NCBI GenBank assembly: GCA_002778465.1
Contig: PFBV01000002.1
Span: 2,312-66,311 of the forward strand
From: Candidatus Magasanikbacteria bacterium CG10_big_fil_rev_8_21_14_0_10_36_32
GTDB taxonomy: Bacteria; Patescibacteriota; Patescibacteriia; Magasanikbacterales; GWA2-37-8
Direction of reading: 5' to 3'
Length of the DNA: 64,000 nucleotides
Part shown: positions 1-64,000 of the stretch, piece after piece
How positions within the stretch are numbered: the first letter of the stretch is position 1
How the letters are laid out: every line of letters starts with the position of its first letter
Made by a program: the position numbers and the translations under genes
The notes under the pieces: model-generated
Seen by the model: only the letters and a program-made list of their open reading frames with translations
Databases searched by the model: none
What the model was told of the DNA's origin: nothing

Positions 1-1
1 T

Positions 2-2353
2 GTTGGTCATCCAAAAGGATATATTGCCACCGATGTTGTCGCACGAATGAAACAGATGCAAGGGTTTAATGTTTTACATCCAATGGGTTGGGATGCCTTT
101 GGTTTGCCAGCGGAAAATTATGCTATTCAAAATAAAATTCACCCAGCTGAAGCAGTCAAAAAAAATGTTGCTACTTTCAAAAAACAATTGGAGTTGCTTG
201 GTTTTACTTATGATTGGGATAAAGAAATCAATACCACTGATCCGGCTTATTATAAATGGACGCAATGGATATTTTTACAGATGTTTAAAAAAGGATTGGC
301 TTATGAATCGTTCGCTCCGATAAATTGGTGCCCCTCTTGTCAGACAGGTTTGGCCAATGAAGATTTGGAAGAGGGGAAATGTGAACGTTGTGGTTCTTTG
401 GTTGAACAAAAACCGATACGTCAGTGGGTTTTAAAAATTACCGATTATGCCGAACGTTTATTAAATGATTTAGATAAATTAAAAAATTGGCCGGAAGCGA
501 TTAAAGAAATGCAGAAAAATTGGATTGGTCGGAGTGAGGGAGCGGATGTTGATTTTAAGATTAAAAACTTTGATTTAAAAATAAAGGTTTTTACCACACG
601 ACCAGATACTTTGTTTGGAGCTACTTACTGTGTAATCGCCCCGGAGCATGAATTAATGTCAAAACTCCAGCCCGAAATTGGCAATTGGCAGGAGGTCTCT
701 ATATATATAGAAGGCGCAAAGCATAAAACCGCCTTGGAACGGACAGATTTGGCTAAGAATAAGACAGGAATTGAGCTAAAAGGCATAAAAGCCATAAATC
801 CGGTTAATAATGAAGAATTAACAGTTTTTGTGGCTGATTACATTTTGGCTGGTTATGGCACAGGCGCGATTATGGCTGTTCCGGCGCATGATAGTCGCGA
901 CTACGAATTCGCGGTAAAATATGGTATTCCGATTAAAGAAGTAGTCGTTCCTGTTGGTGAAAATCAAAAATTAAATATCAAAAATCAAAATGACAATTCA
1001 AAATTAAAAAATGAAAATAACGAACTGAAGTCTAAAGTCCAAAGTTCAAAGCCCCAAATAATATTTGAGAAAGACGGAATCGCGGTTAACTCCGGTTTTT
1101 TGGACGGTTTACCAACTAAGGAAGCTAAAGAAAAAATGATTAAATGGTTGGAAGATAATAAATTCGGCGAGCGAAAAGTAAATTATAAATTGCGCGATTG
1201 GGTTTTTTCTCGACAGCGTTTTTGGGGTGAACCGATACCTTTAATTAAATGCGAAAAATGCGGTTGGGTTCCGGTTTCTGAAAATGATTTGCCGGTGGAA
1301 TTGCCAAAAGTTAAAAGTTATACCGCAACAGGCACGGGCGAGTCACCGTTGTCCGCTATTGAAAAATGGGTTAATACAAAATGTCCAAAATGTAGTGGTC
1401 CGGCTAAAAGAGAAACCAACACCATGCCTCAGTGGGGTGGTTCTTGCTGGTATTATCTTCGTTATATTGATTCACAAAATGATAAAGCGTTAGTTGATAA
1501 AGATAAGGAAAAATATTGGTCACCGGTTGATTTTTATGTCGGTGGCGCTGAACATGCTACTCGCCATTTAATTTATGCCCGTTTTTGGCACAAATTTTTA
1601 TTTGATATTGACGCGGTTAATTATGATGAACCATTTAATCGTCTGCAAAATGTCGGTTTGATTTTGGCGGAGGACGGCAGAAAAATGAGTAAACGTTGGG
1701 GTAATGTTATCAATCCTGATGATGTGGTTAAACAATATGGCGCTGACGCTATGCGTGTTTATGAAATGTTTATGGGACCATTTAATCAACCTTGCGCTTG
1801 GAATGCCAACGGTTTAATCGGCGCAAAAAGATTTTTAGACAAAGTTTGGTTTTTACAGGATAAAGTTGATAAAAAATTAGTGGTTAGTGGGAAAATAGAC
1901 AGCTTGGTTCATCAGACAATAAAAAAAGTGACTGATGATATTGAAACAATGCGATTTAATACTGCCATTGCTAAAATGATGGAATTAGTTAATGAAATGA
2001 ACAAAGAAACAGTAATTTCAGTTTCTAATTTTAAGTTTTTAATTTCTATTCTTTCTCCATTCGCTCCTCATATTTGTGAGGAATTATGGGCGGAACTTGG
2101 TGGAAAAGAGTTGTTGATTTTGTCTTTGTGGCCGAAATACGATGAAAAATCAGTTATGGCTGAAACTACTGTTATTGTTATTCAGGTAAACGGACGAGTG
2201 CGTGACAATATTGAATTTCAAACAGCTGATATCAGTGAGGAAGTGGCTAAAGAAGCGGCTTTATCCAGTGAATCAGTTAAAAAATATATTAATGGAACAG
2301 AAATAAAGAAAATTATTTATGTTAAAAACAAACTTCTCAATATCGTAATTTAA
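2..2353 (+). CDS. leuS: Leucyl-tRNA synthetase (5' end truncated by window edge)
   Basis: Frame is open from nt 2. Residues before the first Met (VGHPKGYIATDVVAR) are the class-I HIGH region. KMSK-type motif (RKMSKRWGNV), CxxC zinc-knuckle pairs and CP1/editing motifs (TRPDTLFGATY, AVPAHDSRDYEFA) are present. Stop TAA 2351-2353. Confidence 0.95.
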   Translation, partial: VGHPKGYIATDVVARMKQMQGFNVLHPMGWDAFGLPAENYAIQNKIHPAEAVKKNVATFKKQLELLGFTYDWDKEINTTDPAYYKWTQWIFLQMFKKGLAYESFAPINWCPSCQTGLANEDLEEGKCERCGSLVEQKPIRQWVLKITDYAERLLNDLDKLKNWPEAIKEMQKNWIGRSEGADVDFKIKNFDLKIKVFTTRPDTLFGATYCVIAPEHELMSKLQPEIGNWQEVSIYIEGAKHKTALERTDLAKNKTGIELKGIKAINPVNNEELTVFVADYILAGYGTGAIMAVPAHDSRDYEFAVKYGIPIKEVVVPVGENQKLNIKNQNDNSKLKNENNELKSKVQSSKPQIIFEKDGIAVNSGFLDGLPTKEAKEKMIKWLEDNKFGERKVNYKLRDWVFSRQRFWGEPIPLIKCEKCGWVPVSENDLPVELPKVKSYTATGTGESPLSAIEKWVNTKCPKCSGPAKRETNTMPQWGGSCWYYLRYIDSQNDKALVDKDKEKYWSPVDFYVGGAEHATRHLIYARFWHKFLFDIDAVNYDEPFNRLQNVGLILAEDGRKMSKRWGNVINPDDVVKQYGADAMRVYEMFMGPFNQPCAWNANGLIGAKRFLDKVWFLQDKVDKKLVVSGKIDSLVHQTIKKVTDDIETMRFNTAIAKMMELVNEMNKETVISVSNFKFLISILSPFAPHICEELWAELGGKELLILSLWPKYDEKSVMAETTVIVIQVNGRVRDNIEFQTADISEEVAKEAALSSESVKKYINGTEIKKIIYVKNKLLNIVI

Positions 2354-2369
2354 TGATACACTATAATAT

Positions 2370-2759
2370 ATGTTTGGAAAAAATAAGAAAATTAAAAACG
2401 TGTTAATTGTAGAGGATGATGCTTTGTTATCGCAAGTTTTAGGTAAAGCTTTTTCTGCCGCTGGTTTTGATGTAACCGGATTAACAGAGGGAATAAATGT
2501 GGTTTCTACGACAAAAAAAATAAAACCGGCAGCGATTTTGTTGGATTTAGTTTTGCCTGGTTTGGACGGGTTTACTGTTTTAAAAAATTTAAAATCCGAT
2601 AAGGCAACCGCTTCAATTCCAGTGATTGTTATTTCCAATTTGGGAGAGGCGGCTGATATAAAGTCGGTTATGGCGTTGGGAGCTGTTGAATATTTTATCA
2701 AGGCCAATACTCAAATGGAAAAAATAATAAAATTCACGCAAAAAATAATTAAAGATTGA
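2370..2759 (+). CDS. Single-domain (CheY-like) response regulator receiver
   Basis: 129 aa. Acidic pocket VLIVEDD, phospho-acceptor Asp in ILLDLVLPG, conserved Ser (VISNL) and Lys (FIKAN). No output domain. Confidence 0.85.
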   Translation: MFGKNKKIKNVLIVEDDALLSQVLGKAFSAAGFDVTGLTEGINVVSTTKKIKPAAILLDLVLPGLDGFTVLKNLKSDKATASIPVIVISNLGEAADIKSVMALGAVEYFIKANTQMEKIIKFTQKIIKD

Positions 2760-2764
2760 TTTCT

Positions 2765-3157
2765 ATGGCGGGTAAAAAATTAAAAGAAGTTTTGTTGGTG
2801 GTGGAAGATGATGAAATTTTGTTGAGAGCGTTATATTTGATGTTTAACAGTGGGAAATATACCATCGCCACAGCCACTGATGGAGAAACAGCTTTGAAAA
2901 TGGCTGAACGGATAAAACCCGATATGGTTTTATTGGATTTATTGATGCCAAAAATGAATGGCTTTGAATTTCTGAAAGTGTTTAAAGCGCATGATGAATT
3001 AAAAAAAATACCAGTGATTGTTTTGTCTAATTTAGGTGACAGTGACAGTAAGGAAAAAGCAAAAGCATTGGGCGCGATTGATTATTTCGTAAAAGCAAAT
3101 ATTAATTTAACTTCATTGGCAGATAAAATTAAACAAATTTTAAGCCAAAAAACATGA
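2765..3157 (+). CDS. Single-domain response regulator receiver
   Basis: ATG at 2765 (the ORF-track start 2756 is TTG and overlaps the upstream stop). VVEDDE, VLLDLLMPKMNG, VLSNL and FVKAN receiver motifs. No output domain. Confidence 0.85.
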   Translation: MAGKKLKEVLLVVEDDEILLRALYLMFNSGKYTIATATDGETALKMAERIKPDMVLLDLLMPKMNGFEFLKVFKAHDELKKIPVIVLSNLGDSDSKEKAKALGAIDYFVKANINLTSLADKIKQILSQKT

Positions 3158-3975
3158 AAATTAAATGGCTCAATTTAGTTCTATGGTTAACGAATAAAGT
3201 TTATACTTTAAAAAAGAACTTGGTTGAGAGGACGGGACTTATTATTATTGTAACAGTGATAAAACTGTTAATTTTGGAAGTTGTATTGGCAATTATTTCA
3301 TTGCCACTTTATTTGGGTCTTAAAACTAAAACAACTGCCGTTTATTTGGCAGAAAAAAGCGGTTTTGGGCAGGTGGCTTTTGATTATCGTTTGCGTCGGC
3401 TGTTAACTTTAACTGGAGTTGGTGTTATTTTTTTAATTTGGACAGTAAAATTAATTTTGATTATTTCCGTACCCCGCGTTTATGGCCAGTTGCAATTATA
3501 CAAAGTCGTGAATTTTCAATCCGGCACGGGCTTGTCGCAACAGTTGATTAAAACTGAAACAGATATCCAAACCGCCAAAATTTCCAATAAAATTATTGTG
3601 CCAGTGATTGAAAATGTCACAAAAACAGGGATGGACAGTTATGCAGTATCCGGCTCAGGACAATCATTTTCCACGGTGGCAGTTATGCTAACCGGACAAC
3701 AAACAATAATTTATACCATTCAAGCTGATAATAATGGTTATTGGACAATGATTCACAATCAAAAGAATTTTAGGCTGAATGATGGAAATCATTCATTATT
3801 AGCGTTTACTTATGATAAAAAAACTGGGCAGCGCAGCGATATTTCTCCGGAACAGTTCTTTAAAGTTAAGACATCATTGATAGATCGTTTAGTGAAAAAC
3901 ATAGATACCCTGACTAATTGGTCGGTGGTTATTGTAATTTTATTGGGATTATTTTTAACCATCCTAACAATATGA
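3154..3975 (+). CDS. Membrane protein with Ig-like beta domain and C-terminal TM anchor; short paralog of the downstream giant protein
   Basis: ATGA overlap with the upstream stop. The N-terminus (IKWLNLVLWLTNKVYTLKKNL ... EVVLAIISLPLYLGL) aligns by eye with the giant protein N-terminus (ISWLKIFFKLSGRIFELKQKL ... EIVFVFISLPLYFAV). The C-terminal part (ADNNGYWTM...LNDGNHSLLAF + TM helix) resembles the giant protein C-terminus (ADNQGNWHV...LSSGEHTVYAV + TM helix). Confidence 0.6.
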   Translation: MKIKWLNLVLWLTNKVYTLKKNLVERTGLIIIVTVIKLLILEVVLAIISLPLYLGLKTKTTAVYLAEKSGFGQVAFDYRLRRLLTLTGVGVIFLIWTVKLILIISVPRVYGQLQLYKVVNFQSGTGLSQQLIKTETDIQTAKISNKIIVPVIENVTKTGMDSYAVSGSGQSFSTVAVMLTGQQTIIYTIQADNNGYWTMIHNQKNFRLNDGNHSLLAFTYDKKTGQRSDISPEQFFKVKTSLIDRLVKNIDTLTNWSVVIVILLGLFLTILTI

Positions 3976-6900
3976 TGATTAGTTGGTTAAAAATATTTTT
4001 TAAACTTTCCGGGCGGATTTTTGAATTGAAACAAAAATTATCCCAAACTGACAGTTGGATAAAATCTTTGCCTTACGCTTTCCTTTTGATTTTAGACGAA
4101 ATAGTTTTTGTTTTTATTTCTTTGCCGTTGTATTTTGCCGTGCCGCCCAAAAAAGTTCAAGAAAAAGGAATTTTATTTCCTTCAGCCGAACCGGAAACCG
4201 AAAGAATGAAAATGTTTTTTATCAGAAGAAAAATAAGTTTAATTGCTTTTATCACCGCATTGGGAATGTTAGTTTTAAAATTTTTGGTAATCGGCGGTAT
4301 TTCTTTTTATTTGATGGGCGGGCAATTGCTTTTGGCTGCCACTCAAGATTGGCTATTTACCGTCCCTGGCGATTATGCTTATGACAGTTCAAAAATTGAA
4401 TTTGTTGGAGGGATTGCCAGATTGAAAAATTTGGGAACAACGGTTACAGGCAGTACCACTAATGCTAATTTTAATACCAATGCTACTGGCTGGACTTATG
4501 CTGATTGGGATCAAGGCGGTGGTGAGGCGAATGTAGTTGGAACTTATGTGGCATCAGGGGGAAATCCAGGCGGATTTGTTCAAATTAATTTTCCAGTTGG
4601 TAAAAGCGATGAGTTTGGCGGATATTGGCGTCAAGGTTTTGCAATCACGGAAAATAATCCAACCGCAACCCTCAGTTTTGATTGGTCAATAACCGCTTTT
4701 GACAATACTCCCGCCCCAGTCACATTTAAACTTTATGCTTTCATAGATACAGGAACAGGTGTTCCGGTTATTGGTCAAGAAGTTTGGAAATCAGAAGAAA
4801 TTACCGCAACAAGCGCTTGGGTTTCTATGACAAATTTAAATATTTCTTCAAAAGTTACGGCCGCTGGCACTTATTATTTAAAAATTGCGGTATGGTTGGA
4901 AACCCCAAATAACAACACAGGTCCTTTTACGCTTGGTTACGATAATGTCATAGTCAATTGGTCAAAAACTACGATTGTTTATGATTCTAATCGTCCGACA
5001 ATTATACCAAACAATTCTTTAACACCGGTCAATCCGGCGATTTGGAGTTCTTTTACAGAAACAGCTACAAAAAACGGAGGAGAAATTTATTATCAGTTAT
5101 CGGCTGATAATGGTTCTACTTGGAACTATTGGAATGGTTCGTCTTGGATATCCGCCGGCGCGTCTAATTATAATACCGCCATTGTTGTTAATAATAATAT
5201 TGCCGGTTTTTCTACCAGCACCAACAAAATAAAATGGAAAGCTTTTTTGGAAAGCAATGGCAGTCAACAAGTTAGTTTAAGCAAGGTTTCCATCGGCTAT
5301 ACGGAAAATTCCGCTCCCAGTATTTCTGAAGTAGTTCCTGTTCAGCAGACAGATAAAGGCCAAGTTTATATTTCTTATAATTTAACTGATGTTGAAAGCG
5401 ACCCCTCCAGTTTAATTACTTATGAATATTCTTTGACGGGCGCTTTTTCCGGGGAACAGGTGACAATGATAGCGTCCACTACTAATCCAATGCACAATGG
5501 TGTGTCCGGTTTGTCGGCTTCTCCGTCTGGCATCTCGCATATTTTTGTTTGGGACGGAATTATTAATTTGCCCAATGTTTACAACACTAGTACTTATGTT
5601 CGTTTGCGCGCCAATGACGGTATCGCAAGTGGTGTTTATGTCACTTCTTCAGCTATTACGATTGATTATGTAGCACCGGTTATTAGTAATTTATCTGTTA
5701 CGCAAAATTCCGGCAGTGCTAATTTTGATATTTCTTATGATTTATTTGATAACACTTCTGATAATATAAATATTGTTTTAGAAATCTCTGATGATGGCGG
5801 TTTGACTTGGGTTGTGCCGACTGTGTCATCAGTCGGAGATTTGGGTTCCAGTGTTACAGCCGGTATCGGAAAAGTAATTACTTGGAATGCCGGAGTTGAT
5901 TATCCGGCTCATCAAGTTTCCAATATGCAAGTTCGTCTTTTGGTTAAAGATAAATATCAAAATCAAAGCGTTTATTTTAATTCAGTCAATTTTGAATTAG
6001 ATACTTTGGCGCCGGTGGCTGCAATTACAGTTGATTTAATGGCTCAGCCAAATGCCGGCGATACCGCAGTTTTAATTTTTGGTTCTTTTATTGAAACAAA
6101 TCCTAATTATAACAATTTTTTTGTTGGAGTAAACAATGGAGATTATGGTTCGGCCACAGTCGGTGATAGTAATACAATTTCTCCTTCTGCCCAGTTGGTT
6201 GCTACCGGTGTAACCTTAACTGGCGCTGATTATATTGGTAAAGCAAAGATTGCTCACACTGATGATTTTGGTTTTTCAACTGATAATGAAAATTTTTCTC
6301 CCAATAGTTCATATAAATATGTAAAACCTTATACTCCACCGGCGCCGACAGTAGGTAATCCGGCAGAAGGGTCGTTAGATGTCACTATCAACAAATATTC
6401 TTCTGAAGCTGATGGATTAGAATATTTAGTTTTTGAGAATACCCAATCAAAATATATTCAAGGCGATGGTTTATTAAGTGATAGTCCTGTTTGGTTGTCA
6501 TCAGGAACAATAACTGTAATCGGCTTGTCTGATCCTTTGTCGCAATATATTTTTAAAACAAAATCTCGCAACAATAGCGATGCGGCACATACTCTAACCA
6601 GTGAGAGTGAATGGTCGTCCGGCGCGTCTACTGATTATCAATCACCATCCGTAACAATCAATTCCGTTGCACAGACTATTAATGGAACTAAATATGTGAC
6701 AGTTGATTATGTTGGTATTGATTTTCAGAATGCTCAGAATAATCTGGTAGTATATGAATATTCCACCGATGGTTTTGGTTGGATGACAATGACGGAAAAA
6801 GTTGGTGTAGATTCCAACGGTGTAAGCGGTTTAAGTTTTTCTTCCGGCGGAACGGCTTTCAAATTCGCGTGGGATGTTGGAAACGATTTGTTTTTAACCG

Positions 6901-9683
6901 AAGATTCCACTGTTTATGTTCGTCTTCAATCCAACGACTCTATTAACAGTAGTAATCTATCTGTTTCGTCCGCTTTTTTTGTGGATACGGCCGGACCAAT
7001 AATTTCCAATATTAATGTTAGTCAAGCAACTTCTTCCAATAATATTATTATTAATTATGATTTAACAGATACTGCCGGAGCTGATAATTTTATTGAATTA
7101 TTAATCTCTGATGATAGTGGCAGTTCTTATGTTGTAAGCGTGTCTGCGGTTACCGGCGACATTGGCGAAGGTGTCAGTTCCGGTATTGGAAAAGAAATTA
7201 TTTGGAACGCTGGGACGGATTTTAACGGACAAGAGCAGTCTGATATGCGGATAAAAATCCGTGCTAAAGATAGATATCAAAATCAGGGAGATTTTACAGA
7301 ATCATCTGATTTTCTTTTAGACACCAAAGGGCCAATTGTTAGTGATGTAAATGCGGTTCAATCAAGCAGTACCGTGTTAATAAATTATACTTTATCTGAA
7401 AATGTCGGTTTAGTTGTGTTTGAGGTGTCTGATGACAGTGGATTAACTTGGGTGGTATCCACCAGCAGTGTCAATGGTGATATTGGCGCCGATCAATTGT
7501 CCGGTTTAAAAAATTTCCAGTGGAATGCCAAAATTAATTTTAATGATCAAGAACAAAACGATGTGATGGTTCGTATTAGGGCAACTGATTATTTTAATAA
7601 TGTGGGCGATTATGTTTCGTCGGCTATTTTTTCTTTAGATACTAAACCTCCGGTTATAAGCAATATTACCGCTAATCAAACTCTGAATACAAAAGATTTT
7701 TCATTTAGTTATGAATTATCCGATGCTTCAGCCACAGCCACCATAGTATTGGATATTTCTTCCAATAGCGGTTTGGATTGGAATGTGGCGACTAGTACTC
7801 TCTCTGGAGATTCGGGAGATAATATTACCATGGGTGTTAAAAGTTTAATTTGGAATGCTGGTACGGATTTCAATGATCAGGAGAGTAATGTTATGCGTTT
7901 ACGTTTTCGTGCCACTGATGCTTGGGGTAATGAAAGTTTATTTTTTGAATCATCCGATTTTTCAGTGGATACAGCCGCTCCATCTGGTTTGTCGGAATTA
8001 ACCAAATATAGCATTACTGCAACTTCAGTGACATTAAATTGGTCATCCGGAGTAAATGATTCAAATTTTAATCATTATGAACTGTGGTATGGCGCGAATC
8101 AAAATGATGTTTTAAACAGAGCTGGTTCTGCGGACAAGTGGGATTCATTGGATGATGTTGATTTGAATAATATTACTACAATTTCTACAATTATTTCAGG
8201 AACAAGTTTTATTACTACTAAATATATAAAAATTTGGGCGGTTGATAATTATGGCAATGAATCATCGGCGCCGGATATTTCAGTAATTTATATTCCGCCG
8301 ACAGTGACCTATGATTTAATAGTGCAGGCGCCTACCGGTTCAGGCTCAATTAATCCGGCAATTGGCACTCATACATATAGTAAAGGAACCAATGTAGAAA
8401 TTACCGCTACTCCGGATAGTGGTTGGAATTTTGGTGGTTGGATTTTGGATGATTTATCAGGAGGCAATACAAATCCATTAACTTTAATAATGAATGCCGC
8501 GCATACAATTGGCGCTGTATTTAGTGAGGAAACCGTATCTGTTCCTGAAAAACAAGCGCCATCAGGCGGCGCGCCATTAGTTGTGATTGAGGCAACAGAT
8601 ACTACTCCGCCAACCGCGCCGATTTTAACGCCGGTTGCCGGACCACTGTCTTCAACCAGGGTAAAAATTTCCGGTTTAGCCGAACCTGGTTCAAAACTTT
8701 TTTTATACGATAAGGAAAGTCTGGTGGGACAATTAAGTTCTTTGGTTGGTAACAATGGAAGATTTGAACAAACTTTTGTTTTTAATGAAGGTGAACATAT
8801 TTTAACTTCCAAGGCGGTTGACACCAAAGGAAATCTTAGTCAGATTTCAGAATCAATTACATTTGTGATTGATTTAACTCCGCCGGATGCGCCGCAAATT
8901 TTATCTCCGAAAGAAAACAGTGTTTTATTGGCTAATGAATTAGTTTTGGTTGGTTTATCCGAACCGTTAACCGTTATGGAAATTAATTTAAGAGAAAATA
9001 TTTACAATACTGTCGCCAACGAAAGAGGAGTTTGGCAATTTAACATCTTTAATGTTACTGAAATTATACAAGGACGCCAGACAGTGACTGTACGAGCTAA
9101 AGATGCGGCTGGAAATATTAGCCGGCCTGTAACTTGGATAGGTACAGTAACAGTAGTCACGACCACTGGTGCTATTTATCCGATTCAAATTTTACCACCG
9201 GAAATAATTTCTCCGACTCCGTTGGCGCCGGCATCAATAATTCGTGAAGTTAACCAAGCAATTGAGACCACAGCTATAACGACTCCGTCAGTGGTCAGTG
9301 TTGAATTTTCCGGAGCCGATGACATTATTAGTTTTGCCGGCAAAGCTAAACCCGATGAAGAAGTGATAATTTATATTCATAGTAATCAGGCGGTAGTTTA
9401 TCGTACTGTGGCGGATAATCAAGGTAATTGGCATGTTCATCATTCACAAAATGAATTGGAATTATCCTCCGGTGAGCACACGGTATATGCGGTTGGCATT
9501 AACAGTGAAACAAATCTTAAAAGTCCGCCAAGTTTGATAGGGACATTTATTATTGAAAAAAATTGGTGGGTTAATATTTATAGGCATTTTAATTTTACCT
9601 CAACTTTAATTACCATTGCTGTTTTATTGATGGTTATGTCGTGGTTGTATTGGTTACGCCGTCGGGAAACAGTTAAAATTTAA
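3972..9683 (+). CDS. Giant (~1,903 aa) membrane-anchored, repeat-rich surface protein (adhesin-like)
   Basis: Likely start is ATG 3972 (ATGA overlap with the upstream stop); the ORF-track start 3918 lies inside the upstream gene. Architecture: two N-terminal TM segments, then a CBM/galactose-binding-like region (WTYADWDQGGG...NVIVNW). About six ~110-aa modules share ISN(L/I)xVxQ...(I/V)SDD(G/S)G(L/S)(T/S)W...(I/F)xWNAGxD...(V/I)R(L/I)xAxD...DTxxP, at nt ~5311-6005 and ~6650-7975. These are followed by an FN3-like domain (VTLNWSS...YELWYG), an InlB-B-repeat-like domain (GWNFGGWILD), Ig-like domains (DTTPPTAP.., DLTPPDAP..) and a C-terminal TM plus basic tail (WLYWLRRRETVKI). Confidence 0.8.
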   Translation: MMISWLKIFFKLSGRIFELKQKLSQTDSWIKSLPYAFLLILDEIVFVFISLPLYFAVPPKKVQEKGILFPSAEPETERMKMFFIRRKISLIAFITALGMLVLKFLVIGGISFYLMGGQLLLAATQDWLFTVPGDYAYDSSKIEFVGGIARLKNLGTTVTGSTTNANFNTNATGWTYADWDQGGGEANVVGTYVASGGNPGGFVQINFPVGKSDEFGGYWRQGFAITENNPTATLSFDWSITAFDNTPAPVTFKLYAFIDTGTGVPVIGQEVWKSEEITATSAWVSMTNLNISSKVTAAGTYYLKIAVWLETPNNNTGPFTLGYDNVIVNWSKTTIVYDSNRPTIIPNNSLTPVNPAIWSSFTETATKNGGEIYYQLSADNGSTWNYWNGSSWISAGASNYNTAIVVNNNIAGFSTSTNKIKWKAFLESNGSQQVSLSKVSIGYTENSAPSISEVVPVQQTDKGQVYISYNLTDVESDPSSLITYEYSLTGAFSGEQVTMIASTTNPMHNGVSGLSASPSGISHIFVWDGIINLPNVYNTSTYVRLRANDGIASGVYVTSSAITIDYVAPVISNLSVTQNSGSANFDISYDLFDNTSDNINIVLEISDDGGLTWVVPTVSSVGDLGSSVTAGIGKVITWNAGVDYPAHQVSNMQVRLLVKDKYQNQSVYFNSVNFELDTLAPVAAITVDLMAQPNAGDTAVLIFGSFIETNPNYNNFFVGVNNGDYGSATVGDSNTISPSAQLVATGVTLTGADYIGKAKIAHTDDFGFSTDNENFSPNSSYKYVKPYTPPAPTVGNPAEGSLDVTINKYSSEADGLEYLVFENTQSKYIQGDGLLSDSPVWLSSGTITVIGLSDPLSQYIFKTKSRNNSDAAHTLTSESEWSSGASTDYQSPSVTINSVAQTINGTKYVTVDYVGIDFQNAQNNLVVYEYSTDGFGWMTMTEKVGVDSNGVSGLSFSSGGTAFKFAWDVGNDLFLTEDSTVYVRLQSNDSINSSNLSVSSAFFVDTAGPIISNINVSQATSSNNIIINYDLTDTAGADNFIELLISDDSGSSYVVSVSAVTGDIGEGVSSGIGKEIIWNAGTDFNGQEQSDMRIKIRAKDRYQNQGDFTESSDFLLDTKGPIVSDVNAVQSSSTVLINYTLSENVGLVVFEVSDDSGLTWVVSTSSVNGDIGADQLSGLKNFQWNAKINFNDQEQNDVMVRIRATDYFNNVGDYVSSAIFSLDTKPPVISNITANQTLNTKDFSFSYELSDASATATIVLDISSNSGLDWNVATSTLSGDSGDNITMGVKSLIWNAGTDFNDQESNVMRLRFRATDAWGNESLFFESSDFSVDTAAPSGLSELTKYSITATSVTLNWSSGVNDSNFNHYELWYGANQNDVLNRAGSADKWDSLDDVDLNNITTISTIISGTSFITTKYIKIWAVDNYGNESSAPDISVIYIPPTVTYDLIVQAPTGSGSINPAIGTHTYSKGTNVEITATPDSGWNFGGWILDDLSGGNTNPLTLIMNAAHTIGAVFSEETVSVPEKQAPSGGAPLVVIEATDTTPPTAPILTPVAGPLSSTRVKISGLAEPGSKLFLYDKESLVGQLSSLVGNNGRFEQTFVFNEGEHILTSKAVDTKGNLSQISESITFVIDLTPPDAPQILSPKENSVLLANELVLVGLSEPLTVMEINLRENIYNTVANERGVWQFNIFNVTEIIQGRQTVTVRAKDAAGNISRPVTWIGTVTVVTTTGAIYPIQILPPEIISPTPLAPASIIREVNQAIETTAITTPSVVSVEFSGADDIISFAGKAKPDEEVIIYIHSNQAVVYRTVADNQGNWHVHHSQNELELSSGEHTVYAVGINSETNLKSPPSLIGTFIIEKNWWVNIYRHFNFTSTLITIAVLLMVMSWLYWLRRRETVKI

Positions 9684-9687
9684 TGAT

Positions 9688-12411
9688 ATGATGGTTATAG
9701 ATGAAAAACAAAAATTAAAATTAATTAAATTTTATCAATCTATATCTCATTGGTTGGGGATTGTTGTTTTAACGATTGGCGGGGTGGTGTTGGTGGGCTG
9801 GATTTTTGACATTCAAATATTAAAAAGCGTTTTACCTGGTTTGGTTGCAATGAAGGCCAATACCGCCGTTTGTTTTGTTTTATCAGGTTTTACTTTAATT
9901 TTATTACAGGAAAAACGTATTGGAACGGTTCAACGAATAATAGGGGGAATATTTTCATTTTTGGTTTTATTGTTAGGTGTTTTAACTTTGACTGAATATA
10001 TTTTTGGATTTAATTTTTACATTGATCAGTTGTTATTTAAGGAATTACCTGATGCTGTTTTAACTTTTTCACCGGGGCGAATGGCTGCCAATACCGCATT
10101 TAATTTTTTTCTTATTGGTGTTGCTTTGTTGACAGTCAGTTTAAGCAGGAAGTCAAAAATAATATTTGCAAATATTTTAGTTGTAATAGTCGGAATAGTT
10201 TCTTTATTGGCTTTAATCGGCTATATTTTTGGCGTATCGGTATTTTATCAAGGCATAGCATTGTATACGGCCATGGCTTTGCATACCGCGATTGCTTTTT
10301 TATTTATCGCAATCAGTATTTTTTTTATCAGGTTTGACCATGATTCAGTTCCTGTTTTAGGAGCCGGTGGAACCGGAGGCGCGGTTGTTAGACGTTTATT
10401 GCCGGTGATTGTAATAGTGCCAATAGTGTTAGGTTTATTGTTTCGTTTAGGCGAACAAAGAGGCTATTATAATAATGATTTTGAACTTTCTTTTCTCACC
10501 ACCTTTATTATTGTTATTTTGATGATATTTTTTTGGTTTAACGCTAAAAATATTAATAAAAATGAAATTTTGCAAGCCGAGAGTATTTTAAAATTAGAAG
10601 AATCAGAAAAAAAATATCGGGAAATTTTTAATAACATTCAGGATATCTTTTTTGAAGTTAATATGAATGGAATTGTTGTTGATATATCCCCTTCAATTGA
10701 ACAAATTACTAAATACAAAAGAGATGATCTGATTGGCCGAGACATAGGTCAATTATATGCTAAAAAAGAAGAAAGAAATGATATTTTAAAAACACTGGCT
10801 AAAATCGGAAAAGTTTATGATGTGGAAGCTGATTTTATTGATAAAGATGGTGCCAAATTAACCGGTTCAATGGTAGCCAGATTGATTAAAAACGAAAAAG
10901 GTGTTCCTTTGAGAATTGTCGGTACCATTCGCGATGTTACTGCCCGCCGGAGAGCCGAGGATGAATTGAAATTTAAGAATATTATTTTAGATACACAGCA
11001 AAATACTTCTTTAGATGGAATTTTGATAGTTGACGAAGAAGGAAAAATAATTTCTTTTAATCGACGTTTCGTGAAAATGTGGAATATAACGGATCAAGTG
11101 TTGGAATCAAAGTCAGATGAGCTCGCTTTACAATCGGTGCTTGACAAATTGGTAAATCCTGAAGAATTTTTGTCGCGGGTTAAATTTTTATATGAACATA
11201 AAAATGAAAAAAGTCGTGAAGAAATCTCATTAAAGGATGGAAGAATTTTTGACCGTTATTCTTCGCCAATGTTGTCTTTGGAAAAAGAGTATCTTGGCAG
11301 AGTTTGGTATTTTAGTGATGTGACGGAAAATCGCCAAGCCTCCAGTATATTAAAAAAATCAGAAGAAAAATATGCCGCTTTGGTGGAAAATAGCAATGAT
11401 GGCGTTTTAATTTTACAGGATGAGGTGATTAAATTTGCTAACCGAGCTATGTTGAATATGTTTGGTCTTACAGAAGAAAGGGTTATCGGTCGTTCTTTTT
11501 TAGACTTTACCGATGAACCGTCAAAAAAAATTGCTGCTGATAAATATAAAAAACGAATGAAAGGTGAAAAAATTGCTTCGCGGACGGAATTAAATTTAAT
11601 TCATAGCAGTGGACGGACATTTTCCGCGGAAATCAATGCGGCATTGATTTATCATGAAGGCCGGCCGGCCGATATGGCAACCGTGCGCGATATCAGCAAG
11701 GCAAAAGAAATAGACCGTATGAAATCAGAATTTGTGGCTGTTACTTCGCACCAATTAAGGACTCCTTTGACCGGCATAAAATGGTTTACCGAGTTGTTGA
11801 TAAAAGATAAAAAGCATAAATTATCAAAAGAACAAAAAGATTTTATTCAGCAAATTTCCGTCAGCAATGAGCGGTTAATAAGATTAGTTGATGATTTGTT
11901 AGATGTTTCACATATAGAAACCGGTCGTAAATATAATGTTGTTTTAAAGTCTGAAAGTTTACATGATGTGATTCAAGAGGTGGTGGATAGTCAAAATCTT
12001 TCGGCCAAGAAAAAAGATGTTAAAATAATTTGTCCGCGTTGCCGTGAAAAATTGATTATGCCGATTGATCGGGAAAAAATCCGACAGGTATTTTCCAATT
12101 TAGTCAGTAATGCTATTAAGTATTCTCCGGCTAAAAGCGTTATAGAAATAGGTAGAGAAAAAAAACACGAAGAGATTATTATTTTTATTAAAGATCACGG
12201 AGTGGGAATACCCAAACATCAACAGAAACGAGTTTTTGAAAAATTTTTCCGGGCGGACAATGTATCCACTACTGAAACAGGCACAGGGCTTGGTTTGTAT
12301 ATTGCTAAAGCAATTGTAGAAGGACATGGTGGGCGAATTTGGTTTGAATCAATAGAAAAAAAGGGTACGACTTTTTATGTCGCTTTGCCTATAAAAAATA
12401 AATTAATTTAA
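9688..12411 (+). CDS. Sensor histidine kinase: polytopic membrane N-domain, three PAS-like regions, HisKA and HATPase_c
   Basis: ~8 hydrophobic helices in the first ~290 aa. PAS-like segments (YREIFNNIQDIFFEV.., ILDTQQNTSLDGILIVDEEG.., YAALVENSNDGVLILQDE..). H-box SEFVAVTSHQLRTPL, N-box NLVSNAIKYSP, G1 DHGVGIP, G2 GTGLGLYIAK. Confidence 0.9.
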   Translation: MMVIDEKQKLKLIKFYQSISHWLGIVVLTIGGVVLVGWIFDIQILKSVLPGLVAMKANTAVCFVLSGFTLILLQEKRIGTVQRIIGGIFSFLVLLLGVLTLTEYIFGFNFYIDQLLFKELPDAVLTFSPGRMAANTAFNFFLIGVALLTVSLSRKSKIIFANILVVIVGIVSLLALIGYIFGVSVFYQGIALYTAMALHTAIAFLFIAISIFFIRFDHDSVPVLGAGGTGGAVVRRLLPVIVIVPIVLGLLFRLGEQRGYYNNDFELSFLTTFIIVILMIFFWFNAKNINKNEILQAESILKLEESEKKYREIFNNIQDIFFEVNMNGIVVDISPSIEQITKYKRDDLIGRDIGQLYAKKEERNDILKTLAKIGKVYDVEADFIDKDGAKLTGSMVARLIKNEKGVPLRIVGTIRDVTARRRAEDELKFKNIILDTQQNTSLDGILIVDEEGKIISFNRRFVKMWNITDQVLESKSDELALQSVLDKLVNPEEFLSRVKFLYEHKNEKSREEISLKDGRIFDRYSSPMLSLEKEYLGRVWYFSDVTENRQASSILKKSEEKYAALVENSNDGVLILQDEVIKFANRAMLNMFGLTEERVIGRSFLDFTDEPSKKIAADKYKKRMKGEKIASRTELNLIHSSGRTFSAEINAALIYHEGRPADMATVRDISKAKEIDRMKSEFVAVTSHQLRTPLTGIKWFTELLIKDKKHKLSKEQKDFIQQISVSNERLIRLVDDLLDVSHIETGRKYNVVLKSESLHDVIQEVVDSQNLSAKKKDVKIICPRCREKLIMPIDREKIRQVFSNLVSNAIKYSPAKSVIEIGREKKHEEIIIFIKDHGVGIPKHQQKRVFEKFFRADNVSTTETGTGLGLYIAKAIVEGHGGRIWFESIEKKGTTFYVALPIKNKLI

Positions 12412-12416
12412 ATTAT

Positions 12417-12794
12417 ATGCACAAAATTCTTATCGTGGAGGATGATAATATTTTGGCTCAAGCCATTTATACGGCTGTTAGGCGAGCCGGTTTTTCCGCT
12501 GAAGTGGCGGTTGATGGCGAGGATGCTTTAAAAAAAATGAAAAAAATAAAACCGGACGTGGTACTGCTTGATTTAATTTTACCAAAACGTTCCGGTGAGG
12601 ATGTTTTGGGAGCAATGAAACAGGATGAAACATTAAAAGAAGTACCTGTTTTGGTAATTACCGTCAAAGGCGACAAAGAAACTATCAGCCAGTGTGTAAA
12701 AATGGGTATTCGTGGATATTTAATCAAAGCGCATTATACTTTACAAGAAATAATCAATCAAATTAAAAAAGTGATTGCGGAAACAAAAAAATAA
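12417..12794 (+). CDS. Single-domain response regulator receiver
   Basis: 125 aa. ILIVEDDN, VVLLDLILPKRSG, VITVKG and LIKAH motifs. No output domain. Confidence 0.85.
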   Translation: MHKILIVEDDNILAQAIYTAVRRAGFSAEVAVDGEDALKKMKKIKPDVVLLDLILPKRSGEDVLGAMKQDETLKEVPVLVITVKGDKETISQCVKMGIRGYLIKAHYTLQEIINQIKKVIAETKK

Positions 12795-12796
12795 TT

Positions 12797-14278
12797 ATGA
12801 AGCCGGTGAAATTTTTTGAAAAAGTCGCCGGTTCCAAAAGCAAAACGTTTATTTCGTTTTGCTTTTGTTTTATTATGGGGGTTGGTTTTTTTTCTTTTAT
12901 TGAAATATCAGGAACAAAACTTTATTACTTATTAATTTGCGGTTTTGTAATTTTATTTGGTTTGATATTTTGGTGGAAAAATAAAGTGGCGCGGTTGATT
13001 TTATTGTGTTTATTGTTTGTAGTGTTGGGCAGTATGCGTTTTGTTGGTGAAATGATGTCGTCTCAGGCGGTAACAAATAATGATGGTCGGTTATTTTATG
13101 GAATTGTGGACGAAGAACCCAATTTTAAAATTGATAATGCTGAATATATTGTATCAACGGAATTTAATGAAAAAGTCTTAATCCGCCTTCCTCTTTATCC
13201 GCAATATAATTATGGCGATCGTTTAATGATTGATTGTCTTCCGGCACTTCCACAAAATTATCCTTCCGGCATATTTGATTATCGTCGTTATTTATCCAAT
13301 CAAGGAATTTTTTCGGTTTGTTTTAATCCTCCAGTCACAAAAATCGGAATTGATGAAGGTAATTTATTAAAATCAATTTTATTAAAAACCAAGAATATGG
13401 TCAGCGAACAGATAAACAGATTATTTGTTGAACCAGAAAGCAGTTTGTTGGCAGGTTTATTATATGGAGGACGCAGCGGTTTGCCTAAAGAATTGTCTGA
13501 TAGTTTTCGTCGGACAGGTTTGAGTCATATTGTGGCGGTATCAGGTTATAATATTTCCATTATTTCCGTGATATTTTTAAATATTTTAATTGTTCTTGGT
13601 TTTTCTCGTCCAAAAGCTTTTTGGTTGGCGATAATTGGTTTAGTTTCTTTTGTAATATTTACCGGCGCTTCCGCTTCAGTTGTCCGTGCCGGTATTATGG
13701 GATCATTGGTGTTGATTGCCGAAAAAGTTGGTCGGTTATCGGATGCCGGACGGTTGTTGTTTTTAGCCGGCGCTTTAATATTGCTGGTTAATCCGCGTTT
13801 ATTAGTTTGGGACGCAGGTTTTCAGTTGTCTTTTTTGGCTACTTTGGGTTTAATTTATTTAACGCCACATTTATGGTTTTCCAAAAGAAAAATTCCGGAA
13901 TTATTTTTTAACATAGTCAACCCGACTGTGGCGGCGATTATCGCTACCGCGCCGTTGATTATGTTTCAATTTGGACAGTTATCTTTGTCCGCTTTACCGG
14001 CTAATGTTTTAGTAATTTGGATGATACCATGGCTAATGTTGTTTGGATTTTTATCATTGTCTTTGGGGTGGATTTTTTATCCCTTGGGACAAATAATCGC
14101 GTGGTTGACAGGTTTTGGTTTAAAATATGTTATAATGGTGACAAGTTGGTTTTCTGCCCGAACCTGGGCGGCGGTTGAAATGAATATTTCTTGGTGGATG
14201 ATGTTAATAATGTATTTGTTAATTGTTTTATTTTTTTATGCCAAAAGTAAAAATTTTATCATCGGTCGCCGGATATGA
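12797..14278 (+). CDS. comEC: ComEC/Rec2-family DNA-uptake channel, N-terminal part (OB/DUF4131-like plus Competence domain), lacking the MBL domain
   Basis: 493 aa polytopic membrane protein. Contains the competence-domain signature region LLAGLLYGGRSGLPKELSDSFRRTGLSHIVAVSGYNISI...FTGASASVVRAGIMG. It ends without a beta-lactamase domain. Confidence 0.8.
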   Translation: MKPVKFFEKVAGSKSKTFISFCFCFIMGVGFFSFIEISGTKLYYLLICGFVILFGLIFWWKNKVARLILLCLLFVVLGSMRFVGEMMSSQAVTNNDGRLFYGIVDEEPNFKIDNAEYIVSTEFNEKVLIRLPLYPQYNYGDRLMIDCLPALPQNYPSGIFDYRRYLSNQGIFSVCFNPPVTKIGIDEGNLLKSILLKTKNMVSEQINRLFVEPESSLLAGLLYGGRSGLPKELSDSFRRTGLSHIVAVSGYNISIISVIFLNILIVLGFSRPKAFWLAIIGLVSFVIFTGASASVVRAGIMGSLVLIAEKVGRLSDAGRLLFLAGALILLVNPRLLVWDAGFQLSFLATLGLIYLTPHLWFSKRKIPELFFNIVNPTVAAIIATAPLIMFQFGQLSLSALPANVLVIWMIPWLMLFGFLSLSLGWIFYPLGQIIAWLTGFGLKYVIMVTSWFSARTWAAVEMNISWWMMLIMYLLIVLFFYAKSKNFIIGRRI

Positions 14279-14843
14279 TTTGTCTGCCGCCGATTATGAT
14301 AAAAAAGAAAAATATTTAAACAGTTTTGAAAAAAATAAAATTTGGCTATTGTTGGGATATTTATCTGGAAAAAAAATTTTAGATGCCGGAACAGGAACTG
14401 GACGTTTAGCTGTTGAAATGTCAAAAAATGGCGCGGAAGTAACCGCTCTTGATGTGTCGTCAGAAATGTTAAAACAGTTGTCGCGTAAAAGTAATAAAAT
14501 AAAAACCATGATTGGCGATGCTGAATGTTTGCCTTTTGACAAAGAGATTTTTGATTTGGTGACAGCCGCTTTTTTAATCGTTCATTTTAAGGATCCTTCT
14601 CGTTTTTTTGACGAAGCTTATCGTGTATTGAAAGATGGTGGAAGATTATTGGTGACAAATATTAATCAAAAAGAACCGCCAGAAATAAAAACTAAGCAAG
14701 GAGTTATAAAAATTGAATCGTTTTATCATCGCCCGGAAAAAATCAGGGAGATTTTACAGTCATTGGCTTTTACCATTGAAAAAGAAATTATTGTTAAAGA
14801 AGGGGAGAATTGGATAAATCAGATAATAGTAGCTAAAAAATAA
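14238..14843 (+). CDS. Class I SAM-dependent methyltransferase
   Basis: Motif I ILDAGTGTGRLA, acidic post-I (ALDVS), and LKDGGRLLV. ATG at 14238 (track start 14223 is TTG). The 5' end overlaps the end of the ComEC channel gene. Confidence 0.75.
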   Translation: MPKVKILSSVAGYDLSAADYDKKEKYLNSFEKNKIWLLLGYLSGKKILDAGTGTGRLAVEMSKNGAEVTALDVSSEMLKQLSRKSNKIKTMIGDAECLPFDKEIFDLVTAAFLIVHFKDPSRFFDEAYRVLKDGGRLLVTNINQKEPPEIKTKQGVIKIESFYHRPEKIREILQSLAFTIEKEIIVKEGENWINQIIVAKK

Positions 14844-14846
14844 TTC

Positions 14847-15123
14847 ACCCCGTTAGAGATATTTATGGTTTATATTTATTTAATGCAGAGCAAGAAAGAT
14901 AATCTTTGGTATACAGGTGCTACTAGAGATTTAAAAAAACGTTTTAAAGAGCATAATGATGGGAAAGTAAAAGCAACAAGGGATAGAAGACCTTTTGTGT
15001 TAATATATTATGAAGCTTGTTTGAATGAACACGATGCTTTTACTCGTGAAAAATATTTAAAGTCAGGAATGGGAAAACGTTATCTTAAAAATCGTTTAAA
15101 ACGTTTTTTATCTCTAACGGGGT
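14847..15123 (+). mobile_element. GIY-YIG ORF cassette bracketed by a perfect 15-bp inverted repeat
   Basis: ACCCCGTTAGAGATA at 14847-14861 and its exact reverse complement TATCTCTAACGGGGT at 15109-15123 enclose the 86-aa ORF. The cassette exactly fills the spacer between the methyltransferase stop and the ComEC-MBL start. Confidence 0.45.
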
Positions 15124-15125
15124 AA
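14865..15125 (+). CDS. Small GIY-YIG nuclease-superfamily protein
   Basis: 86 aa. VYIYLMQS...LWYTGATRDLKKRFKEHNDGK...PFVLIYYE fits the GIY-(x10)-YxG..R..E..N layout. Paralog of the ORF at 47285-47527. Confidence 0.8.
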   Translation: MVYIYLMQSKKDNLWYTGATRDLKKRFKEHNDGKVKATRDRRPFVLIYYEACLNEHDAFTREKYLKSGMGKRYLKNRLKRFLSLTG

Positions 15126-15128
15126 ATT

Positions 15129-15986
15129 ATGAAAAAGTTGTTTATAGTTATAGTAGTTGTCCTGCTGTTAAGCGTGGGCTTATTTTATTATATTCATTTT
15201 TCCGCCAATGAAAAAAAATTTGATATTATTTTTTTTGATGTTGGGCAAGGCGATGCAACGCTGGTGCGTTTTGAAGATGGAAGTAAAATGTTGGTAGATT
15301 GCGGACCGGACAGGACTATTTTGAAAAAACTCGGACAATATCTTCCTTTTTATGACCGGACGATTGATTATTTGCTTATTACTCATCCGGACAATGATCA
15401 TTATGGCGGTTGTGTTGACGTATTGCGTCGTTATCAAGTGAAAAATATAATTACAAATAGTGATCGTAAACCGGACGATACTTTTTGGCAAACTTGGCGT
15501 TTTTATGAAGAAAATGAAGATGCAAAAATTTTTATCATTGATGAACCGCAAATTTTTGAAATTGGGAACAATAAAATTGAATTTATTTATCCGGATACAT
15601 CTTTAATTTTATCTTCAGCCGGCGATACCAGCAATAATCAATCGTTGGTTTTTCGTTTAGTTGATAAAAGTGTAAAAGTTTTATTTACCGGAGATATTGA
15701 AGAATCATTGGAAAATGCTTTGATAAAAAAATATTGTTCAATTACAAACTGCCCTTTTTTATCAGCTGATATTTTGAAGGTCGCCCATCATGGCAGTGAC
15801 ACGTCAAGCAGTGAAGAATTTTTGAATGCGTCTAATCCGAAAGCGGCAGTGATTTCCGTCGGTCAGAATCGTTTTGGACATCCGTCTTTGCGAGTTTTGA
15901 AAAAGATGGAACGTTTACCGGTAATTGTTTTGCGCACTGATGAGTATGGCGATATTACATTTGACAAAATTTTAAAAACATGGTAA
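15129..15986 (+). CDS. ComEC-type metallo-beta-lactamase domain protein (C-terminal part of a split ComEC)
   Basis: N-terminal TM helix, then FFDVGQGDATL, ITHPDNDHYGG, FTGDIE and KVAHHGSDTSSS, the typical ComEC MBL-domain motifs. Confidence 0.8.
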   Translation: MKKLFIVIVVVLLLSVGLFYYIHFSANEKKFDIIFFDVGQGDATLVRFEDGSKMLVDCGPDRTILKKLGQYLPFYDRTIDYLLITHPDNDHYGGCVDVLRRYQVKNIITNSDRKPDDTFWQTWRFYEENEDAKIFIIDEPQIFEIGNNKIEFIYPDTSLILSSAGDTSNNQSLVFRLVDKSVKVLFTGDIEESLENALIKKYCSITNCPFLSADILKVAHHGSDTSSSEEFLNASNPKAAVISVGQNRFGHPSLRVLKKMERLPVIVLRTDEYGDITFDKILKTW

Positions 15987-15997
15987 TATATTACTAG

Positions 15998-16029
15998 AAA
16001 CGCTTCCATAATGAAGCGTTTTAATTTTT
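15998..16029 (+). terminator. Rho-independent terminator-like hairpin
   Basis: AAACGCTTC-cataat-GAAGCGTTT followed by a T-rich tract. Confidence 0.55.
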
Positions 16030-16055
16030 GACTTAATTTAATTTATTTTTTATAT

Positions 16056-17309
16056 ATGTCATCAGAAATATCAAAAGCCATTCAGGCATTATGTGCTGAA
16101 AAAAATCTCTCGTTAGAGGTGGTTATGGAAACCATTGAAACAGCTTTGTCAGCTGCTTATCGTAAGGATTTTGGCAATAAACAGCAAAACATCAAGGTTA
16201 AGTTTGATCCCGAAACAGCTGGAATAAAAGTGTGGGATGTTAAAACGGTTGTTGAAGATATTGAGGAAGAGACTTTGGAAGCAGCTCAAGAGGAATTAAC
16301 CGTTCGCCGTGAAAAAGCTCGAGCTGAAGGCCGTGAATTAACAGAAGAAGAAACTGAGGACTTGCCGCGTTTTAATCCAAAAACTGAAATAATGCAAACC
16401 CCAGCTAAAGAATTTAAGAAAAAAGCGAAAATTGGCGATGTTTTGGAAATTTCCTTGGAAGTACCCGGTGAATTTGGTAGAATGGCCGCTCAAACAGCCA
16501 AACAAGTTATTATTCAAAAAATTCGCGAGGCGGAACGAAATATGGTATTTGATGATTACAAAGATTATGAAGGTAAAATTATTGTTGGTACCATTCAAAG
16601 AGTTGAGGGTCGTAAAGTTTTGGTGGATTTAGGTCGTGGCACCGGTCTTTTACCGTCTGATCAACAGGTGAGTCGTGATCATTATCGCCCCGGCAGTCGA
16701 ATGAAATTTTATGTTGCTTCAGTTACTATGTCTATTCGCGGTCCGGAAATTATTTTATCTCGTAGTGATATAGGCATGGTACGTGAAATTTTTAAACAAG
16801 AAATTCCGGAAATCAGCGACGGTGCTATTTTGATTAAAGGTGTGGCTCGAGATGCTGGCGCCCGTTCCAAAATTTCTGTTTATACAGAAGACAGTTCGGT
16901 TGATCCAATAGGTTCATGTATTGGACAAAGAGGTGGACGTATTAATACTATTATTGAAGAATTAAACGGAGAAAAAATTGATGTGATTAGATACAGTGAG
17001 GATCCTGCAGAGTATATAGCTCACGCCTTGTCTCCGGCAAAAATTTCTCGTGTGGAAATTATCAGCCAAGAAGAACAAAACGCAGAAGTTTATGTTCCGG
17101 CCGATCAGTTTTCTTTAGCTATTGGACGAGGCGGTCAAAATGTTCGTTTAGCTTCCCAATTAACTGATTGGAAAATAAAAGTTATTGAAGAAGGCGGGTC
17201 AAAAGAAATATCAAGTGAAGATGTGAGCGAAGAAAATCCTGGTGAAGAAGAATTAGCCGTAGCTGATGAGGTGAAAGAAGAACCAAAAGAATCTGCTGAA
17301 ATAAAATAA
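16056..17309 (+). CDS. nusA: Transcription termination/antitermination factor NusA
   Basis: N-terminal NusA motif (ALCAEKNLSLEVVMETIETALSAAYRK), S1-like region (GKIIVGTIQRVEG), two KH regions (DPIGSCIGQRGGRI, LAIGRGGQNVRLA), and an acidic tail. Confidence 0.9.
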   Translation: MSSEISKAIQALCAEKNLSLEVVMETIETALSAAYRKDFGNKQQNIKVKFDPETAGIKVWDVKTVVEDIEEETLEAAQEELTVRREKARAEGRELTEEETEDLPRFNPKTEIMQTPAKEFKKKAKIGDVLEISLEVPGEFGRMAAQTAKQVIIQKIREAERNMVFDDYKDYEGKIIVGTIQRVEGRKVLVDLGRGTGLLPSDQQVSRDHYRPGSRMKFYVASVTMSIRGPEIILSRSDIGMVREIFKQEIPEISDGAILIKGVARDAGARSKISVYTEDSSVDPIGSCIGQRGGRINTIIEELNGEKIDVIRYSEDPAEYIAHALSPAKISRVEIISQEEQNAEVYVPADQFSLAIGRGGQNVRLASQLTDWKIKVIEEGGSKEISSEDVSEENPGEEELAVADEVKEEPKESAEIK

Positions 17310-17336
17310 AAATAATATAAAATTAAAATTATTATT

Positions 17337-18110
17337 ATGTTTACTTCCGTTTTTCACACTATTTTATACCAACCGATATTTAATTTTTTTGTCGGTTTAT
17401 ATAATTTAATTCCGGGTCATGATGTTGGTTTGGTAATTTTAATAATTACCATTTTAATTAGAATATTGGTTTGGCCACTTACTTCATCCTCAATTAAAGC
17501 TCAGCGATCTGTTCAAGAATTGCAGCCCAAGGTTGATGCGGTCAAAAAAGAATTTGCCAACGATCAGCAAAAACAAGCGGCGGAATTAATGAAATTATAT
17601 AAAGAAAACAAAGTTAATCCGTTTTCATCTTGTTTGCCATTGTTAATTCAATTGCCAATTTTGATTGCTTTATATATGGTAATGCGGGATGGATTAATGG
17701 CTGATAAATTTGCCGTTGAACTTTATTCTTTTGTTGATAATCCGGGAAAGCTTAATCCTTTATCGTTAGGATTTTTAGATATGGCTAAACCAAATTATGT
17801 TTTGGCGATTTTAGCCGGTTTGGCTCAATTTTGGCAGGCTAAAACAATGATGTCTAAACAACCGCCGAAAGCAGCTGGTGCTGGCGCCAAAGACGAGGGA
17901 ATGATGGCTACAATGAATAAACAAATGCTTTATTTTATGCCGGTCATGACTGTAATTATTGGTTTTGGTTTGCCGGCCGGTTTGACGGTTTATTGGTTTT
18001 TTAGCACGCTTTTAACCGTTGCCCAACAATCAATATTATTAAAGAAAAAAAATAAAAAAAATCCTGTTGAAGAAAAAGTTATTGAAGGTAAAGTGGAAGA
18101 AATAAAATAA
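17337..18110 (+). CDS. yidC: Membrane protein insertase YidC/Oxa1 family (short form)
   Basis: GLVILIITILIRILVWPLT, MKLYKENKVNPFSSCLPLLIQLPILIALY and GLTVYWFFSTLLTVAQQ are typical short YidC motifs. Confidence 0.85.
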   Translation: MFTSVFHTILYQPIFNFFVGLYNLIPGHDVGLVILIITILIRILVWPLTSSSIKAQRSVQELQPKVDAVKKEFANDQQKQAAELMKLYKENKVNPFSSCLPLLIQLPILIALYMVMRDGLMADKFAVELYSFVDNPGKLNPLSLGFLDMAKPNYVLAILAGLAQFWQAKTMMSKQPPKAAGAGAKDEGMMATMNKQMLYFMPVMTVIIGFGLPAGLTVYWFFSTLLTVAQQSILLKKKNKKNPVEEKVIEGKVEEIK

Positions 18111-18136
18111 GCTCGTAAACCGATAAGATAAAAAGT

Positions 18137-19060
18137 ATGTCTCCATTGGAACAATCCATCGTGAGAACTTTGACTTATTTTGATTTAGTTGATTATCCTT
18201 TAACCAAAGAGGAATTATTTTCTTATCTTTGGCGTCCGCCATTCGGTCGTTATGATGATTTTTTAACCGCTTTAGAATCGGGCAGTCAAAAATGGGAAAA
18301 TAAGTGGGGTTATTATTTTTTGTCTGGACGGGAACATATTGTTGAAAATCGCCGAGTGCGATTATTGCCCAGCGAACAAAAGTTACGTTTAGCGCGTCGT
18401 GCGGCAAAAAAAATTCGTTCCGTTCCTTTTTTGCGGGCGATTTTTTTATGTAATTCAGTTGCTTCCGGAACAGCCGGCGAATCCAGTGATATAGATTTTT
18501 TTATTATTGCCGATCCAAAAAGAATTTGGTTGGTGCGTTTTTTTACCAATTTTATTTTAAAACTTTTTGGTTGGCGTACTTATGGACAAAAAATTCGCAA
18601 TAGAATCTGTTTGTCTTTTTATGTTGATGGAGGACATTTGGATATTTCCCCGTTGCGAGCGGTGCCGGAAGATATCCATTTTATTTATTGGTTGTATCAA
18701 ATGTTGCCGCTTTATGATCCGGACAATTATAATGATAAATTTTTAAAGGCTAATAAATGGGCGGGTGATTATTTGCCCAATCTCAAAAAAGAAAATTTGC
18801 CGATTAGCGATTCGGCATTTCAAAATTCTCGGCTTGGCTTAATTTGGAAAAAAATTTGGGAAAAAATGTGGAGTGTCGGTTACGGCGATTTGCTTGAAAG
18901 TCAAGCTAAGGGATTTCAGTTGGCCATGATGAAAAAGAATATTAAATCAATGGCGGATATGGGGGATAATAGTGTAGTTATTGGAGATTCCGTCATCAAA
19001 TTACACGAAAACGATACAAGAAAGGAATATTATGAAAAATGGAAAAGCAGAATAAATTAA
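18137..19060 (+). CDS. Hypothetical protein with a nucleotidyltransferase-fold signature
   Basis: NSVASGTAGESSDIDFFII resembles the GS-x(n)-DxD minimal NTase motif. Otherwise unassigned. Confidence 0.45.
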   Translation: MSPLEQSIVRTLTYFDLVDYPLTKEELFSYLWRPPFGRYDDFLTALESGSQKWENKWGYYFLSGREHIVENRRVRLLPSEQKLRLARRAAKKIRSVPFLRAIFLCNSVASGTAGESSDIDFFIIADPKRIWLVRFFTNFILKLFGWRTYGQKIRNRICLSFYVDGGHLDISPLRAVPEDIHFIYWLYQMLPLYDPDNYNDKFLKANKWAGDYLPNLKKENLPISDSAFQNSRLGLIWKKIWEKMWSVGYGDLLESQAKGFQLAMMKKNIKSMADMGDNSVVIGDSVIKLHENDTRKEYYEKWKSRIN

Positions 19061-20403
19061 TATTTAATATGTTATCTCGCCTTACTAATTATCTTATCCT
19101 CTTATTTTTATTTGCGTTGCCTTTTCAAACCCGTTGGATTATTGAATATGGAATTTTAAATAATCGTCCATGGGAATTTGGGACTATCAGTTTGTATGGT
19201 ACGGAATTTTTTTTATGGCTGATAGTGATTTTGACCGGCATTCGGATTTTTGGCCGACCGGATTTTTGGAAATCATTCTCAAATTGTAGAATCAATGCTG
19301 ATTATTTTAAAATGCACAAAAAAAATATATTGGCTGTTTTGATTTTTTTATTCAGCACGGCTGTTTTTATACGTTCCGGCAATCCGATATCATGGCAATT
19401 TACCACTTGGTTTTTGGGAGGAATATGTTTAATGATTTCAATAGCTGTATCTGAATTATCTTTTTCCCGTGCCGGCATGACATTGTGGTTAAGCGGGGTT
19501 GTGCAAGGAGTATTGGCAGTTCAACAATTTTTTTATCAAAAAATTATTGGTTCAAAATGGTTAGGTATGTCCGCACAAAATTCAAGTGACTCAGGAGTTA
19601 GTGTGGTGCAGTTTGGTGACGAACGCTGGCTGAGAGCCTATGGCAGTTTTGGATGGCCTAATTCTTTGGGAATTTATTTAGCAGTTATCTTTGTTTTGGG
19701 TTTAATTTTATATTTTTATTTTTCTAAAACTAAATGGCGAATATTAATCCTGGTGGGACAATTGATTATTCTAACGGGGTTATTATTGTCTTTTTCCCGC
19801 GGTGCTTGGTTGGCGGCAGTTGGCGGTTTGCTTATTTTTGGGTTGATTGCTTGGAATAATCTGCCTTTTGAATTTACGCGGCGTAAATTTTATAGTCAAT
19901 TTGTAAAACAGTTGGCAGTTTATGCGGTATTAGTAATCAGTCTGGTGACGATTTATTTTCCAGTTTTTACAAATCGGTTTAATACAGGTAATTATTTGGA
20001 ATATTTATCTATAACGGAACGGCAAGATCAATTGAATGTTGCTGGTCAGATGATATCGGACAATTTATTTTTTGGTGTTGGCCCCGGATTGTACACTAAT
20101 TATTTGGCTAGATATTTTGTTTCGCCGACATATGGAGTTTATCAGCCTGTCCATAATATTTTTTTATTAGCACTGGCTGAATTGGGTATATTTGTGTTTT
20201 TATTTATTTTGGTCTTTGTCTTTTGGTTGATTAAAAAAATCGGTCGCGCCGGACCGATTTATTTTTCCGTTTTGACAGTTTTGTTTTTAGCCGGTTTTTA
20301 TGATCATTTTCTTTGGAGTTTATACGCCGGTCAGTTGATTTGGTGGGTGGTTTTGGCTTTAGGATTAATGTTAAAAAAATCGCAATCCAATATTGAAAAA
20401 TAA
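19039..20403 (+). CDS. O-antigen ligase/Wzy-like polytopic membrane protein
   Basis: ~10 TM helices with the LLSFSRGAWLAAVGGLL loop signature of the Wzy_C/O-antigen ligase family. An alternative ATG at 19069 avoids overlap with the upstream gene. Confidence 0.65.
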   Translation: MEKQNKLIFNMLSRLTNYLILLFLFALPFQTRWIIEYGILNNRPWEFGTISLYGTEFFLWLIVILTGIRIFGRPDFWKSFSNCRINADYFKMHKKNILAVLIFLFSTAVFIRSGNPISWQFTTWFLGGICLMISIAVSELSFSRAGMTLWLSGVVQGVLAVQQFFYQKIIGSKWLGMSAQNSSDSGVSVVQFGDERWLRAYGSFGWPNSLGIYLAVIFVLGLILYFYFSKTKWRILILVGQLIILTGLLLSFSRGAWLAAVGGLLIFGLIAWNNLPFEFTRRKFYSQFVKQLAVYAVLVISLVTIYFPVFTNRFNTGNYLEYLSITERQDQLNVAGQMISDNLFFGVGPGLYTNYLARYFVSPTYGVYQPVHNIFLLALAELGIFVFLFILVFVFWLIKKIGRAGPIYFSVLTVLFLAGFYDHFLWSLYAGQLIWWVVLALGLMLKKSQSNIEK

Positions 20404-20450
20404 TAAAAAATTATTATTTTATTTGTTTTGTTTTTAAAATAAATAACAAA

Positions 20451-20487
20451 AATAATACCCATTCTAATGGGTATTATTGTTTTTTTA
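20451..20487 (+). terminator. Terminator hairpin (member of the TACCCATT..AATGGGTA palindrome family)
   Basis: AATAATACCCATTctAATGGGTATTATT followed by GTTTTTTT. Confidence 0.65.
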
Positions 20488-20565
20488 TAAAAAAGCCAGC
20501 CATGTTGATTTTTATTTAAAATTAAGGTAAAATTTTATTATTCAGCCAACCGATATAATCTTTTT

Positions 20566-21192
20566 ATGATTACCCATATAATTGAATTTTTAGCCAATAT
20601 TGTAATCAATGTTATTGATTGGTCGGGATATGCCGGCGTTTTTTTTCTTATGTTGGTGGAGAGTTGCGGGATTCCAATGCCTTCGGAGGTAATTATGCCG
20701 TTTGCCGGCTTTTTGGTTTCCAAAGGAAAATTGTTATTTTGGGCAGTGGTGTTTCTGGGTGCGGCAGGAAATTTAATCGGATCTTGGCTGGCTTATTTTA
20801 TTGGAGTTAAAGGTGGACGGCCTTTGTTGGAAAAATATGGCAAGTATATTTTAATTTCTAGGCATGATTTGGATGTGGCTGACAGGTGGTTTGTCCGTTA
20901 TGGAGAGGCGACTGTATTTTTTGGTCGTTTGTTGCCGGTTGTTCGTACTTTTATTTCTTTTCCGGCTGGAGTGGCAAAAATGAATTTTAAAAAGTTTTCT
21001 TTTTATACTTTTGCTGGCGCTTTACCCTGGTCATTATTATTTGCTTGGTTGGGTGTAAAAATGGGAAATAATTGGGATTTAATTCGTGCAAAATTACACA
21101 GTTTTGATTTATTTATAGGTTGTCTTGTTTTGATTTTAATAATTTGGTATATTTGGCGACATTTAAAACATCGGCGTGAATATGTTAAATAG
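20566..21192 (+). CDS. DedA-family membrane protein
   Basis: GYAGVFFLMLVESCGIPMPSEVIMPFAGFL and FFGRLLPVVRTFISFPAG are canonical DedA/SNARE-associated motifs. Confidence 0.8.
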   Translation: MITHIIEFLANIVINVIDWSGYAGVFFLMLVESCGIPMPSEVIMPFAGFLVSKGKLLFWAVVFLGAAGNLIGSWLAYFIGVKGGRPLLEKYGKYILISRHDLDVADRWFVRYGEATVFFGRLLPVVRTFISFPAGVAKMNFKKFSFYTFAGALPWSLLFAWLGVKMGNNWDLIRAKLHSFDLFIGCLVLILIIWYIWRHLKHRREYVK

Positions 21193-21685
21193 TTTTTTAG
21201 AAATAGTTATTAATTTTTTTTCAGTCTTTCCGCGGGATTTGGCTGTTTTTTTACTTAGTATGTTTCCGGTTGGTGAATTGAAATTATCTTTGCCGGTAGG
21301 ACTTTTGGTTTATCATTTGCCGATTTGGCAGGTAGTAGTTTTGTCAATCGTCGGAAATATGATTCCGACTACTGTAATTTTATTTTTTGCCGACCGCTTT
21401 CATTGTTGGGTGGAAAAACGATCCGGATTTTTTTCCAAGAGATGGATTAATACTCTTGCTAAAATACAAAAAAAATTTTCCGGTCGATATGAAAAATATG
21501 GTTTGATTATTTTAGTGTTGATAACCAGTATTCCCGTACCTGGTTCGGGCGCTTATGCTGGCGCGTTAGCCGCTTTAGTTTTTGGTATTTCGGTAAAAAA
21601 ATCCTTGCCTTGTATTTTTTCCGGTATCTTATTATCAACCCTGATAATTATATTGTTAACTATTGGTGTGGATAAGGTGTTCTAA
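21182..21685 (+). CDS. Small polytopic membrane protein (COG2426-like putative small export protein)
   Basis: Four to five TM helices. ATG at 21182 (track start 21176 is GTG). Overlaps the dedA stop. The assignment is by general resemblance only. Confidence 0.45.
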   Translation: MLNSFLEIVINFFSVFPRDLAVFLLSMFPVGELKLSLPVGLLVYHLPIWQVVVLSIVGNMIPTTVILFFADRFHCWVEKRSGFFSKRWINTLAKIQKKFSGRYEKYGLIILVLITSIPVPGSGAYAGALAALVFGISVKKSLPCIFSGILLSTLIIILLTIGVDKVF

Positions 21686-21730
21686 GCAAAAATCATAAGT
21701 TTCAATGGCCAAACCCTGAACAATTTTATT

Positions 21731-21862
21731 TCAAATACCAAAGTCCAAATGTTAAAACCAAAACCTTTAATATTAAAAGTTAAATTAAAAATAGTAATGG
21801 TGTGTTTTTATCCTAGATTTGAGGTTTTGAGTTGTGGATTTGACATTTAACATTTGAGTTTT
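21731..21862. repeat. Heptamer-periodic degenerate arrays in inverted orientation (CAAAGTC/CAAATGT vs ATTTGAG/ATTTGAC)
   Basis: The left arm tcaaataccaaagtccaaatgttaaaaccaaaacc and the right arm gatttgaggttttgagttgtggatttgacatttaacatttgagtttt can pair. Pairing segments are caaatgttaaa/tttaacatttg (11 bp) and caaaacct/aggttttg (8 bp). The array ends 14 nt before the prfB ATG. Confidence 0.6.
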
Positions 21863-21875
21863 AAGATTATTTATT

Positions 21876-22949
21876 ATGTCTGATCGTTTGAAAAAAATTC
21901 AAGAAAAAATAGTAGAAGTATCCAAACTTTTAAAATTGGATGATTTAAAAAATAAAATGTCTCAGTTATCCGATGAAATGAACGCTTCTGATTTTTGGCA
22001 AAATCGTGAAAATGCCCAAGCGGTATCGCAAGATTATGAAGATATAAAAAAAGAATTGGAAAAATGGAAAGCGATTGAAACGAAAGCTGCCGATTTGGCG
22101 GAATTATCAGTTGTTAATGATCAATCATTGTCCGATGAAATAGAAAAACAAACCGCGGATTTGGAAAAAGAATTTTCTGAATATGAATTATATCTTTTAT
22201 TAAATGGACCTTATGACAAAAGCAATGCTGTGGTGGCGATTCATGCCGGTTCAGGCGGAACTGAAGCGCAAGATTGGTCAGAGATGCTTTTACGAATGTT
22301 TTTAAGATTTTGCGAATCGCGTGGTTGGAAAACAAAAATTATTGATGAATCGCGCGGGCAAGAGGCCGGCTATAAGTCAATTATGTTTGAGGTGACAGGA
22401 CGTTATGCTTTTGGTTATTTAAAATCTGAACACGGTGTTCACCGTTTGGTTCGTATTTCTCCGTTTGACGCAGAAAAAATGCGTCACACGTCATTTGCAT
22501 TAATTGAAGTATTGCCGGAATTGGATGATAAAATTGACATTAAATTGGAAACAAAAGATTTAAGAATTGATACTTTTATGTCCGGCGGACATGGTGGTCA
22601 AAGTGTTAATACCACTTATTCGGCGGTGCGAATTGTGCATATTCCGACTAATATTAGTGTTTCTTGTCAAAACGAGCGTTCACAACAACAAAATAAAGAA
22701 ACAGCTTTAAAAATTTTAAAAGCCAAATTATATCGTTTGGAAGAAGAAAAAAAAGCTAAAGAAAGAAATGAAATGCGCGGTGAATATAAATCAGCTGAAT
22801 GGGGCAATCAAATTCGTTCCTATGTGTTACATCCATATCATATGGTAAAAGATCACAGGACGGAGTATGAGTCGTCTGATCCCGAAGGAGTTTTGGAAGG
22901 AAATTTATTGCCATTGTCTGAAGCGTATTTAAAGTGGATTAAACAATAA
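21876..22949 (+). CDS. prfB: Peptide chain release factor 2 (uninterrupted, no +1 frameshift site)
   Basis: SPF tripeptide (RISPFD), GGQ (SGGHGGQSVNTT), NERSQQQNK. A single 357-aa ORF spans the full length. Confidence 0.92.
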   Translation: MSDRLKKIQEKIVEVSKLLKLDDLKNKMSQLSDEMNASDFWQNRENAQAVSQDYEDIKKELEKWKAIETKAADLAELSVVNDQSLSDEIEKQTADLEKEFSEYELYLLLNGPYDKSNAVVAIHAGSGGTEAQDWSEMLLRMFLRFCESRGWKTKIIDESRGQEAGYKSIMFEVTGRYAFGYLKSEHGVHRLVRISPFDAEKMRHTSFALIEVLPELDDKIDIKLETKDLRIDTFMSGGHGGQSVNTTYSAVRIVHIPTNISVSCQNERSQQQNKETALKILKAKLYRLEEEKKAKERNEMRGEYKSAEWGNQIRSYVLHPYHMVKDHRTEYESSDPEGVLEGNLLPLSEAYLKWIKQ

Positions 22950-22961
22950 AATGAAATTTTT

Positions 22962-23585
22962 ATGATTATTTTAAAAATAACCGATTTGGATAAGGTGGTG
23001 GAATTATTGCGAAAAGGAAAAGAAATAATTTTTCCGACTGAAACTTCGTATGGATTGGGTTGTGATGCCACCAATCAATTTGCAGTTGATACAATATTTA
23101 AGATAAAAGAAAGACCGATTGCCAAATCGTTGTTGATTATTGTGTTAAACGCGGAAACGGCTAAAAAATATTTGGTTTGGAATGAAATGTTGGAAAAAAT
23201 CAGCCAAAAATATTGGCCCGGTCCTCTGACCGTGATAGGAAGTTATAAAAAAAATCCGTTTTGGCAATTTTGGAAAAAAAATTTAGCTCGCGGTGTGGTT
23301 GGTACTGATAACAGCGTGGCTGTTCGCGTGACCGATTATCCTTTGATGAGTGAATTATCAGCCAGATTGGGTTGTCCGATAGTAGCCACATCAGCCAATG
23401 TTTCAGGCAATGGAGATTTTTATAATAGTCAGGAAGTTATCGGTCAATTTTCCGATCAGAAATTTTCTCCGGATGCTTTGATTGACGGCGGAGCTTTGCC
23501 TTTAAGATCGCCAACCACTATTGTTAGTGTAATTGATAATAAATTAAAAGTTTTGCGGCAAGGAGAATGTATTGTTGAAATATAA
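22962..23585 (+). CDS. tsaC: L-threonylcarbamoyladenylate synthase (TsaC/YrdC/Sua5 family)
   Basis: IIFPTETSYGLGCDA, IFKIKERPIAKSLLIIV, ATSANVSG and PTTIVSV are YrdC-domain motifs. Confidence 0.8.
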   Translation: MIILKITDLDKVVELLRKGKEIIFPTETSYGLGCDATNQFAVDTIFKIKERPIAKSLLIIVLNAETAKKYLVWNEMLEKISQKYWPGPLTVIGSYKKNPFWQFWKKNLARGVVGTDNSVAVRVTDYPLMSELSARLGCPIVATSANVSGNGDFYNSQEVIGQFSDQKFSPDALIDGGALPLRSPTTIVSVIDNKLKVLRQGECIVEI

Positions 23586-23634
23586 AAATAGTTAAAGATT
23601 CTTAAGTTTAATTAAAAAATTTATTTTACTGGAT

Positions 23635-24786
23635 ATGGTAATAGTTTATCCGACAAAATTATTCGGCTGGGCGATGATTATTTTATTTGCCATCAGTTCG
23701 GCTTTATTTATTGGTTCGCAAATTGTTTATACCGGCGCTTATGTGGACACGGAAATGTCATTGATGCTTCCGGCCGTTTTGTCAGATGAACACAAGTCGG
23801 ATGTTAAAACGAAATCGTCGCTCCGTGAAATTAAGGGAATTTATTTAACCGCTTATTCGGCCGGCAGTTCTAAAAAAATTGATGAAATTATCAGACTGAT
23901 AGACAGAACAGAGTTGAATGCGGTGGTGATTGATATAAAAGATTATAGTGGTTTGATTTTTTACGATAGCCAAGTTCCTTTGGTTAAGGAATTAAAATTA
24001 AAAGAAAAGCGTTTGGGCGATATTAAAGCGTTGATTGATAAGTTGCATCGCCATAAAATTTATGTGATTGCCAGACAGTCGGTTTTTCAAGACCCATTGT
24101 TGGCTGAGAAAAAAAACGATTGGGCGATAAAAAATAAAAATGGAGGTTTGTGGCGCGATAACAAAGGTTTGGCTTGGGTGGATGCGGCGAAAAAAGAAGT
24201 TTGGGATTATAATATTTTGATTGCCAAAGAGGCGGTTGCTTTGGGGTTTGATGAGATTAATTTTGATTATGTTCGTTTTCCATCTGACGGCAAAATGAGT
24301 GAAATGGTTTATTCCGGCGGAGAAAAAAAGAAATATCAAATTATGGCTGAATTTTACGCTTATGTTAGTAGGAAATTAGTTCGCGAACCGGCTTGGATTT
24401 CTATTGATATGTTTGGTTTGGTGATGGAAAAGAGTGGAGAAGATGATATGGCGATTGGTCAGCGTATTGTTGATGCGAATAATCAAGTTGATTACATTTG
24501 TCCAATGATGTATCCGTCACATTATCCGTCTGGTCATCTTGGTTTAAAAAATCCGGCTGATCATCCCTTTGAAGTGTTGGATAACGGAATGAATAAGGGT
24601 ATGACAATGTTTCAAAACACCAGGGCGCAACCGCGGCCTTGGTTGCAAGCTTTTAATTTGGGTGCTGATTATGACGCGACAAAAATTCGCGAGCAAATTG
24701 ATGCGGTGGAAAAATATGCTTCGGCAGGTTGGCTTTTGTGGAATGCCAGCAATAGATATAGTGATGCGGGATTAAAGTTAAATTAA
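23635..24786 (+). CDS. Membrane-anchored putative glycoside-hydrolase-like protein (COG1306/DUF4015-type)
   Basis: N-terminal TM, then IKGIYLTAYSAG...LNAVVIDIKDYSG...FDEINFDYVRFP, resembling GHL TIM-barrel family members. Confidence 0.55.
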   Translation: MVIVYPTKLFGWAMIILFAISSALFIGSQIVYTGAYVDTEMSLMLPAVLSDEHKSDVKTKSSLREIKGIYLTAYSAGSSKKIDEIIRLIDRTELNAVVIDIKDYSGLIFYDSQVPLVKELKLKEKRLGDIKALIDKLHRHKIYVIARQSVFQDPLLAEKKNDWAIKNKNGGLWRDNKGLAWVDAAKKEVWDYNILIAKEAVALGFDEINFDYVRFPSDGKMSEMVYSGGEKKKYQIMAEFYAYVSRKLVREPAWISIDMFGLVMEKSGEDDMAIGQRIVDANNQVDYICPMMYPSHYPSGHLGLKNPADHPFEVLDNGMNKGMTMFQNTRAQPRPWLQAFNLGADYDATKIREQIDAVEKYASAGWLLWNASNRYSDAGLKLN

Positions 24787-24798
24787 AATTATCAGATT

Positions 24799-25644
24799 AT
24801 GCCAAATTTATTCAATCAAGATTATTTGGCGCATCTTTGCGGAAAATATAATCTTCAACCGTCTAAGCATTACGGTCAGAATTTTTTAATTAATTTTGAG
24901 CCGGTTGAAAAGATGATTGATATATCCGATTTATCAGCTGATGATTCGGTGGTGGAAATTGGTCCGGGTTTTGGCGGTTTAACTTTTGTTTTGGCGGCTA
25001 AAACAAAAAAAGTTTTAGCTTTTGAAATTGAGAAAAAAATATCAGCTTATTGGGAAGAACAAATTAAAAAATACCCAAATATAGAAATTGTTTGGGGAAA
25101 TATTTTAAAACAAAATATAAATTTAAAATTAGAAGCAGGAAATTATAAAGTAGTGGCTAATTTGCCATATCAAATTACTTCATCGGTTATCAGATTTTTT
25201 TTGGAAGCGGAAAATCCGCCGGAGATTATGGTTTTAATGGTTCAAAAAGAAGTGGCGGACAGAATTTGCGCCGAGGCGGGGGATATGTCTTTATTATCGG
25301 TGGCGGTTCAATATTACGCTAAGGCGGAAATTGTCGCTCAAGTTTCGCGTTTAAATTTTTGGCCGGCGCCAAAAGTTGATTCGGCAATAATAAAATTATC
25401 AGTCAATAATCATCAGTCGGTTAAAAATAGTGAAGAATTTTTTAGAATTGTAAAAATTGGATTTGCCAATCGCCGAAAAATGCTGATAAAAAATTTGGAA
25501 TCAATTGTCGGTAAAAAAAACAGATCAAACTTAGAAAAAATTTTTATAAAATTGGATTTAAATCAAAAAATTCGAGCGCAAGAATTATCAGTGGAAAAAT
25601 GGAAACAGTTAACTGATTTATTGAAGCCGATTATCACTATTTAA
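24799..25644 (+). CDS. rsmA: 16S rRNA (adenine1518/1519-N6)-dimethyltransferase
   Basis: KHYGQNFL, VVEIGPGFGGLT, VANLPYQITS and FWPAPKVDS are KsgA/RsmA motifs. Confidence 0.9.
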   Translation: MPNLFNQDYLAHLCGKYNLQPSKHYGQNFLINFEPVEKMIDISDLSADDSVVEIGPGFGGLTFVLAAKTKKVLAFEIEKKISAYWEEQIKKYPNIEIVWGNILKQNINLKLEAGNYKVVANLPYQITSSVIRFFLEAENPPEIMVLMVQKEVADRICAEAGDMSLLSVAVQYYAKAEIVAQVSRLNFWPAPKVDSAIIKLSVNNHQSVKNSEEFFRIVKIGFANRRKMLIKNLESIVGKKNRSNLEKIFIKLDLNQKIRAQELSVEKWKQLTDLLKPIITI

Positions 25645-25688
25645 TGTTGTTTTGATTTATGTTATAATTGATAAAGCTTTATAAAATT

Positions 25689-26354
25689 ATGATAGAGGAA
25701 CAAAATCAAGAAAATTCGCAAAATCAGTTTTCCAAAGAACATAAAATCGGGTTGGTTTTATTATCGCTTTTTGCCGTTTTAGCGGTTGGTTTGGGTATTT
25801 TACAAATTAGAAATAATGCTTATCGTCCGTTTGCTTTAAACAATTCAATCCCGCCATTTTTAAATGAAGAAATAAATACCGAGGAAGCATTGCGTTACCG
25901 TGATACGGATTTAGATGGCTTGAATGATTTTGATGAATTATATATTTACAGCACCAGTCCCTATTTGGAGGATACTGATTCTGATGGGGTTAAAGACAAA
26001 GAGGAAATTGACAAAGGACGAAATCCTCTTTGTTATGAAGGAAAAAATTGCGGTTTTAATGATATGAGCATTAATGCCAGTTCATTTCCGGCCAAACAGG
26101 ATAATGTAGCTTTATATGGCGAAGCGGCTCCGCAATCAATGGAAGAATATTTGCAGAATCCTGACACCATTCGTGAATTGTTACTTACTTCAGGTTTGAG
26201 TCAGGAACTAGTTAATAAATTAACTGATGATGATTTAAAGACAATGGCTGGAGAAATTTTTGCATCCACTACTTTAATGACTGCGTCAAGTACGTCGGAT
26301 GAAACTGATTTGAGCGCCACCGCTGAATTTATAAATGATTTAATGAATAAATAA
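25689..26354 (+). CDS. Membrane-anchored protein with thrombospondin type-3-like Ca-binding repeats
   Basis: ATG at 25689 (track start 25668 is TTG). One TM helix, then DTDLDGLNDFDE and DTDSDGVKDKEE (DxDxDGxxDxxE) repeats. Confidence 0.5.
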   Translation: MIEEQNQENSQNQFSKEHKIGLVLLSLFAVLAVGLGILQIRNNAYRPFALNNSIPPFLNEEINTEEALRYRDTDLDGLNDFDELYIYSTSPYLEDTDSDGVKDKEEIDKGRNPLCYEGKNCGFNDMSINASSFPAKQDNVALYGEAAPQSMEEYLQNPDTIRELLLTSGLSQELVNKLTDDDLKTMAGEIFASTTLMTASSTSDETDLSATAEFINDLMNK

Positions 26355-26365
26355 TAATTTTTTAT

Positions 26366-27898
26366 ATGCCACAAAAGAAAATTGTGGTTTGGTTAATTAT
26401 GATTTTTGTATGCGGCGCGTTAGTACGACTGCCGCATTTTTTAACTGTCATTCCCAACGCCGGAGTTTGGGAGTCAAAAATCGCTTGGTATGATGAGGTT
26501 TTGTCTATTCATTTTGCTTCACAAGAAATAAATAGCACAATCGCTTTATCAGGTTTAGACACCAGTCCGTGTCTTTTTTTTATGATTCTTCATTTTTGGC
26601 TTTTGATTTTTAGTAACGCCAGTGTGTTTGTTGCGGCCATTCTGCCTTTTTTGTTCAGTTTAGCCGGCATTGTCGCTATTTATTTTCTCGGTCGGAGAAT
26701 TTACGACGAAAAAATTGGTTTGTTTTCCGCCGCTTTGCTTGCTTTATCTCCTTTAAATATTCAATATGCCACAGAAATCAGAGTCTATTCATTATTGGTT
26801 TTTTTGACAATTTTATTTTTGTTGTTTTTGTGGCGAATTAAGGATTTGAGCAAAATAAAAGATTGGACAGGATTTATCATCTGTTCTTTATTATTGCTGT
26901 ATGCTCATTATACGGCAATAATTTTAATTATTTTTGGTTTTATGTTTTTAGTGTTTTTTAAAAGAAATGAAACCAAGAAAATAATTTTTTCTTTTTTTGC
27001 AATCTCTGTTGGAGTAATTCCTTTAATTTTAATTTTTCAAAGATGGACGGATTTTGTCGGCGCAAATTTTTCTTTTTTTAGCCGTTTTTTTTCACATGGC
27101 GGTTTGTTGTCATTTTTTCAATATTTATATTTTATTTCTTTCGGTTCATCCGGCGCCGATGGAGCGATGATAATTTTTTCGTTGTTGATTGCCGGTTTTT
27201 TTATTTATTTTTGGCGGCGCTCAGTGGATATTAACAGTCGAGTTTTAATTGTTTTCGTTATTGCCGGTTGGTTGGCATTGGCCGGTTTTAAGTTTATTTA
27301 TCATGAACGATATTATTTAATTTTGACTATTCCGCTGATATTATTGGCGGCTGTCGCCTTGCGAATTGTTTTTGAAAAATATCGTCTGGTGAGCGTGATA
27401 GGCGGTTTATTGTTTTTGTTTATTTTTATTTTTTCTTGTTATATTGTTCCACCCGAGCACGCTTATAAATATTTTACGCCTGAGTTTGTTAAGATAATCA
27501 ACAGCCAATATCAAACAGGGGATGTGATAATTGCCGATCATTATAGTAAATTATTATGGAATCAATATTATCCTGGACCGGCTGAAATTAAATTATTTTT
27601 TCCTTATGAAAATGAATTGTTGCCGGCTGATTCAAATTTGCGCTGGCGATTTAGCGATTACGCCAATGTTAATTCTGACAATGTCGTTTTATTTGATAAT
27701 TTAGTAAAAAATGAACAAAGATTTTGGATTGTTATGTTTAATCCTCTAAATTATTCAGTTCAAGATCCGCAAGGATTACTGCCTGAATATTTAGACAGCC
27801 ATTATTCAAGGTGGGCGACTTATTTTTTTCCGCTTTTTGTCTCGAAAAACGACTTTCAGGTTGAATTACGATTATATGTCGTAAAACCAGCTGATTAA
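26366..27898 (+). CDS. GT-C fold glycosyltransferase (ArnT/PMT, GT39-like)
   Basis: ~11 TM helices, a first-loop acidic motif (AWYDEVLS), and a soluble C-terminal domain. Confidence 0.6.
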   Translation: MPQKKIVVWLIMIFVCGALVRLPHFLTVIPNAGVWESKIAWYDEVLSIHFASQEINSTIALSGLDTSPCLFFMILHFWLLIFSNASVFVAAILPFLFSLAGIVAIYFLGRRIYDEKIGLFSAALLALSPLNIQYATEIRVYSLLVFLTILFLLFLWRIKDLSKIKDWTGFIICSLLLLYAHYTAIILIIFGFMFLVFFKRNETKKIIFSFFAISVGVIPLILIFQRWTDFVGANFSFFSRFFSHGGLLSFFQYLYFISFGSSGADGAMIIFSLLIAGFFIYFWRRSVDINSRVLIVFVIAGWLALAGFKFIYHERYYLILTIPLILLAAVALRIVFEKYRLVSVIGGLLFLFIFIFSCYIVPPEHAYKYFTPEFVKIINSQYQTGDVIIADHYSKLLWNQYYPGPAEIKLFFPYENELLPADSNLRWRFSDYANVNSDNVVLFDNLVKNEQRFWIVMFNPLNYSVQDPQGLLPEYLDSHYSRWATYFFPLFVSKNDFQVELRLYVVKPAD

Positions 27899-28030
27899 AT
27901 TGAAAAGTTATTCACATTTTTAGCTATTCCAAGCATTCGTATTGTGTTATACTAATATAGTAATTGAACAGTTTATGATTGAGCCAAAAAAATATTTTTT
28001 CTCAAACAAATTGGCTTGATTTTGATATTT

Positions 28031-31000
28031 ATGATGAAATGTCCGCGAAAAATTAGTCTGAAAATTTTAATGGCCTTATTTATCGTGTCAGGTTTTTTTG
28101 GCACGGCGATTTTTGGAGTGGAAAAAGCTCAGGCGCAATACGATAATCAAATCAATGCTTCGTTTTTATCTTGGCAGGCGCAGGGTGAAGCGGAAAAAGC
28201 CAAGGCCGAAGTTCAGTCAAATTTATTGAAGAATAAAAATTACATGGTGATGAATGCGGTTATTAATGCCATGAGTTATTTTGCCAATAAAATTTCTTAT
28301 GATATGGCTGTTTGGCTGGCATCGGGTGGAAAAGGACAAGCGCCGTTTTCAAGTACTTCCGGATTTTTTAAATATTTAGGGCAAGTAACCGGAGATTCTC
28401 TCGGTGAATCGCTTGGTTCATTGGGTGAGAGTCTTGGTTTAAATATCTGCGATTTGCCGGATCCGCGGCTGGACTTGGCGCTTCAATTAGGTTTAAATTT
28501 TCATTATGCTGAACCGACACCGAAATGTTCCTGGCAGGATTTAAAAAAAGCTTACAGCGTGGAAAATTTTAAAAGTAAATATCTGAGTCAGGAAGGAACC
28601 ATTGGAAGGTTGTCCGCTTCAGTGACGGTTAAAGATACTGATTTTGGCATTTGGACTGACGCTCGCGCTAAGATTGACGGCATAGCTGTTCAAAAAGAAA
28701 ATGCCGCCCAAGCTGATCGTGAAGAAGGAAGCGGTATGAAAGCTGTAACCGATTTAATTTCCGGACAAGTTAAAACGCCGGCCGTGGTAGTGAAAGACAC
28801 GATGATGAAACAGTCGGCTGACAGTAAAATGACAAAAGAGGAAGCAAAAAAGACCGGTGAGGTTTGGGGAGCTTTCGGCGCGGGCGCTACTCAAGTCGCG
28901 TATAAAGCGGCCAGCACTTTTATCAGTACCATGCTTGGTACGGTGCTTAAGAATTTTATGGAGGGTGGTATGTTGCCGGGAGGACACAAAGTTTGTAATC
29001 CGGGTTTGACATTGACCGGTGTTAATTTGGAACCGTGTTCCAGTGATTCTTCAGGCGGCAATAATTTAGCTGATAATTATTACGCTGACGCCAGAAATAC
29101 TGATAATCGTGCCGCCGCTCAAGCTATGTTTAGCCAATTGTTGATACCCCAAATAAAAACTCTGGATAATTATAATTTGATTGCCAGTTTGGCGGAATGT
29201 TCACCTGAAAATTTATCGCCGGACAGTTGTGTGGTAGATCAATCGTTTTTACAAATTTTACAGTCAGCCGATAATGGAGAATCTTTAACTGTTAAACAGG
29301 CGATGGAAAAAGGCTGGCTACACGGAGATTGGAAAATGATTTCATCGCTTGATAAAGCCGCTTCGCAAAAACAAGATTGTTCCCAGAGCGCTTATTGTCA
29401 GCGTAATATGACATTTTTGCGTCAAGCCAGAATTTTGTCGGTTGGTTTTGAATTTGCCGCGCTTTTATCGCCGGTAAATAATCCGGTTAGCTTAAAAGAA
29501 GTAGTAGACAATTTTTATACCGTTGGCAGTCCTTATTATCATTTGATTAATCCGCATTGGGTTATTAAATTGCCAAAAATTCGCTGTAAAGCTTTTACTT
29601 TCAGTTCTATCGCTCAAAATGGCGCGCGATTGGAAGAATGTTCTGATTTGCAACATTGTGTTGGTTACAATAAAGACGGTTCTTGTCAGACTTGGGGTTA
29701 TTGTATGAAAGAACGTCCAATTTGGAAATTTAATGCCAATTACTGTGATTCGCAATATAGCACTTGTCGAGCATTTACTGATTCTGATGGAAATAGCGTC
29801 GGATATTTGGTTAGAACGTTGGATACCAGTTTTTGCGGAGAAGATACAGATGGTTGCCGTCGTTATTCGGCCGGTAAAGTTTATGCCAGCGCTACTAATT
29901 CCGTTTGGTTGCCGGAAGAAATAAAATATAATACCGTTTCTAATTATTTTTACAATTCCAGTTTATATTTTAATAAAAAACTAACCAGCTGTGACGCTAA
30001 AGATGACGGTTGTTCGGCTTTTAAATTAGCTTCTAAAACTGATACTTTATTATATTTGCGCAAAGCGCCGGATTATCTCGGTTGTTATGATGCTGATTTA
30101 AAATCAGTTCCGGCTAAATTATATGATGGAATTGCTTGGCCGAAAAATTTAACCGAATTAAGTTTGGTTACTCCGCAAAATACTGAAGCTTGTAAAAATT
30201 ATGCTCAGGTTTGTTTGCCTGAAGAAGAAAATTGCAATCTCTACACTTCTGTTTTAAATCAGGAAGCAATACCTGGTAAATTTAAACCGGCTGAAATAGT
30301 TTCCATGACCGCCGGTCAGCAATTAGTTTGGAATGATCAGTGCGATGCTTCTTGTGTCGGTTATGCCGCTTATAAAGAAATGCCAAGCAGTTATACTAAT
30401 GGAGAAAATTTGGCATATATTATTCCTTCATCCGGAAACACCTGCACATCTTATGATGCAGGTTGTTCAGCTTTTACGAATTTGAGCACCACTAATCCGT
30501 CAGGTATGGAACAAACTGAATATTTTTCTTATTTGCGTTCCTGTATTTTGCCGGATCAAACAAAACAAAAAACTTTTTATCTTTATGAAAGTTCAGAATC
30601 AGGCGGATATAAACTGCAAACTTTTGTTTTAGAAAAAGACGCTACTGGCGCGCCAAAACAAATTTGGCGAGATATATCTGAAATTGATTCATTTGGTGAT
30701 TGTGATTCAACCAGTTATGCCGCCGGAACGGCTGATCCGGATTGTCATCAGTTTAATGACGATGGTGGAAATATTTATTATAAATATCTTTCAAAAACAA
30801 TTTTAGTATCGGAAAATTGCAATCCTTATCGTTTGAACAATACCGAGTTGGTTGATGGACAATGTCCGTTTGATTTTGACGGTTTTGGCAATCGTGTTGG
30901 TAATGCGGTGGAGAAAATCAATGAGGCTTGTTATTATTATGGTTTGCCGGTAGGAGATACCAGGGGAGCAGGGGAAACAAAAGTTTGTTCAGCCGCGACT

Positions 31001-34000
31001 AATTCATGCCGCGCCTACAAGGGTAATGCCGGCAATAATGTGCGGGTGGTTTTTCAAGATAATTTTGAAAATGAAGAAATAGGCGATTGGTCTGGAGGTT
31101 TGGGCGGCAGTTTGGAAATTTCCTTGGAATCAAATCAAATTAATGGCCATTCATTAAAGAATTTTGGTCAAGATGGTTTTTATCGTCAGAATGTTGAGGT
31201 TGCAGAAGGTAAGAGTTATGTTTTAACTTTTTGGGCCAAAGGTAATGCTATTATTTTTCCTTCTTTTCAAGATGAAGGAGTTTATAAATTAAGTTTTGGT
31301 GATGCGGTTAGCTTGACTGATGTTTGGCATTATTATTCTTTCGGACCGTTAGAATTTAATCAATCAGTTACCAGTACATATTTAAATTTTAATATTTCAG
31401 GTACGGGATTAAAAAATGTTTTTATAGACAATATAAAATTAATGGAAATTACCGATTACCTGTATTTGGTTAAAAACAGTTTAAGTGTTAATCAGATTTG
31501 TGATAGTAATTTGGAAGATAATATGCCGGGTGAGGCGTTGGGTTGCACGGCCTATAAAGATCCATTAAATAATATATATAATTTAACCAATTTCAGTTAT
31601 CTTTGTCGTGAAGCGGCGGTTGGTTGTACTGCTGTGTTGGATACATATAATACTTTGAATACTGCCGAACCGCGTACTTATAATGTGTGGCTTTATGGCG
31701 AGATGATAAATTTAGATGGTCGGAGCGCTGAGGTGGTAATCGGTGGAAAAACTTTTTCATGTATTGTGCCGACAGGAGCGAAAGGTTGTTATGTTGATAT
31801 TTTTGGACCGACTTTGGCGCAAATAGTAAGTGTTAGTGTTCCTGGTATTTTAACTTCTTCCACTATTTATATTCCGGGAGATACGCCAACCAGTTCACCG
31901 ATTTATTTGGTGGCCAACAAATCGGCAACTTGTAAATCTGAAAATATCGGTTGTCGATCGGTTGGAAAAGGCACTGTCACCAGAGATGGAGTATTGAATC
32001 CTTTGTCCAGTGAATATGAAGATGTGGCGGTTAAAAATGATCCGGCGCTGTTTGATGATGTTTTGTGCGGCAGTGAATCGGTAGGTTGCCGCGGTTACAC
32101 ATCCGGTGACAGCAAATATTATTTTAAAGATCCGAAAATTATCGGCCAACGCGTTTGTGCTTATATGTCCGCTAAAAATGATAGTGGCTTGCCGATTATG
32201 GGTTGGTATTGGAAAGATAATAAAATGTGTGGCGATTCATCCGGATTTTGTTCATCAGATGCCGATTGCGCCGCCGGAGTTAAATGTCAAAATGTTCCGT
32301 GTTATCCTCTTTATTATAAATTTAATGAAACACAAGGCGCTATTGAATGGGGATTGTGGTCTTTTGGCAGTACTCAGTATAAAGGTTTTGTGGGACAATG
32401 TCCTGAAGAACAAAACGGTTGTACTGAATTTATAGATCGTGCCAGCAGCGCTCAGGTTTCTGGTAAAAAATGCGCTTTCACTGGCAAAAAATGTGAACTA
32501 AATAGTGATTGCAATGAAGAAGAAAATGATTATTGTAAAGAAAATGTTTCTGGCACTTATTATCTTTTAAATGATGGAGTTTTGGCTGAAACAAAAAATA
32601 AATGTAATGGCATGGTCAGTCAAGCCGAAGGTTGTATTTTGCTTGATCAAACGGACAAGCCGAATAAATATTGGAATACCACTTCAACCTATGAAGTTTC
32701 CCAATCCGCTCAAGATGCTTTTGTTGTGCCAGTAGATAAAGCCGAATTAAACGATGCCAATATAATTTTAAAAGTTACCCACGACAGAGAATGCGCTGAA
32801 TGGGGATATTGCGATTTAAAACAAGATTATAAAGATGAAGATACTGGTGAAACAACTTCTCGTTGTTATCATTTGGGTGTTTGTCAAAAAGCGACCGGTT
32901 CTTCAATTTTTAACAAAGAATGTTTGGTGCCGGTTACTCAATGGGATGATAAAAATCAGGAACTCTCATTGGCTCATTATAATTCCCGTGAAGCTTATTG
33001 GGATTCTTTGGATTACTCCGGTTATTCAGTGCCATGGCTTTACTCAATTGCTGATTTAACCGCTCGTCCGTTGGCTGGTGATAATTTTCATTTGGTTCAT
33101 GTTGATTACAGTGAAGATGCGGCGGGAGATTGTAATGGCAGCGCCGACAATGGAGATGTTTGCGGTTTGGATGATACGGGAAAGTGTTTTAACGGAGAAT
33201 GTTTGCATTCACCAAATAATTATTCCTCTTTGACTAACCATTTAACATTGTTAAATTGTCGTGGTAACGCCGAAGATTCCAGTCCGTTTCCATCATCTGT
33301 TTTGACTGATGAAAGCGCCAGTTTAGATTATAAAATATTTAAATCAGGATTTGAGAGTGTTAATTTATGTTATGATAAATCCGGCAGTGTGGTAAATTGT
33401 GATTGCAGTTATAAAAAATTAAGAACTTCAGCTGGTGATGTTTATACCCCGTCCAATCAGTCAGTTGGCAGTTCATATGTTTGTAGTGGTGGAACAAAAC
33501 AAGGTAAATTCTGTAATGGAAAAGATGATATCACCACTTGCGGCAGCGATGGTATTTGCGGCGTTATTCAAACATTGAGCGCAATGAACGGCTGGCAGGG
33601 ATATTGTTTGGAACGTGATACGCGACAGTTTATCAATGGCACTGAAACCGGAAATTGTTTGACTTGGTGGCCGATTGAAGTTCCGCCGGGGACTACTAAT
33701 ATTTGGGATATTGACGATTCAGCTGGTTATCAAATTGCTGAAGGAAAACAAGACAGGTTTATGTGTTTGGTTAATGAGCCGGTTATTAACGATCCTGAAA
33801 TAATGATGCATATATTATTATATGGGAGTCATGTTTCCGCAGCCAATGATTATAATATTCAGCAATTACCCAAATCTTATAAAATACAAACCGCCGGTCT
33901 TGACCATAGTTTTAAAATAACCGATTTGCCGCCCAATGCGGCTGTATCTGGTTGTTCGGACAATAATGCGGATGATGATTTTTATGACCCGTTACCTGGA

Positions 34001-36127
34001 ACGCCCAGTAATAATGTATATAATTATCAGATATATGACTATGATAGCAATAAAAATTCAAAAGGAAAGTTTTGTCCAATAAACAGAGAAACTTTGCGCA
34101 AGGATGGCGATACAATGCGAATGTGTGCGAATCCAACTTGGGATGATGATAATCAAACCTATTCTGAATGTCCGCCGTCGGGTATTCTCGCTGCCGATGG
34201 TACGCGTTGGGTAAATAACAACTATGAAAATAAATATTTCCATCGCAATGAAATAGAAAGAATTGATATTGTTTTTGATAGAATAGGCGATGATCAATAT
34301 GCTGATGGATATATTAGTTTTATAACAGACAGTATTAACGCTGTTGAAGGTCATGCTTTTGATACGGAAGAACATTTTTTAAATAAAGAAGGAGAAAGCG
34401 CGACTAAGGGCGTGGTTGATAATTATGAAATGAGATGTCCGGATTGGAATAGTATTGAAGATGGATTGGGAAATTTAAGAGCTTGGGAATGGCGCGGTGG
34501 AGTAGGTGTTCCATCGTGGACTTTGCCTGATGCGGATGATACAACATTAAGTAAAATGCAAGTTCTCGCTCAGGGTGTTTGTGAAGATTTATACAGAGAA
34601 GTTCAAGTTAAATCAAGTGAAGTAAATCAGAAAAATTTGGCTATAAGAGTGGTTTGGGATGGAGATTATCATTTACGCGGTATTTGGGTAAATTTGGAAA
34701 ATACGGGGTCGGCTGATGTAAACGCTGGATTCTTTTTCGTAATCCATTTTAATGATGGCCGTTGTGAAAAATTTGCCAAAGTTGCCACCGATACTGCTTC
34801 AAAAGATTTTGCTTTTAAACCATTCACTAATAATTTAGCGACAGGCAAAACAATCAATATGGGTTCCGCGCCGGTTGGTATTACTTTAACTGACAGAGTT
34901 TCTAATTTAAACGGTGGAAATTACGGATTAGCTTGGGGCGAGGGAGAATATTTAGAACCGCCAAGCGCCAGTGTTAAAGAAGCCTTTGTAAATCCGTTTA
35001 TACCATGGCCCAATACGCATCTTTTTATTGATACTGTGATTTTTTCACAGGGCGGCGATTATTTAAAAAATTATGAAATGACCAATTTTAAAGCCGGCGT
35101 GCCGTTGGTTTGGGCAAGATACGGATTGGCAAAATATGAAGACGGAGGTATTTATGATGGACCTGATTATACAACATTTAATAGTGAGATTTTTGATGTT
35201 TCAACTGTAGATATGCCGTGGGAAATTATGTTGGAAAATATGTACGCCAAAGTTTTTGGACAGTATGAGCAAAGTTACAGTGGTGGTATGCCGACTGAAT
35301 TTACATTATTATCCGGCACGGAATTAGATATGGCAAATTCTGCTAACGCTATCAAAAGCGGATTAAAAATTTATCCGCCTCATGTGGCCGCGCCGATTAT
35401 CGGTTCAACCGGAGATGATTGGCAGTTGGATGCCATATCCGTTAATGACAGGGTGTCCGGTGATATTTATTTAGTCAGCGGTTCGCAGGTGCATATTAAA
35501 TTTTATGCTTGGGCTCATGGTAATCAAATGCCATTGAGAAAAATCTGGGTTGATAAAGGTGATGGAATTAAAATCAGCAATGATAGTGTCAGTTTTGGCA
35601 ACCGCAAATTTAAATGCGCCGAAGGCACTTGTGGCGCCACTGCTGGCGGCTGGCAATTTCCTTGTGAAAATAATGATGATTGTGCGCCATTGTATAGTGA
35701 TTCAATCACGGACGATTCTACTGCCTGTTATTATCCGGCTGCATATGACCATCGTAAGTTTGGTAATACCGGAGATACCGGTTGTCATGAAGGTCCGTAT
35801 GATTTTGTTACTGATTTTAATTGTCCTTACGGCGATTTGACGCATTGGCCTGTTAGTTGGTTGGAACCGGAAGAACAGGCTTATATTCAAAGTCAATTTG
35901 GAGATATTAGTTATGTTTGTATGGTACAACCAAAAGTCCAAGTGACTGATAATTGGGGTTGGTGTAATGGAACTTGTAAAACTACTTATGCTGGAGGTGG
36001 TTCTAATATTGAGGGTGATGGTTGTTATGAAGATTATAGTGGGAAAGATTGTTCAACCGACGAATATGGCAATAACAAAGCTTGGACTAAATATAACGGA
36101 AGATTAATCATTATTCCAACACAATAA
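28031..36127 (+). CDS. Giant (~2,698 aa) secreted/anchored cysteine-rich protein of unknown function
   Basis: ATG at 28031 (track start 28016 is TTG). N-terminal signal/anchor (ILMALFIVSGFFGTAIFGVEKAQA). At least nine C-x6-C-[RST]-x-[FYV] motifs lie between nt ~29.7 and 32.45 kb. Three (W/Q)GYC motifs are present. A CBM/galactose-binding-like module (VVFQDNFENEEIGDWSGG...VFIDNIKLMEI) sits at nt ~31.04-31.45 kb. Many CxxxDC-type Cys clusters occur in the C-terminal half. A strong terminator follows. Confidence 0.8.
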   Translation: MMKCPRKISLKILMALFIVSGFFGTAIFGVEKAQAQYDNQINASFLSWQAQGEAEKAKAEVQSNLLKNKNYMVMNAVINAMSYFANKISYDMAVWLASGGKGQAPFSSTSGFFKYLGQVTGDSLGESLGSLGESLGLNICDLPDPRLDLALQLGLNFHYAEPTPKCSWQDLKKAYSVENFKSKYLSQEGTIGRLSASVTVKDTDFGIWTDARAKIDGIAVQKENAAQADREEGSGMKAVTDLISGQVKTPAVVVKDTMMKQSADSKMTKEEAKKTGEVWGAFGAGATQVAYKAASTFISTMLGTVLKNFMEGGMLPGGHKVCNPGLTLTGVNLEPCSSDSSGGNNLADNYYADARNTDNRAAAQAMFSQLLIPQIKTLDNYNLIASLAECSPENLSPDSCVVDQSFLQILQSADNGESLTVKQAMEKGWLHGDWKMISSLDKAASQKQDCSQSAYCQRNMTFLRQARILSVGFEFAALLSPVNNPVSLKEVVDNFYTVGSPYYHLINPHWVIKLPKIRCKAFTFSSIAQNGARLEECSDLQHCVGYNKDGSCQTWGYCMKERPIWKFNANYCDSQYSTCRAFTDSDGNSVGYLVRTLDTSFCGEDTDGCRRYSAGKVYASATNSVWLPEEIKYNTVSNYFYNSSLYFNKKLTSCDAKDDGCSAFKLASKTDTLLYLRKAPDYLGCYDADLKSVPAKLYDGIAWPKNLTELSLVTPQNTEACKNYAQVCLPEEENCNLYTSVLNQEAIPGKFKPAEIVSMTAGQQLVWNDQCDASCVGYAAYKEMPSSYTNGENLAYIIPSSGNTCTSYDAGCSAFTNLSTTNPSGMEQTEYFSYLRSCILPDQTKQKTFYLYESSESGGYKLQTFVLEKDATGAPKQIWRDISEIDSFGDCDSTSYAAGTADPDCHQFNDDGGNIYYKYLSKTILVSENCNPYRLNNTELVDGQCPFDFDGFGNRVGNAVEKINEACYYYGLPVGDTRGAGETKVCSAATNSCRAYKGNAGNNVRVVFQDNFENEEIGDWSGGLGGSLEISLESNQINGHSLKNFGQDGFYRQNVEVAEGKSYVLTFWAKGNAIIFPSFQDEGVYKLSFGDAVSLTDVWHYYSFGPLEFNQSVTSTYLNFNISGTGLKNVFIDNIKLMEITDYLYLVKNSLSVNQICDSNLEDNMPGEALGCTAYKDPLNNIYNLTNFSYLCREAAVGCTAVLDTYNTLNTAEPRTYNVWLYGEMINLDGRSAEVVIGGKTFSCIVPTGAKGCYVDIFGPTLAQIVSVSVPGILTSSTIYIPGDTPTSSPIYLVANKSATCKSENIGCRSVGKGTVTRDGVLNPLSSEYEDVAVKNDPALFDDVLCGSESVGCRGYTSGDSKYYFKDPKIIGQRVCAYMSAKNDSGLPIMGWYWKDNKMCGDSSGFCSSDADCAAGVKCQNVPCYPLYYKFNETQGAIEWGLWSFGSTQYKGFVGQCPEEQNGCTEFIDRASSAQVSGKKCAFTGKKCELNSDCNEEENDYCKENVSGTYYLLNDGVLAETKNKCNGMVSQAEGCILLDQTDKPNKYWNTTSTYEVSQSAQDAFVVPVDKAELNDANIILKVTHDRECAEWGYCDLKQDYKDEDTGETTSRCYHLGVCQKATGSSIFNKECLVPVTQWDDKNQELSLAHYNSREAYWDSLDYSGYSVPWLYSIADLTARPLAGDNFHLVHVDYSEDAAGDCNGSADNGDVCGLDDTGKCFNGECLHSPNNYSSLTNHLTLLNCRGNAEDSSPFPSSVLTDESASLDYKIFKSGFESVNLCYDKSGSVVNCDCSYKKLRTSAGDVYTPSNQSVGSSYVCSGGTKQGKFCNGKDDITTCGSDGICGVIQTLSAMNGWQGYCLERDTRQFINGTETGNCLTWWPIEVPPGTTNIWDIDDSAGYQIAEGKQDRFMCLVNEPVINDPEIMMHILLYGSHVSAANDYNIQQLPKSYKIQTAGLDHSFKITDLPPNAAVSGCSDNNADDDFYDPLPGTPSNNVYNYQIYDYDSNKNSKGKFCPINRETLRKDGDTMRMCANPTWDDDNQTYSECPPSGILAADGTRWVNNNYENKYFHRNEIERIDIVFDRIGDDQYADGYISFITDSINAVEGHAFDTEEHFLNKEGESATKGVVDNYEMRCPDWNSIEDGLGNLRAWEWRGGVGVPSWTLPDADDTTLSKMQVLAQGVCEDLYREVQVKSSEVNQKNLAIRVVWDGDYHLRGIWVNLENTGSADVNAGFFFVIHFNDGRCEKFAKVATDTASKDFAFKPFTNNLATGKTINMGSAPVGITLTDRVSNLNGGNYGLAWGEGEYLEPPSASVKEAFVNPFIPWPNTHLFIDTVIFSQGGDYLKNYEMTNFKAGVPLVWARYGLAKYEDGGIYDGPDYTTFNSEIFDVSTVDMPWEIMLENMYAKVFGQYEQSYSGGMPTEFTLLSGTELDMANSANAIKSGLKIYPPHVAAPIIGSTGDDWQLDAISVNDRVSGDIYLVSGSQVHIKFYAWAHGNQMPLRKIWVDKGDGIKISNDSVSFGNRKFKCAEGTCGATAGGWQFPCENNDDCAPLYSDSITDDSTACYYPAAYDHRKFGNTGDTGCHEGPYDFVTDFNCPYGDLTHWPVSWLEPEEQAYIQSQFGDISYVCMVQPKVQVTDNWGWCNGTCKTTYAGGGSNIEGDGCYEDYSGKDCSTDEYGNNKAWTKYNGRLIIIPTQ

Positions 36128-36140
36128 AAAATAAATTAAA

Positions 36141-36178
36141 AAATCCCCCAACAATTTAGTTGGGGGATTTGTTTTTTT
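36141..36178. terminator. Bidirectional rho-independent terminator
   Basis: AAATCCCCCAAC-aattta-GTTGGGGGATTT followed by GTTTTTTT, with an A-run upstream that serves the minus strand. Confidence 0.8.
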
Positions 36179-36222
36179 AAAGGACAAACTTATCTGTGGA
36201 ACTCCACAGTTCTGAGATGACC

Positions 36223-36747
36223 TCAAGCGTAACCTGACTGAATCAGATTGCCATTGGATAGTATAGTCGCTATCAGCCAGCCGCAACTGCCGGTTTTTAC
36301 CAGTGGCAGATTCTTTCCTTGATAATCTCCCTTGAGAAAAGCGAGAGTGCCGTTTCCGGTAAAGTTTACCACGCACATATTTCCGATTTCCGGAGTGATT
36401 GTGACGGTCATCACCATGGTAGTTTCAGTGTTGTACCAGTCGCCGGCGATATGTGTCAGCTCATTGCAACTAGCAGGATCAATGAAAACCAGTTTGGACA
36501 ATTCCGTGTCCATCACACTGTTTTCCGGCTCGGTAATGATTGGCGGCAGATTGAGATCTGAATCGCCGTTCATTTCTGAATCGCCGTATTCATCCATCAA
36601 TTCGCCACCATCAATGTCTTCGTCATAAGGATAACATCCAGATGTTATAACGGCGAACAAGAGCATTACAGCAATGGCTATAATTGCAATGACAATTGTG
36701 GCAACCGCTCCTACTGTAACATGGGAATCATAATGTAAATTTCTCAC
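36223..36747 (-). CDS. Small putative lipoprotein, atypically GC-rich
   Basis: GTG start preceded by AAGGAGG. TM/signal segment ending in the lipobox-like AVITSGC. Acidic linker, then a beta-rich domain. A hand-counted 60-nt sample (36241-36300) has 28 G+C (47%). Confidence 0.55.
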   Translation of the reverse strand: MRNLHYDSHVTVGAVATIVIAIIAIAVMLLFAVITSGCYPYDEDIDGGELMDEYGDSEMNGDSDLNLPPIITEPENSVMDTELSKLVFIDPASCNELTHIAGDWYNTETTMVMTVTITPEIGNMCVVNFTGNGTLAFLKGDYQGKNLPLVKTGSCGWLIATILSNGNLIQSGYA

Positions 36748-36779
36748 CGTTTCCTCCTTTTTGTTTCAGATTTTGGTCG

Positions 36780-36793
36780 TTTGAATATTCAAA
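36780..36793. promoter_or_regulatory. Perfect 14-bp palindrome in the 5' UTR of the minus-strand lipoprotein gene (operator candidate)
   Basis: TTTGAATATTCAAA lies between the predicted -10 and the RBS. Confidence 0.3.
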
Positions 36794-36804
36794 GAACTTT
36801 AATA

Positions 36805-36833
36805 GTTTTAGCATATTTAAAGATTTTTGTCAA
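36805..36833 (-). promoter_or_regulatory. Sigma70-like promoter for 36747..36223
   Basis: On the minus strand: TTGACA, 17 nt spacer, TAAAAC. Confidence 0.4.
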
Positions 36834-36960
36834 TCTCGCATAAATTTAAAATAGCCTGTTAAAATAAATATTTTTAAAATGGAATTTTAAATGTTAAATT
36901 ATCTTAATTTTAGCCATCTTTAGCCTTTTTTTATGTGGATAACCAACGATTTTTTGTTGT

Positions 36961-36989
36961 TTGTTGTCTTCTTTAATTTATGGTATAAT
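36961..36989 (+). promoter_or_regulatory. Extended -10 promoter candidate for the T4SS-like operon
   Basis: TTGTTG, 17 nt spacer, TATAAT with TGn immediately upstream (tggTATAAT). Confidence 0.4.
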
Positions 36990-37094
36990 ATGAGTATTAA
37001 ATTAGCTGTAAAAAGGCTATAAGCGAACGAAGATGAGTGAAATAATCGTCGAGAAGGCGGATATTTCCAAGTCAAGAAGCTTATATTATTATAT

Positions 37095-40000
37095 ATGCTA
37101 CAGACTTTAGCCCGGACCGGGCGAAAATTTTGGAATTTTATCAGACCGCGCAGAAAGTGGGGTCTTATTTCGCTTTTTATTTTTGCCGGTGTCGGTTTGT
37201 GTGTTTATTTTTTTGGCGGAACATTGGTAAATTCAGCCGGTGGTTCTGAAGAAGTATATCAAGGCACTTTGCTTACTAAAATAGTAACCGATATTATGGT
37301 TTGGATTGCCGGATTTTTTATTCAGGCAACAGTTTTTATAATGGATTTTGTTATTGAAATAGCCGGTTATAGTAATTTTATAAATTCCAAAGCGGTTTTA
37401 TTTGGTTGGACGCTGGTGCGTGACATTGCCAATATGTTTTTTGTTGTGATTTTATTGATAATCGCTTTTGGTACGGTTTTGGGCGCTGAAACATATAGCT
37501 GGAAAAAACTTTTGGTAAAATTTGTTTTAGCGGCCGTGTTAGTGAATTTTAGCCGGATAATTTGCGGAATAATTATTGATGCCGCTCAGGTGTTTATGAT
37601 GACTTTTTTGAATGGTGTGGCGGCGGTAGCCGGTGGAAATATTATTAATGCTTTTAAATTAAATGATGTTTTAAGTTTTGATCCGAATGTGCAACCGGAA
37701 GGAATGACAGATGTCAGTGTTTTAGGTTCAGCCATTGCTTGTATGTTTTTTGCGGCGATTGCCGCCTTTACCATCGGCGCTTATTTTATTGTTTTACTCG
37801 GACGTTTAGTGACTTTATGGATTTTAATAATTTTATCGCCGTTGGCTTTTGTTTTAAATGTTATTCCAAAAACTCAATCTTATGCCGGACAATGGTGGTC
37901 TGAATTTACCAACAATGTTATTGCCGGTCCGATTTTGGCTTTTTTTCTTTGGTTGTCTTTTGCTGTGGTTGGCGATGGAATGCCTCATAATGAATTAAGC
38001 GATAATTCGGCTTTTATGTTAAATACCGAATCAGTGGAAAGTACGGGGAATAATAATGTAATGGGTGGTTTGGCTAAAGTTATGGAATGGGGAAATTTGG
38101 CAAATTTTATAATCGCCGTCGGTATGCTTTTAGCCGGCGTAAAAGCAACTCAAAAATTAGGTGTGATTGGTTCCGGTATGCTCGGGAGCGCGGTGGAAAT
38201 GGGCAAAAAAGTTGCGACAGTGGCGACTGGAATAGCGGCTGGCCGATGGTTGGCGCAAAAAGGTGTTGAAGGAACAAAAATTGCAGGCAAAGGCGTGTTG
38301 ATGAAAGCGCCATTTGTTGGCGGAGATGCTTGGAAACGGCGCGGTAGAACTATTGCCGGAAAAGTGTCTTCAAAAGTTCAGGATATTCAATATGCCCGCG
38401 AACAGGCGGCAAAAAAATTAGAGAAAAAAGGTGGTTTTGGAAAATTTGCCGCTGGAATTATTGAAACTGCAACTAAAAAAGAAGAAGCGTCTAAACAATG
38501 GGGGAAATTAGCCGCGATGAAAAAAGAAGTCAGAATGGAAGATATGGGTTTAGGTTCGCGTCAAGTTGGAAAAGATACTTTAGTGGAAAAAGTTCGTTTA
38601 GATACGCTTAAGGCGCAGAGTACTGCCGCCAAAGAACGCTGGTATAATAATGCTTTAGTTAAATTTTATAACGCGCCGGATGAATTAAAAGATTTACAAA
38701 CTCAGCGTGGCGGTTTAGCGACCAGAGAATCAGCGGAACAGGCGATTGTTCAGGAAGCCAGTTTGGAAATTGCTAAAGCTCAAGCTGAGTTGGAGAACAT
38801 AAAAGACAATCCGGAAAAAATCAAACAATTGAATGATAGTATTGCGCAGAGTACTGCTATTAAACAAAATGCTGAACAAAATTTATCTCAGATTGTTGAT
38901 ACCAAAAAAACACTTGATAAACAAGTTGATACTATTTTCAAAGACGATAAAAAATGGAACAAAGACAGTTTGATTGGAAAGGATATTTTAGAACAGAGAA
39001 TCCAAAAGGAAAAAAATATGTCTGATGTGGCCGCCGCTCAAGGTATGATGGAATTAAGTTATTTAAATACCGAAGCCGGCAGACAAGCTCAAGTCAACGC
39101 GGCGGAATCAAAAATTATTCAACAACAGATGGGAGAAACAGTCAATGCTCAAAAACAATTGGTTGAATTAAAAAAGATTGAAGAATTATTGAAAAAGCCG
39201 CAGCCGGGACAAGATGCGTCTGCTTTGTCCGCACGTTATCAGGCTTTGCAGCAGGATATGTATTCCTCCAAAGCCGGCGGAGAACAATTGCGGATTGATC
39301 AAGCTCGCGAGGCGGAAAAGAAATTAGCTGTGGCTCGTGATGAAAAATTAAAACAATCCAGTCAGTTACCTCGTTATTTAAGCCAAGTTTTGCAAAAACA
39401 AAATAAAGAGGATATTGATATGTATTCCTCAAAAAACTTTGACCAAATGATGGCTAATATTAAATTTTTGAGCGGTCAAATGGAAAAAGAGACAGATGTT
39501 GACAAGAAAAGCATAATGCAAAAAGATTTACAGAATTGGGTGGTAGCCTCCTTTAATCGCGGTTCTGATTTTGGCTTAGCCGCTTTGAGTACGGCAAAGA
39601 AAAATAAAGATATTTCCGCTGATAATGTGGATAGCGCCAGAGCTGCTCACTTATCGGCCTTTTTAGGGGAAGAAGTGGAACAGTCATCTGAAGGTGTGAA
39701 TAAGGCTATGGAAAAAATGAAAAAATTGCAGGGTGAAAACTTTGACGCTTTTATGACGAATTATGTTGGCGGTTTATCAATGATGGCTGATAATGGCGCG
39801 GTAACGCACGGCGGTTTGTATAAAATGGTGACTGATAAAAATACCGGCCGGCAGACTTATGAAGTGACACATAAAGATTATGATAAAGATTTGATTAAAT
39901 CCAAAAGAGATTATCATTTGTCTCAGGCTAGGCAAGCCGGTCGCGGATTTAATGGTTCTTTAGATTTTAAAGACGGTAAATTTAAATTAGACAGTGAAGT

Positions 40001-40247
40001 ATCGGTTAACCATGTTGTAAATTTGATTGGCGCTAGAACTTCGGTCGGTTATGCTAATATGCACAAGATGAATTTAGATTCATTAAGCTCTGCCATTGAA
40101 AATACTGATAAGGAAGAATTTTTGAAACAATTAGGTGAAAAATTAAGTAAAAGCATTACTGAAACAAAAGCGATGGAGATGTTATTAAAACGCATTTCGG
40201 GAAAAGCTTTAGATAAAATTAATAAATATATTACATCAAATAAATAA
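37095..40247 (+). CDS. Polytopic membrane protein (VirB6/TrbL/PrgH-like topology) with a ~700-aa K/E/Q-rich coiled-coil extension
   Basis: ~8 hydrophobic helices in the first ~340 aa (e.g. ANMFFVVILLIIAFGTVLG, LWILIILSPLAFVLNVIP). The remainder is low-complexity helical sequence rich in K/E/Q/A. Confidence 0.5.
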   Translation: MLQTLARTGRKFWNFIRPRRKWGLISLFIFAGVGLCVYFFGGTLVNSAGGSEEVYQGTLLTKIVTDIMVWIAGFFIQATVFIMDFVIEIAGYSNFINSKAVLFGWTLVRDIANMFFVVILLIIAFGTVLGAETYSWKKLLVKFVLAAVLVNFSRIICGIIIDAAQVFMMTFLNGVAAVAGGNIINAFKLNDVLSFDPNVQPEGMTDVSVLGSAIACMFFAAIAAFTIGAYFIVLLGRLVTLWILIILSPLAFVLNVIPKTQSYAGQWWSEFTNNVIAGPILAFFLWLSFAVVGDGMPHNELSDNSAFMLNTESVESTGNNNVMGGLAKVMEWGNLANFIIAVGMLLAGVKATQKLGVIGSGMLGSAVEMGKKVATVATGIAAGRWLAQKGVEGTKIAGKGVLMKAPFVGGDAWKRRGRTIAGKVSSKVQDIQYAREQAAKKLEKKGGFGKFAAGIIETATKKEEASKQWGKLAAMKKEVRMEDMGLGSRQVGKDTLVEKVRLDTLKAQSTAAKERWYNNALVKFYNAPDELKDLQTQRGGLATRESAEQAIVQEASLEIAKAQAELENIKDNPEKIKQLNDSIAQSTAIKQNAEQNLSQIVDTKKTLDKQVDTIFKDDKKWNKDSLIGKDILEQRIQKEKNMSDVAAAQGMMELSYLNTEAGRQAQVNAAESKIIQQQMGETVNAQKQLVELKKIEELLKKPQPGQDASALSARYQALQQDMYSSKAGGEQLRIDQAREAEKKLAVARDEKLKQSSQLPRYLSQVLQKQNKEDIDMYSSKNFDQMMANIKFLSGQMEKETDVDKKSIMQKDLQNWVVASFNRGSDFGLAALSTAKKNKDISADNVDSARAAHLSAFLGEEVEQSSEGVNKAMEKMKKLQGENFDAFMTNYVGGLSMMADNGAVTHGGLYKMVTDKNTGRQTYEVTHKDYDKDLIKSKRDYHLSQARQAGRGFNGSLDFKDGKFKLDSEVSVNHVVNLIGARTSVGYANMHKMNLDSLSSAIENTDKEEFLKQLGEKLSKSITETKAMEMLLKRISGKALDKINKYITSNK

Positions 40248-40285
40248 AATTAATACTGATAAATTAAGCAAGATAAGTTTTGAAT

Positions 40286-41311
40286 ATGGCATCAATTGTT
40301 AGACAACTAAACGATACTGAACTGCGAGAAAAAAATCTCGTCTATTTTGGTTTTGATACGCAGGAGATGGAAGGTTTTTGGAATGCGTTGCATGAATATT
40401 TTAATGAAGCCTCACCATCTGATGACAGACAATATTGGTGGAGTTTTTTCCGTTGGTATACTGATGCCACATGGCAGGATATGACACGAATAGATAGGGA
40501 TGTTTTTGAAAGGATTGCAGTTGGACGGCAAATACCAATGGCTTTGATTTTGGGTTTTGATGTTTGGAATAGAATTATGGCTTATCTGTCATTAAAAGGA
40601 TTAGATGAAGAAGATACGCAAAACTTATATGTGAAAATTCGCGTCGCTTTTCTTAATTCAGAAGCAATAGTTGGTTATGGAAAAGGAAATTCCGAAATTA
40701 AAATAGTTGATTTAATAAAAGAATTGACTTTGATTAACAGTCGTGGGCGGGATTCAATGGCTATGGCGGAATTTTATGAAAAAATAAAAAATTTATTATT
40801 TCCGTCTAATGATAGTTGGTTAAAAGAGTTTATTGATGTTGATTATAAAGAAGCGGTGATGAAAATGGTAGATTTGATGGATTTTTTTATTACAGTGGAA
40901 TCTGACGATTTACCGGGGATAATGGATATGTATTTGCATTCAGAATTATATCCAACTGCCTCAACTGTTGCTCCGACTTCCGCTAAACAGGTTCAGTCTA
41001 TATCATTTAATCAACCGGAGACGGTCAAAGAAAAAAAAGTTGTTTTACCTGCTAAAAAAACGGAAGTTAAAGCTATTGTTTCAACACCGACTCCAATTCC
41101 GCCCAAGCCTGTCAAACCGCCTGTTCCGTCTTATTTAGATATAAAAAAAGAAGTTAATTTGGTTTTTAAAAAAGATCAGGACGGGGAATTTGTCGATTTA
41201 GACGGAGTCCTGAATAAATTATCTGAACTGGCTGTAAAATATAGCGATAATAAAATCGCTGAACTTTATTATTTTGACGAAAAAGAAAATAAATTTAAGT
41301 GGGGAGTTTAA
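40286..41311 (+). CDS. Hypothetical cytoplasmic protein (T4SS-operon member)
   Basis: ATG at 40286 (track start 40280 is TTG). No TM helix. Pro-rich linker (TPTPIPPKPVKPPVP) before a small C-terminal domain. No recognisable family motif. Confidence 0.5.
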   Translation: MASIVRQLNDTELREKNLVYFGFDTQEMEGFWNALHEYFNEASPSDDRQYWWSFFRWYTDATWQDMTRIDRDVFERIAVGRQIPMALILGFDVWNRIMAYLSLKGLDEEDTQNLYVKIRVAFLNSEAIVGYGKGNSEIKIVDLIKELTLINSRGRDSMAMAEFYEKIKNLLFPSNDSWLKEFIDVDYKEAVMKMVDLMDFFITVESDDLPGIMDMYLHSELYPTASTVAPTSAKQVQSISFNQPETVKEKKVVLPAKKTEVKAIVSTPTPIPPKPVKPPVPSYLDIKKEVNLVFKKDQDGEFVDLDGVLNKLSELAVKYSDNKIAELYYFDEKENKFKWGV

Positions 41312-41315
41312 AATT

Positions 41316-42461
41316 ATGTCTGATAACGCAACAATTTTAATTAAAAAAGCTGATGGCACAACCGAGAAGATAACTCTGGCTGAATTTCATGCTCGACAAA
41401 AGCAGTCTGCTCCGGCAGTTTTACCACCGGCGGATATTTCCCATTCTTCCGTTAAACCGGTTAAAATTGAAAAAAAAGTTGAACCGCTAAAATCTTTTAA
41501 TCCGCCAAAGGTAGAATCCAAAATTGAATTGTCAGAAAAAATTAAAAAAACAGAATTTACCAAAGATGATGCCGTTTCGTTGTTGGATGAATCATTGGAT
41601 GATGAAAAACCGAATATGCCTTTAGTCAGCCAGTCGCGTGTTTCTCAAGCTGACGAAATTATAAATAAATTAAATTTTAGAGCGCCGGATACGATTCGAT
41701 TACGAGGATTGATTCAATTGCGGTTGAAAGAAGTGCGAAGCGATGAAGAAACAAGAAGTTGGCTGATTCGGCCGATTGTTGACGGAGGCGCCGGAATCAA
41801 TGCGATGCAAGCTGAAGATGTTTTAAAATTATGCCGTGGAGAAAAAATTTCAAATAACTTTGAAGAAGTTAGTCCTTTAAAAAAAGGTTTACCCGGCGGT
41901 TTAAATGAACTGCCAATGGCTTCCGGCAATAAAACCGCTCCGATTGTTTATAAAGAACAGCCGGTTCCGGCAATTATGCCCAATAAAAAATCTTTTGTTG
42001 CCGCTTCTCCGGCCAAAGAAATAAAAAATTTAGGAGAATTAAAAAAAATATCCGATCAGAATTTGTCTGTTGACAGACATAATAAGATTTTATCTGATGA
42101 CAAAGAAATTCCGTCTGTTCGTCATATGGTGCGAGATATTATTCCGAACAAAAAAACCAGTATGAGTCCGACTGACGAAATTCGCTTTATATCATTGGTT
42201 GATTTTCGTCGTTTGTCCGCTAATCCGGAAGAGGCGATTGCCAGATTAAAACAAAAATTTATCAATTTGAAAGATGAATCGTATCTGCTTTATTTGGATG
42301 CTTTACAGGTTTGGCGAATGAGTCCGTTGTATCAGGATTATGTTGGCAGTGTTATTCGCGCGTTAAATCAAAATGTCCGTCTTAACAATTCATTGTTAGA
42401 TAAAAACAAAATACAAATGACGGAAATATCAGCGATTATTAAAATGGAAAATAGTTTTTAA
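41316..42461 (+). CDS. Hypothetical protein (T4SS-operon member)
   Basis: ATG at 41316, 5 nt after the upstream stop and preceded by GGGGAG. The ORF-track start 41274 overlaps the upstream gene. No recognisable motif. Confidence 0.5.
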   Translation: MSDNATILIKKADGTTEKITLAEFHARQKQSAPAVLPPADISHSSVKPVKIEKKVEPLKSFNPPKVESKIELSEKIKKTEFTKDDAVSLLDESLDDEKPNMPLVSQSRVSQADEIINKLNFRAPDTIRLRGLIQLRLKEVRSDEETRSWLIRPIVDGGAGINAMQAEDVLKLCRGEKISNNFEEVSPLKKGLPGGLNELPMASGNKTAPIVYKEQPVPAIMPNKKSFVAASPAKEIKNLGELKKISDQNLSVDRHNKILSDDKEIPSVRHMVRDIIPNKKTSMSPTDEIRFISLVDFRRLSANPEEAIARLKQKFINLKDESYLLYLDALQVWRMSPLYQDYVGSVIRALNQNVRLNNSLLDKNKIQMTEISAIIKMENSF

Positions 42462-42463
42462 AT

Positions 42464-42889
42464 ATGCAACAATTTGTCGTACCTCAATTTATTGATGTGG
42501 AAGATAAAATTTTCGGACCAATCACGGCGCGGCAGTTTGTGATTTTATTGGTGGCAACATTAATTATTTTTCTCACTTATAAATTAGCTGATATTACATT
42601 ATTTATTTTTTTAACTTTGGTAATAGGCGGTTTAGCTTTAGTTTTTGCTTTTGTTAAAGTAAACGGACAGCCGTTCCATTATGTTATTTTAAGCATGATT
42701 CAGACATTACGCCGACCGAGTTTAAGAGTTTGGAATAAAACTTTTGACAAAAGCGAATTAACTCATTATCGTGAAGAATCAAAAGTTGTGGTTGTTGAAA
42801 AAATTAAACGAGTGCCAAAATTGTCTTACAGCCGTATTCGAGATTTATCTTTGGTGGTAAATACCGGCGGTTATTATAAACCTGAATAA
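42464..42889 (+). CDS. PrgI-family (VirB3-like) small T4SS membrane protein
   Basis: N-terminal VPQFIDVEDKIFGPITARQFVILLVA followed by two TM helices, as in Gram-positive conjugation PrgI/VirB3-like proteins. It sits upstream of VirB4. Confidence 0.65.
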   Translation: MQQFVVPQFIDVEDKIFGPITARQFVILLVATLIIFLTYKLADITLFIFLTLVIGGLALVFAFVKVNGQPFHYVILSMIQTLRRPSLRVWNKTFDKSELTHYREESKVVVVEKIKRVPKLSYSRIRDLSLVVNTGGYYKPE

Positions 42890-42891
42890 TT

Positions 42892-43581
42892 ATGAAAAAT
42901 AAAAAAGCGGTCAATAAAAGAAATGCCGTTCCGACTACACAAAAAAATACGGCTATCGCTGAAATTAAACATGATACTGTAGTGGTAAAAGATGGTACTT
43001 TGCGTTCGGTTTTGATGGTGTCCAGTATTAATTTTGCTTTAAAAAATGACGATGAACAGCAGGCGATTGTGTCTAATTATGTTTCTTTTTTAAATTCGCT
43101 TGATCATCCTTTGCAAATTCTTATTCAATCCCGTCAGCTTAATATAAAACCGTATTTGGAAAGATTGGCGGACAAAGAAAAAGAACAGCCAAATGAATTG
43201 TTAAGAATGCAAATTGCCGATTATCGTTCGTTTGTTTCAGAATTGGTCAATTTGGGAAAAATTATGAGTAAACATTTTTTTGTGGTGGTGCCTTACGATC
43301 CGCTGACAAATAAAAAAAGAGGTTTTTGGTCGCGTTTGCTTGAAGTTATTAATCCGGCCATTACAGTTCGTTTGAAAGAAGAAAGATTTTTGCAGAGAAA
43401 GAGAGATTTGGATATGCGAGTAAGACAAATTCAAGGCGGTTTGCAAAGTATGGGGTTGGAAGTTGTTAAATTAGATACTCAATCGTTGATTGAACTTTAT
43501 TATTCCGCGTATAATCCGGATATCGCTCTTAGCGAACCGTTGGCGGATGTGGTGGAAACCATGCAATTAGAAAACGCTTAA
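42892..43581 (+). CDS. Hypothetical protein between the VirB3-like and VirB4 genes
   Basis: 229 aa and soluble. The segment IKHDTVVVKDGTLRSVLMVSSINFALKNDDEQQAIVSNYVSFLNSL resembles the extreme N-terminal module of Gram-positive VirB4-type proteins. This is by-eye inference only. Confidence 0.45.
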   Translation: MKNKKAVNKRNAVPTTQKNTAIAEIKHDTVVVKDGTLRSVLMVSSINFALKNDDEQQAIVSNYVSFLNSLDHPLQILIQSRQLNIKPYLERLADKEKEQPNELLRMQIADYRSFVSELVNLGKIMSKHFFVVVPYDPLTNKKRGFWSRLLEVINPAITVRLKEERFLQRKRDLDMRVRQIQGGLQSMGLEVVKLDTQSLIELYYSAYNPDIALSEPLADVVETMQLENA

Positions 43582-43591
43582 TTTTTTATTT

Positions 43592-45463
43592 ATGGCATTT
43601 AAACCAAGCTCAATTAAAGCAGAAAAAGAATCTACTGGTCGTCTTAAAGAAGATGAAAACAAAATAAAGAAGCAGACGGCCGAAGAAATGATTACTTTGG
43701 AAGAAGAAAAGATTTTTCGCGAAGGTGTTGTCAGTATCCGTGATTTAATAGCGCCTTCCGCTTTTCGCGTTGAATCCAGTTTTATACAATTGGGTGATTT
43801 ATATTGCCGGACTATTTTCATTACCGCTTACCCGAGATATATTTCCATCGGCTGGAGTTCGCCGGTTATTAATTTGTCGGTCACCATGGACATCTCAATG
43901 TTTTTTTATCCGGTTAAATCAGCTGTTATTTTAAAACAATTAAAAAATAAAGTCGGCGCTTTGGAAGCGCAAATTAGTTCCGACACAGAAAAAGGCGCGC
44001 CTCGCGATCCAATTCGGGAAACAGCTTTGCGCGATATTGAACAATTGCGAGATAATTTAACGCAAGGAATTGAACATTTTTTTCAATTTTGTTTTTATGT
44101 TACTCTTTACGCCAAAAGTAAAGAGGAATTGGATCAAACCACTGAAGATATTGAAAATATTTTCGGTTCAAAACTGATTATGAGTCGCAAAGTTTTATAT
44201 CAGGCGGAACAAGGTTTTAATTCCACTTTACCGATGGCAAATGACGAATTGTACATTGCTTTTAATATGAATTCGTCTCCGATTGCCGCTTCTTTTCCAT
44301 TTATTTCCGCGGAATTAACCTCAGATGATGGTATTCTTTATGGCATTAATCGCCATAATAACAGTTTGATTTTGTTTGACCGGTTTTCTTTGCAAAATGG
44401 CAATATGGTGGTTTTCGCTTCGGCCGGTGCCGGAAAAAGTTACGCCGTTAAACTGGAAGTTTTGCGCACAATGATGATGGGAACCGATGTGATGATTATT
44501 GATCCGGAAATGGAATATAAACATCTTTGTGATGCGGTTGGTGGAACTTACATTAGTATTTCGTTGTCTTCGGAAGCAAAAATCAATCCATTTGATTTGC
44601 CCCGTCCGGTCGGTTCTGATATTTCCACTGAGGATATTATTCGTAGCGCCGTTATTACCATGAAAGGCTTGTTGCGTATTATGTTGAATGGTTTGACGGT
44701 GGAGCAGGATTCAATTATGGATAGAGCTTTGATTGAAACTTACGCCAAGAAAGATATTACGCCGGAGGCGGATTTATCCAATATTAAACCGCCGATTATG
44801 CAGGATTTAGTGGAAGTTTTGGAAGGTATGCAAGGTTCCGATGAATTGGTAATGAAATTAAAAAAATATACCGAAGGAACTTTCAGTGGACTGTTTAATT
44901 CGCCGACTAATGTTGATGTTAAAAATCAATTGGTGATTTATAGTGTTCGTGATTTAGAGGATGAACTTCGCCCGATTGCTATTTATTCAATCGTTAACTA
45001 TATTTGGAATGTTGTACGTTCGGAAAGAAAAAAACGAGTTTTGGTGATTGATGAAGCTTGGTGGCTGATGATGCATGAGGACAGCGCCAGATTTATTTAT
45101 GGTTTGGTTAAACGCTGCCGAAAATATTATCTCGGAGTGACTACTATCACTCAGGATGTGAATGACTTTTTGAAATCTCAATATGGACAGGCGATCGTTA
45201 CCAACTCGGCTTTGCAGTTGTTGTTGCGTCAGTCGCCGGCGGCGGTGGATTTGGTTCAGCGGGTGTTTATGTTGACTGACAGCGAGAAATATTTGTTATT
45301 GGAAAGCGGAGTGGGCGAGGGTATATTTTTTGCCGGCAATAAACATGCCGCCATTAAAGTTGTTGCTTCTTATACAGAAGATCAGTTGGTTACCACCAAT
45401 CCGGAACAATTATTGGCTATAGAAAAAGCAAAGCGCGAATTTGAAGAACAGAGTAAAAAATAA
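43592..45463 (+). CDS. virB4: VirB4/PrgJ-class T4SS ATPase
   Basis: Walker A FASAGAGKSYAV, Walker B RVLVIDEAWWLM, downstream GVTTITQD motif. The N-terminal half (IRDLIAPSAF..GDLYCRTIFITAYPRYISIGW) is as in Gram-positive VirB4 homologs. Confidence 0.85.
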   Translation: MAFKPSSIKAEKESTGRLKEDENKIKKQTAEEMITLEEEKIFREGVVSIRDLIAPSAFRVESSFIQLGDLYCRTIFITAYPRYISIGWSSPVINLSVTMDISMFFYPVKSAVILKQLKNKVGALEAQISSDTEKGAPRDPIRETALRDIEQLRDNLTQGIEHFFQFCFYVTLYAKSKEELDQTTEDIENIFGSKLIMSRKVLYQAEQGFNSTLPMANDELYIAFNMNSSPIAASFPFISAELTSDDGILYGINRHNNSLILFDRFSLQNGNMVVFASAGAGKSYAVKLEVLRTMMMGTDVMIIDPEMEYKHLCDAVGGTYISISLSSEAKINPFDLPRPVGSDISTEDIIRSAVITMKGLLRIMLNGLTVEQDSIMDRALIETYAKKDITPEADLSNIKPPIMQDLVEVLEGMQGSDELVMKLKKYTEGTFSGLFNSPTNVDVKNQLVIYSVRDLEDELRPIAIYSIVNYIWNVVRSERKKRVLVIDEAWWLMMHEDSARFIYGLVKRCRKYYLGVTTITQDVNDFLKSQYGQAIVTNSALQLLLRQSPAAVDLVQRVFMLTDSEKYLLLESGVGEGIFFAGNKHAAIKVVASYTEDQLVTTNPEQLLAIEKAKREFEEQSKK

Positions 45464-45493
45464 TTCACTTTTTATTTAACAGGGTAAAACAAT

Positions 45494-46090
45494 ATGACTA
45501 CACTCCGCACAAGAATTTTTATTATTTTTAGCATATTTTTTCTGTTCGTTTTAGCGGTTAGCATTATTTTGATTGTGATTAATAAGCAAAAACAGGCGGT
45601 TATTGAAACAACTTCTACACCGTCGGCGATAGATTTTGATAATTTTACGCAGGATAAAATTAGCGCGCCGGCTGCCCAAGTGACGCCAACTCAAGGAATA
45701 ACCGTAAAACAACCAACCACTGAGGAACAAATGAAAAATGCCGCTAAACAGATAGCAAAGATTTTTGTGGAACGCTATGGCACTTATTCCACTGATAATA
45801 ATTTCAGCAATATTAAAGAATTGGATACAATGTGCAGTCGGGATTTGTGGAGTGTTTTAAGTTCGCGGATAACTGACACTCAGGTCAATAACGGATTTGT
45901 CGGTGTTACCACTAAAGCGGTTACCTCAGTAATCACTTCTTGGCAAACAGATAAAGCTATTGTTGAAATTACAACTGTCCGGACAGAAACAAAAGATGGC
46001 GTCACTTCTTCAAAAAATCAAAAAGCTACAGTTACTTTGGTTAATGTTCAGAATAATTGGCTGGTGGATGATGCAAAATGGGGACAATAA
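45494..46090 (+). CDS. Bitopic membrane protein, VirB8/PrgL-like candidate
   Basis: One N-terminal TM helix, a T/P/Q-rich linker, and a ~115-aa C-terminal alpha+beta domain (AAKQIAKIFVERYGTYS...ATVTLVNVQNNWLVDDAKW). This is compatible with an NTF2-like fold, and the gene follows VirB4. Confidence 0.35.
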   Translation: MTTLRTRIFIIFSIFFLFVLAVSIILIVINKQKQAVIETTSTPSAIDFDNFTQDKISAPAAQVTPTQGITVKQPTTEEQMKNAAKQIAKIFVERYGTYSTDNNFSNIKELDTMCSRDLWSVLSSRITDTQVNNGFVGVTTKAVTSVITSWQTDKAIVEITTVRTETKDGVTSSKNQKATVTLVNVQNNWLVDDAKWGQ

Positions 46091-46106
46091 AAAAATATAT
46101 TTAACA

Positions 46107-46141
46107 AAAACCCCGATATCAAATCGGGGTTTTAAATTTTT
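46107..46141 (+). terminator. Rho-independent terminator closing the T4SS-like operon
   Basis: AAAACCCCGAT-atcaa-ATCGGGGTTTT followed by AAATTTTT. Confidence 0.7.
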
Positions 46142-46852
46142 ATGGATAATTTTTTTAAGTTTATCAAAGATATTCTTTTTCCGATTTTTTGCGTTGATTG
46201 CGGAAAAGAAGGCGAATGGTGGTGTTCGCCTTGCCGTAAGAAAATCAAGTCAGTTTTAATTGCCAAATGTCCGGTTTGTCACCGCCATAGCGAATTTGGC
46301 GCAGTTTGTGTTGTTTGTCGCTCGGTTTCCTCTTTGGATGGTTTGGTTTCCTATTTGCCTTATTTTGAAAAATATCCGGCCGCTATTTTGATTCATAAAT
46401 TTAAATATCAATACGCTAAAGATATTGTTGAAATTTGGAAAAAAATAATGTCGCCGATAAATTTTTTTTGGTTGGAAAATAAAAAAACAGTTGCTATTAT
46501 TCCTGTGCCGTTGCACAGCCGGCGTGAACGGGAGCGCGGTTTTAATCAGGCCGATTTACTTGTCGGAGTTTTTCATGATAAAATGTCTGCTGAATTTTCA
46601 ACAGTTGATTTTCAGATTAATCGTGATTTAATTCGTCGCCGGTTTACTCAACAGCAGGCGAAATTGACTAAAGAGGAAAGGTTGGAAAATATAAAAGATG
46701 CTTTTGATTGGCAAGGCAAAGAATGTCCGAAAACGATTATTTTGATTGATGATGTTTTTACCAGTGGCGCCACTATGCAGGAATGCGCGAAAATTTTAAA
46801 ATCCGCCGGCGCGGAAATTGTTTGGGGTGTCACTCTGTCCAGAGCGGAGTAA
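46142..46852 (+). CDS. comFC: ComF-family protein (ComFC: double zinc ribbon plus phosphoribosyltransferase domain)
   Basis: CVDCGKEGEWWCSPC and CPVCHR...CVVCR zinc ribbons. PRTase loop IILIDDVFTSGATMQE. Confidence 0.8.
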   Translation: MDNFFKFIKDILFPIFCVDCGKEGEWWCSPCRKKIKSVLIAKCPVCHRHSEFGAVCVVCRSVSSLDGLVSYLPYFEKYPAAILIHKFKYQYAKDIVEIWKKIMSPINFFWLENKKTVAIIPVPLHSRRERERGFNQADLLVGVFHDKMSAEFSTVDFQINRDLIRRRFTQQQAKLTKEERLENIKDAFDWQGKECPKTIILIDDVFTSGATMQECAKILKSAGAEIVWGVTLSRAE

Positions 46853-46925
46853 ATATCCTTGACTTTGCATAAATAATGTGCTATTTTAAAATCATCTGCG
46901 CATAACAAACCATGGAGGTGATGAA

Positions 46926-47084
46926 ATGAGGCTGTTGGGTAGTTTCTTTGGTGGCGCGTCAATCGGAGGATTGATTGCTATGTTCATCACAATCCATCCG
47001 GAAATGGTAATTTTTTGGATGGTTTATAGCATCGTGTGCGCCATAATTTCTGCCGGAATGCTCATTGGGTCCAGAAACAAGTAG
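46926..47084 (+). CDS. 52-aa hydrophobic micro-protein (below the ORF-track threshold)
   Basis: GGAGGTG RBS 5 nt upstream of the ATG. Encodes MRLLGSFFGGASIGGLIAMFITIHPEMVIFWMVYSIVCAIISAGMLIGSRNK (two TM helices). A promoter-like TTGACT-N17-TATTTT lies at ~46859-46887, and a terminator follows at 47105. Confidence 0.4.
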   Translation: MRLLGSFFGGASIGGLIAMFITIHPEMVIFWMVYSIVCAIISAGMLIGSRNK

Positions 47085-47104
47085 TTCTTTTTTAGAAAAA
47101 TCCG

Positions 47105-47131
47105 CCAGCTGTTTTTAACAGCTGGCTTTTT
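47105..47131 (+). terminator. Rho-independent terminator
   Basis: CCAGCTG-tttttaa-CAGCTGG followed by CTTTTT. Confidence 0.65.
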
Positions 47132-47160
47132 AAATACCCATTTAAACGGGTATTTAAATA
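47130..47160. repeat. TTAAATACCCATTTAAAcGGGTATTTAAA palindrome (family also at 61888-61917 and 20451-20478)
   Basis: Near-perfect 30-bp palindrome. An almost identical copy (T instead of C at the centre) is at 61888-61917. Confidence 0.8.
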
Positions 47161-47180
47161 CGAGATGATTTGTTCAGTGT

Positions 47181-47209
47181 TTGACTTTTCAATTTATTTT
47201 TGCTATTAT
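47181..47209 (+). promoter_or_regulatory. Sigma70-like promoter positioned as for a tRNA gene
   Basis: TTGACT, 17 nt spacer, TATTAT. The -10 ends 12 nt before the GGAGAGG of the tRNA 5' fragment. Confidence 0.5.
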
Positions 47210-47221
47210 TATCCGAGAATT

Positions 47222-47273
47222 GGAGAGGTGGCTTCTGAGCTCCTGCCTGCCGGTAGGCAGGGGTCGAAAGCGG
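47222..47273 (+). pseudogene. Duplicated 5' portion (nt 1-29) of tRNA-Ser(GCU), interrupted by 3-nt and 20-nt insertions
   Basis: GGAGAGGTGGCT|tct|GAGCT|CCTGCCTGCCGGTAGGCAGG|GGTCGAAAGCGG compared with the tRNA 5' end GGAGAGGTGGCTGAGCTGGTCGAAAGCGG at 47529-47557. All 29 shared nt are identical. Confidence 0.7.
47242..47261. repeat. 20-bp GC-rich palindrome CCTGCCTGCCGGtAGGCAGG (second copy at 53222-53241)
   Basis: One mismatch from a perfect palindrome. The perfect copy CCTGCCTGCCGGCAGGCAGG is at 53222-53241. GC content contrasts strongly with the background. Confidence 0.8.
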
Positions 47274-47528
47274 TAATAAAATTTATGTATTGCGTGTATT
47301 TTTTACAAAGTCTGAAAGATAAAGGTTTGTACATCGGAAAAACGAATAATATTAAACGTCGGTTATCTGAACACAACGCCGGTAAAGTTCAATCGACAAA
47401 AAGTAGAAAACCTTTTATTTTGTTGGGATTAGAAAAATACCAAACAGAAAAAGAATGTTTGGCGGCAGAATTAGAATGGAAAAAAGGATATAAACGCGAA
47501 CAATTAAAAGTTAGATATAGTCTATAAT
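47274..47528 (+). mobile_element. GIY-YIG cassette lying between the tRNA-Ser 5' duplicate and the intact tRNA-Ser
   Basis: The cassette is bounded by 29-nt direct repeats (the tRNA 5' part). It contains only the 80-aa GIY-YIG ORF, whose stop is 1 nt from tRNA position 1. Confidence 0.45.
47285..47527 (+). CDS. Small GIY-YIG nuclease-superfamily protein (paralog of 14865-15125)
   Basis: MYCVYFLQSLKDKGLYIGKTNNIKRRLSEHNAGKV...KPFILL. The start is taken at ATG 47285 because the longer track ORF (47165) reads through the tRNA fragment and the palindrome. Confidence 0.75.
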   Translation: MYCVYFLQSLKDKGLYIGKTNNIKRRLSEHNAGKVQSTKSRKPFILLGLEKYQTEKECLAAELEWKKGYKREQLKVRYSL

Positions 47529-47624
<96 letters not shown>

Positions 47625-47781
47625 GGACAATTTAGTATCGGATAGACCCGAGTAATGGTGAAGAATCCGTGATCCGACTGCCTAAAAAATTGTAATAAAA
47701 ACAACGATTTTCTGGTCGCTGTTTTTTTAATAAAAAATAGGTTCTTCAATAAGGTGAATATTTGAGTTATAATATAAGCAA

Positions 47782-47967
47782 ATGAACTGCCCCGATATGA
47801 AGAATAAACTTTTATACTGTATCCCAAAAATTCTAGCAATACTGCTGGGGATATTTTTTATCATTTTCGGTGAATTTGATGATAGTCCCGGAGCGCAACT
47901 ATTAGGTGTGGTATTAGTTGTGATCGGTATTGTTAGTATATTTAAAAACAATAAAAAATCTGCATGA
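47782..47967 (+). CDS. Small two-TM membrane protein
   Basis: 61 aa. Preceded by TTCAAT-N17-TATAAT at ~47745-47773. Two hydrophobic helices. An alternative ATG is at 47797. Confidence 0.4.
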   Translation: MNCPDMKNKLLYCIPKILAILLGIFFIIFGEFDDSPGAQLLGVVLVVIGIVSIFKNNKKSA

Positions 47968-48003
47968 AATTTTTTAACCAAGATTTTATTTAACGGGGTA
48001 AAT

Positions 48004-49569
48004 ATGAATAATCATTTAAAATCAATTTTAAAAATCCTGTTAATCGTTTTGTCCTACACTTTCATCATCTGCATTTTTTCCAACAGCTATGACTATGATT
48101 TAGGCTGGCATTTGAGATTTGGCAAAGAATTTTGGGAAAGTTTGAAATTTTCTTTTACCGACACTTACACTTGGCAACATTTTGGACAGTTTTGGACAAA
48201 TCATGAATGGGGAGGTGATTTATTGTTTTGGCCGATTTACAACGATCTTTCTTATTTTGGCTTAATTTTATTAGTCGCTTTGTCGCCGTTGGCGGCGTTT
48301 TTAATTGTTTTGAAAATTTTTCAGCCGCGATGGACGATAGCCGGATTGATTTTAATTTTTGTTTTTTTATGGACAATGCCGCATATCCTGATTTTGCGTT
48401 TGGCAATGTTAACGCCGTTATTTTTGGCAATTCTTTGGTATTTTTTGGAAAAATTTCCTAAGCAAAATAATTATTTTTTTTGGCCGTTGGTATTATGGTT
48501 TTGGTCAATTTTGCATGGCAGTTGGATTTTAGGTTTTATTGTGATTGGTATTTATAGTTTTGGAAATATTTTAAATTTGGTGGCGAAAAAATATTGCCCG
48601 CGTTTTCATAATCCAAAATTATGGTCAATTAAAGATATTCGGAATGCTATTGTTTGGACTTTGATTTCCGCCGGCGTGATTTGCATTAATCCTTATGGTT
48701 GGCATATTTGGCAAGAAGTTATAAATTATTTTTCTTTGTCATTTTACAAATTGCATATCTTGGAATGGGTGCCGAGTTATGTTTATCCGATTTATTGGAA
48801 ACCGCTGTTTATTATGGGCGCCGGCATTCCGTTGGCAGTTTGGGGTTTTGTTAAAAAAAGAGTGACTTTACCGCAAATTCTCTTATTCGCCGCTCTTTGG
48901 TTGGCCGCTTGGCAATATAAACGGCAGGCGATTTTATTTTTATTGGTTTGTCTGTCGTTGTTTTCAGGTTGTTGGGAAATAGTAAAATCAAGGTTATTAA
49001 ATCGTTTTACAATCAAAGTTGTTTATTTTTTTCCGATTATTGCCGTGTTTTTATTAATCGTCGGTTATTTAATCAGGATTGATTGGACAAAAGATATTTG
49101 GAATAATCAAAGTTTATTATCTGCTAACACCATGCCGGTTGAAGCGGTTGAATTTTTGAAGGAACGAACTGTCGGACACACAACTTTTGTATTTAATGAA
49201 TTCAGCTGGGGCGGATATATGAATTGGACATGGCCGGAGGGGTTGGTTTTTTTTGACGGTCGTGGCGCCGCCACTTGGATGTATGATAAAAAAACAACAA
49301 TGACTGAAAAATATTTTAATATTAAATATGAAGCCGGCGGATTTGAATTTTTAGAAGCTTCTCCGGCTGAATATATCATACTCAGTAAAGATGTTATCGC
49401 TTATCCGCCACCGGATAAATTAAACCGGTTGTTTTTTGGACAAAAAGATTTGGATAAAATTTTAAAACCCGCTTCGCCACAGCTTCAGCAAATGCTTGAC
49501 CGGAGCCAAAGTTGGCAAAATATCTATGAAGATGAAGTTTGTAATGTTTGGCAACGGTTCAGCCGATAA
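48004..49569 (+). CDS. Polytopic membrane protein with a C-terminal soluble domain (GT-C-like topology, function unknown)
   Basis: ~12 TM helices followed by a ~150-aa soluble tail. No diagnostic motif recognised. Confidence 0.55.
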   Translation: MNNHLKSILKILLIVLSYTFIICIFSNSYDYDLGWHLRFGKEFWESLKFSFTDTYTWQHFGQFWTNHEWGGDLLFWPIYNDLSYFGLILLVALSPLAAFLIVLKIFQPRWTIAGLILIFVFLWTMPHILILRLAMLTPLFLAILWYFLEKFPKQNNYFFWPLVLWFWSILHGSWILGFIVIGIYSFGNILNLVAKKYCPRFHNPKLWSIKDIRNAIVWTLISAGVICINPYGWHIWQEVINYFSLSFYKLHILEWVPSYVYPIYWKPLFIMGAGIPLAVWGFVKKRVTLPQILLFAALWLAAWQYKRQAILFLLVCLSLFSGCWEIVKSRLLNRFTIKVVYFFPIIAVFLLIVGYLIRIDWTKDIWNNQSLLSANTMPVEAVEFLKERTVGHTTFVFNEFSWGGYMNWTWPEGLVFFDGRGAATWMYDKKTTMTEKYFNIKYEAGGFEFLEASPAEYIILSKDVIAYPPPDKLNRLFFGQKDLDKILKPASPQLQQMLDRSQSWQNIYEDEVCNVWQRFSR

Positions 49570-49627
49570 AAACAAATTAGTCATTTTAACGTAAAAATAG
49601 TATAATATATGTATAATTATACTATTT

Positions 49628-50293
49628 ATGAAAAAAATCCTGTTTTTATTTGTTGTTTTAACGCTTTGTCTTGCTGGAACAGTTGATGCTCATCAACCAA
49701 GATTGGTATTTGGCGGGAATGTTGTTGATATTAAAAATCCTGAAATATCCCAAGCATTTTACAGCGAGTTAAAAGGAGAGCCGGCTTATTATCAGATAAA
49801 ATCCGATGATTATTTTGATTTTTATGCCAACCTTTTAGTGCCGAACATTAAAGAAATAAAAACTGATGTTTCAGCCGAAGTGACCGATGAAAATGGGGCA
49901 ATAATATTTTTTTTGGATGGTCCAGAACAAAAAGAATGGAAATCTTTTTATGAACCGTTTGCCGGCGATTCATATTTAAAAGGTCCTGAAGCAAAAGTGC
50001 CCGAGGGAGAAAAAATGCTGCCGGGAAATTATCAGATAAAAGTATTCAGTTCTAACAATAATAGCAAGTATGTGTTAGTGGTGGGGGAGAAAGAAAGTTT
50101 TCCTATTACAGAAATTATCAATATGGTTAAAGTGTTGCCAATTTTAAAATCAGATTTTTTTGGAAAACCGCCGTTGTTCGCTTTTTTTAATTTAACCGGA
50201 TTGGTTTTACTGGTTCCATTTGTGGTTTTATTTGGATTGGCGATGGTCGCGATTTTGAAGATAAAAAAACAAAAAAGAAAAAAAGTGGTATAA
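49628..50293 (+). CDS. Secreted protein with signal peptide and C-terminal TM anchor
   Basis: Signal peptide MKKILFLFVVLTLCLAGTVDA. C-terminal helix plus KKQKRKKVV tail. Confidence 0.55.
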   Translation: MKKILFLFVVLTLCLAGTVDAHQPRLVFGGNVVDIKNPEISQAFYSELKGEPAYYQIKSDDYFDFYANLLVPNIKEIKTDVSAEVTDENGAIIFFLDGPEQKEWKSFYEPFAGDSYLKGPEAKVPEGEKMLPGNYQIKVFSSNNNSKYVLVVGEKESFPITEIINMVKVLPILKSDFFGKPPLFAFFNLTGLVLLVPFVVLFGLAMVAILKIKKQKRKKVV

Positions 50294-50337
50294 TATATTA
50301 AAGTTTTTAAACTTAATAAATTATAAGTTAATTAAGT

Positions 50338-50787
50338 ATGTTAGATGAATCGAAAAAATTTGATTTGCCGGTCGGCATGGGTGATGATATTGATGAAGAT
50401 TTAATGATTTTTTCGTCTTTGAAAAAAGCCGCCGAGTCGGCTGTTTTAGAAGATGGAGATGAGGGGCAATTAACCGTTGATGTGGCGGAAACCGAAACAG
50501 AACTGATTATTGTTTCAACCATGGCCGGAACACCGAAAGATAAAGTTGAATTGCATTTGAACAATGATTTATTGACCATTAAAGGAGAACGAACTCCGCC
50601 GATTTCATCGGAAGCCGCTTATCATTACCATGAATGTTATTGGGGGAAATTTTCCCGCAGTATTGTTTTGCCGGTTGATGTCAGAGCGGATTTGGCCATC
50701 GCTGAATATAAAAACGGCTTGTTGATTGTCCGTCTGCCAAAAATTAAAACTGATCAGTCAATTCCGGTATATATAATAGAAGAGTAA
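50338..50787 (+). CDS. Hsp20/alpha-crystallin small heat-shock protein
   Basis: ACD motifs: VDVAETETELIIVSTMAGTPKDKVELHLNNDLLTIKGER, GKFSRSIVLP and AEYKNGLLIVRLPK. Confidence 0.85.
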   Translation: MLDESKKFDLPVGMGDDIDEDLMIFSSLKKAAESAVLEDGDEGQLTVDVAETETELIIVSTMAGTPKDKVELHLNNDLLTIKGERTPPISSEAAYHYHECYWGKFSRSIVLPVDVRADLAIAEYKNGLLIVRLPKIKTDQSIPVYIIEE

Positions 50788-50799
50788 ATTTGATAAAAT

Positions 50800-52797
50800 A
50801 TGGCCGAAGGTGCAATTAAAAAAATCGCGGAAAAAATACAGCTTATTCCAGCCAGGAAAAATAATTGGAAAACCGTCGTAATAATATTGGCGGTTGTTTT
50901 TGGTTTATTGGCGGTTGTGTTCGGCGTATCAGTCGTTTATTCCAAAACATACGTTGGAAAAGTTTATCCCGGAATTTATCTTGGGCATTATGATTTGTCA
51001 GGTTGGACAGCCGATGATGTAAAAAAGTTTGTTGATAGTTTTAGCCGACGTTTATCTCAGGAAGGATTGGTTTATATGTTTGAGCAAAACGGGCAATCGC
51101 AAAGAGTAGCGGTTAATCCGGCGCTTATTTCCAGCGAAGCGGCCATTGAAACGATTTTTTTAAGCAATAAAGAATTTGCCGGTGAAATTTTAAATATTGG
51201 CAGGGGAGAATCTTTTTGGTTTAAAAAAATGTGGCTGCCGTTGTGGTATAGAATAAAAACGATTCATTTGTCTTTGCCGGTGAAAATTGACCGTCAGAAT
51301 TTTCAAGGGATTATAGAAAACGCGTTAGAGGGATATGTGATTGAACCGCGTGACGCCAATATTCATTTGAGCAGTATTAATCCGTTGGCTTATGAGCTGA
51401 CTTTAGAACAATCAGGTGAAGTTTTTGATTATGAACAAATTATAGATGATACAGTTCAAAAATTATCTGAGCCGTCGCTGGAATCAATCGTTATTTCAAA
51501 ACGGTTGGTTATTCCATCGGTGACAAAAAAAGATTTAGCGGCAGCTGAAGAAAATATTTTAAGGGCGTTTAATTTTGGTCCGGCGATATTATCCCATACC
51601 GATACCGATGCCAAAGAAACTCAAGTTTGGTCGGTTGGTCCGGAATTATTGGTAAAATGGTTAAAACCTGTTTATGATTCCACCGGGAAAATTAAGTTGG
51701 AATTAAAAGAAAAAGAAGTGGGTCAATATTTGGAAAATTTGAGGGTGATTGTTGATCAGCCGGCTGAGGATGCTAAATTTTCAATGGAAAATGGCAAGGT
51801 GAGTGAATTTAAAAATGGTCATTCCGGACGCAGTTTGAATGTGGCTAAAACTTACGGTGAATTAAATAATTTATTTATCAAAATAAGCCAAGGAGAAAAT
51901 GTTGATAAAACAGTTATTAATTTAGCGGTTGACCAAACCGAACCGAAATTGAAATTATCCGATATTAATGATTATGGAATTACCGGAATATTCGGCGTTG
52001 GTACTTCAACTTTTTATGATAGTCATAATAACCGCATTAAAAATATTGCCAACGCAGTTGAACGGTTGAATGGTATAATTATCAAGCCGGGGGAAGAATT
52101 TTCTTCTATTAAATATGCCGGTTCATTTACTGAAGAAAATGGATTTTTACCGGAAGAAATAATCAAAGGCAATAAAATTATTAAAGAAGTCGGAGGAGGA
52201 ATGTGTCAGATTGGCACCACTTTGTTCAGAATGGCCATGAATTCCGGTATGCCGATTACAGAACGAACCAATCATTCTTTGGTGGTTGGTTATTATGCAG
52301 ATCCAATTAATGGAAATCCGGGTACGGACGCTACTTTGTATGAACCAATTTTGGATTTTAAATTTATGAATGATACCGGCGGTTATTTGTTGTTGCAAAC
52401 GGAAATTAATTATAAAAAACAAATGTTGATTTTTACTTTGTGGGGAACACCTGATGGTCGTTCTGGATTTTATAGCCGTCCGATAGTGAGTAAATGGATT
52501 CCAGCCGGTTTGCCGCAAGAAATAAAAACAACCACTTTAAAACCTGGTGAGACAAAATGTCAAAATGCATTTCGTGGCGCGAACGCCAGTTTTACATATA
52601 CTCGGTTTAATCAATCGGGTGAAAAAATTGAACGGGTATTTTCCAGTTATTACCGTCCGTTGCCAAAAATGTGTATGACTGGCATTAGTCCGAATGAATG
52701 CCCTGACGGAAAAACAACTTGTGATATTATTGTTAAAAATACAGCCACCAGTACGCCTTCGGCCACACCGAATTCTCAACCTCTTTTAGCTGACTAG
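50800..52797 (+). CDS. VanW-family protein, membrane anchored
   Basis: N-terminal TM helix. The C-terminal VanW core is GGGMCQIGTTLFRMAMNSGMPITERTNHS..YY. Confidence 0.8.
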   Translation: MAEGAIKKIAEKIQLIPARKNNWKTVVIILAVVFGLLAVVFGVSVVYSKTYVGKVYPGIYLGHYDLSGWTADDVKKFVDSFSRRLSQEGLVYMFEQNGQSQRVAVNPALISSEAAIETIFLSNKEFAGEILNIGRGESFWFKKMWLPLWYRIKTIHLSLPVKIDRQNFQGIIENALEGYVIEPRDANIHLSSINPLAYELTLEQSGEVFDYEQIIDDTVQKLSEPSLESIVISKRLVIPSVTKKDLAAAEENILRAFNFGPAILSHTDTDAKETQVWSVGPELLVKWLKPVYDSTGKIKLELKEKEVGQYLENLRVIVDQPAEDAKFSMENGKVSEFKNGHSGRSLNVAKTYGELNNLFIKISQGENVDKTVINLAVDQTEPKLKLSDINDYGITGIFGVGTSTFYDSHNNRIKNIANAVERLNGIIIKPGEEFSSIKYAGSFTEENGFLPEEIIKGNKIIKEVGGGMCQIGTTLFRMAMNSGMPITERTNHSLVVGYYADPINGNPGTDATLYEPILDFKFMNDTGGYLLLQTEINYKKQMLIFTLWGTPDGRSGFYSRPIVSKWIPAGLPQEIKTTTLKPGETKCQNAFRGANASFTYTRFNQSGEKIERVFSSYYRPLPKMCMTGISPNECPDGKTTCDIIVKNTATSTPSATPNSQPLLAD

Positions 52798-52822
52798 CTG
52801 TGTTGGCAGGATAATTTAAACT

Positions 52823-53061
52823 AAAAAACAAACCACCCCGCATTATTTTGCGGGGTGGTTTAATTGATATTGGGGGAATGAACCCCCTAGAGTTCCGTAT
52901 TCAAGAAGATGTGTCAAAGGTGGAGATAAGCCGTGGCCTATGCAGACCGTTAACACATCCCCATGCTTGTGGTGAATACGGGAAATTGCTCGTTTTTTCT
53001 CGTTAAAAGGGGCAATTTCTCGTATTCTTACAGCATTGGATGTCCGTAGATTTTCAAACAA
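52823..53061 (-). ncRNA. Candidate ~240-nt structured non-coding RNA (class unknown)
   Basis: A minus-strand promoter (TTGACA-N17-TACAAT, 53096-53068) and the terminator at 52861-52823 bracket a region with no ATG-initiated ORF or RBS. It contains a 16-bp stem with one mismatch (GAATACGAGAAATTGC / GCAATTTCCCGTATTC, plus-strand coordinates 52974-53027). A competing GAATACGG segment and a GGGGG-n6-CCCCC hairpin are also present. Confidence 0.35.
52830..52861. terminator. Bidirectional terminator
   Basis: AAACCACCCCGC-attatttt-GCGGGGTGGTTT with A-run and T-run flanks on both sides. Confidence 0.8.
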
Positions 53062-53067
53062 CAAAGT

Positions 53068-53096
53068 ATTGTATCACATCTAAATCATTTTGTCAA
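53068..53096 (-). promoter_or_regulatory. Near-consensus sigma70 promoter with no downstream CDS
   Basis: On the minus strand: TTGACA (53096-53091), 17 nt spacer, TACAAT (53073-53068). Confidence 0.5.
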
Positions 53097-53212
53097 CCCC
53101 GTTAGAAAAGCCAATTGAAAAATTTTAGTAATCTTAGCCTAAAAATTGAATAATACCCTGTGGATAAACCTTTAGAAAAGCATCTTTTCGTGGAATAATT
53201 TTCTAACGGGGT
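53096..53212. repeat. ORF-less element bounded by a perfect 14-bp inverted repeat related to the GIY-YIG cassette IR
   Basis: ACCCCGTTAGAAAA at 53096-53109 and TTTTCTAACGGGGT at 53199-53212. It shares the 11-mer ACCCCGTTAGA with the IR at 14847/15123. The interior is 89 nt and non-coding. Confidence 0.55.
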
Positions 53213-53214
53213 CA

Positions 53215-53290
53215 AGCCCGACCTGCCTGCCGGCAGGCAGGCGTAAAAAAGTCGGGGTCCCGACCCCCCAAAGGGGCGTCGGGAGGGATC
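53215..53290. repeat. GC-rich cluster of nested hairpins including the 20-bp palindrome
   Basis: CCCGAC[CTGCCTGCCGGCAGGCAGG..]GTCGGG, then CCCGAC[CCCC-caaa-GGGG]cGTCGGG. Very GC-rich relative to its surroundings. Confidence 0.6.
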
Positions 53291-53423
53291 AATTTAGTCA
53301 TTTTTTGGTTTAAACTGGGGAAAAATATTATTTTTGGCTAATGTTAGGGTTAAAATCTGTATTATCCGTATTTTGTTTATTAATTCAAGTCAATGTGTTA
53401 ATTTTATTTATTTTTATTTCAGA

Positions 53424-53454
53424 ATAAAACAAAAACCCCGCATTTACGGGGTTT
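53424..53454 (-). terminator. Rho-independent terminator for the 52-aa ORF
   Basis: On the minus strand: AAACCCCG-taaatg-CGGGGTTT followed by TTGTTTT. Confidence 0.7.
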
Positions 53455-53473
53455 GAAGAACAATAAAGGTATT

Positions 53474-53632
53474 TTATTTGCGATTGTGTATGATGTTATA
53501 GAAAAATTCAGCGCTGACTGCGCCAAGGGCTATACCAAACAGAATACCAATCGCGCCCAATGAATTTTTGAATAAGAATCCGATGACTCCTCCGGCCACA
53601 GCTCCAATGAGCATAATTGATTTGTCCAACAT
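53474..53632 (-). CDS. 52-aa glycine-zipper-like hydrophobic micro-protein
   Basis: AGGAG RBS before the ATG at 53632 (the track ORF extends to 53680). Encodes MLDKSIMLIGAVAGGVIGFLFKNSLGAIGILFGIALGAVSAEFFYNIIHNRK. It has its own promoter-like TTGACA-N17-TATCTT and its own terminator. Confidence 0.45.
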   Translation of the reverse strand: MLDKSIMLIGAVAGGVIGFLFKNSLGAIGILFGIALGAVSAEFFYNIIHNRK

Positions 53633-53717
53633 TATTTGTCTCCTTGGTTTTGGTTGCGTATTAAAAAGAACATTGTTCAAAAGATAGCATTTTTATATAG
53701 ATGTGTCAATTATAGAT

Positions 53718-53753
53718 AAAAACAAAAAACCACTCCGTTTACTGAGTGGTTTT
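53718..53753 (-). terminator. Rho-independent terminator after clpP
   Basis: On the minus strand: AAAACCACTC-agtaaacg-GAGTGGTTTT followed by TTGTTTTT. Confidence 0.75.
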
Positions 53754-53763
53754 AATTTGAATC

Positions 53764-54387
53764 TTACTCAATAATTTTATCTATCAAACCGTATTTTTTA
53801 GCTTCAGTCGGATTGATGAAATAATCACGGTCAGTATCTTTTTCAATTGTCGGCATCGGCTGTCCGGTATGTTTGGCTAAAATTTTATTCAAACGATCTT
53901 TCATTTTAATAATTCTTTCCGCATGGATTTTAATGTCGCTGGCTTGACCTTCCATCCCACCCATCACTTGATGAATCATTACTTCGGCGTTTGGCAGAGC
54001 TAATCGTTTTCCTTTGGCGCCAGCGGCCAAAAGAACGGCGGCCATGCTGGCGGCCATACCGACACAAATTGTGCTGACATCGGATTTAAGAAATTGCATT
54101 GTGTCATAAATCGCCATGCCGGAAGTGACTGAACCGCCTGGAGAATTAATATATAGTTTAATGTCTTTGTCAGGATTTTGATTATCCAAAAATAGCATTT
54201 GAGCGATAACTAAATTAGCCACCGCGTCATCAATCGGTCCACCAAGAAAAATAATTCTGTCTTGTAATAAACGGGAAAAAATATCAAACGACCGTTCGCC
54301 ATAGCTGGTTTTTTCCACCACGATAGGAACGAGATGTTGAGCTTGTGGCATTTTTTGGGAAATAGTTGTATTTTCTTCTTGTGTCAT
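53764..54387 (-). CDS. clpP: ATP-dependent Clp protease proteolytic subunit
   Basis: [20 protein letters not shown], the active-site context [18 protein letters not shown], and MIHQ. Confidence 0.95.
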
Positions 54388-54428
54388 ACGTTTTTAATTT
54401 ATATTATAAGTTTAATTTTATATTATTT

Positions 54429-55388
54429 TTAATCCAAAGTCAAAATACGGTTTAAAACTTCTTCAATTGTTCCGTCGGCCGTAAATCCGGCAGCTTTTTT
54501 ATGTCCGCCGCCGCCAAGTTTTCTAGCAATGGACGATACATCCACTGTGTTGCCTGTTGTGCGAAGATTACCTTTTATTTTATTGTCTGGAATTTCTCTC
54601 AACATTAAAGCAATTTGCGTGTTGCTTAAAATATTTAAAAAATTAGAAATGCCGTCGCCGTCTTCTTCGGCCGCGCCGCATTTTTTAAAATCTTCCAAAG
54701 TTAAATAAGTGTGGGCTAAATCCATTTTTTCATTTTTAGTTAGACGAGCTAAAGCAATGCCCCACAGTTTTAAGGAATTGATGGTTTTTTCTTTTTGAGT
54801 GTAATAATAAATTAAATTGAAATTTGCGCCTAAACGAACCAAATCGCCGGCAATAGTGAAAGAATCGGGAGAAGTGCCGCCATTAGTGAAGTTGTCCGTA
54901 TCGGTGATTAAACCGGACAGAAGAGCGGTAGCCATAGACGGACTGATGCGAATGCGATTGTGTTGAAAAAATTGATAAAGAACTTCAGCGGTTGCAGCCG
55001 CTTTTTTCATTACCATATTATAATGGCCGTAATTTTCATTGGTAGCATGATGATCAATGTTGATTATCGTCGCCGGATGATTATGAATAAATTCAGCAAT
55101 GCCCGCATAATGTAAATCCCCGCAATCCATCACTACAATTAAATCAATTTTTCGGTCGTTGAATAATTCAGTATTATTTTCCAATTGTGGAAAATTCGGC
55201 AGGAATTTTAATCTTGGGCTGGCCGGTGTCACACAAAAAATAGTTGGCGAATGGCCAAGATTGGTTAAATGTTCCAATAAAGCGTTGGCTGAACCTAAAG
55301 TATCTCCATCCGGATGAGGGTGGGTGACAATTACGATTTTATTGGCTTTTTCCATTTCCTGTTGAATTTGTTTGGCTATGCGTTGCAT
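54429..55388 (-). CDS. nrnA: DHH/DHHA1 phosphoesterase (NrnA-like)
   Basis: HPHPDGDTLGS, VMDCGD, NIDHHATN and GGGHKKAAG motifs. Confidence 0.8.
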   Translation of the reverse strand: MQRIAKQIQQEMEKANKIVIVTHPHPDGDTLGSANALLEHLTNLGHSPTIFCVTPASPRLKFLPNFPQLENNTELFNDRKIDLIVVMDCGDLHYAGIAEFIHNHPATIINIDHHATNENYGHYNMVMKKAAATAEVLYQFFQHNRIRISPSMATALLSGLITDTDNFTNGGTSPDSFTIAGDLVRLGANFNLIYYYTQKEKTINSLKLWGIALARLTKNEKMDLAHTYLTLEDFKKCGAAEEDGDGISNFLNILSNTQIALMLREIPDNKIKGNLRTTGNTVDVSSIARKLGGGGHKKAAGFTADGTIEEVLNRILTLD

Positions 55389-55395
55389 GATAAAT

Positions 55396-55518
55396 GAAAG
55401 TCAAATGTCAAAATTCAAATGTCAAAACTTTGGTATCCGTATGGCGGATTATTTTTTATGATAAATTATCGTAAAACGACCCTGTAATTTTGATTTTTGA
55501 TTTTTGCATTTTGAGTTT
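55396..55518. repeat. Heptamer-periodic arrays in inverted orientation in the nrnA/smc divergent region
   Basis: Left arm gaaagtcaaatgtcaaaattcaaatgtcaaaac (AAATGTC period 7). Right arm aattttgatttttgatttttgcattttgagttt (ATTTTTG period 7). Confidence 0.6.
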
Positions 55519-55740
55519 AACAAATTATTATATCCCTCTTGTTCATTATTGTCAAGATATGTTATAATTATGGGTATAAAATGGCTGTTAGCAGCAAATA
55601 CAGGCGAGTAAAATTAACAAATAAATTTTTTATATTTTCACGCCAAAAAAGTTTATTTTGCCTGGTATTGTGAAGTTTTTTCAGTTTTAATAAAATTTTA
55701 TCCGCAAATTATCCTGCGGTCTCTGTTTTAGGGGTTTACT

Positions 55741-58700
55741 ATGTATTTAAAGCGTTTAGAAATTCAAGGTTTTAAGTCCTTTGCCAGCAGGACTGTTTTA
55801 GAATTTTTACCGCCTAAAAATGGAAGTTTAGGAGTAACGGCAGTAGTCGGTCCTAACGGTTCAGGTAAATCAAATATTTCCGATGCTATTCGTTGGGCGA
55901 TGGGTGAACAGAGTTTAAAAGTTTTGCGCGGGAAAAAAAGTGACGATGTTATTTTTAATGGTTCGGAAACAAAAAGCCGGTTGGGTATGGCTGAAGTTTC
56001 TTTGATTTTAGACAATACCGACGGAAAAATTTATAAAGAATATCCCGAGATAATAATTACTCGTCGTGTTTATCGCCAAGGCGAAGGAGAATATTTGATT
56101 AATAATAATGCGGCTCGGCTTTTTGATATTCATTTGGTTTTAGCGCAGTTGCAATGCGCTGGAAATTCATATGGTATTGTTGGACAAGGTATGATTGATC
56201 AAATGTTAGTTGCTACGCCGGCTGAGCGCAAAGAATTTTTAGATGAAGCTTCGGGAATTAAAGAATTTCAAATTAAACGCCATCAAGCCGCTTTGAAATT
56301 GAATCGGACTTCGGAAAATATTATTCAAGCTGAACGGTTGATACAGGAAGTTGAACCAAGATTAAGATTATTGTCACGCCAAGTTAAAAAATTGGAAAAA
56401 CGGCAAGAAGTGGAGTTGCAGTTAAGAGAGTCTCAGGAAAAATATTTTAATTCAATCTTTCATCGCAATAAAAATGAAGCCGATGAGATTAGTACTGCTT
56501 TGTCGGCGGTGGAAAAGAAATATGAAGTGGCTAAACAAGAATTGGAGAAAATTCAAAATGAATTAAGCCAGCATGCTCGGGCGGCCGGACGGCAGGAAGT
56601 TTTTGCCGGTTTGCAGGATGATTATCGTATCGCTCAACATGAAAAAAATGAATTAGCGAGGCAAATGATGATGTTGGAAGGGCAAATGCATACTGAATAT
56701 AGTCAGCGCGGACAGCAAAATATCGGTTGGTTGGAAAATAAAATTAATGATTTAAAATTTCAAACTGAAAAAATATCCGGTCAATGTCGTTCTTTGGAAG
56801 AGGAAAATAAAAAAATCAATGAAGAATTGACTCAACAACGGAAGAAGTTGGATAAAATGTCATCTGATAAAGCGGAAAAAATGGTTAAAATTTCGCGTTG
56901 GCAAAATCAGTTGATGGAAGGACAATCAGAACAGAATTTTTTGCAGTTAAGCGGTTTAACCACTATTAAATCAATTTTGGAAGCCAAAGGCAGTTTAGGA
57001 AAAATTTATGGCGTGGTGGCCAGTTTGGCTGAAGCAGATTTACAATATTGTTTGGCTTTGGATGTGGCTGCCGGTTCACGCCTTTCGTCCATCGTGGTTG
57101 ATGATGACGAAGTTGCTCGTTTGGCGATTAATTATTTGCGTGAAAAAAGATTGGGTGTGGCAACATTTTTACCGTTAAATAAAATTACTGAAAGAGAATT
57201 GTCGCCGGAAATGGAGATTTTAAAGAAAGAGCCGGATGTCGTCGGCTGGGCGATTGATTTATTAAAATTTGAAAATAAATTTAGGAATATTTTTTCTTTT
57301 ATTTTGGGAGATACATTGGTTGTAAAAGATTTACAGGCGGCTAAGCGTATTGGTATTGGCCGAATTAGGATGGTGACATTGGAAGGTGATTTGGTGGAAA
57401 GAAATGGCGTAATGAGAGGCGGTTATCGACAATTTAAAAAATACAGCCTTAGTTTCGCCGCTAAATTTTCTTTAAGCAGCGAGGATAGAATGAAAGAATA
57501 TCAAACACAGCTAACTTTGGAACAGCAGGGATTGTTGGAAATTGATAGAGAAATGGATGTTGTAAAACGCGCTATTGGAGAAAGTGAAGCTCAGAATCAG
57601 GCGAAACGAGCCAAGCTTGATTTGTTGAATGAAGAAATTCAAAAAAATGATAAGGAAAAATCATCTTTGGAACGCGATTTGTCACTTTTACAATTAACAC
57701 CGGAAGAGCATGGTGAACATTTGGTTAAGTTGGCTGGCGATAAAGAAAAATTAATGAAAGAAATTGGACAAGCTGACCAAAAATTGGCGGAATTGGATAA
57801 AAAAATAAGCGAATTTAATGAAGATGAAGAAAAGAAAAAACAGCGTGTTTTTTCTTTGCAAAATGAAATGAATTCCAAACAAGATGAATTAAATCATTTA
57901 ACTTCCGATCGCAATGATTATCGTGTGGCTTTGGCAAAAATTGAAACAAAGCAGGAAGCTTTGAACGAAGAAGTGAATACTGATTTAAATACTTCCATAA
58001 TGTCTATCGTGGAACGCAATTTGGAAATTGTTCCGACAGCGCAATTGGAAGAATTGGCCGCTGAATTGCAAAAATTAAAATATCAGCTAAGTTTAATTGG
58101 CAGTATTGATGAAGAAGTAATTCAAGAACATGAGCAAACAAAAGAAAGATATGATTTTCTGTCTAATCAGTTGATTGATTTAAAAACCGCGATTGAAAAT
58201 TTGGAAAAAATGGTGGAAGATTTGGATGATTTGATGAAAACAAAACGAGCGGTGGCTTTCAAAAAAATTAGAAAAGAATTTGATCGTTATTTTAAAATTT
58301 TGTTTGAAGGCGGCAGCGCGAATTTGGAAGAAATTTATACGGAAGAAAAAGATGAAGAATTGGAGATTGGTAATGAAGGAGAAATGGAAATTCCTCCGGA
58401 AATTCCGACGTCAAGAAAGAAAGAAAAAGTGTTGGTTGGAATTGATGTTTTGGCTAATCCGCCGGGTAAGAAAATTAAAAGTATAAATGCGTTATCTGGA
58501 GGAGAACGCACTTTAACCTCAATCGCTTTAATTTGCGCCGTGTTGAATTATAATCCGTCACCATTTGTTGTTTTGGATGAAGTGGAAGCGGCTTTGGATG
58601 AAGCTAACACCCTGCGGTTTACTAAGATTTTGGCGGAATTGGCGACTAAATCTCAATTCATTATTATTACTCATAATCGCGTCACTATGCATTCTGCTGA

Positions 58701-58788
58701 TGCGCTTTATGGTGTGACAATGAGCAGTGAAGGTATTTCCAGATTGTTAAGTGTGAAGATGGAAGATGTACCGCAATATTCCAAATAG
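55741..58788 (+). CDS. smc: Chromosome partition protein SMC (short, 1,015 aa)
   Basis: N-terminal Walker A GPNGSGKSN, long coiled coils, a hinge (GVVASLAE..LDVAAGSRL), the signature LSGGERTLTSIAL, and Walker B VLDEVEAALD. Confidence 0.9.
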   Translation: MYLKRLEIQGFKSFASRTVLEFLPPKNGSLGVTAVVGPNGSGKSNISDAIRWAMGEQSLKVLRGKKSDDVIFNGSETKSRLGMAEVSLILDNTDGKIYKEYPEIIITRRVYRQGEGEYLINNNAARLFDIHLVLAQLQCAGNSYGIVGQGMIDQMLVATPAERKEFLDEASGIKEFQIKRHQAALKLNRTSENIIQAERLIQEVEPRLRLLSRQVKKLEKRQEVELQLRESQEKYFNSIFHRNKNEADEISTALSAVEKKYEVAKQELEKIQNELSQHARAAGRQEVFAGLQDDYRIAQHEKNELARQMMMLEGQMHTEYSQRGQQNIGWLENKINDLKFQTEKISGQCRSLEEENKKINEELTQQRKKLDKMSSDKAEKMVKISRWQNQLMEGQSEQNFLQLSGLTTIKSILEAKGSLGKIYGVVASLAEADLQYCLALDVAAGSRLSSIVVDDDEVARLAINYLREKRLGVATFLPLNKITERELSPEMEILKKEPDVVGWAIDLLKFENKFRNIFSFILGDTLVVKDLQAAKRIGIGRIRMVTLEGDLVERNGVMRGGYRQFKKYSLSFAAKFSLSSEDRMKEYQTQLTLEQQGLLEIDREMDVVKRAIGESEAQNQAKRAKLDLLNEEIQKNDKEKSSLERDLSLLQLTPEEHGEHLVKLAGDKEKLMKEIGQADQKLAELDKKISEFNEDEEKKKQRVFSLQNEMNSKQDELNHLTSDRNDYRVALAKIETKQEALNEEVNTDLNTSIMSIVERNLEIVPTAQLEELAAELQKLKYQLSLIGSIDEEVIQEHEQTKERYDFLSNQLIDLKTAIENLEKMVEDLDDLMKTKRAVAFKKIRKEFDRYFKILFEGGSANLEEIYTEEKDEELEIGNEGEMEIPPEIPTSRKKEKVLVGIDVLANPPGKKIKSINALSGGERTLTSIALICAVLNYNPSPFVVLDEVEAALDEANTLRFTKILAELATKSQFIIITHNRVTMHSADALYGVTMSSEGISRLLSVKMEDVPQYSK

Positions 58789-58814
58789 TAAAAATTTGGC
58801 TAAAATAAGGAATT

Positions 58815-58843
58815 TTGACATTATTCATAATTTTTTATATTAT
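58815..58843 (+). promoter_or_regulatory. Sigma70-like promoter
   Basis: TTGACA, 17 nt spacer, TATTAT. Confidence 0.45.
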
Positions 58844-58875
58844 AAACACACAGTCTAAATCAAAAATATATTTAT

Positions 58876-59994
58876 ATGAGAAATTTTGAATCGTCACCGC
58901 ACAATCAAGAACCAAAAGAGAAGCCTGAATGGGTGCAAAATTTACGCGTTGCTTTTGGCGCGTGGAAAAATGCAGATAAAGCAATGATACAAGAACTCGG
59001 AGAGAGGGAAGGTTTGATGGGTGATATTCACAGAAAGTTGAATTTGGAAGTGGCTACCATTTTTCATAATCAAATCAGTTCAATGCGTGATTTGCCCAGT
59101 TTTGTTCCGTTAGAGCAAGATTCTCAAGTTACAGGGCGTGCGGATGTTGATGTGGAAAACGAAAATGCAACGGTAAAATTTTCTCAACATTCTCAGCCCA
59201 CCGAAAGAAAATATTTTTTACCGCAAACACACGAACTTTATGTTGAAATGCCTTTTGCAACAATGAACCCGGAGAGTAGAAAAAATTATTTACCGGAGAG
59301 TAAAAGTTTTAAGGGATTTGAAGAAATTAAGAAAGAAAAAAAGACGGGAGGCAGGGCAAATCATTATTCCGCCTTTTATGATTTTTATGATTTGACACCG
59401 CCCACTCAAGAGACTTTAGAGCAAGAAAGCCGTAAATTAAGTTTTCAATTTTGGGATACATACCCGCGCGGGGAATATGACAAAGCGCAGGCATCCCAAA
59501 GAACACGCGACAGGTATGGGTTGTCGCCCGAACAGATATGTGAAATTATTTCACATCTTGAAGGCACGGTTAAAGATGAAGGCGACTGTAAAAAATTAGA
59601 GGCGATGAAAAACGATGTAAATAAAACACTGGATGCATTTCCGGAAAAATTAAATCAGGTGAAAGAAAAAAATGCTGAACATATCAAACAAAGAATTATT
59701 AATTTGACTAATTTTTTGCTTGAAGATTTTAAGAAAGACTTGCCTAAGTCAATAAGTATCGGACATCATGAATATGATGAAAATCATAACAAAATTGCGA
59801 GTTATTTTTATATGCCGCACGAAAAGAAGTTGATAAAAGCGCCGTACAAGAAAGGCTTTTTAAGTGATGGATCAAAACCTGATTTTTCTAAAGCCGAGGA
59901 TGCTCCGGAAGAAGAGTGGCTACATGTGGGATTGTTGGGAGATATGCTTTTAAATATATTTCCTGATGATATTAGGAATAGTATTAAAAAATAA
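58876..59994 (+). CDS. Hypothetical cytoplasmic protein (monocistronic)
   Basis: 372 aa, no TM helix and no recognised motif. It has its own promoter and its own terminator. Confidence 0.5.
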   Translation: MRNFESSPHNQEPKEKPEWVQNLRVAFGAWKNADKAMIQELGEREGLMGDIHRKLNLEVATIFHNQISSMRDLPSFVPLEQDSQVTGRADVDVENENATVKFSQHSQPTERKYFLPQTHELYVEMPFATMNPESRKNYLPESKSFKGFEEIKKEKKTGGRANHYSAFYDFYDLTPPTQETLEQESRKLSFQFWDTYPRGEYDKAQASQRTRDRYGLSPEQICEIISHLEGTVKDEGDCKKLEAMKNDVNKTLDAFPEKLNQVKEKNAEHIKQRIINLTNFLLEDFKKDLPKSISIGHHEYDENHNKIASYFYMPHEKKLIKAPYKKGFLSDGSKPDFSKAEDAPEEEWLHVGLLGDMLLNIFPDDIRNSIKK

Positions 59995-60003
59995 TTACCA
60001 TTA

Positions 60004-60037
60004 AAAACAAGACCGCCCAAAAAGGCGGTTTTTGTTT
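60004..60037 (+). terminator. Rho-independent terminator
   Basis: AAACAAGACCGCC-caaaaa-GGCGGTTTTTGTTT. Confidence 0.7.
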
Positions 60038-60106
60038 AATCAGATAAACCACCAGCGATAAACTGAGGGTAGTTCATTGGATTTTTTGTTATATAATTAT
60101 TGGGGA

Positions 60107-60135
60107 TTGACAGCAGTTTTTAAATATGATATATT
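60107..60135 (+). promoter_or_regulatory. Consensus-like promoter of rpsP
   Basis: TTGACA, 17 nt spacer, TATATT. The 3' part AAATATGATATATTG is identical to the promoter at 61196. Confidence 0.55.
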
Positions 60136-60214
60136 GTTGTTGCTCTCTAAATCGTCATTTATAAATAATGTCAGTTCATAATTCATGGTTTTCAATAAAA
60201 AATTATTGGCCCGT

Positions 60215-60242
60215 GAACTGGGAACTGAGAACTGTTAACTGT
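60215..60242 (+). repeat. Four tandem heptamers GAACTGN directly upstream of the rpsP start codon
   Basis: gaactgg gaactga gaactgt taactgt. The complementary CAGTTC is at 60172-60177. Confidence 0.7.
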
Positions 60243-60246
60243 TTAT

Positions 60247-60723
60247 ATGCTAATTATTCGCATGCAACGGGTAGGCAAGAAGAAATTCTCTACTTACCGT
60301 TTAATTATTTCTGAAAAAACAAAAGATACGCAAGGATCTTATTTAGAGGCCTTGGGTACTTTTAATCCGCACGCCAAAGAAAATGCTTTTAAGCCTAATA
60401 TTGAAAGAATTAAATATTGGTTAAGTAAAGGCGCTTTAGTTTCGGATACTTTGAATAATTTGTTGATTTCCAACAATATTATTGAAGGTGATAAAAAGAA
60501 ATCAGTTTTTTTAACAAAAAAAAGACAGGTTAAATTAGCTGAAAAAAAGAAAGCGGTCACTCCCGCTCCAGTTGAAACTCCTGCCGAAACTCCAGTTGAA
60601 ACTTCAGTTGAACAACCAATTGCTCCTGTTGAAACTCCTGCCGAAACTCCAGTTGAAACTTCAGTTGAACAACCAATTGCTCCTGTTGAAACTCCTGCCG
60701 AAACTCCGACTGAGCAGGTTTAA
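60247..60723 (+). CDS. rpsP: 30S ribosomal protein S16 with a repeat-containing C-terminal extension
   Basis: MLIIRMQRVGKKKFSTYRLIISE...GTFNP...IERIKYWLSKGA is the bS16 core (~85 aa). It is followed by a ~70-aa P/E/T/V-rich tail. Confidence 0.9.
   Translation: MLIIRMQRVGKKKFSTYRLIISEKTKDTQGSYLEALGTFNPHAKENAFKPNIERIKYWLSKGALVSDTLNNLLISNNIIEGDKKKSVFLTKKRQVKLAEKKKAVTPAPVETPAETPVETSVEQPIAPVETPAETPVETSVEQPIAPVETPAETPTEQV
60565..60707 (+). repeat. 57-bp tandem repeat, 2.5 copies, in frame in the rpsP tail
   Basis: Units start at 60565, 60622 and 60679. Copies 1 and 2 differ at one nucleotide. Each encodes APVETPAETPVETSVEQPI. Confidence 0.9.
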
Positions 60724-60800
60724 TAAATTAGTTTCGCAGTACTGGTGGTGTTACCACAATGTCGACAGACTGCAACATTAAAAATTTTAAAGATATTACT

Positions 60801-61136
60801 ATGACGAACGCAGATCAGCAATTTCTGGAAACACTCGTTAAAGCGGTTGTTAACAACCCGAACGACGTAAAAGTTGACAGAGTGGTTGATGAAAGAGGAG
60901 TTTTACTTACTCTGGATGTCAATCCGCAAGATATGGGTTATATTATTGGTCGACAAGGCCAAACTGCCCATGCGATTCGTACCTTGTTGAAAATCGTCGG
61001 TGCCAAAAATAATGCCCGCGTTAATTTAAAAATTAACGAACCGGCTGGTAGTGAGCACAGACGCAGAGAAGACAGAGGTCCGGTCGAGACTAGCGCCCCG
61101 GTAGATACCAGCGCCATTGATAACTTGGAAATCTAA
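60801..61136 (+). CDS. KH-domain RNA-binding protein (YlqC/UPF0109 family)
   Basis: ATG at 60801. FLETLVKAVVNNPNDVKV...GYIIGRQGQTAHAIRTLLK (GxxG KH motif). Canonical position after rpsP. Confidence 0.8.
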   Translation: MTNADQQFLETLVKAVVNNPNDVKVDRVVDERGVLLTLDVNPQDMGYIIGRQGQTAHAIRTLLKIVGAKNNARVNLKINEPAGSEHRRREDRGPVETSAPVDTSAIDNLEI

Positions 61137-61148
61137 AATTAAAATTTA

Positions 61149-61186
61149 AAATCGCCTCCGCAAATGCGGAGGCGATTTTGTTTTTA
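61149..61186 (+). terminator. Strong rho-independent terminator
   Basis: AAATCGCCTCCGC-aaat-GCGGAGGCGATTT followed by TGTTTTT. Confidence 0.8.
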
Positions 61187-61195
61187 TTTAAAATC

Positions 61196-61224
61196 TTGAC
61201 AAAAGCTTTAAAATATGATATATT
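61196..61224 (+). promoter_or_regulatory. Consensus-like promoter (twin of the rpsP promoter)
   Basis: TTGACA, 17 nt spacer, TATATT. Confidence 0.55.
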
Positions 61225-61286
61225 GATTTGTTCTTTAAAAAACAACCAAGTCCTGTAAAAAAACAGGCAAAACAAGGAGAAGAGAG

Positions 61287-61820
61287 ATGAAGAAGGGAAT
61301 GTTTTTCGTTTTGTTCGTATTCGCGATTCTGTCCGTTTCCGCTTGTGGTAGCGCGCAGTTTCAGAACGTTGCGGATGATAATCCGATAACGGACCAGACC
61401 TGTACAGTCATCGTGGATCGTACCCAGTCGCTGGATGAGATGATTCAGGCGGGGCGGTACAGTTTCGTTTCTGATTACTTTACCGCTGAGAATTTCCCGG
61501 TAGAGCAGCCGCAGGTGGAGGTGGAGGTAACACTTCACGTCATCACCATGAATAGGGTGGTTACCACCAATGCAATTTTGGCTGAAATTGATAAGCGTGG
61601 TTTGCGTCCGGCGACCTTGTCGGAGCTATTGGCTTTCGGAGTCAAGTATCCGTCGGCCCAAAGACATTTTTCGGTCGTCGCTTTCGGTTCGATTTGGTCA
61701 ATTAGCGGTTTTCGTGTAGTGACCTTTCTGTCCGGTGACGATGATATTCGGGCGCTGAACATGGATTATTTTGGTGGTGATTGGGACGAAGCCACCCGTT
61801 TCCTTGCCGTCGTCAAGTAA
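61287..61820 (+). CDS. Putative lipoprotein, strongly GC-enriched
   Basis: AAGGAG RBS. Signal peptide plus lipobox (FAILSVSAC). A hand-counted 60-nt sample (61321-61380) has 32 G+C (53%), versus 19 (32%) in an rpsP sample (60301-60360). Confidence 0.6.
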   Translation: MKKGMFFVLFVFAILSVSACGSAQFQNVADDNPITDQTCTVIVDRTQSLDEMIQAGRYSFVSDYFTAENFPVEQPQVEVEVTLHVITMNRVVTTNAILAEIDKRGLRPATLSELLAFGVKYPSAQRHFSVVAFGSIWSISGFRVVTFLSGDDDIRALNMDYFGGDWDEATRFLAVVK

Positions 61821-61845
61821 ATCCCGTTCTTTTTTCAACATACAG

Positions 61846-61872
61846 CCACCTCAGTTCTTGAGGTGGTTTTTT
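61846..61872 (+). terminator. Rho-independent terminator
   Basis: CCACCTCA-gttct-TGAGGTGG followed by TTTTTT. Confidence 0.75.
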
Positions 61873-61887
61873 ATTGGATAGAGTTTT

Positions 61888-61917
61888 TTTAAATACCCAT
61901 TTAAATGGGTATTTAAA
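61888..61917. repeat. TTTAAATACCCATTTAAATGGGTATTTAAA perfect palindrome
   Basis: Second copy of the 47130-47160 element, flanked by a T-run and an A-run. Confidence 0.8.
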
Positions 61918-61946
61918 AAAATATATAGTTCTTATTTTTTTATTTA

Positions 61947-61975
61947 TTGACAGTAATTTTATTTTATTGTATATA
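61947..61975 (+). promoter_or_regulatory. Sigma70-like promoter
   Basis: TTGACA, 17 nt spacer, TATATA. Confidence 0.5.
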
Positions 61976-62031
61976 TACAGAATACTGTTCTTTTAAATCA
62001 ATCGGCCTAAGGGTCAAAAAAGGAGGTCCAA

Positions 62032-62667
62032 ATGGGCACAAAGGGAAGATTTTTGACGATTTTTGTTACATCGATTTTTCTCATGTTGGCCATTTTTACC
62101 GCCGGCTGCGCTGTTTTTTCGTCACAGGTGAAGGATGTTAAATCAGAAGATCCGAACAGAGCGCTGTTCAATCATTGGCATGCGATTTGTTTGAATGTTG
62201 ATGATGAAGAAGTTGATCATTTTGCGGCAGAGGAAATGTCCAAATTGACAGAACCTTTTTATGACGACTGGTTGTCTATTTTCATGTGTGCTCAATCCAA
62301 GAGTGATTTGAGCTATAAATCTTTGGCATGGGCAGGTCAGTTGTCATCAAAATTTTCTGAGATGAAAATTGTGGCACAGCTTGTATATTGGAAGAAAATA
62401 ACCGATGATGATGAACGTCTTCAAAAAATATTTCAGTATACACTATACAAAATGTACTGGGAGGCGGAGAGTTTTAAGGAGTGGGCTGTTGTAACTAAAT
62501 TTGCCAATTGTGAAACGTATAATGATTTATTTCTAGAGTCGCTGAGTCGTATGGCTAGTTTGGCCAATACTTTCAAGGAATGGAAATGTGTCTATGATAT
62601 TGCTCCTAAGGATAACGCGATTCGCAAGATTGCTTTTTACAGAATGATTGGGATGGTCAAACCGTAA
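62032..62667 (+). CDS. Putative lipoprotein (helical, unknown function)
   Basis: AAAGGAGG RBS. Signal peptide plus lipobox (LAIFTAGC). Confidence 0.55.
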   Translation: MGTKGRFLTIFVTSIFLMLAIFTAGCAVFSSQVKDVKSEDPNRALFNHWHAICLNVDDEEVDHFAAEEMSKLTEPFYDDWLSIFMCAQSKSDLSYKSLAWAGQLSSKFSEMKIVAQLVYWKKITDDDERLQKIFQYTLYKMYWEAESFKEWAVVTKFANCETYNDLFLESLSRMASLANTFKEWKCVYDIAPKDNAIRKIAFYRMIGMVKP

Positions 62668-62736
62668 GGGCAGTTTAATTCGCAAGTTTGCGCTTACGAG
62701 ACGATTGAGATAATTCGTTCTTTTTAAAAAAAATTT

Positions 62737-62763
62737 ACCCCGACTTTAAGTCGGGGTTTTTAT
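62737..62763 (+). terminator. Rho-independent terminator
   Basis: ACCCCGAC-tttaa-GTCGGGGT followed by TTTTAT. Confidence 0.7.
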
Positions 62764-62828
62764 TTAGATAAACTTGTTTTTTTATTTTTTTTATTGTATT
62801 ATGCAATTTGTGAATTATTAGTTGATTT

Positions 62829-63494
62829 ATGCGTTTTGATATCTTAACTTTATTTCCAGATATTGTTCACAGCTATGGCAGTGAGAGTATTTTAAAGCGG
62901 GCGCAAAAAGCCGGCTTTATTAAAATTGCGGCGCATAATTTTAGAGATTATACCAAAGATAAACAGTGGCATGTTGATGATAAACCATATGGCGGCGGAG
63001 CCGGGATGGTTCTTCAAGTCCAACCGATTTGGGATTGTTTGAAAAATATTAAAGCATTAAAAAATAAAAAAACAAAAACATCAAAACAAAAAACGAAGAT
63101 TATTATTTTAGATCCGGCGGGAAAAAAGTTTAACCAAAGAATGGCGGAGAAATTATCCAAGCTGGACAGAGTGATTTTAATTTGCGGACGCTATGAAGGT
63201 TTTGATGAAAGAATTTATAAATTGGCTGATGAAAAAGTGTCGGTAGGCGATTATGTTTTGTCCGGCGGAGAATTGCCGGCGCTGGTAATTGTTGAGGCAG
63301 TGTCGCGGCTCATTCCTGGCGTGTTGGGAAATGAGGAATCACTGTTGAATGAAACATTTGGAAAAGGTAAATATCCGGTTTATACTCGTCCGGAAAATTT
63401 TATGGGTCAAAAAGTGCCAAAAATTCTTCTTTCAGGCGACCATAAAAAGATTAAAGAATGGCGTCAAAAAATGGCTAAGATTATCCACAAGTAA
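62829..63494 (+). CDS. trmD: tRNA (guanine37-N1)-methyltransferase
   Basis: MRFDILTLFPD, DDKPYGGGAGMV, LICGRYEGFDERI and SVGDYVLSGGELPA are TrmD motifs. Confidence 0.92.
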   Translation: MRFDILTLFPDIVHSYGSESILKRAQKAGFIKIAAHNFRDYTKDKQWHVDDKPYGGGAGMVLQVQPIWDCLKNIKALKNKKTKTSKQKTKIIILDPAGKKFNQRMAEKLSKLDRVILICGRYEGFDERIYKLADEKVSVGDYVLSGGELPALVIVEAVSRLIPGVLGNEESLLNETFGKGKYPVYTRPENFMGQKVPKILLSGDHKKIKEWRQKMAKIIHK

Positions 63495-63499
63495 AGCCC

Positions 63500-63528
63500 T
63501 TGACATATAATTTGTTTTGTGTTATTCT
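63500..63528 (+). promoter_or_regulatory. rRNA operon promoter candidate P1
   Basis: TTGACA, 17 nt spacer, TATTCT with TGn upstream. A weaker second candidate is TTGACA-N17-ACTAAT at 63684-63712. Confidence 0.4.
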
Positions 63529-63808
63529 TGTAGGGTTAAATTTAAAAAACGACCTTCACCTTTCAATATCCACAACTAAAATTTTTCTAAGTCCGCGCAG
63601 GAAACTGGAAAGAAAAAAGAGCAACTGATATTTCGGTTTCTCTTTTTTCTTTCTAAGGTGTAGAAAGTTAGAAAGAAAGTACTTTGACAACATGAATATG
63701 GCAAAAACTAATGAAGCCTAATTTTATATTCCTTTATAACATTGTAAATCCAAATTTGTTTTTGTTTCGTCATGCTTCGGTATGACCACCAAAAACAAAC
63801 TTCAAACT

Positions 63809-64000
63809 TATATTAAGAGTTTGATCCTAGCTCAGGATGAACGCTGGCGGCGTGTCTAAGGCATGCAAGTCGAGCGACGTGTTCCCCGCAAGGGGAATTA
63901 CGAGCGGCAAACGGGTGAGTAACACATTGGTAACCTACCTCTAAGTCGGGGATAGCCTGCCGAAAGGCGGATTAATACCCGATAGTAACGCGGGGGCAAA
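63809..64000 (+). rRNA. rrs: 16S rRNA, 5' ~190 nt (continues beyond the window; 5' end approximate)
   Basis: AGAGTTTGATCCTAGCTCAGGATGAACGCTGGCGGCGTG...GCAAGTCGAGCG...GGGTGAGTAACAC matches the universal 16S 5' domain (27F site at 63816). Confidence 0.92.

What the first reader, a model, noticed from the sequence alone, without database searches (positions are those of the whole stretch)
2370..12794. Giant surface protein embedded in a signalling operon: three stand-alone receiver domains and a PAS histidine kinase, with no DNA-binding output
Seen in sequence: the order is RR-RR-(membrane paralog)-(1,903-aa surface protein)-HK-RR. All junctions are between -4 and +6 nt, implying translational coupling and co-transcription. 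All three regulators are ~125-133 aa receiver-only proteins with intact phospho-acceptor residues. The kinase has ~8 TM helices and three PAS-like regions. No HTH or enzymatic output domain is encoded nearby.

Inference: this may be a phosphorelay or phosphate-sink arrangement whose output is protein-protein, possibly acting on the adhesin, on ComEC (the next gene downstream), or on pili, rather than transcriptional. Physical embedding of an adhesin-like giant gene inside a two-component cassette is unusual.
Basis: partly seen in the sequence, partly recalled or inferred. Interest (0 to 1): 0.6.

Follow-up and report, generated by a model that had tools for sequence, protein, structure and literature searches.

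The report
Conserved receiver–giant surface protein cassette
In a group of tiny uncultured groundwater bacteria (Patescibacteria), two small phosphorylation-switch proteins are always encoded directly in front of a giant surface protein anchored in the membrane at both ends and of its 273-residue miniature copy, usually with a sensor kinase beside them. This points to an undescribed way of coupling cell signalling to host contact, but no experiment has tested it.

Summary
The window (Candidatus Magasanikbacteria, Crystal Geyser) encodes RR1, RR2, a 273-aa membrane protein (TM273), a 1,903-aa surface protein, an 8-TM/3-PAS histidine kinase and RR3. Junctions are -4 to +5 nt, all three receivers have intact phospho-sites, and no output domain is present.

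The arrangement is not a by-product of a compact genome. In 51 metagenome loci (48 distinct variants) plus 13 further loci, the order RR1-RR2-TM273-giant is essentially invariant while the flanking genes differ. A PAS kinase lies within 10 kb in 18 of 19 evaluable loci. These kinases share an unusual H-box (His-Gln) although their input domains differ, and the kinase can sit on either side of the core.

TM273 is a miniature paralog of the giant. Both share an N-terminal membrane module with an invariant Glu in TM1 and Lys in TM2, and a C-terminal Ig domain plus TM anchor. The giant's first ectodomain is a CBM-like jelly roll that also occurs in giant type IV pilin-like proteins.

ComEC adjacency is local synteny only. 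My preferred mechanism, in which the receivers dock on the cytoplasmic face of the two membrane paralogs, is inferred and not shown. I found no published description of this cassette.

The parts
2370..2759 (+). RR1: a 129-aa receiver-only response regulator (D16/D17, D59, S89, K111).
   Evidence: Pfam Response_reg scores 65.8 bits with no other domain. The orthogroup is 45-72% identical across cassettes. Phospho-site residues are >=90% conserved in 39 sequences.
2765..3157 (+). RR2: a 130-aa receiver-only response regulator (D15/D16, D58, S88, K110). It is a paralog of RR1 (about 40% identity) and the best-conserved protein of the cassette.
   Evidence: Pfam Response_reg scores 81.9 bits. The orthogroup is 58-79% identical. 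It lies immediately upstream of TM273 in 44 of 44 evaluable loci.
3154..3975 (+). TM273: a 273-aa membrane protein that is a miniature paralog of the giant. It has an N-terminal amphipathic helix, TM1 (invariant E42), a basic loop with a beta-hairpin, TM2 (invariant K99), a disordered linker, one Ig-like domain and a C-terminal TM anchor.
   Evidence: No Pfam or NCBIfam family matches. The AF2 model has pLDDT 72.6. The Ig domain resembles the BIg domains of Bap, SiiE and MpIBP. Paralogy to the giant is shown. The family comprises 69 clusters at 90% identity, of 241-275 aa (nearly all 270-275). A profile search of 50%-identity representatives gave 66 proteins at E<=1e-30, about 45 of them full-length matches of 255-285 aa. 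E42, S49, P51, R81/R82 and W96 are invariant, and K99 at least 90% conserved, down to 21% identity.
3972..9683 (+). Giant double-anchored surface protein of 1,903 aa.
   Evidence: It has 8 hydrophobic-segment-free ectodomain flanked by anchors: hydrophobic segments lie at residues 37-55, 84-112 and 1877-1895, and the C-terminal tail RRRETVKI is basic. Homologs are 44-53% identical and fall into two length classes. A giant follows TM273 in 42 of 42 evaluable loci.
3972..4316 (+). N-terminal membrane module of the giant (residues 1-115): a helix, TM1 with conserved E43, a basic loop, and TM2 with conserved K103.
   Evidence: AF2 predicts helices H3-25, H29-56 and H77-114. E43 and K103 are >=90% conserved in 62 sequences and in 35 N-termini.
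4335..5306 (+). CBM-like beta-jelly-roll (residues 122-335) followed by an Asp-box beta domain (residues 343-445).
   Evidence: The AF2 model has pLDDT mostly above 90 here. Foldseek against the PDB finds CBM11, CBM61, CBM4 and the C-terminal domains of phage tailspikes at E 3e-5 to 1e-3. The region is 35-54% identical to repeated modules in 1,100-1,450-aa prepilin-type proteins of Patescibacteria.
5307..9275 (+). Stalk of about 13 beta-sandwich domains. It includes roughly 110-aa Asp-box (SxDxGxTW) repeats, an FN3-like domain, Flg_new_2 (8328-8528), Big_6 (8631-8843) and Big_13 (8979-9128).
   Evidence: Asp-box motifs lie at residues 377, 606, 1046 and 1153. Most stalk segments have no Pfam match.
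9276..9683 (+). C-terminal Ig-like domain, TM anchor and basic tail, paralogous to the C-terminal half of TM273.
   Evidence: BLASTP gives E 2e-7. The TM helix followed by a basic tail is conserved in 22 complete giants.
9688..12411 (+). Histidine kinase of 907 aa. It has 8 TM segments (residues 22-283), three PAS domains (319-419, 443-551, 560-667), HisKA (678-746) with His688 in the H-box SHQLRTPLTGIKW (nt 11749-11751), and HATPase_c (794-903).
   Evidence: Pfam hits are and hydropathy. The last 240 aa are 51-60% identical to other cassette kinases. The H-box has Gln at His+1 in all cassette-type kinases, against 1 of 61 generic PAS-HKs.
12417..12794 (+). RR3: a 125-aa receiver-only response regulator (D9/D10, D52, T82, K104). 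It is the 'window-type' variant, also found in L059/L070, L060 and L067.
   Evidence: Pfam Response_reg scores 80.0 bits. It is only 28-38% identical to the other RR3 type. Similar RR3 sequences occur in L067 and L070.
12835..12877 (+). Terminator-like hairpin (13-bp stem, T-run) 38 nt into the annotated ComEC ORF. It may mark the 3' end of the cassette transcript. An in-frame ATG at 12875 could be the true ComEC start.
   Evidence: This is the best terminator-like site in 1800-16200, and the sequence was read. It is a consensus match only and was not tested.

Best explanation
**What it is.** This is a co-inherited signalling-plus-surface module. By the source names of its members it is found in Magasanikbacteria, Uhrbacteria, Buchananbacteria and unclassified Patescibacteria.

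**Shown.**
- The core is four genes in fixed order: RR1, RR2, TM273 and the giant.
- A dedicated PAS histidine kinase, with an orthologous catalytic core and interchangeable input domains, and a third receiver are usually attached on one side or the other.

**Inferred mechanism.**
- The kinase reads a cytoplasmic or envelope cue and sets the phosphorylation state of the CheY-like receivers.
- RR1 and RR2 have no output domain. I propose they act by docking on the conserved cytoplasm-facing parts of the two paralogous membrane proteins: the N-terminal amphipathic helix and the basic loop next to the Glu/Lys-bearing TM hairpin.
- This would change the conformation, assembly or activity of the double-anchored, lectin-tipped giant ectodomain. 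Host or surface contact would then be switched post-translationally ('inside-out'), not by transcription.
For: - **Invariant order.** RR2 lies upstream of TM273 in 44/44 loci, RR1 upstream in 37/39, and the giant downstream in 42/42, across 48 distinct variants. Median gaps are 4-19 nt.
- **Different flanks.** The same order holds with LeuA/DAHP synthase, helicase/sortase, ABC/MFS, SMC and MreB neighbours.
- **Kinase linkage.** A kinase lies within 10 kb in 18 of 19 evaluable loci, although CPR genomes average only 0.289 HK per 100 genes (PMC10805038).
- **Kinase orthology.** The catalytic cores are 51-60% identical and share the SHQLRTPLTGIKW H-box, while the inputs differ: 8-TM, 5xPAS, dCache-HAMP-PAS and HAMP-PAS.
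- **Receiver competence.** The receivers are output-less with conserved phospho-sites.
- **Paired paralogy.** There are two paralogous receivers (about 40% identity) and two membrane proteins sharing a paralogous N-terminal module.
- **Constrained membrane module.** It is the most constrained part of the family. K20, E42, S49, P51, R81/R82 and W96 are invariant, and K99 at least 90% conserved, down to 21% identity.
- **Binding role for the ectodomain.** It carries a CBM-like jelly roll and Ig-like domains resembling those of adhesins.
Against: - No receiver-membrane protein contact was tested. The tools predict single chains only.
- The topology of the N-terminal module is ambiguous. Both the N-terminal helix and the TM1-TM2 loop are basic, so which segments face the cytoplasm is not settled.
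- Gene order shows co-function, not who binds whom. The receivers could act on a target encoded elsewhere.
- One lineage (L014) has the core without a nearby kinase, and one (L036/L037) lacks RR1.
- Gln at His+1 may mean the kinase is a poor autokinase.
- I could not test whether RR1/RR2 orthologs also occur without TM273 and the giant.
Confidence: 0.45

Rival explanations
1. **Outside-in sensing.** The double-anchored giant and TM273 would be the sensor, for example of tension or glycan binding on host contact. Their Glu/Lys TM module would change state and recruit, release or protect RR1/RR2. That would modulate phosphate flow from the kinase to RR3 or to another target. In this reading the membrane proteins are accessory sensors of a multi-component system, and RR1/RR2 act as connectors or phosphate sinks.
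For: - Anchoring at both ends transmits force to the membrane.
- The TM helices carry invariant ionisable residues.
- Most cassette kinases have no extracytoplasmic domain of their own, so an external cue would need another receptor.
- Three receivers per kinase fits a sink or branch layout.
Against: - Receiver domains receive information from kinases, and no mechanism is known for a membrane protein to signal through a free receiver.
- Some cassette kinases do have their own dCache/HAMP extracytoplasmic sensors.
- No contact between the kinase and the membrane proteins can be general, because most of the kinases are soluble.
Confidence: 0.2
2. **Output elsewhere.** The kinase and receivers would control another machine, most plausibly type IV pili (extension/retraction ATPases) or DNA uptake. 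The giant and TM273 would simply be co-expressed cargo of the same behavioural programme (attachment), not direct targets.
For: - PilB-PilC-pilin genes follow the cassette in L013, and a PilT-like ATPase follows it in L060.
- Residues 120-450 of the giant are 35-54% identical to modules of giant prepilin-type proteins.
- Receiver-only proteins control pili in other bacteria (PilG/PilH; from my own knowledge).
Against: - T4P genes are adjacent in only 2 of about 20 loci.
- ComEC is adjacent only in loci that also share LeuRS synteny.
- The invariant partners of RR1/RR2 are TM273 and the giant, not pilus genes.
Confidence: 0.2
3. **Phosphatase-driven circuit.** Because of Gln at His+1, the kinase would be mainly a PAS-regulated phosphatase. 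The receivers would then be phosphorylated from acetyl-phosphate or by a kinase encoded elsewhere. The cassette would read metabolic state, not a kinase-sensed ligand. This modifies the best explanation and does not replace it.
For: - The H-box SHQLRTP is present in all 21 cassette-type kinases, against 1 of 61 generic PAS-HKs.
- Thr at His+4 (the phosphatase motif position) is retained in most of them.
- L014 keeps the core without a nearby kinase.
Against: - HATPase_c is intact and strongly conserved (101.6 bits), which argues for ATP use.
- The role of the His+1 residue is recalled from the literature and was not tested here.
Confidence: 0.15
4. **No functional link.** The adjacency and tight junctions would simply reflect a compact, co-directional CPR genome.
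For: - Almost all genes in the window are on the + strand.
- 23% of the other junctions are also <=5 nt.
- The tight spacing continues into ComEC.
Against: The order is conserved in 48 distinct variants at 40-52% protein identity, while the flanking genes differ completely.
Confidence: 0.02

Closest known systems
Two-component systems with stand-alone (CheY/Spo0F/DivK-like) receivers
   Same: It has a HisKA/HATPase_c kinase with PAS inputs. The receivers have a full phospho-acceptor pocket and no output domain. The closest solved receivers are Spo0F, the PleD REC domain, DivK, RR468 and CheY.
   Different: - No family-specific model reaches its cut-off.
- There is no Hpt, CheA or flagellar partner.
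- Two of the receivers are locked in gene order to two membrane proteins, not to the kinase.
- The kinase H-box has Gln instead of Glu/Asp after the phospho-His.
LapD-LapG-LapA control of a giant adhesin (Pseudomonas; from my own knowledge)
   Same: A cytoplasmic signalling input is proposed to control a giant Ig-repeat surface protein post-translationally through a membrane protein encoded beside it.
   Different: - The signal there is c-di-GMP, not His-Asp phosphorylation.
- LapD is a HAMP-GGDEF-EAL receptor, and control works through a periplasmic protease and a type I secretion retention module.
- None of those components is present here.
- This giant is itself membrane-anchored at both ends.
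PorX/PorY with PorL of the type IX secretion/gliding motor (from my own knowledge)
   Same: A response regulator acts by binding the cytoplasmic part of a small TM-hairpin membrane protein that carries a conserved membrane-embedded acidic residue.
   Different: - PorX has a PglZ output domain.
- PorL/GldL partners with PorM/GldM in a proton-driven motor.
- I found no homology between TM273 and these proteins: Pfam and NCBIfam returned nothing, and fold searches returned only Ig-like matches.
Accessory membrane proteins of histidine kinases ('three-component' systems such as YycH/YycI-WalK and LiaF-LiaS; from my own knowledge)
   Same: Membrane proteins co-encoded with a two-component system may modulate signalling.
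   Different: Those accessories contact a membrane kinase. Here most cassette kinases are soluble, and the conserved neighbours of the membrane proteins are the receivers.
Giant Ig-repeat adhesins (SiiE, Bap, MpIBP/LapA-type)
   Same: It has tandem beta-sandwich domains. The C-terminal Ig domain matches Bap, SiiE and MpIBP BIg domains. There is a Ca_tandemer-like repeat (45.9 bits, below the 50-bit cut-off).
   Different: - It lacks a T1SS signal, LPXTG motif and cleaved signal peptide.
- It is anchored by an N-terminal TM module and a C-terminal TM helix.
- Its architecture and length classes are fixed, unlike repeat-number-variable adhesins.
- Its membrane-proximal domain is a CBM-like module shared with pilin-like proteins.

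Membership tests
Two-component system (HisKA-type kinase plus receiver) | The kinase has a DHp domain with a phospho-acceptor His and a CA (HATPase_c) domain. | tested here: met
   HisKA scores 68.8 bits and HATPase_c 101.6 bits, both above cut-off. His688 lies in the H-box.
Two-component system (HisKA-type kinase plus receiver) | The receiver has an acidic pair, a phospho-acceptor Asp, a Ser/Thr and a Lys. | tested here: met
   All three receivers have these residues by direct reading. They are >=90% conserved in 39 RR1 and 44 RR2 sequences.
Two-component system (HisKA-type kinase plus receiver) | Phosphotransfer occurs from this kinase to these receivers. | not testable with these tools
   This needs in-vitro phosphotransfer profiling.
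Two-component system (HisKA-type kinase plus receiver) | A canonical acidic residue (Glu/Asp) follows the phospho-His. | tested here: not met
   Gln occupies this position in all 21 cassette-type kinases. This is a departure in detail, not in fold.
Multi-step phosphorelay | An Hpt domain or protein sits between receivers. | tested here: not met
   No Hpt (PF01627) was found in the cassette or in any window ORF scanned up to 60.7 kb. The rest of the genome was not available.
Chemosensory (Che/Pil-Chp) pathway | CheA-type kinase, CheW and MCP are present. | tested here: not met
   The kinase is HisKA/PAS type. No CheA, CheW or MCP domains occur in the window or in the related loci inspected.
LapD/LapG/LapA-type adhesin control | A GGDEF-EAL receptor, a DUF920 protease and a T1SS-secreted adhesin are present. 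| tested here: not met
   None of these domains is present.
Sortase- or T1SS-dependent giant adhesins | An LPXTG anchor or a C-terminal T1SS signal, plus an N-terminal cleaved signal peptide. | tested here: not met
   The C-terminus is a TM helix with a basic tail, and the N-terminus is an uncleaved TM module.
TM273/giant membrane-module family (defined here) | An N-terminal helix, TM1 (Glu), a basic loop (Arg-Arg) and TM2 (Trp...Lys), then an ectodomain ending in an Ig domain and a C-terminal TM helix. | tested here: met
   Both window proteins have all of these elements.
Carbohydrate-binding module (function of giant residues 122-335) | A beta-jelly-roll fold. | tested here: met
   The AF2 model has pLDDT above 90. 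Foldseek hits CBM11/61/4 and tailspike lectin-like domains at E 3e-5 to 1e-3 with TM-scores of 0.4-0.6 on the target.
Carbohydrate-binding module (function of giant residues 122-335) | Glycan binding. | not testable with these tools
   This needs glycan arrays or binding assays. The fold alone does not define a ligand.

The most novel reading that the evidence does not exclude
The cassette would be a bacterial 'integrin-like' adhesion receptor run by His-Asp signalling. CheY-like receivers would bind, depending on their phosphorylation state, to the conserved cytoplasmic face of a Glu/Lys-bearing TM module shared by a giant double-anchored, lectin-tipped surface protein and its miniature paralog. 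This would switch (or report) host attachment of an obligate episymbiont without any transcription factor. It would be a new output class for stand-alone receivers and a new control principle for giant adhesins.
Probability: 0.3. Interest if true: 0.85.

Novelty: new variant of a known kind. Interest (0 to 1): 0.62.

Why it matters
- **Host attachment is the open question for these organisms.** Patescibacteria/CPR are a large share of bacterial diversity and most are thought to live attached to host cells. How they decide to attach, feed or detach is essentially unknown.
- **They spend scarce regulators here.** They have very few regulators (about 0.3 kinases per 100 genes), yet one lineage dedicates a kinase and three receivers to a giant surface protein and keeps the arrangement fixed across deep divergence. 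That marks the module as central to their lifestyle.
- **It gives a concrete, testable target:** two receivers, two short cytoplasmic modules and one kinase core.
- **It bears on a long-standing two-component question.** What stand-alone receivers bind is largely unknown outside chemotaxis. A conserved receiver-membrane protein pairing would be a clean new example.
- **It defines new families.** The results define an unannotated protein family (TM273) and a kinase clade with a His-Gln H-box.

Tried and rejected
2. **Kinase homolog search.** The best non-self hits were 29-31% identical. The cassette kinases were missed by the word filter and were found only later through gene context. I therefore dropped the initial idea that the kinase is an orphan or laterally acquired.
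3. **Intramembrane sensing.** I considered that the 8-TM kinase reads the giant's TM helices. This cannot be the general mechanism, because the kinases of L008, L009, L013 and L015 have no TM segment.
4. **ComEC as target.** ComEC follows the cassette only where LeuRS precedes it, which is lineage synteny.
5. **Foreign origin of the giant gene.** Its higher GC and lower GC skew are shared by the second giant ORF at 28-36 kb, so they more likely reflect amino-acid composition. This is my inference.
6. **Promoter scan.** The count equals that of shuffled sequence and is not informative. One strong terminator-like hairpin was noted.
7. **Family libraries.** Pfam and NCBIfam give no match for TM273, the giant's N-terminal module or most stalk domains.
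8. **Fold searches of the TM273 model.** They returned only Ig/FN3 matches and no analog of the membrane module.
9. **Literature.** Six full-text searches found no description of this cassette.
11. **Reverse association test.** Checking whether RR1/RR2 occur without TM273 and the giant was not possible, because the collection scans and protein searches were exhausted.

Full report
**Source and layout**

Exact-match look-ups place the window in Candidatus Magasanikbacteria bacterium CG10_big_fil_rev (locus tags COU29_00435 to COU29_00445). The region reads as follows:
- LeuRS 47-2353
- RR1 2370-2759
- RR2 2765-3157
- a 273-aa membrane protein (here TM273) 3154-3975
- a 1,903-aa protein 3972-9683
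- a 907-aa histidine kinase 9688-12411
- RR3 12417-12794
- ComEC from 12797

Junctions inside the cassette are +5, -4, -4, +4 and +5 nt, and +2 nt to ComEC. The median is 3 nt, against 24.5 nt for the other 30 same-strand junctions of the window.

**Checking the observation**

- The three regulators contain only a receiver domain.
- The kinase has three PAS regions, HisKA and HATPase_c. Hydropathy gives eight TM segments in residues 22-283.
- The giant has only three recognised domains near its C-terminus (Flg_new_2, Big_6, Big_13).
- The phospho-acceptor pocket is intact in all three receivers.
- TM273 is a true paralog of the two ends of the giant.
- No HTH, Hpt or enzymatic output domain occurs in any ORF scanned up to 60.7 kb; four ORFs of 125-221 aa beyond that, and ORFs under 100 aa, were not scanned.

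**Is the linkage real?**

*First evidence, from homologs of the giant.* They exist in Magasanikbacteria, Uhrbacteria, Buchananbacteria and unclassified Patescibacteria at 44-53% identity. Their contexts show the same RR-RR-273aa-giant order in front of completely different neighbours:
- LeuA/DAHP synthase (L008)
- helicase and sortase (L009)
- ABC transporter and MFS (L014)
- chaperonin and PPDK (L015)
- SMC (L069)
- MreB (L071)

LeuRS and ComEC flank the cassette only in Magasanikbacteria-like loci (L012, L067).

*Second evidence, from a metagenome scan.* A scan seeded with a TM273 alignment returned 51 loci with 48 distinct TM273 sequences. I classified their ORFs with profiles built from seven cassettes. 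After correcting three filter artefacts, the counts were as follows:

| Relation | Loci |
|---|---|
| RR2 directly upstream of TM273 | 44 of 44 |
| RR1 upstream of RR2 | 37 of 39 |
| Giant directly downstream of TM273 | 42 of 42 |

- The two RR1 exceptions are one variant, L036/L037.
- Median gaps are 4 nt (RR1 to RR2), 19 nt (RR2 to TM273) and 4 nt (TM273 to giant).

The conserved core is therefore the four genes RR1-RR2-TM273-giant.

**The kinase and third receiver**

They are attached more loosely.
- They follow the giant in the window and in L008, L009, L012, L013, L015, L020, L031, L052, L059/L070, L067, L069 and L071.
- They precede RR1 in L039, L051, L060 and L061.
- The kinase is convergent in L068.
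- No kinase lies within 8 kb in L014.

That is 18 of 19 loci that can be judged on both sides. For comparison, CPR genomes average 0.289 kinases per 100 genes (PMC10805038, read).

The kinases are orthologous in their catalytic core. The last 240 residues are 51-60% identical. All 21 cassette-type kinases carry the H-box SHQLRTPLTG(I/V)KW, with Gln after the phospho-accepting His. Among generic PAS kinases with a recognisable H-box, the residue at that position is E in 46, D in 14 and Q in 1.

Their input modules differ:
- eight TM helices (window, L012)
- five PAS domains with no TM segment (L008, L009, L013, L031)
- dCache-HAMP-PAS (L060, L067)
- HAMP-PAS (L069)

RR3 comes in two types. The window's type recurs in L059/L070, L060 and L067.

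**The receivers**

RR1 and RR2 form separate orthogroups, 45-72% and 58-79% identical within each group and about 40% identical to each other. The acidic pair, the Asp, the Ser and the Lys are at least 90% conserved. The closest solved structures are generic: Spo0F, the PleD receiver, DivK, RR468 and CheY. No NCBIfam model reaches its cut-off.

**The membrane proteins**

*TM273.*
- It has no Pfam or NCBIfam match.
- It forms a family of very uniform length: 69 clusters at 90% identity, of 241-275 aa with nearly all at 270-275. A profile search of 50%-identity representatives gave 66 proteins at E<=1e-30, about 45 of them full-length matches of 255-285 aa.
- The AlphaFold model (pLDDT 72.6) shows an N-terminal helix (2-25), TM1 (30-55), a beta-hairpin in a basic loop (62-73), a long TM2 (76-109), a disordered linker, one Ig-like sandwich (150-238) and a C-terminal TM helix (242-272).
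- The Ig domain resembles the BIg domains of the giant adhesins Bap, SiiE and MpIBP.

*The giant.* It has the same N-terminal module and the same C-terminal Ig domain plus TM helix, followed by a basic tail in all 22 complete sequences examined. Both proteins are therefore anchored at both ends, with the ectodomain forming a loop.

*Conserved membrane residues.* A Glu in TM1 and a Lys in TM2 are conserved in giants (E43, K103). In TM273-like proteins only 21-30% identical, the Glu is invariant and the Lys at least 90% conserved. K20, S49, P51, the Arg-Arg pair before TM2 and W96 are invariant too.

*Topology.* The topology of the first two helices is ambiguous, because both the N-terminal helix and the loop are basic. 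The basic loop and the basic C-terminal tail argue that the large region is outside the cell.

**The ectodomain**

The model of residues 1-460 (pLDDT 88) shows a beta-jelly-roll at 122-335. Its best structural matches are carbohydrate-binding modules (CBM11, CBM61, CBM4) and the C-terminal domains of phage tailspikes (E 3e-5 to 1e-3). An Asp-box beta domain follows at 343-445.

This two-domain unit is 35-54% identical to units repeated in 1,100-1,450-aa proteins of Patescibacteria that begin with a prepilin-type methylation motif. The same putative binding module is thus displayed both on pili and on this membrane loop.

The rest of the ectodomain is a stalk of beta-sandwich domains. It includes roughly 110-aa Asp-box repeats, mostly without a Pfam model.

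Giant lengths fall into two tight classes, about 1,650-2,000 aa and about 3,140-3,260 aa. This looks like a fixed architecture and is unlike a repeat-variable adhesin.

**Mechanism**

*What is shown.*
- The four-gene core is co-inherited and tightly packed.
- A dedicated kinase clade accompanies it.
- The receivers are competent by sequence.
- The membrane pair shares paralogous modules that are highly constrained.
- The ectodomain looks like a binding module.

*What is inferred.* Receiver-only proteins act by binding partners, and the only invariant partners here are TM273 and the giant. There are two paralogous receivers and two paralogous membrane modules. I therefore favour direct, phosphorylation-dependent docking of RR1/RR2 on the cytoplasmic face of these modules. 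This would control the ectodomain from inside (confidence 0.45).

*Rivals.*
- The reverse flow of information, with the giant as a contact or tension sensor and the receivers as connectors or sinks (0.2).
- An output on type IV pili, with the giant only co-expressed (0.2). PilB-PilC-pilins follow the cassette in L013 and a PilT-like ATPase follows it in L060.
- A modifier in which the His-Gln kinase is mainly a phosphatase (0.15).
- Mere genome compaction, which the conservation data exclude (0.02).

**Comparison with known systems**

The parts are ordinary members of known superfamilies: a HisKA kinase, receiver domains and Ig-like repeats.

*What it works like.* The proposed working resembles three systems, all recalled from my own knowledge:
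- LapD-LapG-LapA, where a giant adhesin is controlled from the cytoplasm through a neighbouring membrane protein.
- PorX-PorL, where a regulator binds a TM-hairpin protein carrying a buried acidic residue.
- PilG/PilH control of pili.

*Why it is not a member of these.* It has no c-di-GMP domains, protease, T1SS, PglZ, CheA, CheW or MCP. Calling it a phosphorelay fails for lack of an Hpt domain.

Six literature searches found no description of this cassette, and every database name for TM273 and the giant is 'hypothetical' or 'Ig-like domain-containing'. I therefore rate it a new variant of a known kind: a two-component system whose conserved partners are a double-anchored giant surface protein and its miniature paralog.

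**Limits**
- There is no experimental or multimer evidence for any contact.
- Only the window, not the whole genome, could be searched for output regulators.
- The reverse association (RR1/RR2 without TM273) could not be tested.
- The taxonomic range rests on source names of a minority of sequences.

Noticed in passing
window 28016-46090 (+): A second giant ORF (2,703 aa, no Pfam hit) is followed by ORFs of 1,050, 343 and 395 aa without Pfam matches. Next come a PrgI-family (VirB3-like) protein (42464-42889) and a VirB4/TraG-type P-loop ATPase (43592-45463). This looks like a Gram-positive-type type IV secretion or conjugation-like cluster in a CPR genome.
   Followed up: no
window 11749-11751 (His688) and the kinases of L008-L071: All cassette-linked kinases have Gln instead of the usual Glu/Asp directly after the phospho-accepting His (SHQLRTPLTGIKW). 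Only 1 of 61 generic PAS kinases does. From memory, this residue is the catalytic base for autophosphorylation, so these kinases may be weak autokinases or mainly phosphatases.
   Followed up: partly
window 12835-12877 (+): A 13-bp-stem terminator-like hairpin with a T-run lies 38 nt inside the annotated ComEC ORF, and an in-frame ATG sits at 12875. The cassette transcript may end here, and ComEC may start 26 codons later than the longest ORF.
   Followed up: no
window 12797-15986 (+): ComEC is split. The DUF4131 and Competence domains lie at 12797-14278, and the metallo-beta-lactamase domain is a separate gene at 15129-15986. A class I methyltransferase (about 14238-14843) and an 86-aa GIY-YIG protein (14865-15125) lie between them. 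The same layout occurs in L011/L012. A second small GIY-YIG ORF is at 47165-47527.
   Followed up: no
window 4335-5306; proteins P0199-P0228: The CBM-like jelly roll plus Asp-box unit of the giant is repeated 2-3 times in very large (1,100-1,450 aa) prepilin-type proteins of Patescibacteria, at 35-54% identity. These would be giant pilins or pilus-tip proteins carrying the same module.
   Followed up: partly
L013 20586-25546; L060 16465-17655: In a 958-kb contig the cassette is followed by a fourth receiver and then PilB (MshEN+T2SSE), PilC (T2SSF) and pilin genes. In L060 a 396-aa PilT-like ATPase directly follows the giant.
   Followed up: partly
L067 18545-26702: One Magasanikbacteria-like locus carries, between the giant and RR3, a periplasmic NMT1/phosphonate-type binding protein, a dCache_1 protein, a HAMP-PAS kinase, a small PAS protein and a second multi-PAS kinase. 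Both kinases have the His-Gln H-box, so the kinase has duplicated with different inputs.
   Followed up: no
L036 4700-5430 and L037: This is the only variant lacking RR1. The roughly 700 nt upstream of RR2 is unusually GC-rich, with overlapping short ORFs on both strands, which may reflect an insertion or an RNA gene.
   Followed up: no
window 9688-10536; proteins P0015, P0054, P0059, P0091: The 8-TM input region of the window's kinase has no Pfam model. Full-length matches at 26-29% identity over 97-98% of the query occur in kinases of cyanobacteria (P0054, P0059), Archangium (P0091) and an unnamed ENA contig (P0015). It appears to be an unannotated, widespread membrane sensor domain.
   Followed up: no

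Follow-up and report, generated by a model that had tools for sequence, protein, structure and literature searches.

Canonical ComEC/Rec2 (TIGR00361), as known from B. subtilis ComEC and from the cryo-EM structure of the N. carbonis protein (PMC13539106), is a single chain that comprises, in this order, an OB fold, a competence channel and a last transmembrane (TM) helix with a metallo-beta-lactamase (MBL) domain. A channel-only form ('DC profile') is represented by H. pylori ComE3 and by SEML1_0777 of Southlakia epibionticum, a species that is experimentally transformable and requires comEC for transformation. The same profile, DUF4131 + Competence, has been reported for CPR in surveys (PMC6299819, PMC6744442) that score the MBL domain as lost or lacking, and the ComEC ancestor reconstructed by Pimentel and Zhang is competence-only. 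In S. pneumoniae, a separate membrane nuclease, EndA, degrades the non-transported strand (as cited in PMC12455585). Small GIY-YIG nucleases have also been connected to DNA uptake. The Ssn proteins are single-domain enzymes of about 94 aa that are flanked by a cognate repeat, and in N. meningitidis SsnA cleaves ssDNA that enters the cell and reduces transformation by a factor of about 5 (Chenal et al. 2025, PMC11893778).

The locus described here lies within a 64-kb stretch of DNA (the window). It has the OB fold, channel, last TM helix and MBL domain in the order of canonical ComEC; however, the modules are distributed over two polypeptides, and two foreign genes are located between the halves. 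The public annotation of a matching Candidatus Magasanikbacteria MAG carries the locus tags COU29_00455, COU29_00460 and COU29_00470. We consider it probable that the locus encodes a two-polypeptide ComEC into which a methyltransferase gene and a GIY-YIG element were inserted later. The four ORFs and the inverted repeat of the initial annotation were confirmed at their coordinates, and the features of the locus are as follows:

12797..14278, + strand: ComEC channel subunit, 493 aa (Pfam and NCBIfam profiles, ComEC chain alignment, hydropathy)
14238..14843, + strand: class I SAM-dependent methyltransferase (MTase), 201 aa (Pfam Methyltransf_11/25, NCBIfam, PDB matches, AF2 model)
14840..14861, no strand: left terminal inverted repeat, core ACCCCGTTAGAGATA, non-coding, immediately 5' of the GIY-YIG ATG
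14865..15125, + strand: GIY-YIG nuclease (UPF0213/Ssn-like), 86 aa, single domain (PF01541, E 1e-16)
15109..15130, no strand: right terminal inverted repeat, overlapping the last GIY-YIG codons (LSLTG*) and reaching the MBL ATG
15129..15986, + strand: ComEC nuclease subunit, 285 aa (TIGR00361, PDB sequence matches, AF2 and fold match, conserved catalytic residues)
15997..16022, + strand: terminator-like hairpin, 10-bp stem followed by a T-run (pattern scan)

Separate genes encode the channel and MBL modules of ComEC

The initial annotation had proposed that the ORF at 12797-14278 stops before any beta-lactamase domain. Pfam analysis bore this out, detecting DUF4131 (PF13567; residues 43-174, E 1.5e-12, 47.9 bits at a cutoff of 31.6) and Competence (PF03772; residues 221-484, E 2e-53, 181.8 bits, profile positions 1-268 of 270) and no MBL domain in this ORF, the same profile as that of channel-only ComEC. 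Hydropathy and profiles place three N-terminal TM helices, the OB fold (DUF4131) and the competence domain in succession; the C-terminus consists of a TM helix (residues 464-482) and a basic cytoplasmic tail, as judged by hydropathy. The protein aligns to residues 142-434 of the ComEC chain 30bt_A and to residues 40-451 of 9vc6_A. With no MBL domain and coverage of positions 76-363 out of 663 in TIGR00361 (ComEC_Rec2), it does not constitute a complete ComEC. Its best 120 homologs all have a length of 439-564 aa and the same two domains.

The ORF at 15129-15986 had been read as a TM helix followed by a ComEC-type MBL domain, and this was confirmed. Both motifs named, HPDNDHYGG and VAHHGS, are present, a single N-terminal TM helix is located at residues 4-22 (hydropathy), and the ORF matches the Lactamase_B profile (E 3.6e-20) as well as TIGR00361 positions 423-663 (E 1.7e-34). 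All six PDB sequence matches were ComEC proteins, the alignment beginning at residue 10, within the TM helix, and covering residues 515-785 of 30bt_A. For the AF2 model (pLDDT 85), the top fold match was the ComEC MBL domain 9ic4 (E 2e-18, TM-score 0.74/0.79). The profile, PDB and fold matches thus identify the protein as a ComEC-type and not a generic MBL hydrolase. It consists of a signal-anchor TM helix, which by alignment is homologous to TM11 of fused ComEC, a linker, and an MBL domain with the same H-x-D-x-D-H active-site variant that occurs in canonical ComEC. Among 70 standalone MBL proteins, the metal ligands D42, D90, H91, D189, H220 and H221 were each conserved in 70/70, H86 in 67/70 and H251 in 68/70, and the best 120 homologs are all 265-342 aa long. 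The protein is predicted to be active as a nuclease.

Taken together, the two ORFs tile a whole ComEC, covering almost all of TIGR00361 and of the solved chain 30bt_A. No single polypeptide carries all modules; the OB fold, the competence domain and an MBL domain with intact metal ligands are all present across the pair, and each half stays below the TIGR00361 equivalog cutoff of 190 bits (76 and 119 bits). Comparison of the termini to the structure in PMC13539106 suggests that the break falls ahead of the last TM helix, in the cytoplasmic loop between TM10 and TM11. In the source genome the two genes are 850 nt apart.

The split predates the inserted genes

The best 120 homologs of each half were all split-sized, at 41-74% identity, and split-sized homologs number in the thousands. 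A comparison of ComEC loci in relatives, as recommended in the initial annotation, comprised 85 loci. The halves were separate but adjacent in 29, separated by the MTase gene in 10 and by another insert in 13, and unlinked in 10, where the 5 kb or more upstream of the MBL gene contained no channel gene; 9 loci were undetermined and 14 were fused. All fused loci are assigned to Chloroflexota, save one MAG labelled Deltaproteobacteria, in a set in which many MAG taxon labels are unreliable. In the Patescibacteria of this set, channel and MBL domain occur as separate genes that usually abut; the median spacing of adjacent halves is 0 nt, and the genes overlap in 13 of the 29 cases. Thus, in contrast to the surveys that score the nuclease domain as lost, it is still encoded here and in most of the Patescibacteria sampled, usually by the next gene. 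Tight coupling of the halves is not universal, given the 10 unlinked loci and the 13 with other genes in between.

The split is therefore ancient and represents the usual state across the Patescibacteria sampled. As it long predates both the MTase gene and the GIY-YIG cassette, neither of these broke ComEC. Of the two original interpretations, a working ComEC of two subunits and a gene disrupted by an insertion, only the first is favoured by these results. That the split might be a recent disruption, a pseudogenisation or a MAG assembly artefact is suggested by the two foreign genes between the halves and by the frameshifts that can occur in MAG assemblies. However, the same break point occurs in dozens of independent genomes, both halves possess start codons of their own and are coherent in topology, the catalytic residues are invariant, and identical proteins are encoded on 4-9 independent contigs. 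A recent break is already contradicted by this evidence, together with the thousands of split-sized homologs, and we consider it hardly credible. The direction of the change, fission or fusion, is something we infer, and the competence-only ancestor reconstructed by Pimentel and Zhang speaks against our reading.

A putative two-subunit machine

According to the topology, the product of the first gene would comprise TM1-3, the OB fold on the extracytoplasmic side and the competence domain that forms the channel, with its end in the cytoplasm after the TM10-equivalent helix. The product of the second gene would start in the cytoplasm, cross the membrane once by its TM11 homolog and carry on the cell exterior an MBL nuclease of ComEC type with an intact catalytic site. 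The two subunits may physically assemble, the nuclease docking next to the OB fold at the mouth of the channel, its place in fused ComEC, and the docked nuclease would degrade the non-transported strand (or scavenge DNA) while the channel imports the other one. The genes of the locus may be co-transcribed. No terminator-like sites were detected by pattern scan in the junctions between the four genes. The terminator-like hairpin is located directly 3' of the MBL stop; as it was identified by pattern scan alone, it is weak evidence for a possible end of the transcription unit.

Alternatively, the halves may no longer cooperate, with the channel working alone and the MBL protein serving, anchored in the membrane, as an independent extracellular nuclease that scavenges DNA or nucleotides. 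Nucleotide synthesis is largely absent from Patescibacteria, for which DNA scavenging is assumed (PMC6744442), and both the unlinked loci and those with unrelated genes between the halves would fit such a role. The ComEC with which S. epibionticum is transformed is channel-only, and the annotation tables of the transformation paper list RNase J as the sole PF00753 protein and no ComEC-type MBL protein, indicating that the MBL subunit can be dispensable. EndA (as cited in PMC12455585) provides an example of a nuclease that is anchored in the membrane and serves the ComEC channel in trans; it is not homologous to the MBL domain, whereas the nuclease in trans would here be the ComEC MBL domain itself. 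Nevertheless, we regard a detached nuclease as unlikely. At most split loci that could be determined, the two genes lie next to each other, frequently with an overlap, the MBL subunit has retained a counterpart, by alignment, of the final TM helix in fused ComEC, and in the solved structure contact to the OB fold positions the MBL domain at the channel mouth (PMC13539106); OB fold and MBL domain are both kept here.

The methyltransferase gene is a later insertion

The MTase gene most likely starts at ATG 14238, which is also the publicly annotated start and results in a 41-nt overlap with the end of the channel gene (stop at 14278), in agreement with the overlap originally noted. From the first possible start, TTG 14223, the overlap would be 56 nt. 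The protein matches PF08241 (86.7 bits) and PF13649 (78.8 bits), has a class I Rossmann-like fold (AF2 model, pLDDT 89.8), and its SAM motif DAGTGTGR (GxGxG) is invariant. The initial annotation had regarded a DNA-methyltransferase-like gene within an uptake locus as suggestive, a view that received no support. The DNA-MTase families N6_Mtase, N6_N4_Mtase, MethyltransfD12 and DNA_methylase were absent from the 16 Pfam and 62 NCBIfam matches, the DNA-MTase motifs (D/N/S)PP(Y/F/W) and PCQ/ENV do not occur in the sequence, the sole PP being part of EPPE, and no DNA MTase was found among the best 50 Foldseek PDB matches, all of which were small-molecule, lipid or natural-product class I MTases or uncharacterised. 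Lacking a profile match, a motif and a structural neighbour of this kind, the protein was rejected as a DNA methyltransferase. It resembles small-molecule UbiE/UbiG/BioC-like class I SAM enzymes, with which it shares the Rossmann fold and the GxGxG motif and to which its best profile, PDB and fold matches belong in type, but it scores below every NCBIfam equivalog cutoff.

The MTase belongs to a very narrow orthogroup, of which 14 representatives were found at E<=1e-30. The MTase-bearing loci are monophyletic, and their sister group consists of Magasanikbacteria with directly abutting halves; the gene was thus inserted once, after the split, where one subclade of Magasanikbacteria branches off. 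Relatives of the MTase occur both inside and outside ComEC loci, those outside at 46-50% identity. In other lineages, SOD, DedA/VTT and other unrelated genes are located at the channel/MBL junction, so that the MTase is one of several lineage-specific junction inserts. We propose that a gene for a cytoplasmic MTase of small-molecule type was inserted once between the halves in this subclade and is probably co-transcribed with the ComEC genes.

We consider it quite unlikely that the MTase is a working part of the uptake module that modifies incoming DNA, ComEC itself, or some lipid or cofactor on which the channel depends. Its position and strand are conserved, and in several genomes its start overlaps the channel stop or lies close to it. 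At 64-74% identity it is more conserved than either ComEC half, and in one further locus (L211) the three-gene order persists at 48% MTase identity despite an unrelated upstream neighbourhood. Owing to this conservation and the position kept in L211, a functional tie to ComEC is possible. On the other hand, its matches at all levels are of small-molecule, lipid and natural-product type or uncharacterised, and it has neither a TM helix nor a signal peptide, in contrast to the OB and MBL domains, whose site of action is outside the membrane. The gene is missing from the junction in the sister clade and in all other Patescibacteria sampled, its relatives at 46-50% identity reside in unrelated contexts, and unrelated genes fill the same junction in other lineages. 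Any role of the MTase in DNA uptake would be hypothetical.

The GIY-YIG gene is part of a mobile element

The GIY-YIG ORF had been described as flanked by inverted repeats, and arms of 22 nt with 95% complementarity were indeed found. The 16-nt repeat core has two matches in the window compared to 0.18 expected, a number reached in 0 of 100 shuffles, and no further copies of the repeat occur in the 64 kb. The ORF is the sole one of a 277-nt element bounded by terminal inverted repeats (TIRs; core 14847-15123), which occupies the entire spacer from the MTase stop to the MBL ATG. The sequence GGGGT in the right repeat, 8 nt upstream of the MBL ATG, may serve as ribosome-binding site. In the encoded protein, PF01541 spans residues 2-68 and Pfam detected no other domain. 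A PDB sequence match was 1zg2, a UPF0213 protein (E 5.5e-8), and the nearest solved relatives are the UPF0213 proteins BH0048 and EF2693. An I-TevI-type GIY-YIG homing endonuclease, in which the nuclease is fused to a DNA-binding domain and the gene lies in an intron or stands alone in a phage, was rejected, as the protein has only 86 aa and scores 23.9 bits with TIGR01453 (cutoff 56). There was likewise no intron or Rfam signal and no PHROG match. Elsewhere in the window, ORF 48004 is preceded by a similar TAACGGGGTAAAT-ATG context.

Among the 85 ComEC loci, the GIY-YIG gene was found in the window only. One other locus (L086) has an internally deleted, 100-nt copy of the element at the same site that is about 96% identical (left piece 87/91, right arm 23/23), compared to 71-77% identity of the flanking genes. 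Eight full-length copies were identified in eight unrelated contexts, that of the window and seven others bounded by the same arms. An inward-facing partner arm was present at 53 of 80 repeat loci, while the control orientations yielded 6 (direct) and 1 (outward), and both full-length and miniature gene-less copies occur in many unrelated metagenome contexts. No target-site duplication was evident. The GIY-YIG gene behaves as a mobile element and is not a resident part of the ComEC locus. The element would have entered the 5-8-nt spacer between MTase stop and MBL start more recently than the MTase insertion, and its right end would now supply the sequence immediately upstream of the MBL ATG.

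A small nuclease gene between inverted hairpin-forming repeats, accompanied by many miniature gene-less derivatives, is reminiscent of REP/RAYT (REPtron), IS200/IS605 and bacterial MITEs; the enzyme, however, is a GIY-YIG nuclease and not a Y1 (HUH) transposase. We know of no GIY-YIG protein as small as 86 aa for which transposition chemistry has been shown, and the mode by which the element moved is something we infer.

With Ssn/NTS (PMC11893778) the element shares a single-domain GIY-YIG protein of about 90 aa, palindromic repeat copies on both sides, a repeat that in metagenomes is also dispersed without the gene, and an insertion-sequence-like architecture; on this architecture, the protein is a candidate member of the cd10448 clade. 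In Ssn/NTS two complete hairpins flank the gene, whereas here each flank is half a palindrome, so that the gene sits in the loop. The repeat also differs from the published SRM motif and lacks dispersed copies in the window; its family is widespread in metagenomes. It could be argued that the protein is a domesticated Ssn-like ssDNA nuclease that works with ComEC and cuts incoming strands carrying its palindromic repeat, its position being functional. The size and flanking repeats of Ssn proteins, the effect of SsnA on transformation and the same-strand location between the ComEC genes at the same site in two diverged genomes are in line with this. We nevertheless rate such domestication as very improbable. 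The element is missing from the other relatives examined and degenerate in L086, the seven other full-length copies have unrelated flanks, and the window provides no other repeat copy to act on. The SRM motif had 0 matches in the window and none within 80 nt of the repeat at any of the 80 repeat loci (0/80), and the nearest solved relatives are UPF0213 proteins. By analogy to Ssn, a link of the GIY-YIG protein to transformation is a speculative possibility.

Possible implications for DNA uptake in Patescibacteria

We advance only tentatively, as a doubtful but conceivable combination, that in many Patescibacteria ComEC works as a genuine machine of two subunits, the channel and a TM11-anchored MBL nuclease, and that the cassette represents an undescribed family of GIY-YIG elements of about 280 nt. 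If so, the cassette would be a nuclease-only, Ssn-like mobile element, in which a single GIY-YIG nuclease in the loop of its own palindromic target spawns miniature gene-less copies. Having landed in a competence operon, it could be switched on along with DNA uptake and target ssDNA as it comes in. If ComEC does operate as two subunits, the published 'losses' of the nuclease domain would really be gene fissions, and the nuclease could be separately regulated, exchanged or lost.

Genes at the locus and position of the break

Positions 12797–15986 of the window, whose source is a Candidatus Magasanikbacteria MAG, carry four co-oriented ORFs, exactly as the initial annotation had described them:

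12797–14278, channel ORF, 493 aa, with DUF4131 (OB fold) and Competence domain and no further domain
14238–14843, class I SAM methyltransferase (MTase), 201 aa, most likely start ATG 14238, 41-nt overlap with the channel stop
14865–15125, GIY-YIG ORF, 86 aa, between the channel and MBL ORFs, flanked by a 22-nt inverted repeat (95%-complementary)
15129–15986, MBL ORF, 285 aa

On the full-length NCBIfam ComEC model TIGR00361 (663 positions), the channel ORF spans positions 76–363 (E 1.8e-21) and the MBL ORF positions 423–663 (E 1.7e-34), each scoring alone under the 190-bit equivalog cutoff. The channel ORF aligned to two ComEC chains, 30bt_A (801 aa; residues 142–434) and 9vc6_A (residues 40–451). 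The MBL ORF aligned to 515–785 of 30bt_A from its residue 10 onward, a position within its N-terminal helix, and its six PDB sequence matches were all ComEC. With 493 + 285 = 778 aa, the two ORFs tile a complete ComEC.

By cryo-EM, ComEC has 11 TM helices with a short cytoplasmic helix between TM10 and TM11; TM4–9 form the channel, TM10 and TM11 are peripheral, and the MBL domain sits on a flexible linker and is positioned through contact with the OB fold (PMC13539106). The channel protein analyzed here ends in a TM helix (464–482) followed by the basic tail KSKNFIIGRRI, and the MBL protein begins with MKK and a TM helix (4–22). According to the positive-inside rule, both termini should be cytoplasmic, which would place the break in the TM10–TM11 loop; the nuclease subunit would thus consist of TM11, the linker and the MBL domain. 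We infer that the two subunits assemble.

Operon structure is predicted from gene spacing and a pattern scan. The MTase gene is probably co-transcribed with the ComEC genes. At 15961–16022, the end of the MBL gene is overlapped by a promoter-like sequence close to consensus (TTGACA-17-TAATAT, TG upstream), and a terminator-like hairpin follows the MBL stop codon just upstream of nusA. Together they suggest that one transcription unit ends and another begins between the MBL gene and nusA. An Rfam scan of the 12–17 kb region at a permissive threshold yielded just two sub-threshold chance matches.

Conservation of the nuclease subunit

The AF2 model of the MBL subunit (pLDDT 85) comprises a helix at residues 2–26 followed by an MBL fold. 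Its best PDB fold match was the ComEC MBL domain 9ic4 (E 2e-18, TM-score 0.74/0.79, rmsd 2.9 Å), which argues against a generic MBL hydrolase, the alternative that would have undone the initial annotation. The next match was Pce, also a reported neighbour of the ComEC MBL domain (PMC12455585). The H-x-D-x-D-H, HHGS and GHPS motifs were invariant in 15 close homologs, and the same H-x-D-x-D-H variant occurs in an active ComEC MBL domain (PMC12455585). Across 70 standalone MBL subunits, D42, D90, H91, D189, H220 and H221 were each conserved in 70/70, H86 in 67/70 and H251 in 68/70. Judged by these residues, the nuclease subunit is intact. Four cysteines (C58, C95, C203 and C208) were invariant in 15 aligned Magasanikbacteria-type MBL subunits, and neither other Patescibacteria nor fused ComECs have them. 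They may pair as extracytoplasmic disulfides peculiar to this clade.

Among Patescibacteria, a requirement for comEC in transformation has been demonstrated by experiment in one species only, S. epibionticum. The comEC gene there is channel-only (482 aa) and neighbours YebC, and the annotation tables of that study list RNase J as their single PF00753 protein; the nuclease subunit can therefore be dispensable.

Age and spread of the split

The best 120 database homologs of either ORF included no fused protein, at identities down to 41–48% (all 265–342 aa for the MBL ORF and 439–564 aa for the channel ORF). We then compared 85 loci, comprising the window, four loci found via close homologs and 80 species-level genome loci with an MBL alignment, all annotated with custom HMMs. 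Channel and MBL were separate, adjacent ORFs in 29 loci; the MTase lay between them in 10 and something else in 13. In ten further loci, 5 kb or more of sequence upstream of the MBL gene held no channel gene, and nine were undeterminable on short contigs. Linkage of channel and MBL is thus not universal in this set. The remaining 14 loci were fused and, with the exception of one MAG labelled Deltaproteobacteria, belonged to Chloroflexota; several MAG taxon labels in the set are clearly unreliable.

Split loci cover Magasanikbacteria, many Parcubacteria lineages, Moranbacteria and Saccharimonadia. Among the 29 adjacent pairs, the channel stop and the MBL start were a median of 0 nt apart; 13 overlapped and 10 were within 30 nt. 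Overlapping or abutting genes are the usual arrangement of co-translated partners. Taken together, the comparison indicates that the split is ancient and lineage-wide. The reading in the initial annotation, which offered a functional two-subunit ComEC or a gene broken by insertion, holds in part: the two-gene ComEC is real, and the MTase is an unrelated, clade-specific insert.

Three loci are at odds with this taxon pattern. Channel and MBL are split but adjacent in a Dehalococcoidia MAG (L056); at an Anaerolineae locus (L062), a second MBL gene lies 1.9 kb from a ComEC ORF; and the fused ComEC of the MAG labelled Deltaproteobacteria (L077) clusters, on a long branch, with MBLs of Patescibacteria.

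The methyltransferase between the halves

The MTase, METHYLTRANSFERASE, matched profiles of the Methyltransf_11/25, UbiE, BioC and UbiG types, all under equivalog cutoffs, with no DNA-MTase family among its Pfam and NCBIfam matches. Its PDB sequence matches were uncharacterised or small-molecule/lipid MTases. The sequence contains the GxGxG SAM motif and lacks a (D/N/S)PP(Y/F/W) or PCQ motif. The top 50 fold neighbours of its model (pLDDT 89.8) include UbiG, MitM, ToxA, PE N-methyltransferase and ChlM and no DNA MTase.

In a neighbour-joining tree of MBL domains, nine MTase-bearing loci were monophyletic and sister to other Magasanikbacteria (L010–L015) in which the halves directly abut, which points to the MTase having been inserted just once. 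Its orthogroup is small: among 1.84 billion representative proteins, only 14 reach E<=1e-30. We compared three distant full-length relatives. One, at locus L211 (48% identical), also lies between channel and MBL genes, in an unrelated upstream neighbourhood; the other two (50% and 46% identical) occur in unrelated contexts. An obligate link to ComEC was rejected on account of such 46–50% identical relatives elsewhere. At the same junction, other lineages carry an Fe/Mn superoxide dismutase, a DedA/VTT membrane protein, a CBS-domain protein, or a phosphatase together with a proline dehydrogenase and a CAP-domain protein.

The role in DNA uptake suggested for the MTase by its position was thus not borne out, given the small-molecule-type profiles, the relatives elsewhere and the other genes at the junction. 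Its high conservation (64–74% identity) and the arrangement at L211 make a functional tie to uptake possible but unlikely, and we conclude that the MTase is a clade-specific passenger.

In three relatives, spacers of 300–500 bp separate the channel gene from the MTase, at L005:5857-6294, L007:6058-6355 and L009:4147-4506; they contained no convincing ORF and no Rfam match at gathering thresholds, and that of L005 looks GC-rich. At the MTase/MBL junction of L002 (5642-5950, minus strand), another lineage-specific insert carries a Cys-rich ORF of 102 aa, zinc-ribbon-like in appearance and with several CxxC pairs; no Pfam match is on record for it.

Mobility of the GIY-YIG element

Across the 85 loci, the GIY-YIG HMM matched in the window only, and the identical protein is on record at the present locus only. 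Relatives have 5–8 nt between MTase stop and MBL start (e.g. TAA-TTTTT-ATG in L006); in the window this spacer is entirely occupied by the GIY-YIG element. The related locus L086 carries, at the identical site, a 100-nt internally deleted copy with both repeat arms and the first ~70 nt of the ORF. Compared with the window, its left piece was 87/91 and its right arm 23/23 identical, versus DNA identities of 73% for the flanking MTase, 71% for MBL and 77% for nusA. The element is absent from a closer relative (L087, MBL 74% identical) within the 101 bp available upstream. This jump in identity and the patchy distribution indicate recent horizontal arrival as opposed to vertical descent.

The repeat core had two matches in the window (0.18 expected). 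A metagenome scan for its 15-nt form gave at least 120, of which 80 loci were read. Eight of these 80 loci contained a homologous GIY-YIG ORF ending in the repeat. Seven of the eight and the window copy are full-length elements (277–288 nt) and sit in unrelated flanks; their ORFs, of 85–88 aa, end in ...KNRLKRFLSLTG, and their terminal repeats are near-invariant despite diverged proteins. An inward-facing partner arm occurred within 400 nt in 53 of the 80 loci (controls: 6 direct, 1 outward), at spacings clustering at 0–100 nt (miniature, gene-less copies) and about 250 nt (full-length). A short query in a large database may match by chance; this origin was rejected in view of the 53 inward pairs and the eight homologous ORFs. 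As single-stranded DNA, the arms form a 21–22-bp stem (z-scores -5.5 in the window and -7.9 in L086). On this evidence, the cassette is a mobile element. Its place in the competence operon may be coincidence, as other family copies lie elsewhere.

A PHROGs search with the GIY-YIG protein gave no match, and literature searches retrieved no other description of such an element and nothing on UPF0213/YhbQ, UPF0213 being the family of the nearest solved proteins. Ssn proteins are ~94-aa single-domain GIY-YIG proteins (cd10448) that cut ssDNA only; their genes are flanked by a cognate hairpin repeat (NTS/SRM) in a layout called identical to an insertion sequence, and N. meningitidis Ssn cleaves incoming DNA and lowers transformation about 5-fold (Chenal et al. 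2025, PMC11893778). Like Ssn, the cassette is a small single-domain gene with a flanking repeat. Unlike in Ssn, each flank is half of one palindrome and not a complete hairpin. No further copy of the terminal repeat was found in the window. The published SRM (Ssn-related motif) regex matched neither in the window nor beside the repeat. On paper the cassette resembles Ssn, as a possible, not an established, member.

The metagenome loci with the repeat core (L089–L168) contain a family of dispersed palindromic repeats, ACCCCGTTAGAGAT...ATCTCTAACGGGGT, whose arms enclose variable sequence (e.g. L092:2300-2500, L094:715-790, L107:3320-3455, L110:7200-7240 and L121:4850-4890), either 0–10 nt (bare hairpin) or 25–100 nt, in the latter case often with a GC-rich stem (GGCCGCC-TAAA-GGCGGCC, for example). 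They have the appearance of MITE/REP-like sequences derived from the GIY-YIG element. Within 47165–47625, a second GIY-YIG paralog, 39% identical to the first and with its real start near 47285, sits immediately upstream of tRNA-Ser(GCT) (47529–47624). It is preceded, at 47222–47275, by a partial duplicate of the tRNA 5' end, with acceptor and D arm, into which a 28-nt hairpin-forming sequence is inserted, and its locus has no ACCCCGTTAGAGATA repeats. It looks as if this paralog inserted next to or into the tRNA gene and the target was regenerated.

Other features of the neighbourhood

In two relatives, leuS directly abuts the ComEC channel gene (L002:1129-3442 and L003:1582-3903). In the window, a ~10-kb block (2370–12794) lies between the two, encoding two receiver-only response regulators, a 273-aa protein without assignment, a 1921-aa repeat-rich surface protein, and a PAS histidine kinase with a third response regulator, whose stop is 3 nt before the ComEC start. 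With this arrangement, two-component control of the uptake genes is conceivable. The 1921-aa ORF (3918–9683), rich in repeated Ig-like/fibronectin-like segments and with a TM helix at its end, and a 2703-aa ORF (28016–36127) probably encode surface or adhesion proteins. The region 42464–45463 encodes a PrgI-family protein and a VirB4/TraG-like ATPase, as would fit the conjugation-type T4SS that has been reported from Patescibacteria.

Implications for ComEC in Patescibacteria

Surveys and reviews have treated ComEC of CPR/Patescibacteria as being without a nuclease domain. Méheust 2019 described the fusion as 'essentially absent in CPR' (PMC6744442), Pimentel and Zhang 2018 discussed domain profiles as 'gains and losses' with split genes unmentioned (PMC6299819), and a 2025 ComEC paper referred to orthologs 'lacking' the MBL domain and left their competence open (PMC12455585). 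How MBL-less orthologs handle the second strand is a question that the field has also left open. Our comparison shows that most sampled Patescibacteria still encode the MBL domain, as a separate TM-anchored protein usually in the next gene. A literature search on ComEC with Patescibacteria and lactamase found nothing. The two-gene ComEC is a variant of a known system that is visible in databases and not articulated in the cited literature, since its standalone proteins are already public under generic names ('MBL fold metallo-hydrolase', 'competence protein ComEC', 'Late competence protein') and the adjacent TM-anchored MBL gene is undescribed there.

The GIY-YIG element may represent a new branch of Ssn-like nucleases associated with repeats, from an uncultivated phylum; nucleases of this kind are of interest as ssDNA tools. 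Neither it nor the split ComEC alters the general understanding of DNA uptake. The split corrects the description of CPR ComEC without overturning current understanding: domain-profile censuses undercount the ComEC nuclease. It also supplies a naturally split ComEC with which to ask whether the MBL domain is needed in cis, possibly aiding expression and structural work, and it allows lineages truly without the nuclease subunit, such as S. epibionticum, to be compared with those retaining it.

Follow-up and report, generated by a model that had tools for sequence, protein, structure and literature searches.

Ssn proteins, which are ~94 aa long and consist of a single GIY-YIG domain, cleave single-stranded DNA beside a hairpin repeat (PMC11893778). 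Their genes are often flanked by the repeat and the hairpin can assemble from two oligonucleotides, while the nucleases themselves modulate natural transformation (PMC11893778). The authors of that work also remarked on the insertion-sequence-like layout of such loci (Chenal et al., 2025; PMC11893778).

Here we describe a locus with a comparable layout from a 64,000-nt stretch of contig PFBV01000002.1 of a Candidatus Magasanikbacteria bacterium (hereafter the window; G+C content 36.5%). As in the Ssn systems, a ~90-aa single-domain GIY-YIG gene lies inside inverted-repeat DNA, which also exists as many ORF-less copies. In contrast to Ssn, where each flank is a complete 20–50-nt hairpin, each flank here is half of one long-range hairpin and the right half-site falls within the ORF. 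Target duplications, rebuilt start codons and a nested insertion, all seen here, are not reported for Ssn. The published Ssn repeat motif HGTCWY..RNCYNB had no match in the 300-nt flanks of 80 loci of our family and none in the window; the same regular expression finds the NTS control. In its architecture the family resembles the Ssn/NTS system, of which it is at most a putative member, with UPF0213 proteins as its nearest named relatives. We know of no natural role for Ssn nucleases outside Neisseria. On the evidence presented below, we consider it likely that the locus is a mobile element of ~277–291 bp with inverted-repeat ends, whose sole gene encodes an 86-aa single-domain GIY-YIG nuclease. 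It would belong to a very large and apparently undescribed family, distributed in CPR/Patescibacteria and several other phyla, with nuclease-bearing and ORF-less mini forms.

Results

The window copy is placed between the methyltransferase and metallo-beta-lactamase (MBL) genes of a split comEC operon (Table 1). An exact 15-bp inverted repeat (14847–14861, ACCCCGTTAGAGATA, vs. 15109–15123) on either side of the 86-aa GIY-YIG ORF, recognized already in the initial annotation, was recovered at these positions, and self-comparison of the window extended it to 22 bp with a single C/T mismatch. The left arm carries the family core C-CCCGTTAGAGA at 14848–14859 and overlaps the TAA stop (14841–14843) of the upstream methyltransferase gene. 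The right arm of the 15-bp repeat codes for (L)SLTG plus the T of the stop codon; in its 22-bp form it takes in the whole stop codon and reaches into the downstream ATG (15129), of which it contains the AT. The distances from the upstream stop (14843) and to this ATG are those given before: the element fills the spacer between both genes, its sole coding content being the nuclease ORF, and the stop/start arrangement reads TAA-ATT-ATG. When positions 14836–15134 were folded as single-stranded DNA, a 21-bp terminal stem was obtained in both the MFE and the centroid structures (z = −5.0).

Table 1. Features of the nuclease element and of related sequences, in window coordinates.
Feature	Position	Strand	Remark
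Left terminal inverted repeat ATAATTCACCCCGTTAGAGATA	14840..14861	.	22 bp, one mismatch to right arm
86-aa single-domain GIY-YIG nuclease ORF	14865..15125	+	Pfam PF01541, E = 1.1e-16
Right terminal inverted repeat TATCTCTAACGGGGTAAATTAT	15109..15130	.	22-bp pair with left arm
Possible solo right-arm relic TTTAACGGGGTAAAT	47989..48003	+	Directly before ATG at 48004
Left TCAA direct repeat of mini	53093..53096	.	Same register as 52/84 metagenomic minis
ORF-less 115-bp MITE-like mini, C-CCCGTTAGAAAA ... TTTTCTAACGGG-G	53097..53211	.	Same arms as nuclease element
Right TCAA direct repeat of mini	53212..53215	.	Same register as metagenomic minis

The 11-mer ACCCCGTTAGA has five exact matches and one with a single mismatch in the window vs. 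0.68 expected, and none of 100 shuffles reached six. In addition to the four copies noted earlier, a fifth exact copy is present at 19770–19780(−); it lies within coding sequence, has no partner arm and is probably a chance match. Two further observations of the initial annotation are real, namely the related ORF-less inverted pair at 53096/53212 and the occurrence of TAACGGGGTAAAT before the ATG at 48004. The latter motif has the same spacing to its ATG as the right arm at 15115–15128 and no partner arm; its assignment as a solo right-arm relic is uncertain.

The PF01541 match of the encoded protein (61.3 bits vs. a cut-off of 22.6 bits) covers residues 2–68, and no domain other than GIY-YIG was detected. 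Among 25 diverse members, Y3, Y5, Y16-T17-G18, R26, H30 and E62 are invariant and N76 nearly so; we take the conserved Tyr, Arg, His, Glu and Asn residues to have the catalytic roles mapped from I-TevI and UvrC. The group I intron endonuclease model TIGR01453 scored 23.9 bits vs. its 56-bit cut-off and covered the catalytic domain alone. The closest solved structures are those of the UPF0213 proteins 1ZG2 (profile E = 1.3e-10) and 1YWL, and YazA shares 46% identity with the window protein over 64 residues (query 3–66). At least 4948 homologs were found, the best 120 of these being 70–88% identical. Almost all relatives are exactly 86 aa long and end in ...KRYLKNRLKRFLSLTG, and many are annotated with an N-terminal extension M(N/S)PVR(E/D)NK, which is the translated left arm.

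A scan of one genome per species confirmed at least 584 stretches, from which the best 80 loci were used (81 with the window). Their proteins are 65–76% identical to the window protein across phyla, the hosts including many CPR lineages, Omnitrophota, Bdellovibrionales, Thermodesulfobacteriota, Planctomycetota, Nitrospirota, Clostridia and Elusimicrobiota. In all lineages the protein is under strong purifying selection. Viral contigs contained just five distant relatives (40–56% identity) and plasmids three distant matches, while PHROGs and PADLOC gave no match for the element protein; phages and plasmids are therefore not evident carriers.

A perfect 12–17 bp inverted repeat with the core CCCGTTAGAGA / TCTCTAACGGG was present in 78 of the 81 loci. 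The arm pairs around the ORF span 269–316 bp, and the loci come from at least 12 phyla. In an alignment of 95 elements, the 13 paired positions were 89–100% Watson–Crick, vs. 45–47% after shuffling. Covariation was seen at the outer position (C-G 48, T-A 34, G-C 2, A-T 1) as well as at the inner ones (T-A 55, C-G 24, A-T 13), and G-T pairs made up merely 0–2%. Judged from these alignments, this pattern is easier to reconcile with complementary DNA strands, or with a protein-binding site present in two identical copies, than with an RNA helix. The codons of the right arm are fixed (Ser TCT 74/74, Leu CTA 74/76, Thr ACG 77/77), whereas other Ser, Leu and Arg positions of the equally conserved C-terminus use 4–6 synonymous codons, which indicates selection on the right arm at the nucleotide level. 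The DNA fold, and hairpins beside the right arm in many minis, had suggested that the 3′ coding region might hold a conserved subterminal hairpin. This idea was rejected: the candidate codon positions lacked covariation, and an alignment of 74 sequences yielded no structure with RNAalifold. Except in the last four codons, the invariance of the C-terminus is therefore due to constraint on the protein.

The same arms bound ORF-less minis of 24–130 bp at many of the fetched loci and in the window (Table 1). A metagenome scan for arms 85–115 nt apart yielded at least 120 minis, of which 84 were analysed; groundwater samples of the Hainich and Rifle type were among those rich in them. The base next to CCCG/CGGG on the outer side was complementary in 81 of these 84 (T/A 53, C/G 28). 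One base beyond the arms, a perfect 4-nt direct repeat was found in 52/84 minis (shuffle mean 7.9, maximum 17), while any other register gave 0–1 of 84. The duplications read T-N-N-A (TGAA 14, TTCA 12, TAAA 6, TGGA 5, TTTA 4, and others). A perfect repeat in the same register occurs in 11/17 genome minis and in 26/78 nuclease-bearing copies. From the aligned loci, the ends of the element are shown to be N-CCCGTTAGAGA ... TCTCTAACGGG-N′, where N′ is the complement of N, and insertion to duplicate T-N-N-A. In the window copy the repeat is longer and the target duplication is absent. For copies of this type, a duplication sought in the standard register and further out (AATT) gave nothing convincing, and the flanks ATT(C/T)AC...GTAAAT prolong the inverted repeat in place of it.

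Sixteen pairs of minis were 70–100% identical over the aligned interior with unrelated flanks, nine of them at 76–86% over most of the interior, and one pair resided on a single contig. An exact 24-mer of the window copy had no match in the metagenome contigs, hence there is no sign of very recent spread from that collection. The initial annotation had held that abundance of the motif irrespective of GIY-YIG genes would mark it as a generic repeat or terminator. The motif is indeed abundant without such genes, and this is explained by non-autonomous derivatives, not by a generic terminator.

The sampled sequence also bears on an alternative in which the cassette is non-autonomous cargo: a transposase encoded elsewhere, e.g., of the DDE type, would move cassette and minis in trans, and the nuclease would be a passenger with some other role. 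A 4-nt duplication together with inverted-repeat ends is classic of DDE transposons, strand-transfer activity is not known for GIY-YIG enzymes, and the minis far outnumber the nuclease genes, only two family copies being present in 794 kb around minis. Yet no arms joined to a larger element were found in 1.27 Mb sampled around 213 loci. The left-to-right arm spans in this sample were <60, 60–135 and 261–300 bp, with none of 600–3000 bp, and the nuclease ORF was the only coding sequence between arms. That its 3′ end serves as the right arm under nucleotide-level selection is also hard to reconcile with a passenger. We consider the cargo explanation unlikely and retain the nuclease-borne element as the preferred reading.

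Individual loci record the insertion events. In L074, a GIY-YIG gene with its own arms and a TGAA repeat stands at the start of an AcrB-like gene and is broken at the codons Tyr-Leu (TAT TTA) by a 448-bp insert. This nested insert contains another element with a nuclease gene, followed by TTTA, a mini and a further TTTA. Removal of the insert and one TTTA copy gives a full-length, 85-codon GIY-YIG ORF collinear with the family consensus, and from this reconstruction the duplication of 4 nt and the limits of the element (C-CCCG...CGGG-G) are both fixed.

Relatives of the window organism retain the gene order ComEC(N)-methyltransferase-MBL-NusA-YidC and differ at the site of the element. An empty site in relatives, suggested in the initial annotation as a check, was found in L085 (MBL 56% identical), in which a single base separates the methyltransferase stop from the MBL start (TAA-A-ATG). 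At this junction the spacer of L084 is unrelated, and in L082 (74% identical) the right arm is missing. In L083 (65% identical) a 110-bp internally deleted copy is present at exactly the site of the window element, so minis can arise by deletion; by this comparison, at least some of them are shown to do so. The first 86 nt of this copy match the window element at 84 positions (97.7%), vs. 74% for the adjoining 3′ end of the methyltransferase gene. The element is thus far younger at the site than the divergence of the two hosts, a gap in sequence identity that implies transfer or homing-like conversion. The closest protein relative among the at least 4948 homologs (88%), L086, comes from the same sample as L083 and is positioned between prfA and sua5, a junction which in the window is 12 nt long and element-free. 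Insertions at one gene were shared by two Omnitrophota (tpiA), two CPR genomes (pheT) and two Clostridia (trxB). As far as sequences can tell, insertions common to related genomes indicate long residence and possibly a host-level role.

The genes downstream of the elements are varied and mostly housekeeping (tpiA, trxB, gap, pheT, topA, pyrG, pilins and others), with no enrichment of competence genes. In 26/78 nuclease copies the next ORF begins right after CGGG, the string GGG-ATG-A containing the nuclease stop and the host start together. An ATG, GTG or TTG composed of the terminal base and two flanking bases was present in 34/78. Likewise, an ORF (≥60 aa, or ≥30 aa if running off the contig end) starting with the last base of the element plus TG adjoins 50/84 minis; 29 of these ORFs lie to one side and 21 are on the opposite strand. 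To the left of the element the original ATGAA copy remains, and either the nuclease is read in frame from this left ATG or a short leader (e.g., MNPVRD*) terminates a few bases ahead of the ATG of the nuclease. From the loci compared, surviving insertions are shown to be mostly at the first bases of host genes. The start-codon bias would follow if A/G-T-N-N-A-T/C sites were preferred and if gene-dense genomes lost those insertions that are disruptive; a more direct mechanism of start-codon targeting is a possible alternative. An intron-like removal from RNA was discarded by inference, as splicing would allow elements anywhere in ORFs, while survivors cluster at start codons.

These data also address the long-range hairpin that the initial annotation proposed to regulate or process the cassette transcript, taken here as an RNA structure acting on the translation or processing of both the cassette and the gene downstream of it. 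The 16S anti-Shine-Dalgarno sequence is similar to the left arm, and a Shine-Dalgarno sequence to the right arm (TAACGGGGT vs. TAAGGAGGT, 7/9 positions), the right arm is located 5–8 nt before the next ATG in window-type copies and the predicted stem is stable. However, the pairing is strictly Watson–Crick although RNA would tolerate G-T pairs, the minis occur equally in both orientations to the adjacent gene, and target duplications and the nested insertion are DNA events. Rfam gave no match to the element; searches of the whole window at the gathering threshold and of 52700–53800 at E ≤ 1 returned a tRNA, the start of the 16S gene and sub-threshold noise only. We regard an RNA function of the arms as highly improbable. 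A Shine-Dalgarno-like motif is absent from most window genes.

Five loci have a nuclease ORF that lacks a stop and continues in frame into a type IV pilin-like protein. The fusion point is exactly the prepilin cleavage site (...SLTG|FTLIE...), and the upstream stub is the original leader peptide plus G-F-T, e.g., MKTLFELKERG-FT in L060. In L060, Pfam detected T2SSG (E = 3.5e-24) together with the N-methylation motif, which it also detected in L032. In the search with a chimeric query, such pilin fusions were a small minority.

Another explanation supposes a domesticated, Ssn-like, site-specific nuclease serving the host on single-stranded DNA, e.g., in the control of transforming DNA that enters the cell, with arms and minis as its recognition sites and spread being historical. 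The layout parallels NTS-ssnA-NTS, Ssn nucleases act on natural transformation, the protein is under strong purifying selection and some insertions are common to related genomes; in addition, the window copy is inside the comEC operon and fusions to type IV pilin genes exist among other copies. Against it, the Ssn motif is absent from the window and from all 80 loci, the closest relatives by sequence are UPF0213 proteins and not demonstrably Ssn, and the downstream genes are diverse housekeeping genes in which competence is not enriched. We judge domestication as the principal explanation to be improbable. Such a reading would place the gene between two half-sites for co-inheritance or self-regulation. 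It is compatible with mobility, and both could hold. By analogy with Ssn, the mobile element may also have a host-level role beside mobility, such as control of incoming single-stranded DNA.

Discussion

The proposal of the initial annotation that the repeats are the termini of a tiny nuclease-borne mobile element is borne out by conserved, covarying arms in 78/81 loci, target duplications, a nested insertion, empty, filled and deleted alleles and MITE-like families. We infer that the nuclease itself drives the movement. It is predicted to recognize both arms, which would most plausibly pair to form the stem in a hairpin of single-stranded DNA, a suggestion based on the split recognition hairpins demonstrated for Ssn nucleases, and would cut at the base of this stem. 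Host repair, ligation or replication would then complete excision and insertion. Host functions are invoked here since GIY-YIG enzymes hydrolyse DNA and, to our knowledge, have no strand-transfer chemistry. This leaves the joining step without an enzyme and counts against the preferred reading. Duplications of 4 nt are also seen more typically after staggered cuts of both strands than after transposition of a single strand by way of hairpins (IS200/IS605 leaves none), and the type of duplication is likewise counted against it. So are the missing duplication in window-type copies, the insertions of long residence that related genomes share, and the metagenome collection's lack of a match to the 24-mer.

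After insertion at a start codon, the host ribosome entry site and ATG remain to the left of the element, while to its right an ATG or GTG is restored from its last base (A/G) and the duplicated TG. For the nuclease gene no signals of its own are obvious, and it appears to depend on the translation signals of the host. Its stop, overlapping or closely preceding the host start, suggests translational coupling, as read from the arrangement of the ORFs.

We propose, tentatively and with somewhat less than even confidence, a transposable-element class in which an 86-aa GIY-YIG protein is the only element-encoded function, characterized by start-codon insertion at T-N-N-A, cross-phylum spread and a pilin G|FT sub-lineage that recreates the prepilin peptidase site. 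If the nuclease is the mobilising enzyme, a nuclease class joins the few enzymes that are able to move prokaryotic DNA elements, and the known minimum size of an autonomous element becomes considerably lower (IS200 has ~700 bp, vs. ~280 bp here). The family would offer a rationale for small stand-alone GIY-YIG proteins, to which the annotation of thousands of uncultivated genomes wrongly gives the name "excinuclease ABC subunit C", and ties them to Ssn. It also shows an unusual lifestyle of a parasite in genomes almost without intergenic DNA: insertion at start codons with single-base precision, rebuilding of the start and apparent translational coupling. For annotation of CPR genomes, the arms account for N-terminal extensions that are spurious (MNPVRENK...), for unusual GTG starts and for pilin genes that appear split or fused. 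A ~90-aa nuclease with a 13-bp covarying recognition stem, as predicted here, could be of interest as a programmable cutter of single-stranded DNA.

A literature search for the arm sequence, for GIY-YIG transposases and for GIY-YIG together with terminal repeats or target duplications in bacteria returned nothing relevant, which is no proof of novelty. Among proteins with names or solved structures, the UPF0213 group (E. coli YhbQ, B. subtilis YazA; 1ZG2, 1YWL) is the closest. Its members are stand-alone chromosomal genes, and we know of no report of repeat-flanked ones. Unlike them, proteins of this clade have the near-invariant basic C-terminus KRYLKNRLKRFLSLTG, the end of which is the right arm.

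The features by which IS elements and MITEs are recognized, i.e., conserved terminal inverted repeats, a duplication of fixed length (4 nt), presence/absence polymorphism and diverged copies at unrelated sites, were all found in the family, the duplication being absent from the window copy itself. In this the family is similar to bacterial MITEs and their parent ISs (Correia elements of Neisseria, RUP, Rickettsia palindromic elements), which share the terminal inverted repeats, the short target duplications and the families of diverged copies at unrelated sites, often beside or within genes. It differs from the MITE parents in that the coding relative has only ~280 bp and carries GIY-YIG instead of a DDE, HUH, serine or tyrosine transposase, and from MITEs in that insertion is concentrated at start codons, with the start rebuilt to single-base precision. 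No transposase of a known class (DDE, DEDD, HUH, serine, tyrosine) is encoded by the element, which has the GIY-YIG domain only; as there is also no larger element in the 1.27 Mb, it fits no established IS family. In RAYT/REPIN and IS200/IS605 systems, a gene between inverted repeat copies is similarly accompanied by dispersed non-coding hairpin doublets, and recognition of a single-stranded DNA hairpin is plausible here as it is there. Their enzyme, however, is a HUH Y1 transposase, and IS200/IS605 inserts 3′ of a fixed tetra- or pentanucleotide with no target duplication, whereas here a 4-nt T-N-N-A is duplicated.

Unlike free-standing GIY-YIG homing endonucleases, the protein, at 86 aa in total, has no DNA-binding domain; its gene has inverted-repeat ends and target duplications and occupies dozens of unrelated insertion sites, not one cognate site. 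On the other hand, as with the T4 Seg proteins and I-TevI, a selfish nuclease gene is found between host genes or at their ends. Likewise, at one site (that of the window and L083) the elements of two diverged genomes resemble each other far more closely than their flanks do.

Genomic context of the nuclease element

As listed in the table below, comEC is present in pieces in the window. A gene for DUF4131 plus Competence is overlapped by one for a class I SAM methyltransferase, and the metallo-beta-lactamase is encoded by a gene of its own. The order of these split genes, followed by nusA and yidC, is kept in relatives (loci L083-L085). Since this order is conserved, we conclude that the splitting of comEC is older than the element carrying the first nuclease.

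Window features and their coordinates
Feature	Position	Strand	Remark
Very large ORF	3918-9683	+	1921 aa
Split comEC genes	12797-15986		
Very large ORF	28016-36127	+	2703 aa
ATGs preceded by GGGGT-type motifs	45494, 46142, 48004, 55741		
Duplicate of tRNA-Ser(GCT) 5′ part	47222-47273		upstream of second GIY-YIG gene
Palindrome CCTGCCTGCCGGCAGGCAGG, copy 1	47242-47261		within pseudo-tRNA fragment adjoining second GIY-YIG gene
Second GIY-YIG gene	47285-47527		
tRNA-Ser(GCT)	47529-47624		immediately downstream of second GIY-YIG gene
Region without genes	52798-53763		~970 bp
Palindrome CCTGCCTGCCGGCAGGCAGG, copy 2	53222-53241		7 nt past target repeat of window mini element
GC-rich stretch gtcggggtcccgaccccccaaaggggcgtcgggaggg	53240-53300		internally complementary

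A possible second nuclease cassette and GC-rich palindromes

The second GIY-YIG gene of the window is divergent, with 39% identity to the first nuclease, and the CCCGTTAGAG arms are absent from it. Upstream of this gene the first 29 nt of the tRNA-Ser(GCT) are repeated, reading GGAGAGGTGGCT/GAGCT/GGTCGAAAGCGG, with two interruptions, namely TCT and a 20-bp GC-rich palindrome. The whole unit (47222-47624) resembles a small nuclease cassette of another kind that has inserted into the tRNA gene, with the 5′ part of the tRNA re-supplied. The palindrome, perfect or near-perfect, occurs in two copies that are 95% identical and lie in AT-rich DNA, and could represent one more small mobile hairpin. 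The region without genes contains the GC-rich stretch, for which nothing was matched in Rfam at E<=1.

Solitary arms and arm-like motifs

Most genes of the window lack a Shine-Dalgarno-like sequence, and a few of their ATGs are preceded by GGGGT-type motifs. These motifs (TAACGGGGTAAAT, TAACAGGGTAAAA, AGGGGTTTAC) are similar to the end of the right arm; they may be relics of lost elements that now serve as ribosome-binding sites. The right arm, TAACGGGGT, is itself similar to TAAGGAGGT, with 7/9 positions alike. At one locus (L077, ~2455-2480), the right-arm-like CCTCTAACGGGATGA lies directly against the nuclease element's left arm and provides the end (...KIPLTG*) of the upstream host ORF. 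This sequence is a solo arm relic, now giving the host gene its C-terminus and stop codon.

Nested, possibly rearranged and possibly decaying copies

Three elements, nested or in tandem, were found in locus L074 (140-910), where a second nuclease copy and a mini element (ORF-less, with the same arms) interrupt the first copy and TTTA occurs three times; the right arm of the second copy bears an extra small insertion of ~30 nt. In a Nitrospirota locus (L059, 2200-3050) the arms are clustered in an unusual order, with a right-arm-type sequence upstream of the nuclease ATG, a left-arm-type sequence at the ORF end and two more minis alongside, which suggests a rearrangement between neighbouring elements. 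Among the matches listed, the copy most similar to the nuclease of the window (88%; L086, 1247-1498) has lost one T from the T-run preceding the right arm, and because of this loss its ORF stops early (…RFYL*) at a TAA within the arm. This copy may be starting to decay.

In-frame fusions to pilins

The nuclease is fused in frame to a type IV pilin or pseudopilin at loci L024, L032, L051, L060 and L072, and likewise in the proteins P0241, P0275, P0299 and P0341. The fusion joint is exactly the G|F prepilin cleavage site, and the original pilin leader persists as a stub upstream of the fusions. In a further protein, P0107, the sequence beyond the nuclease (...SLTG|QASLEYFILF...) may resemble an archaeal-type pilin signal.
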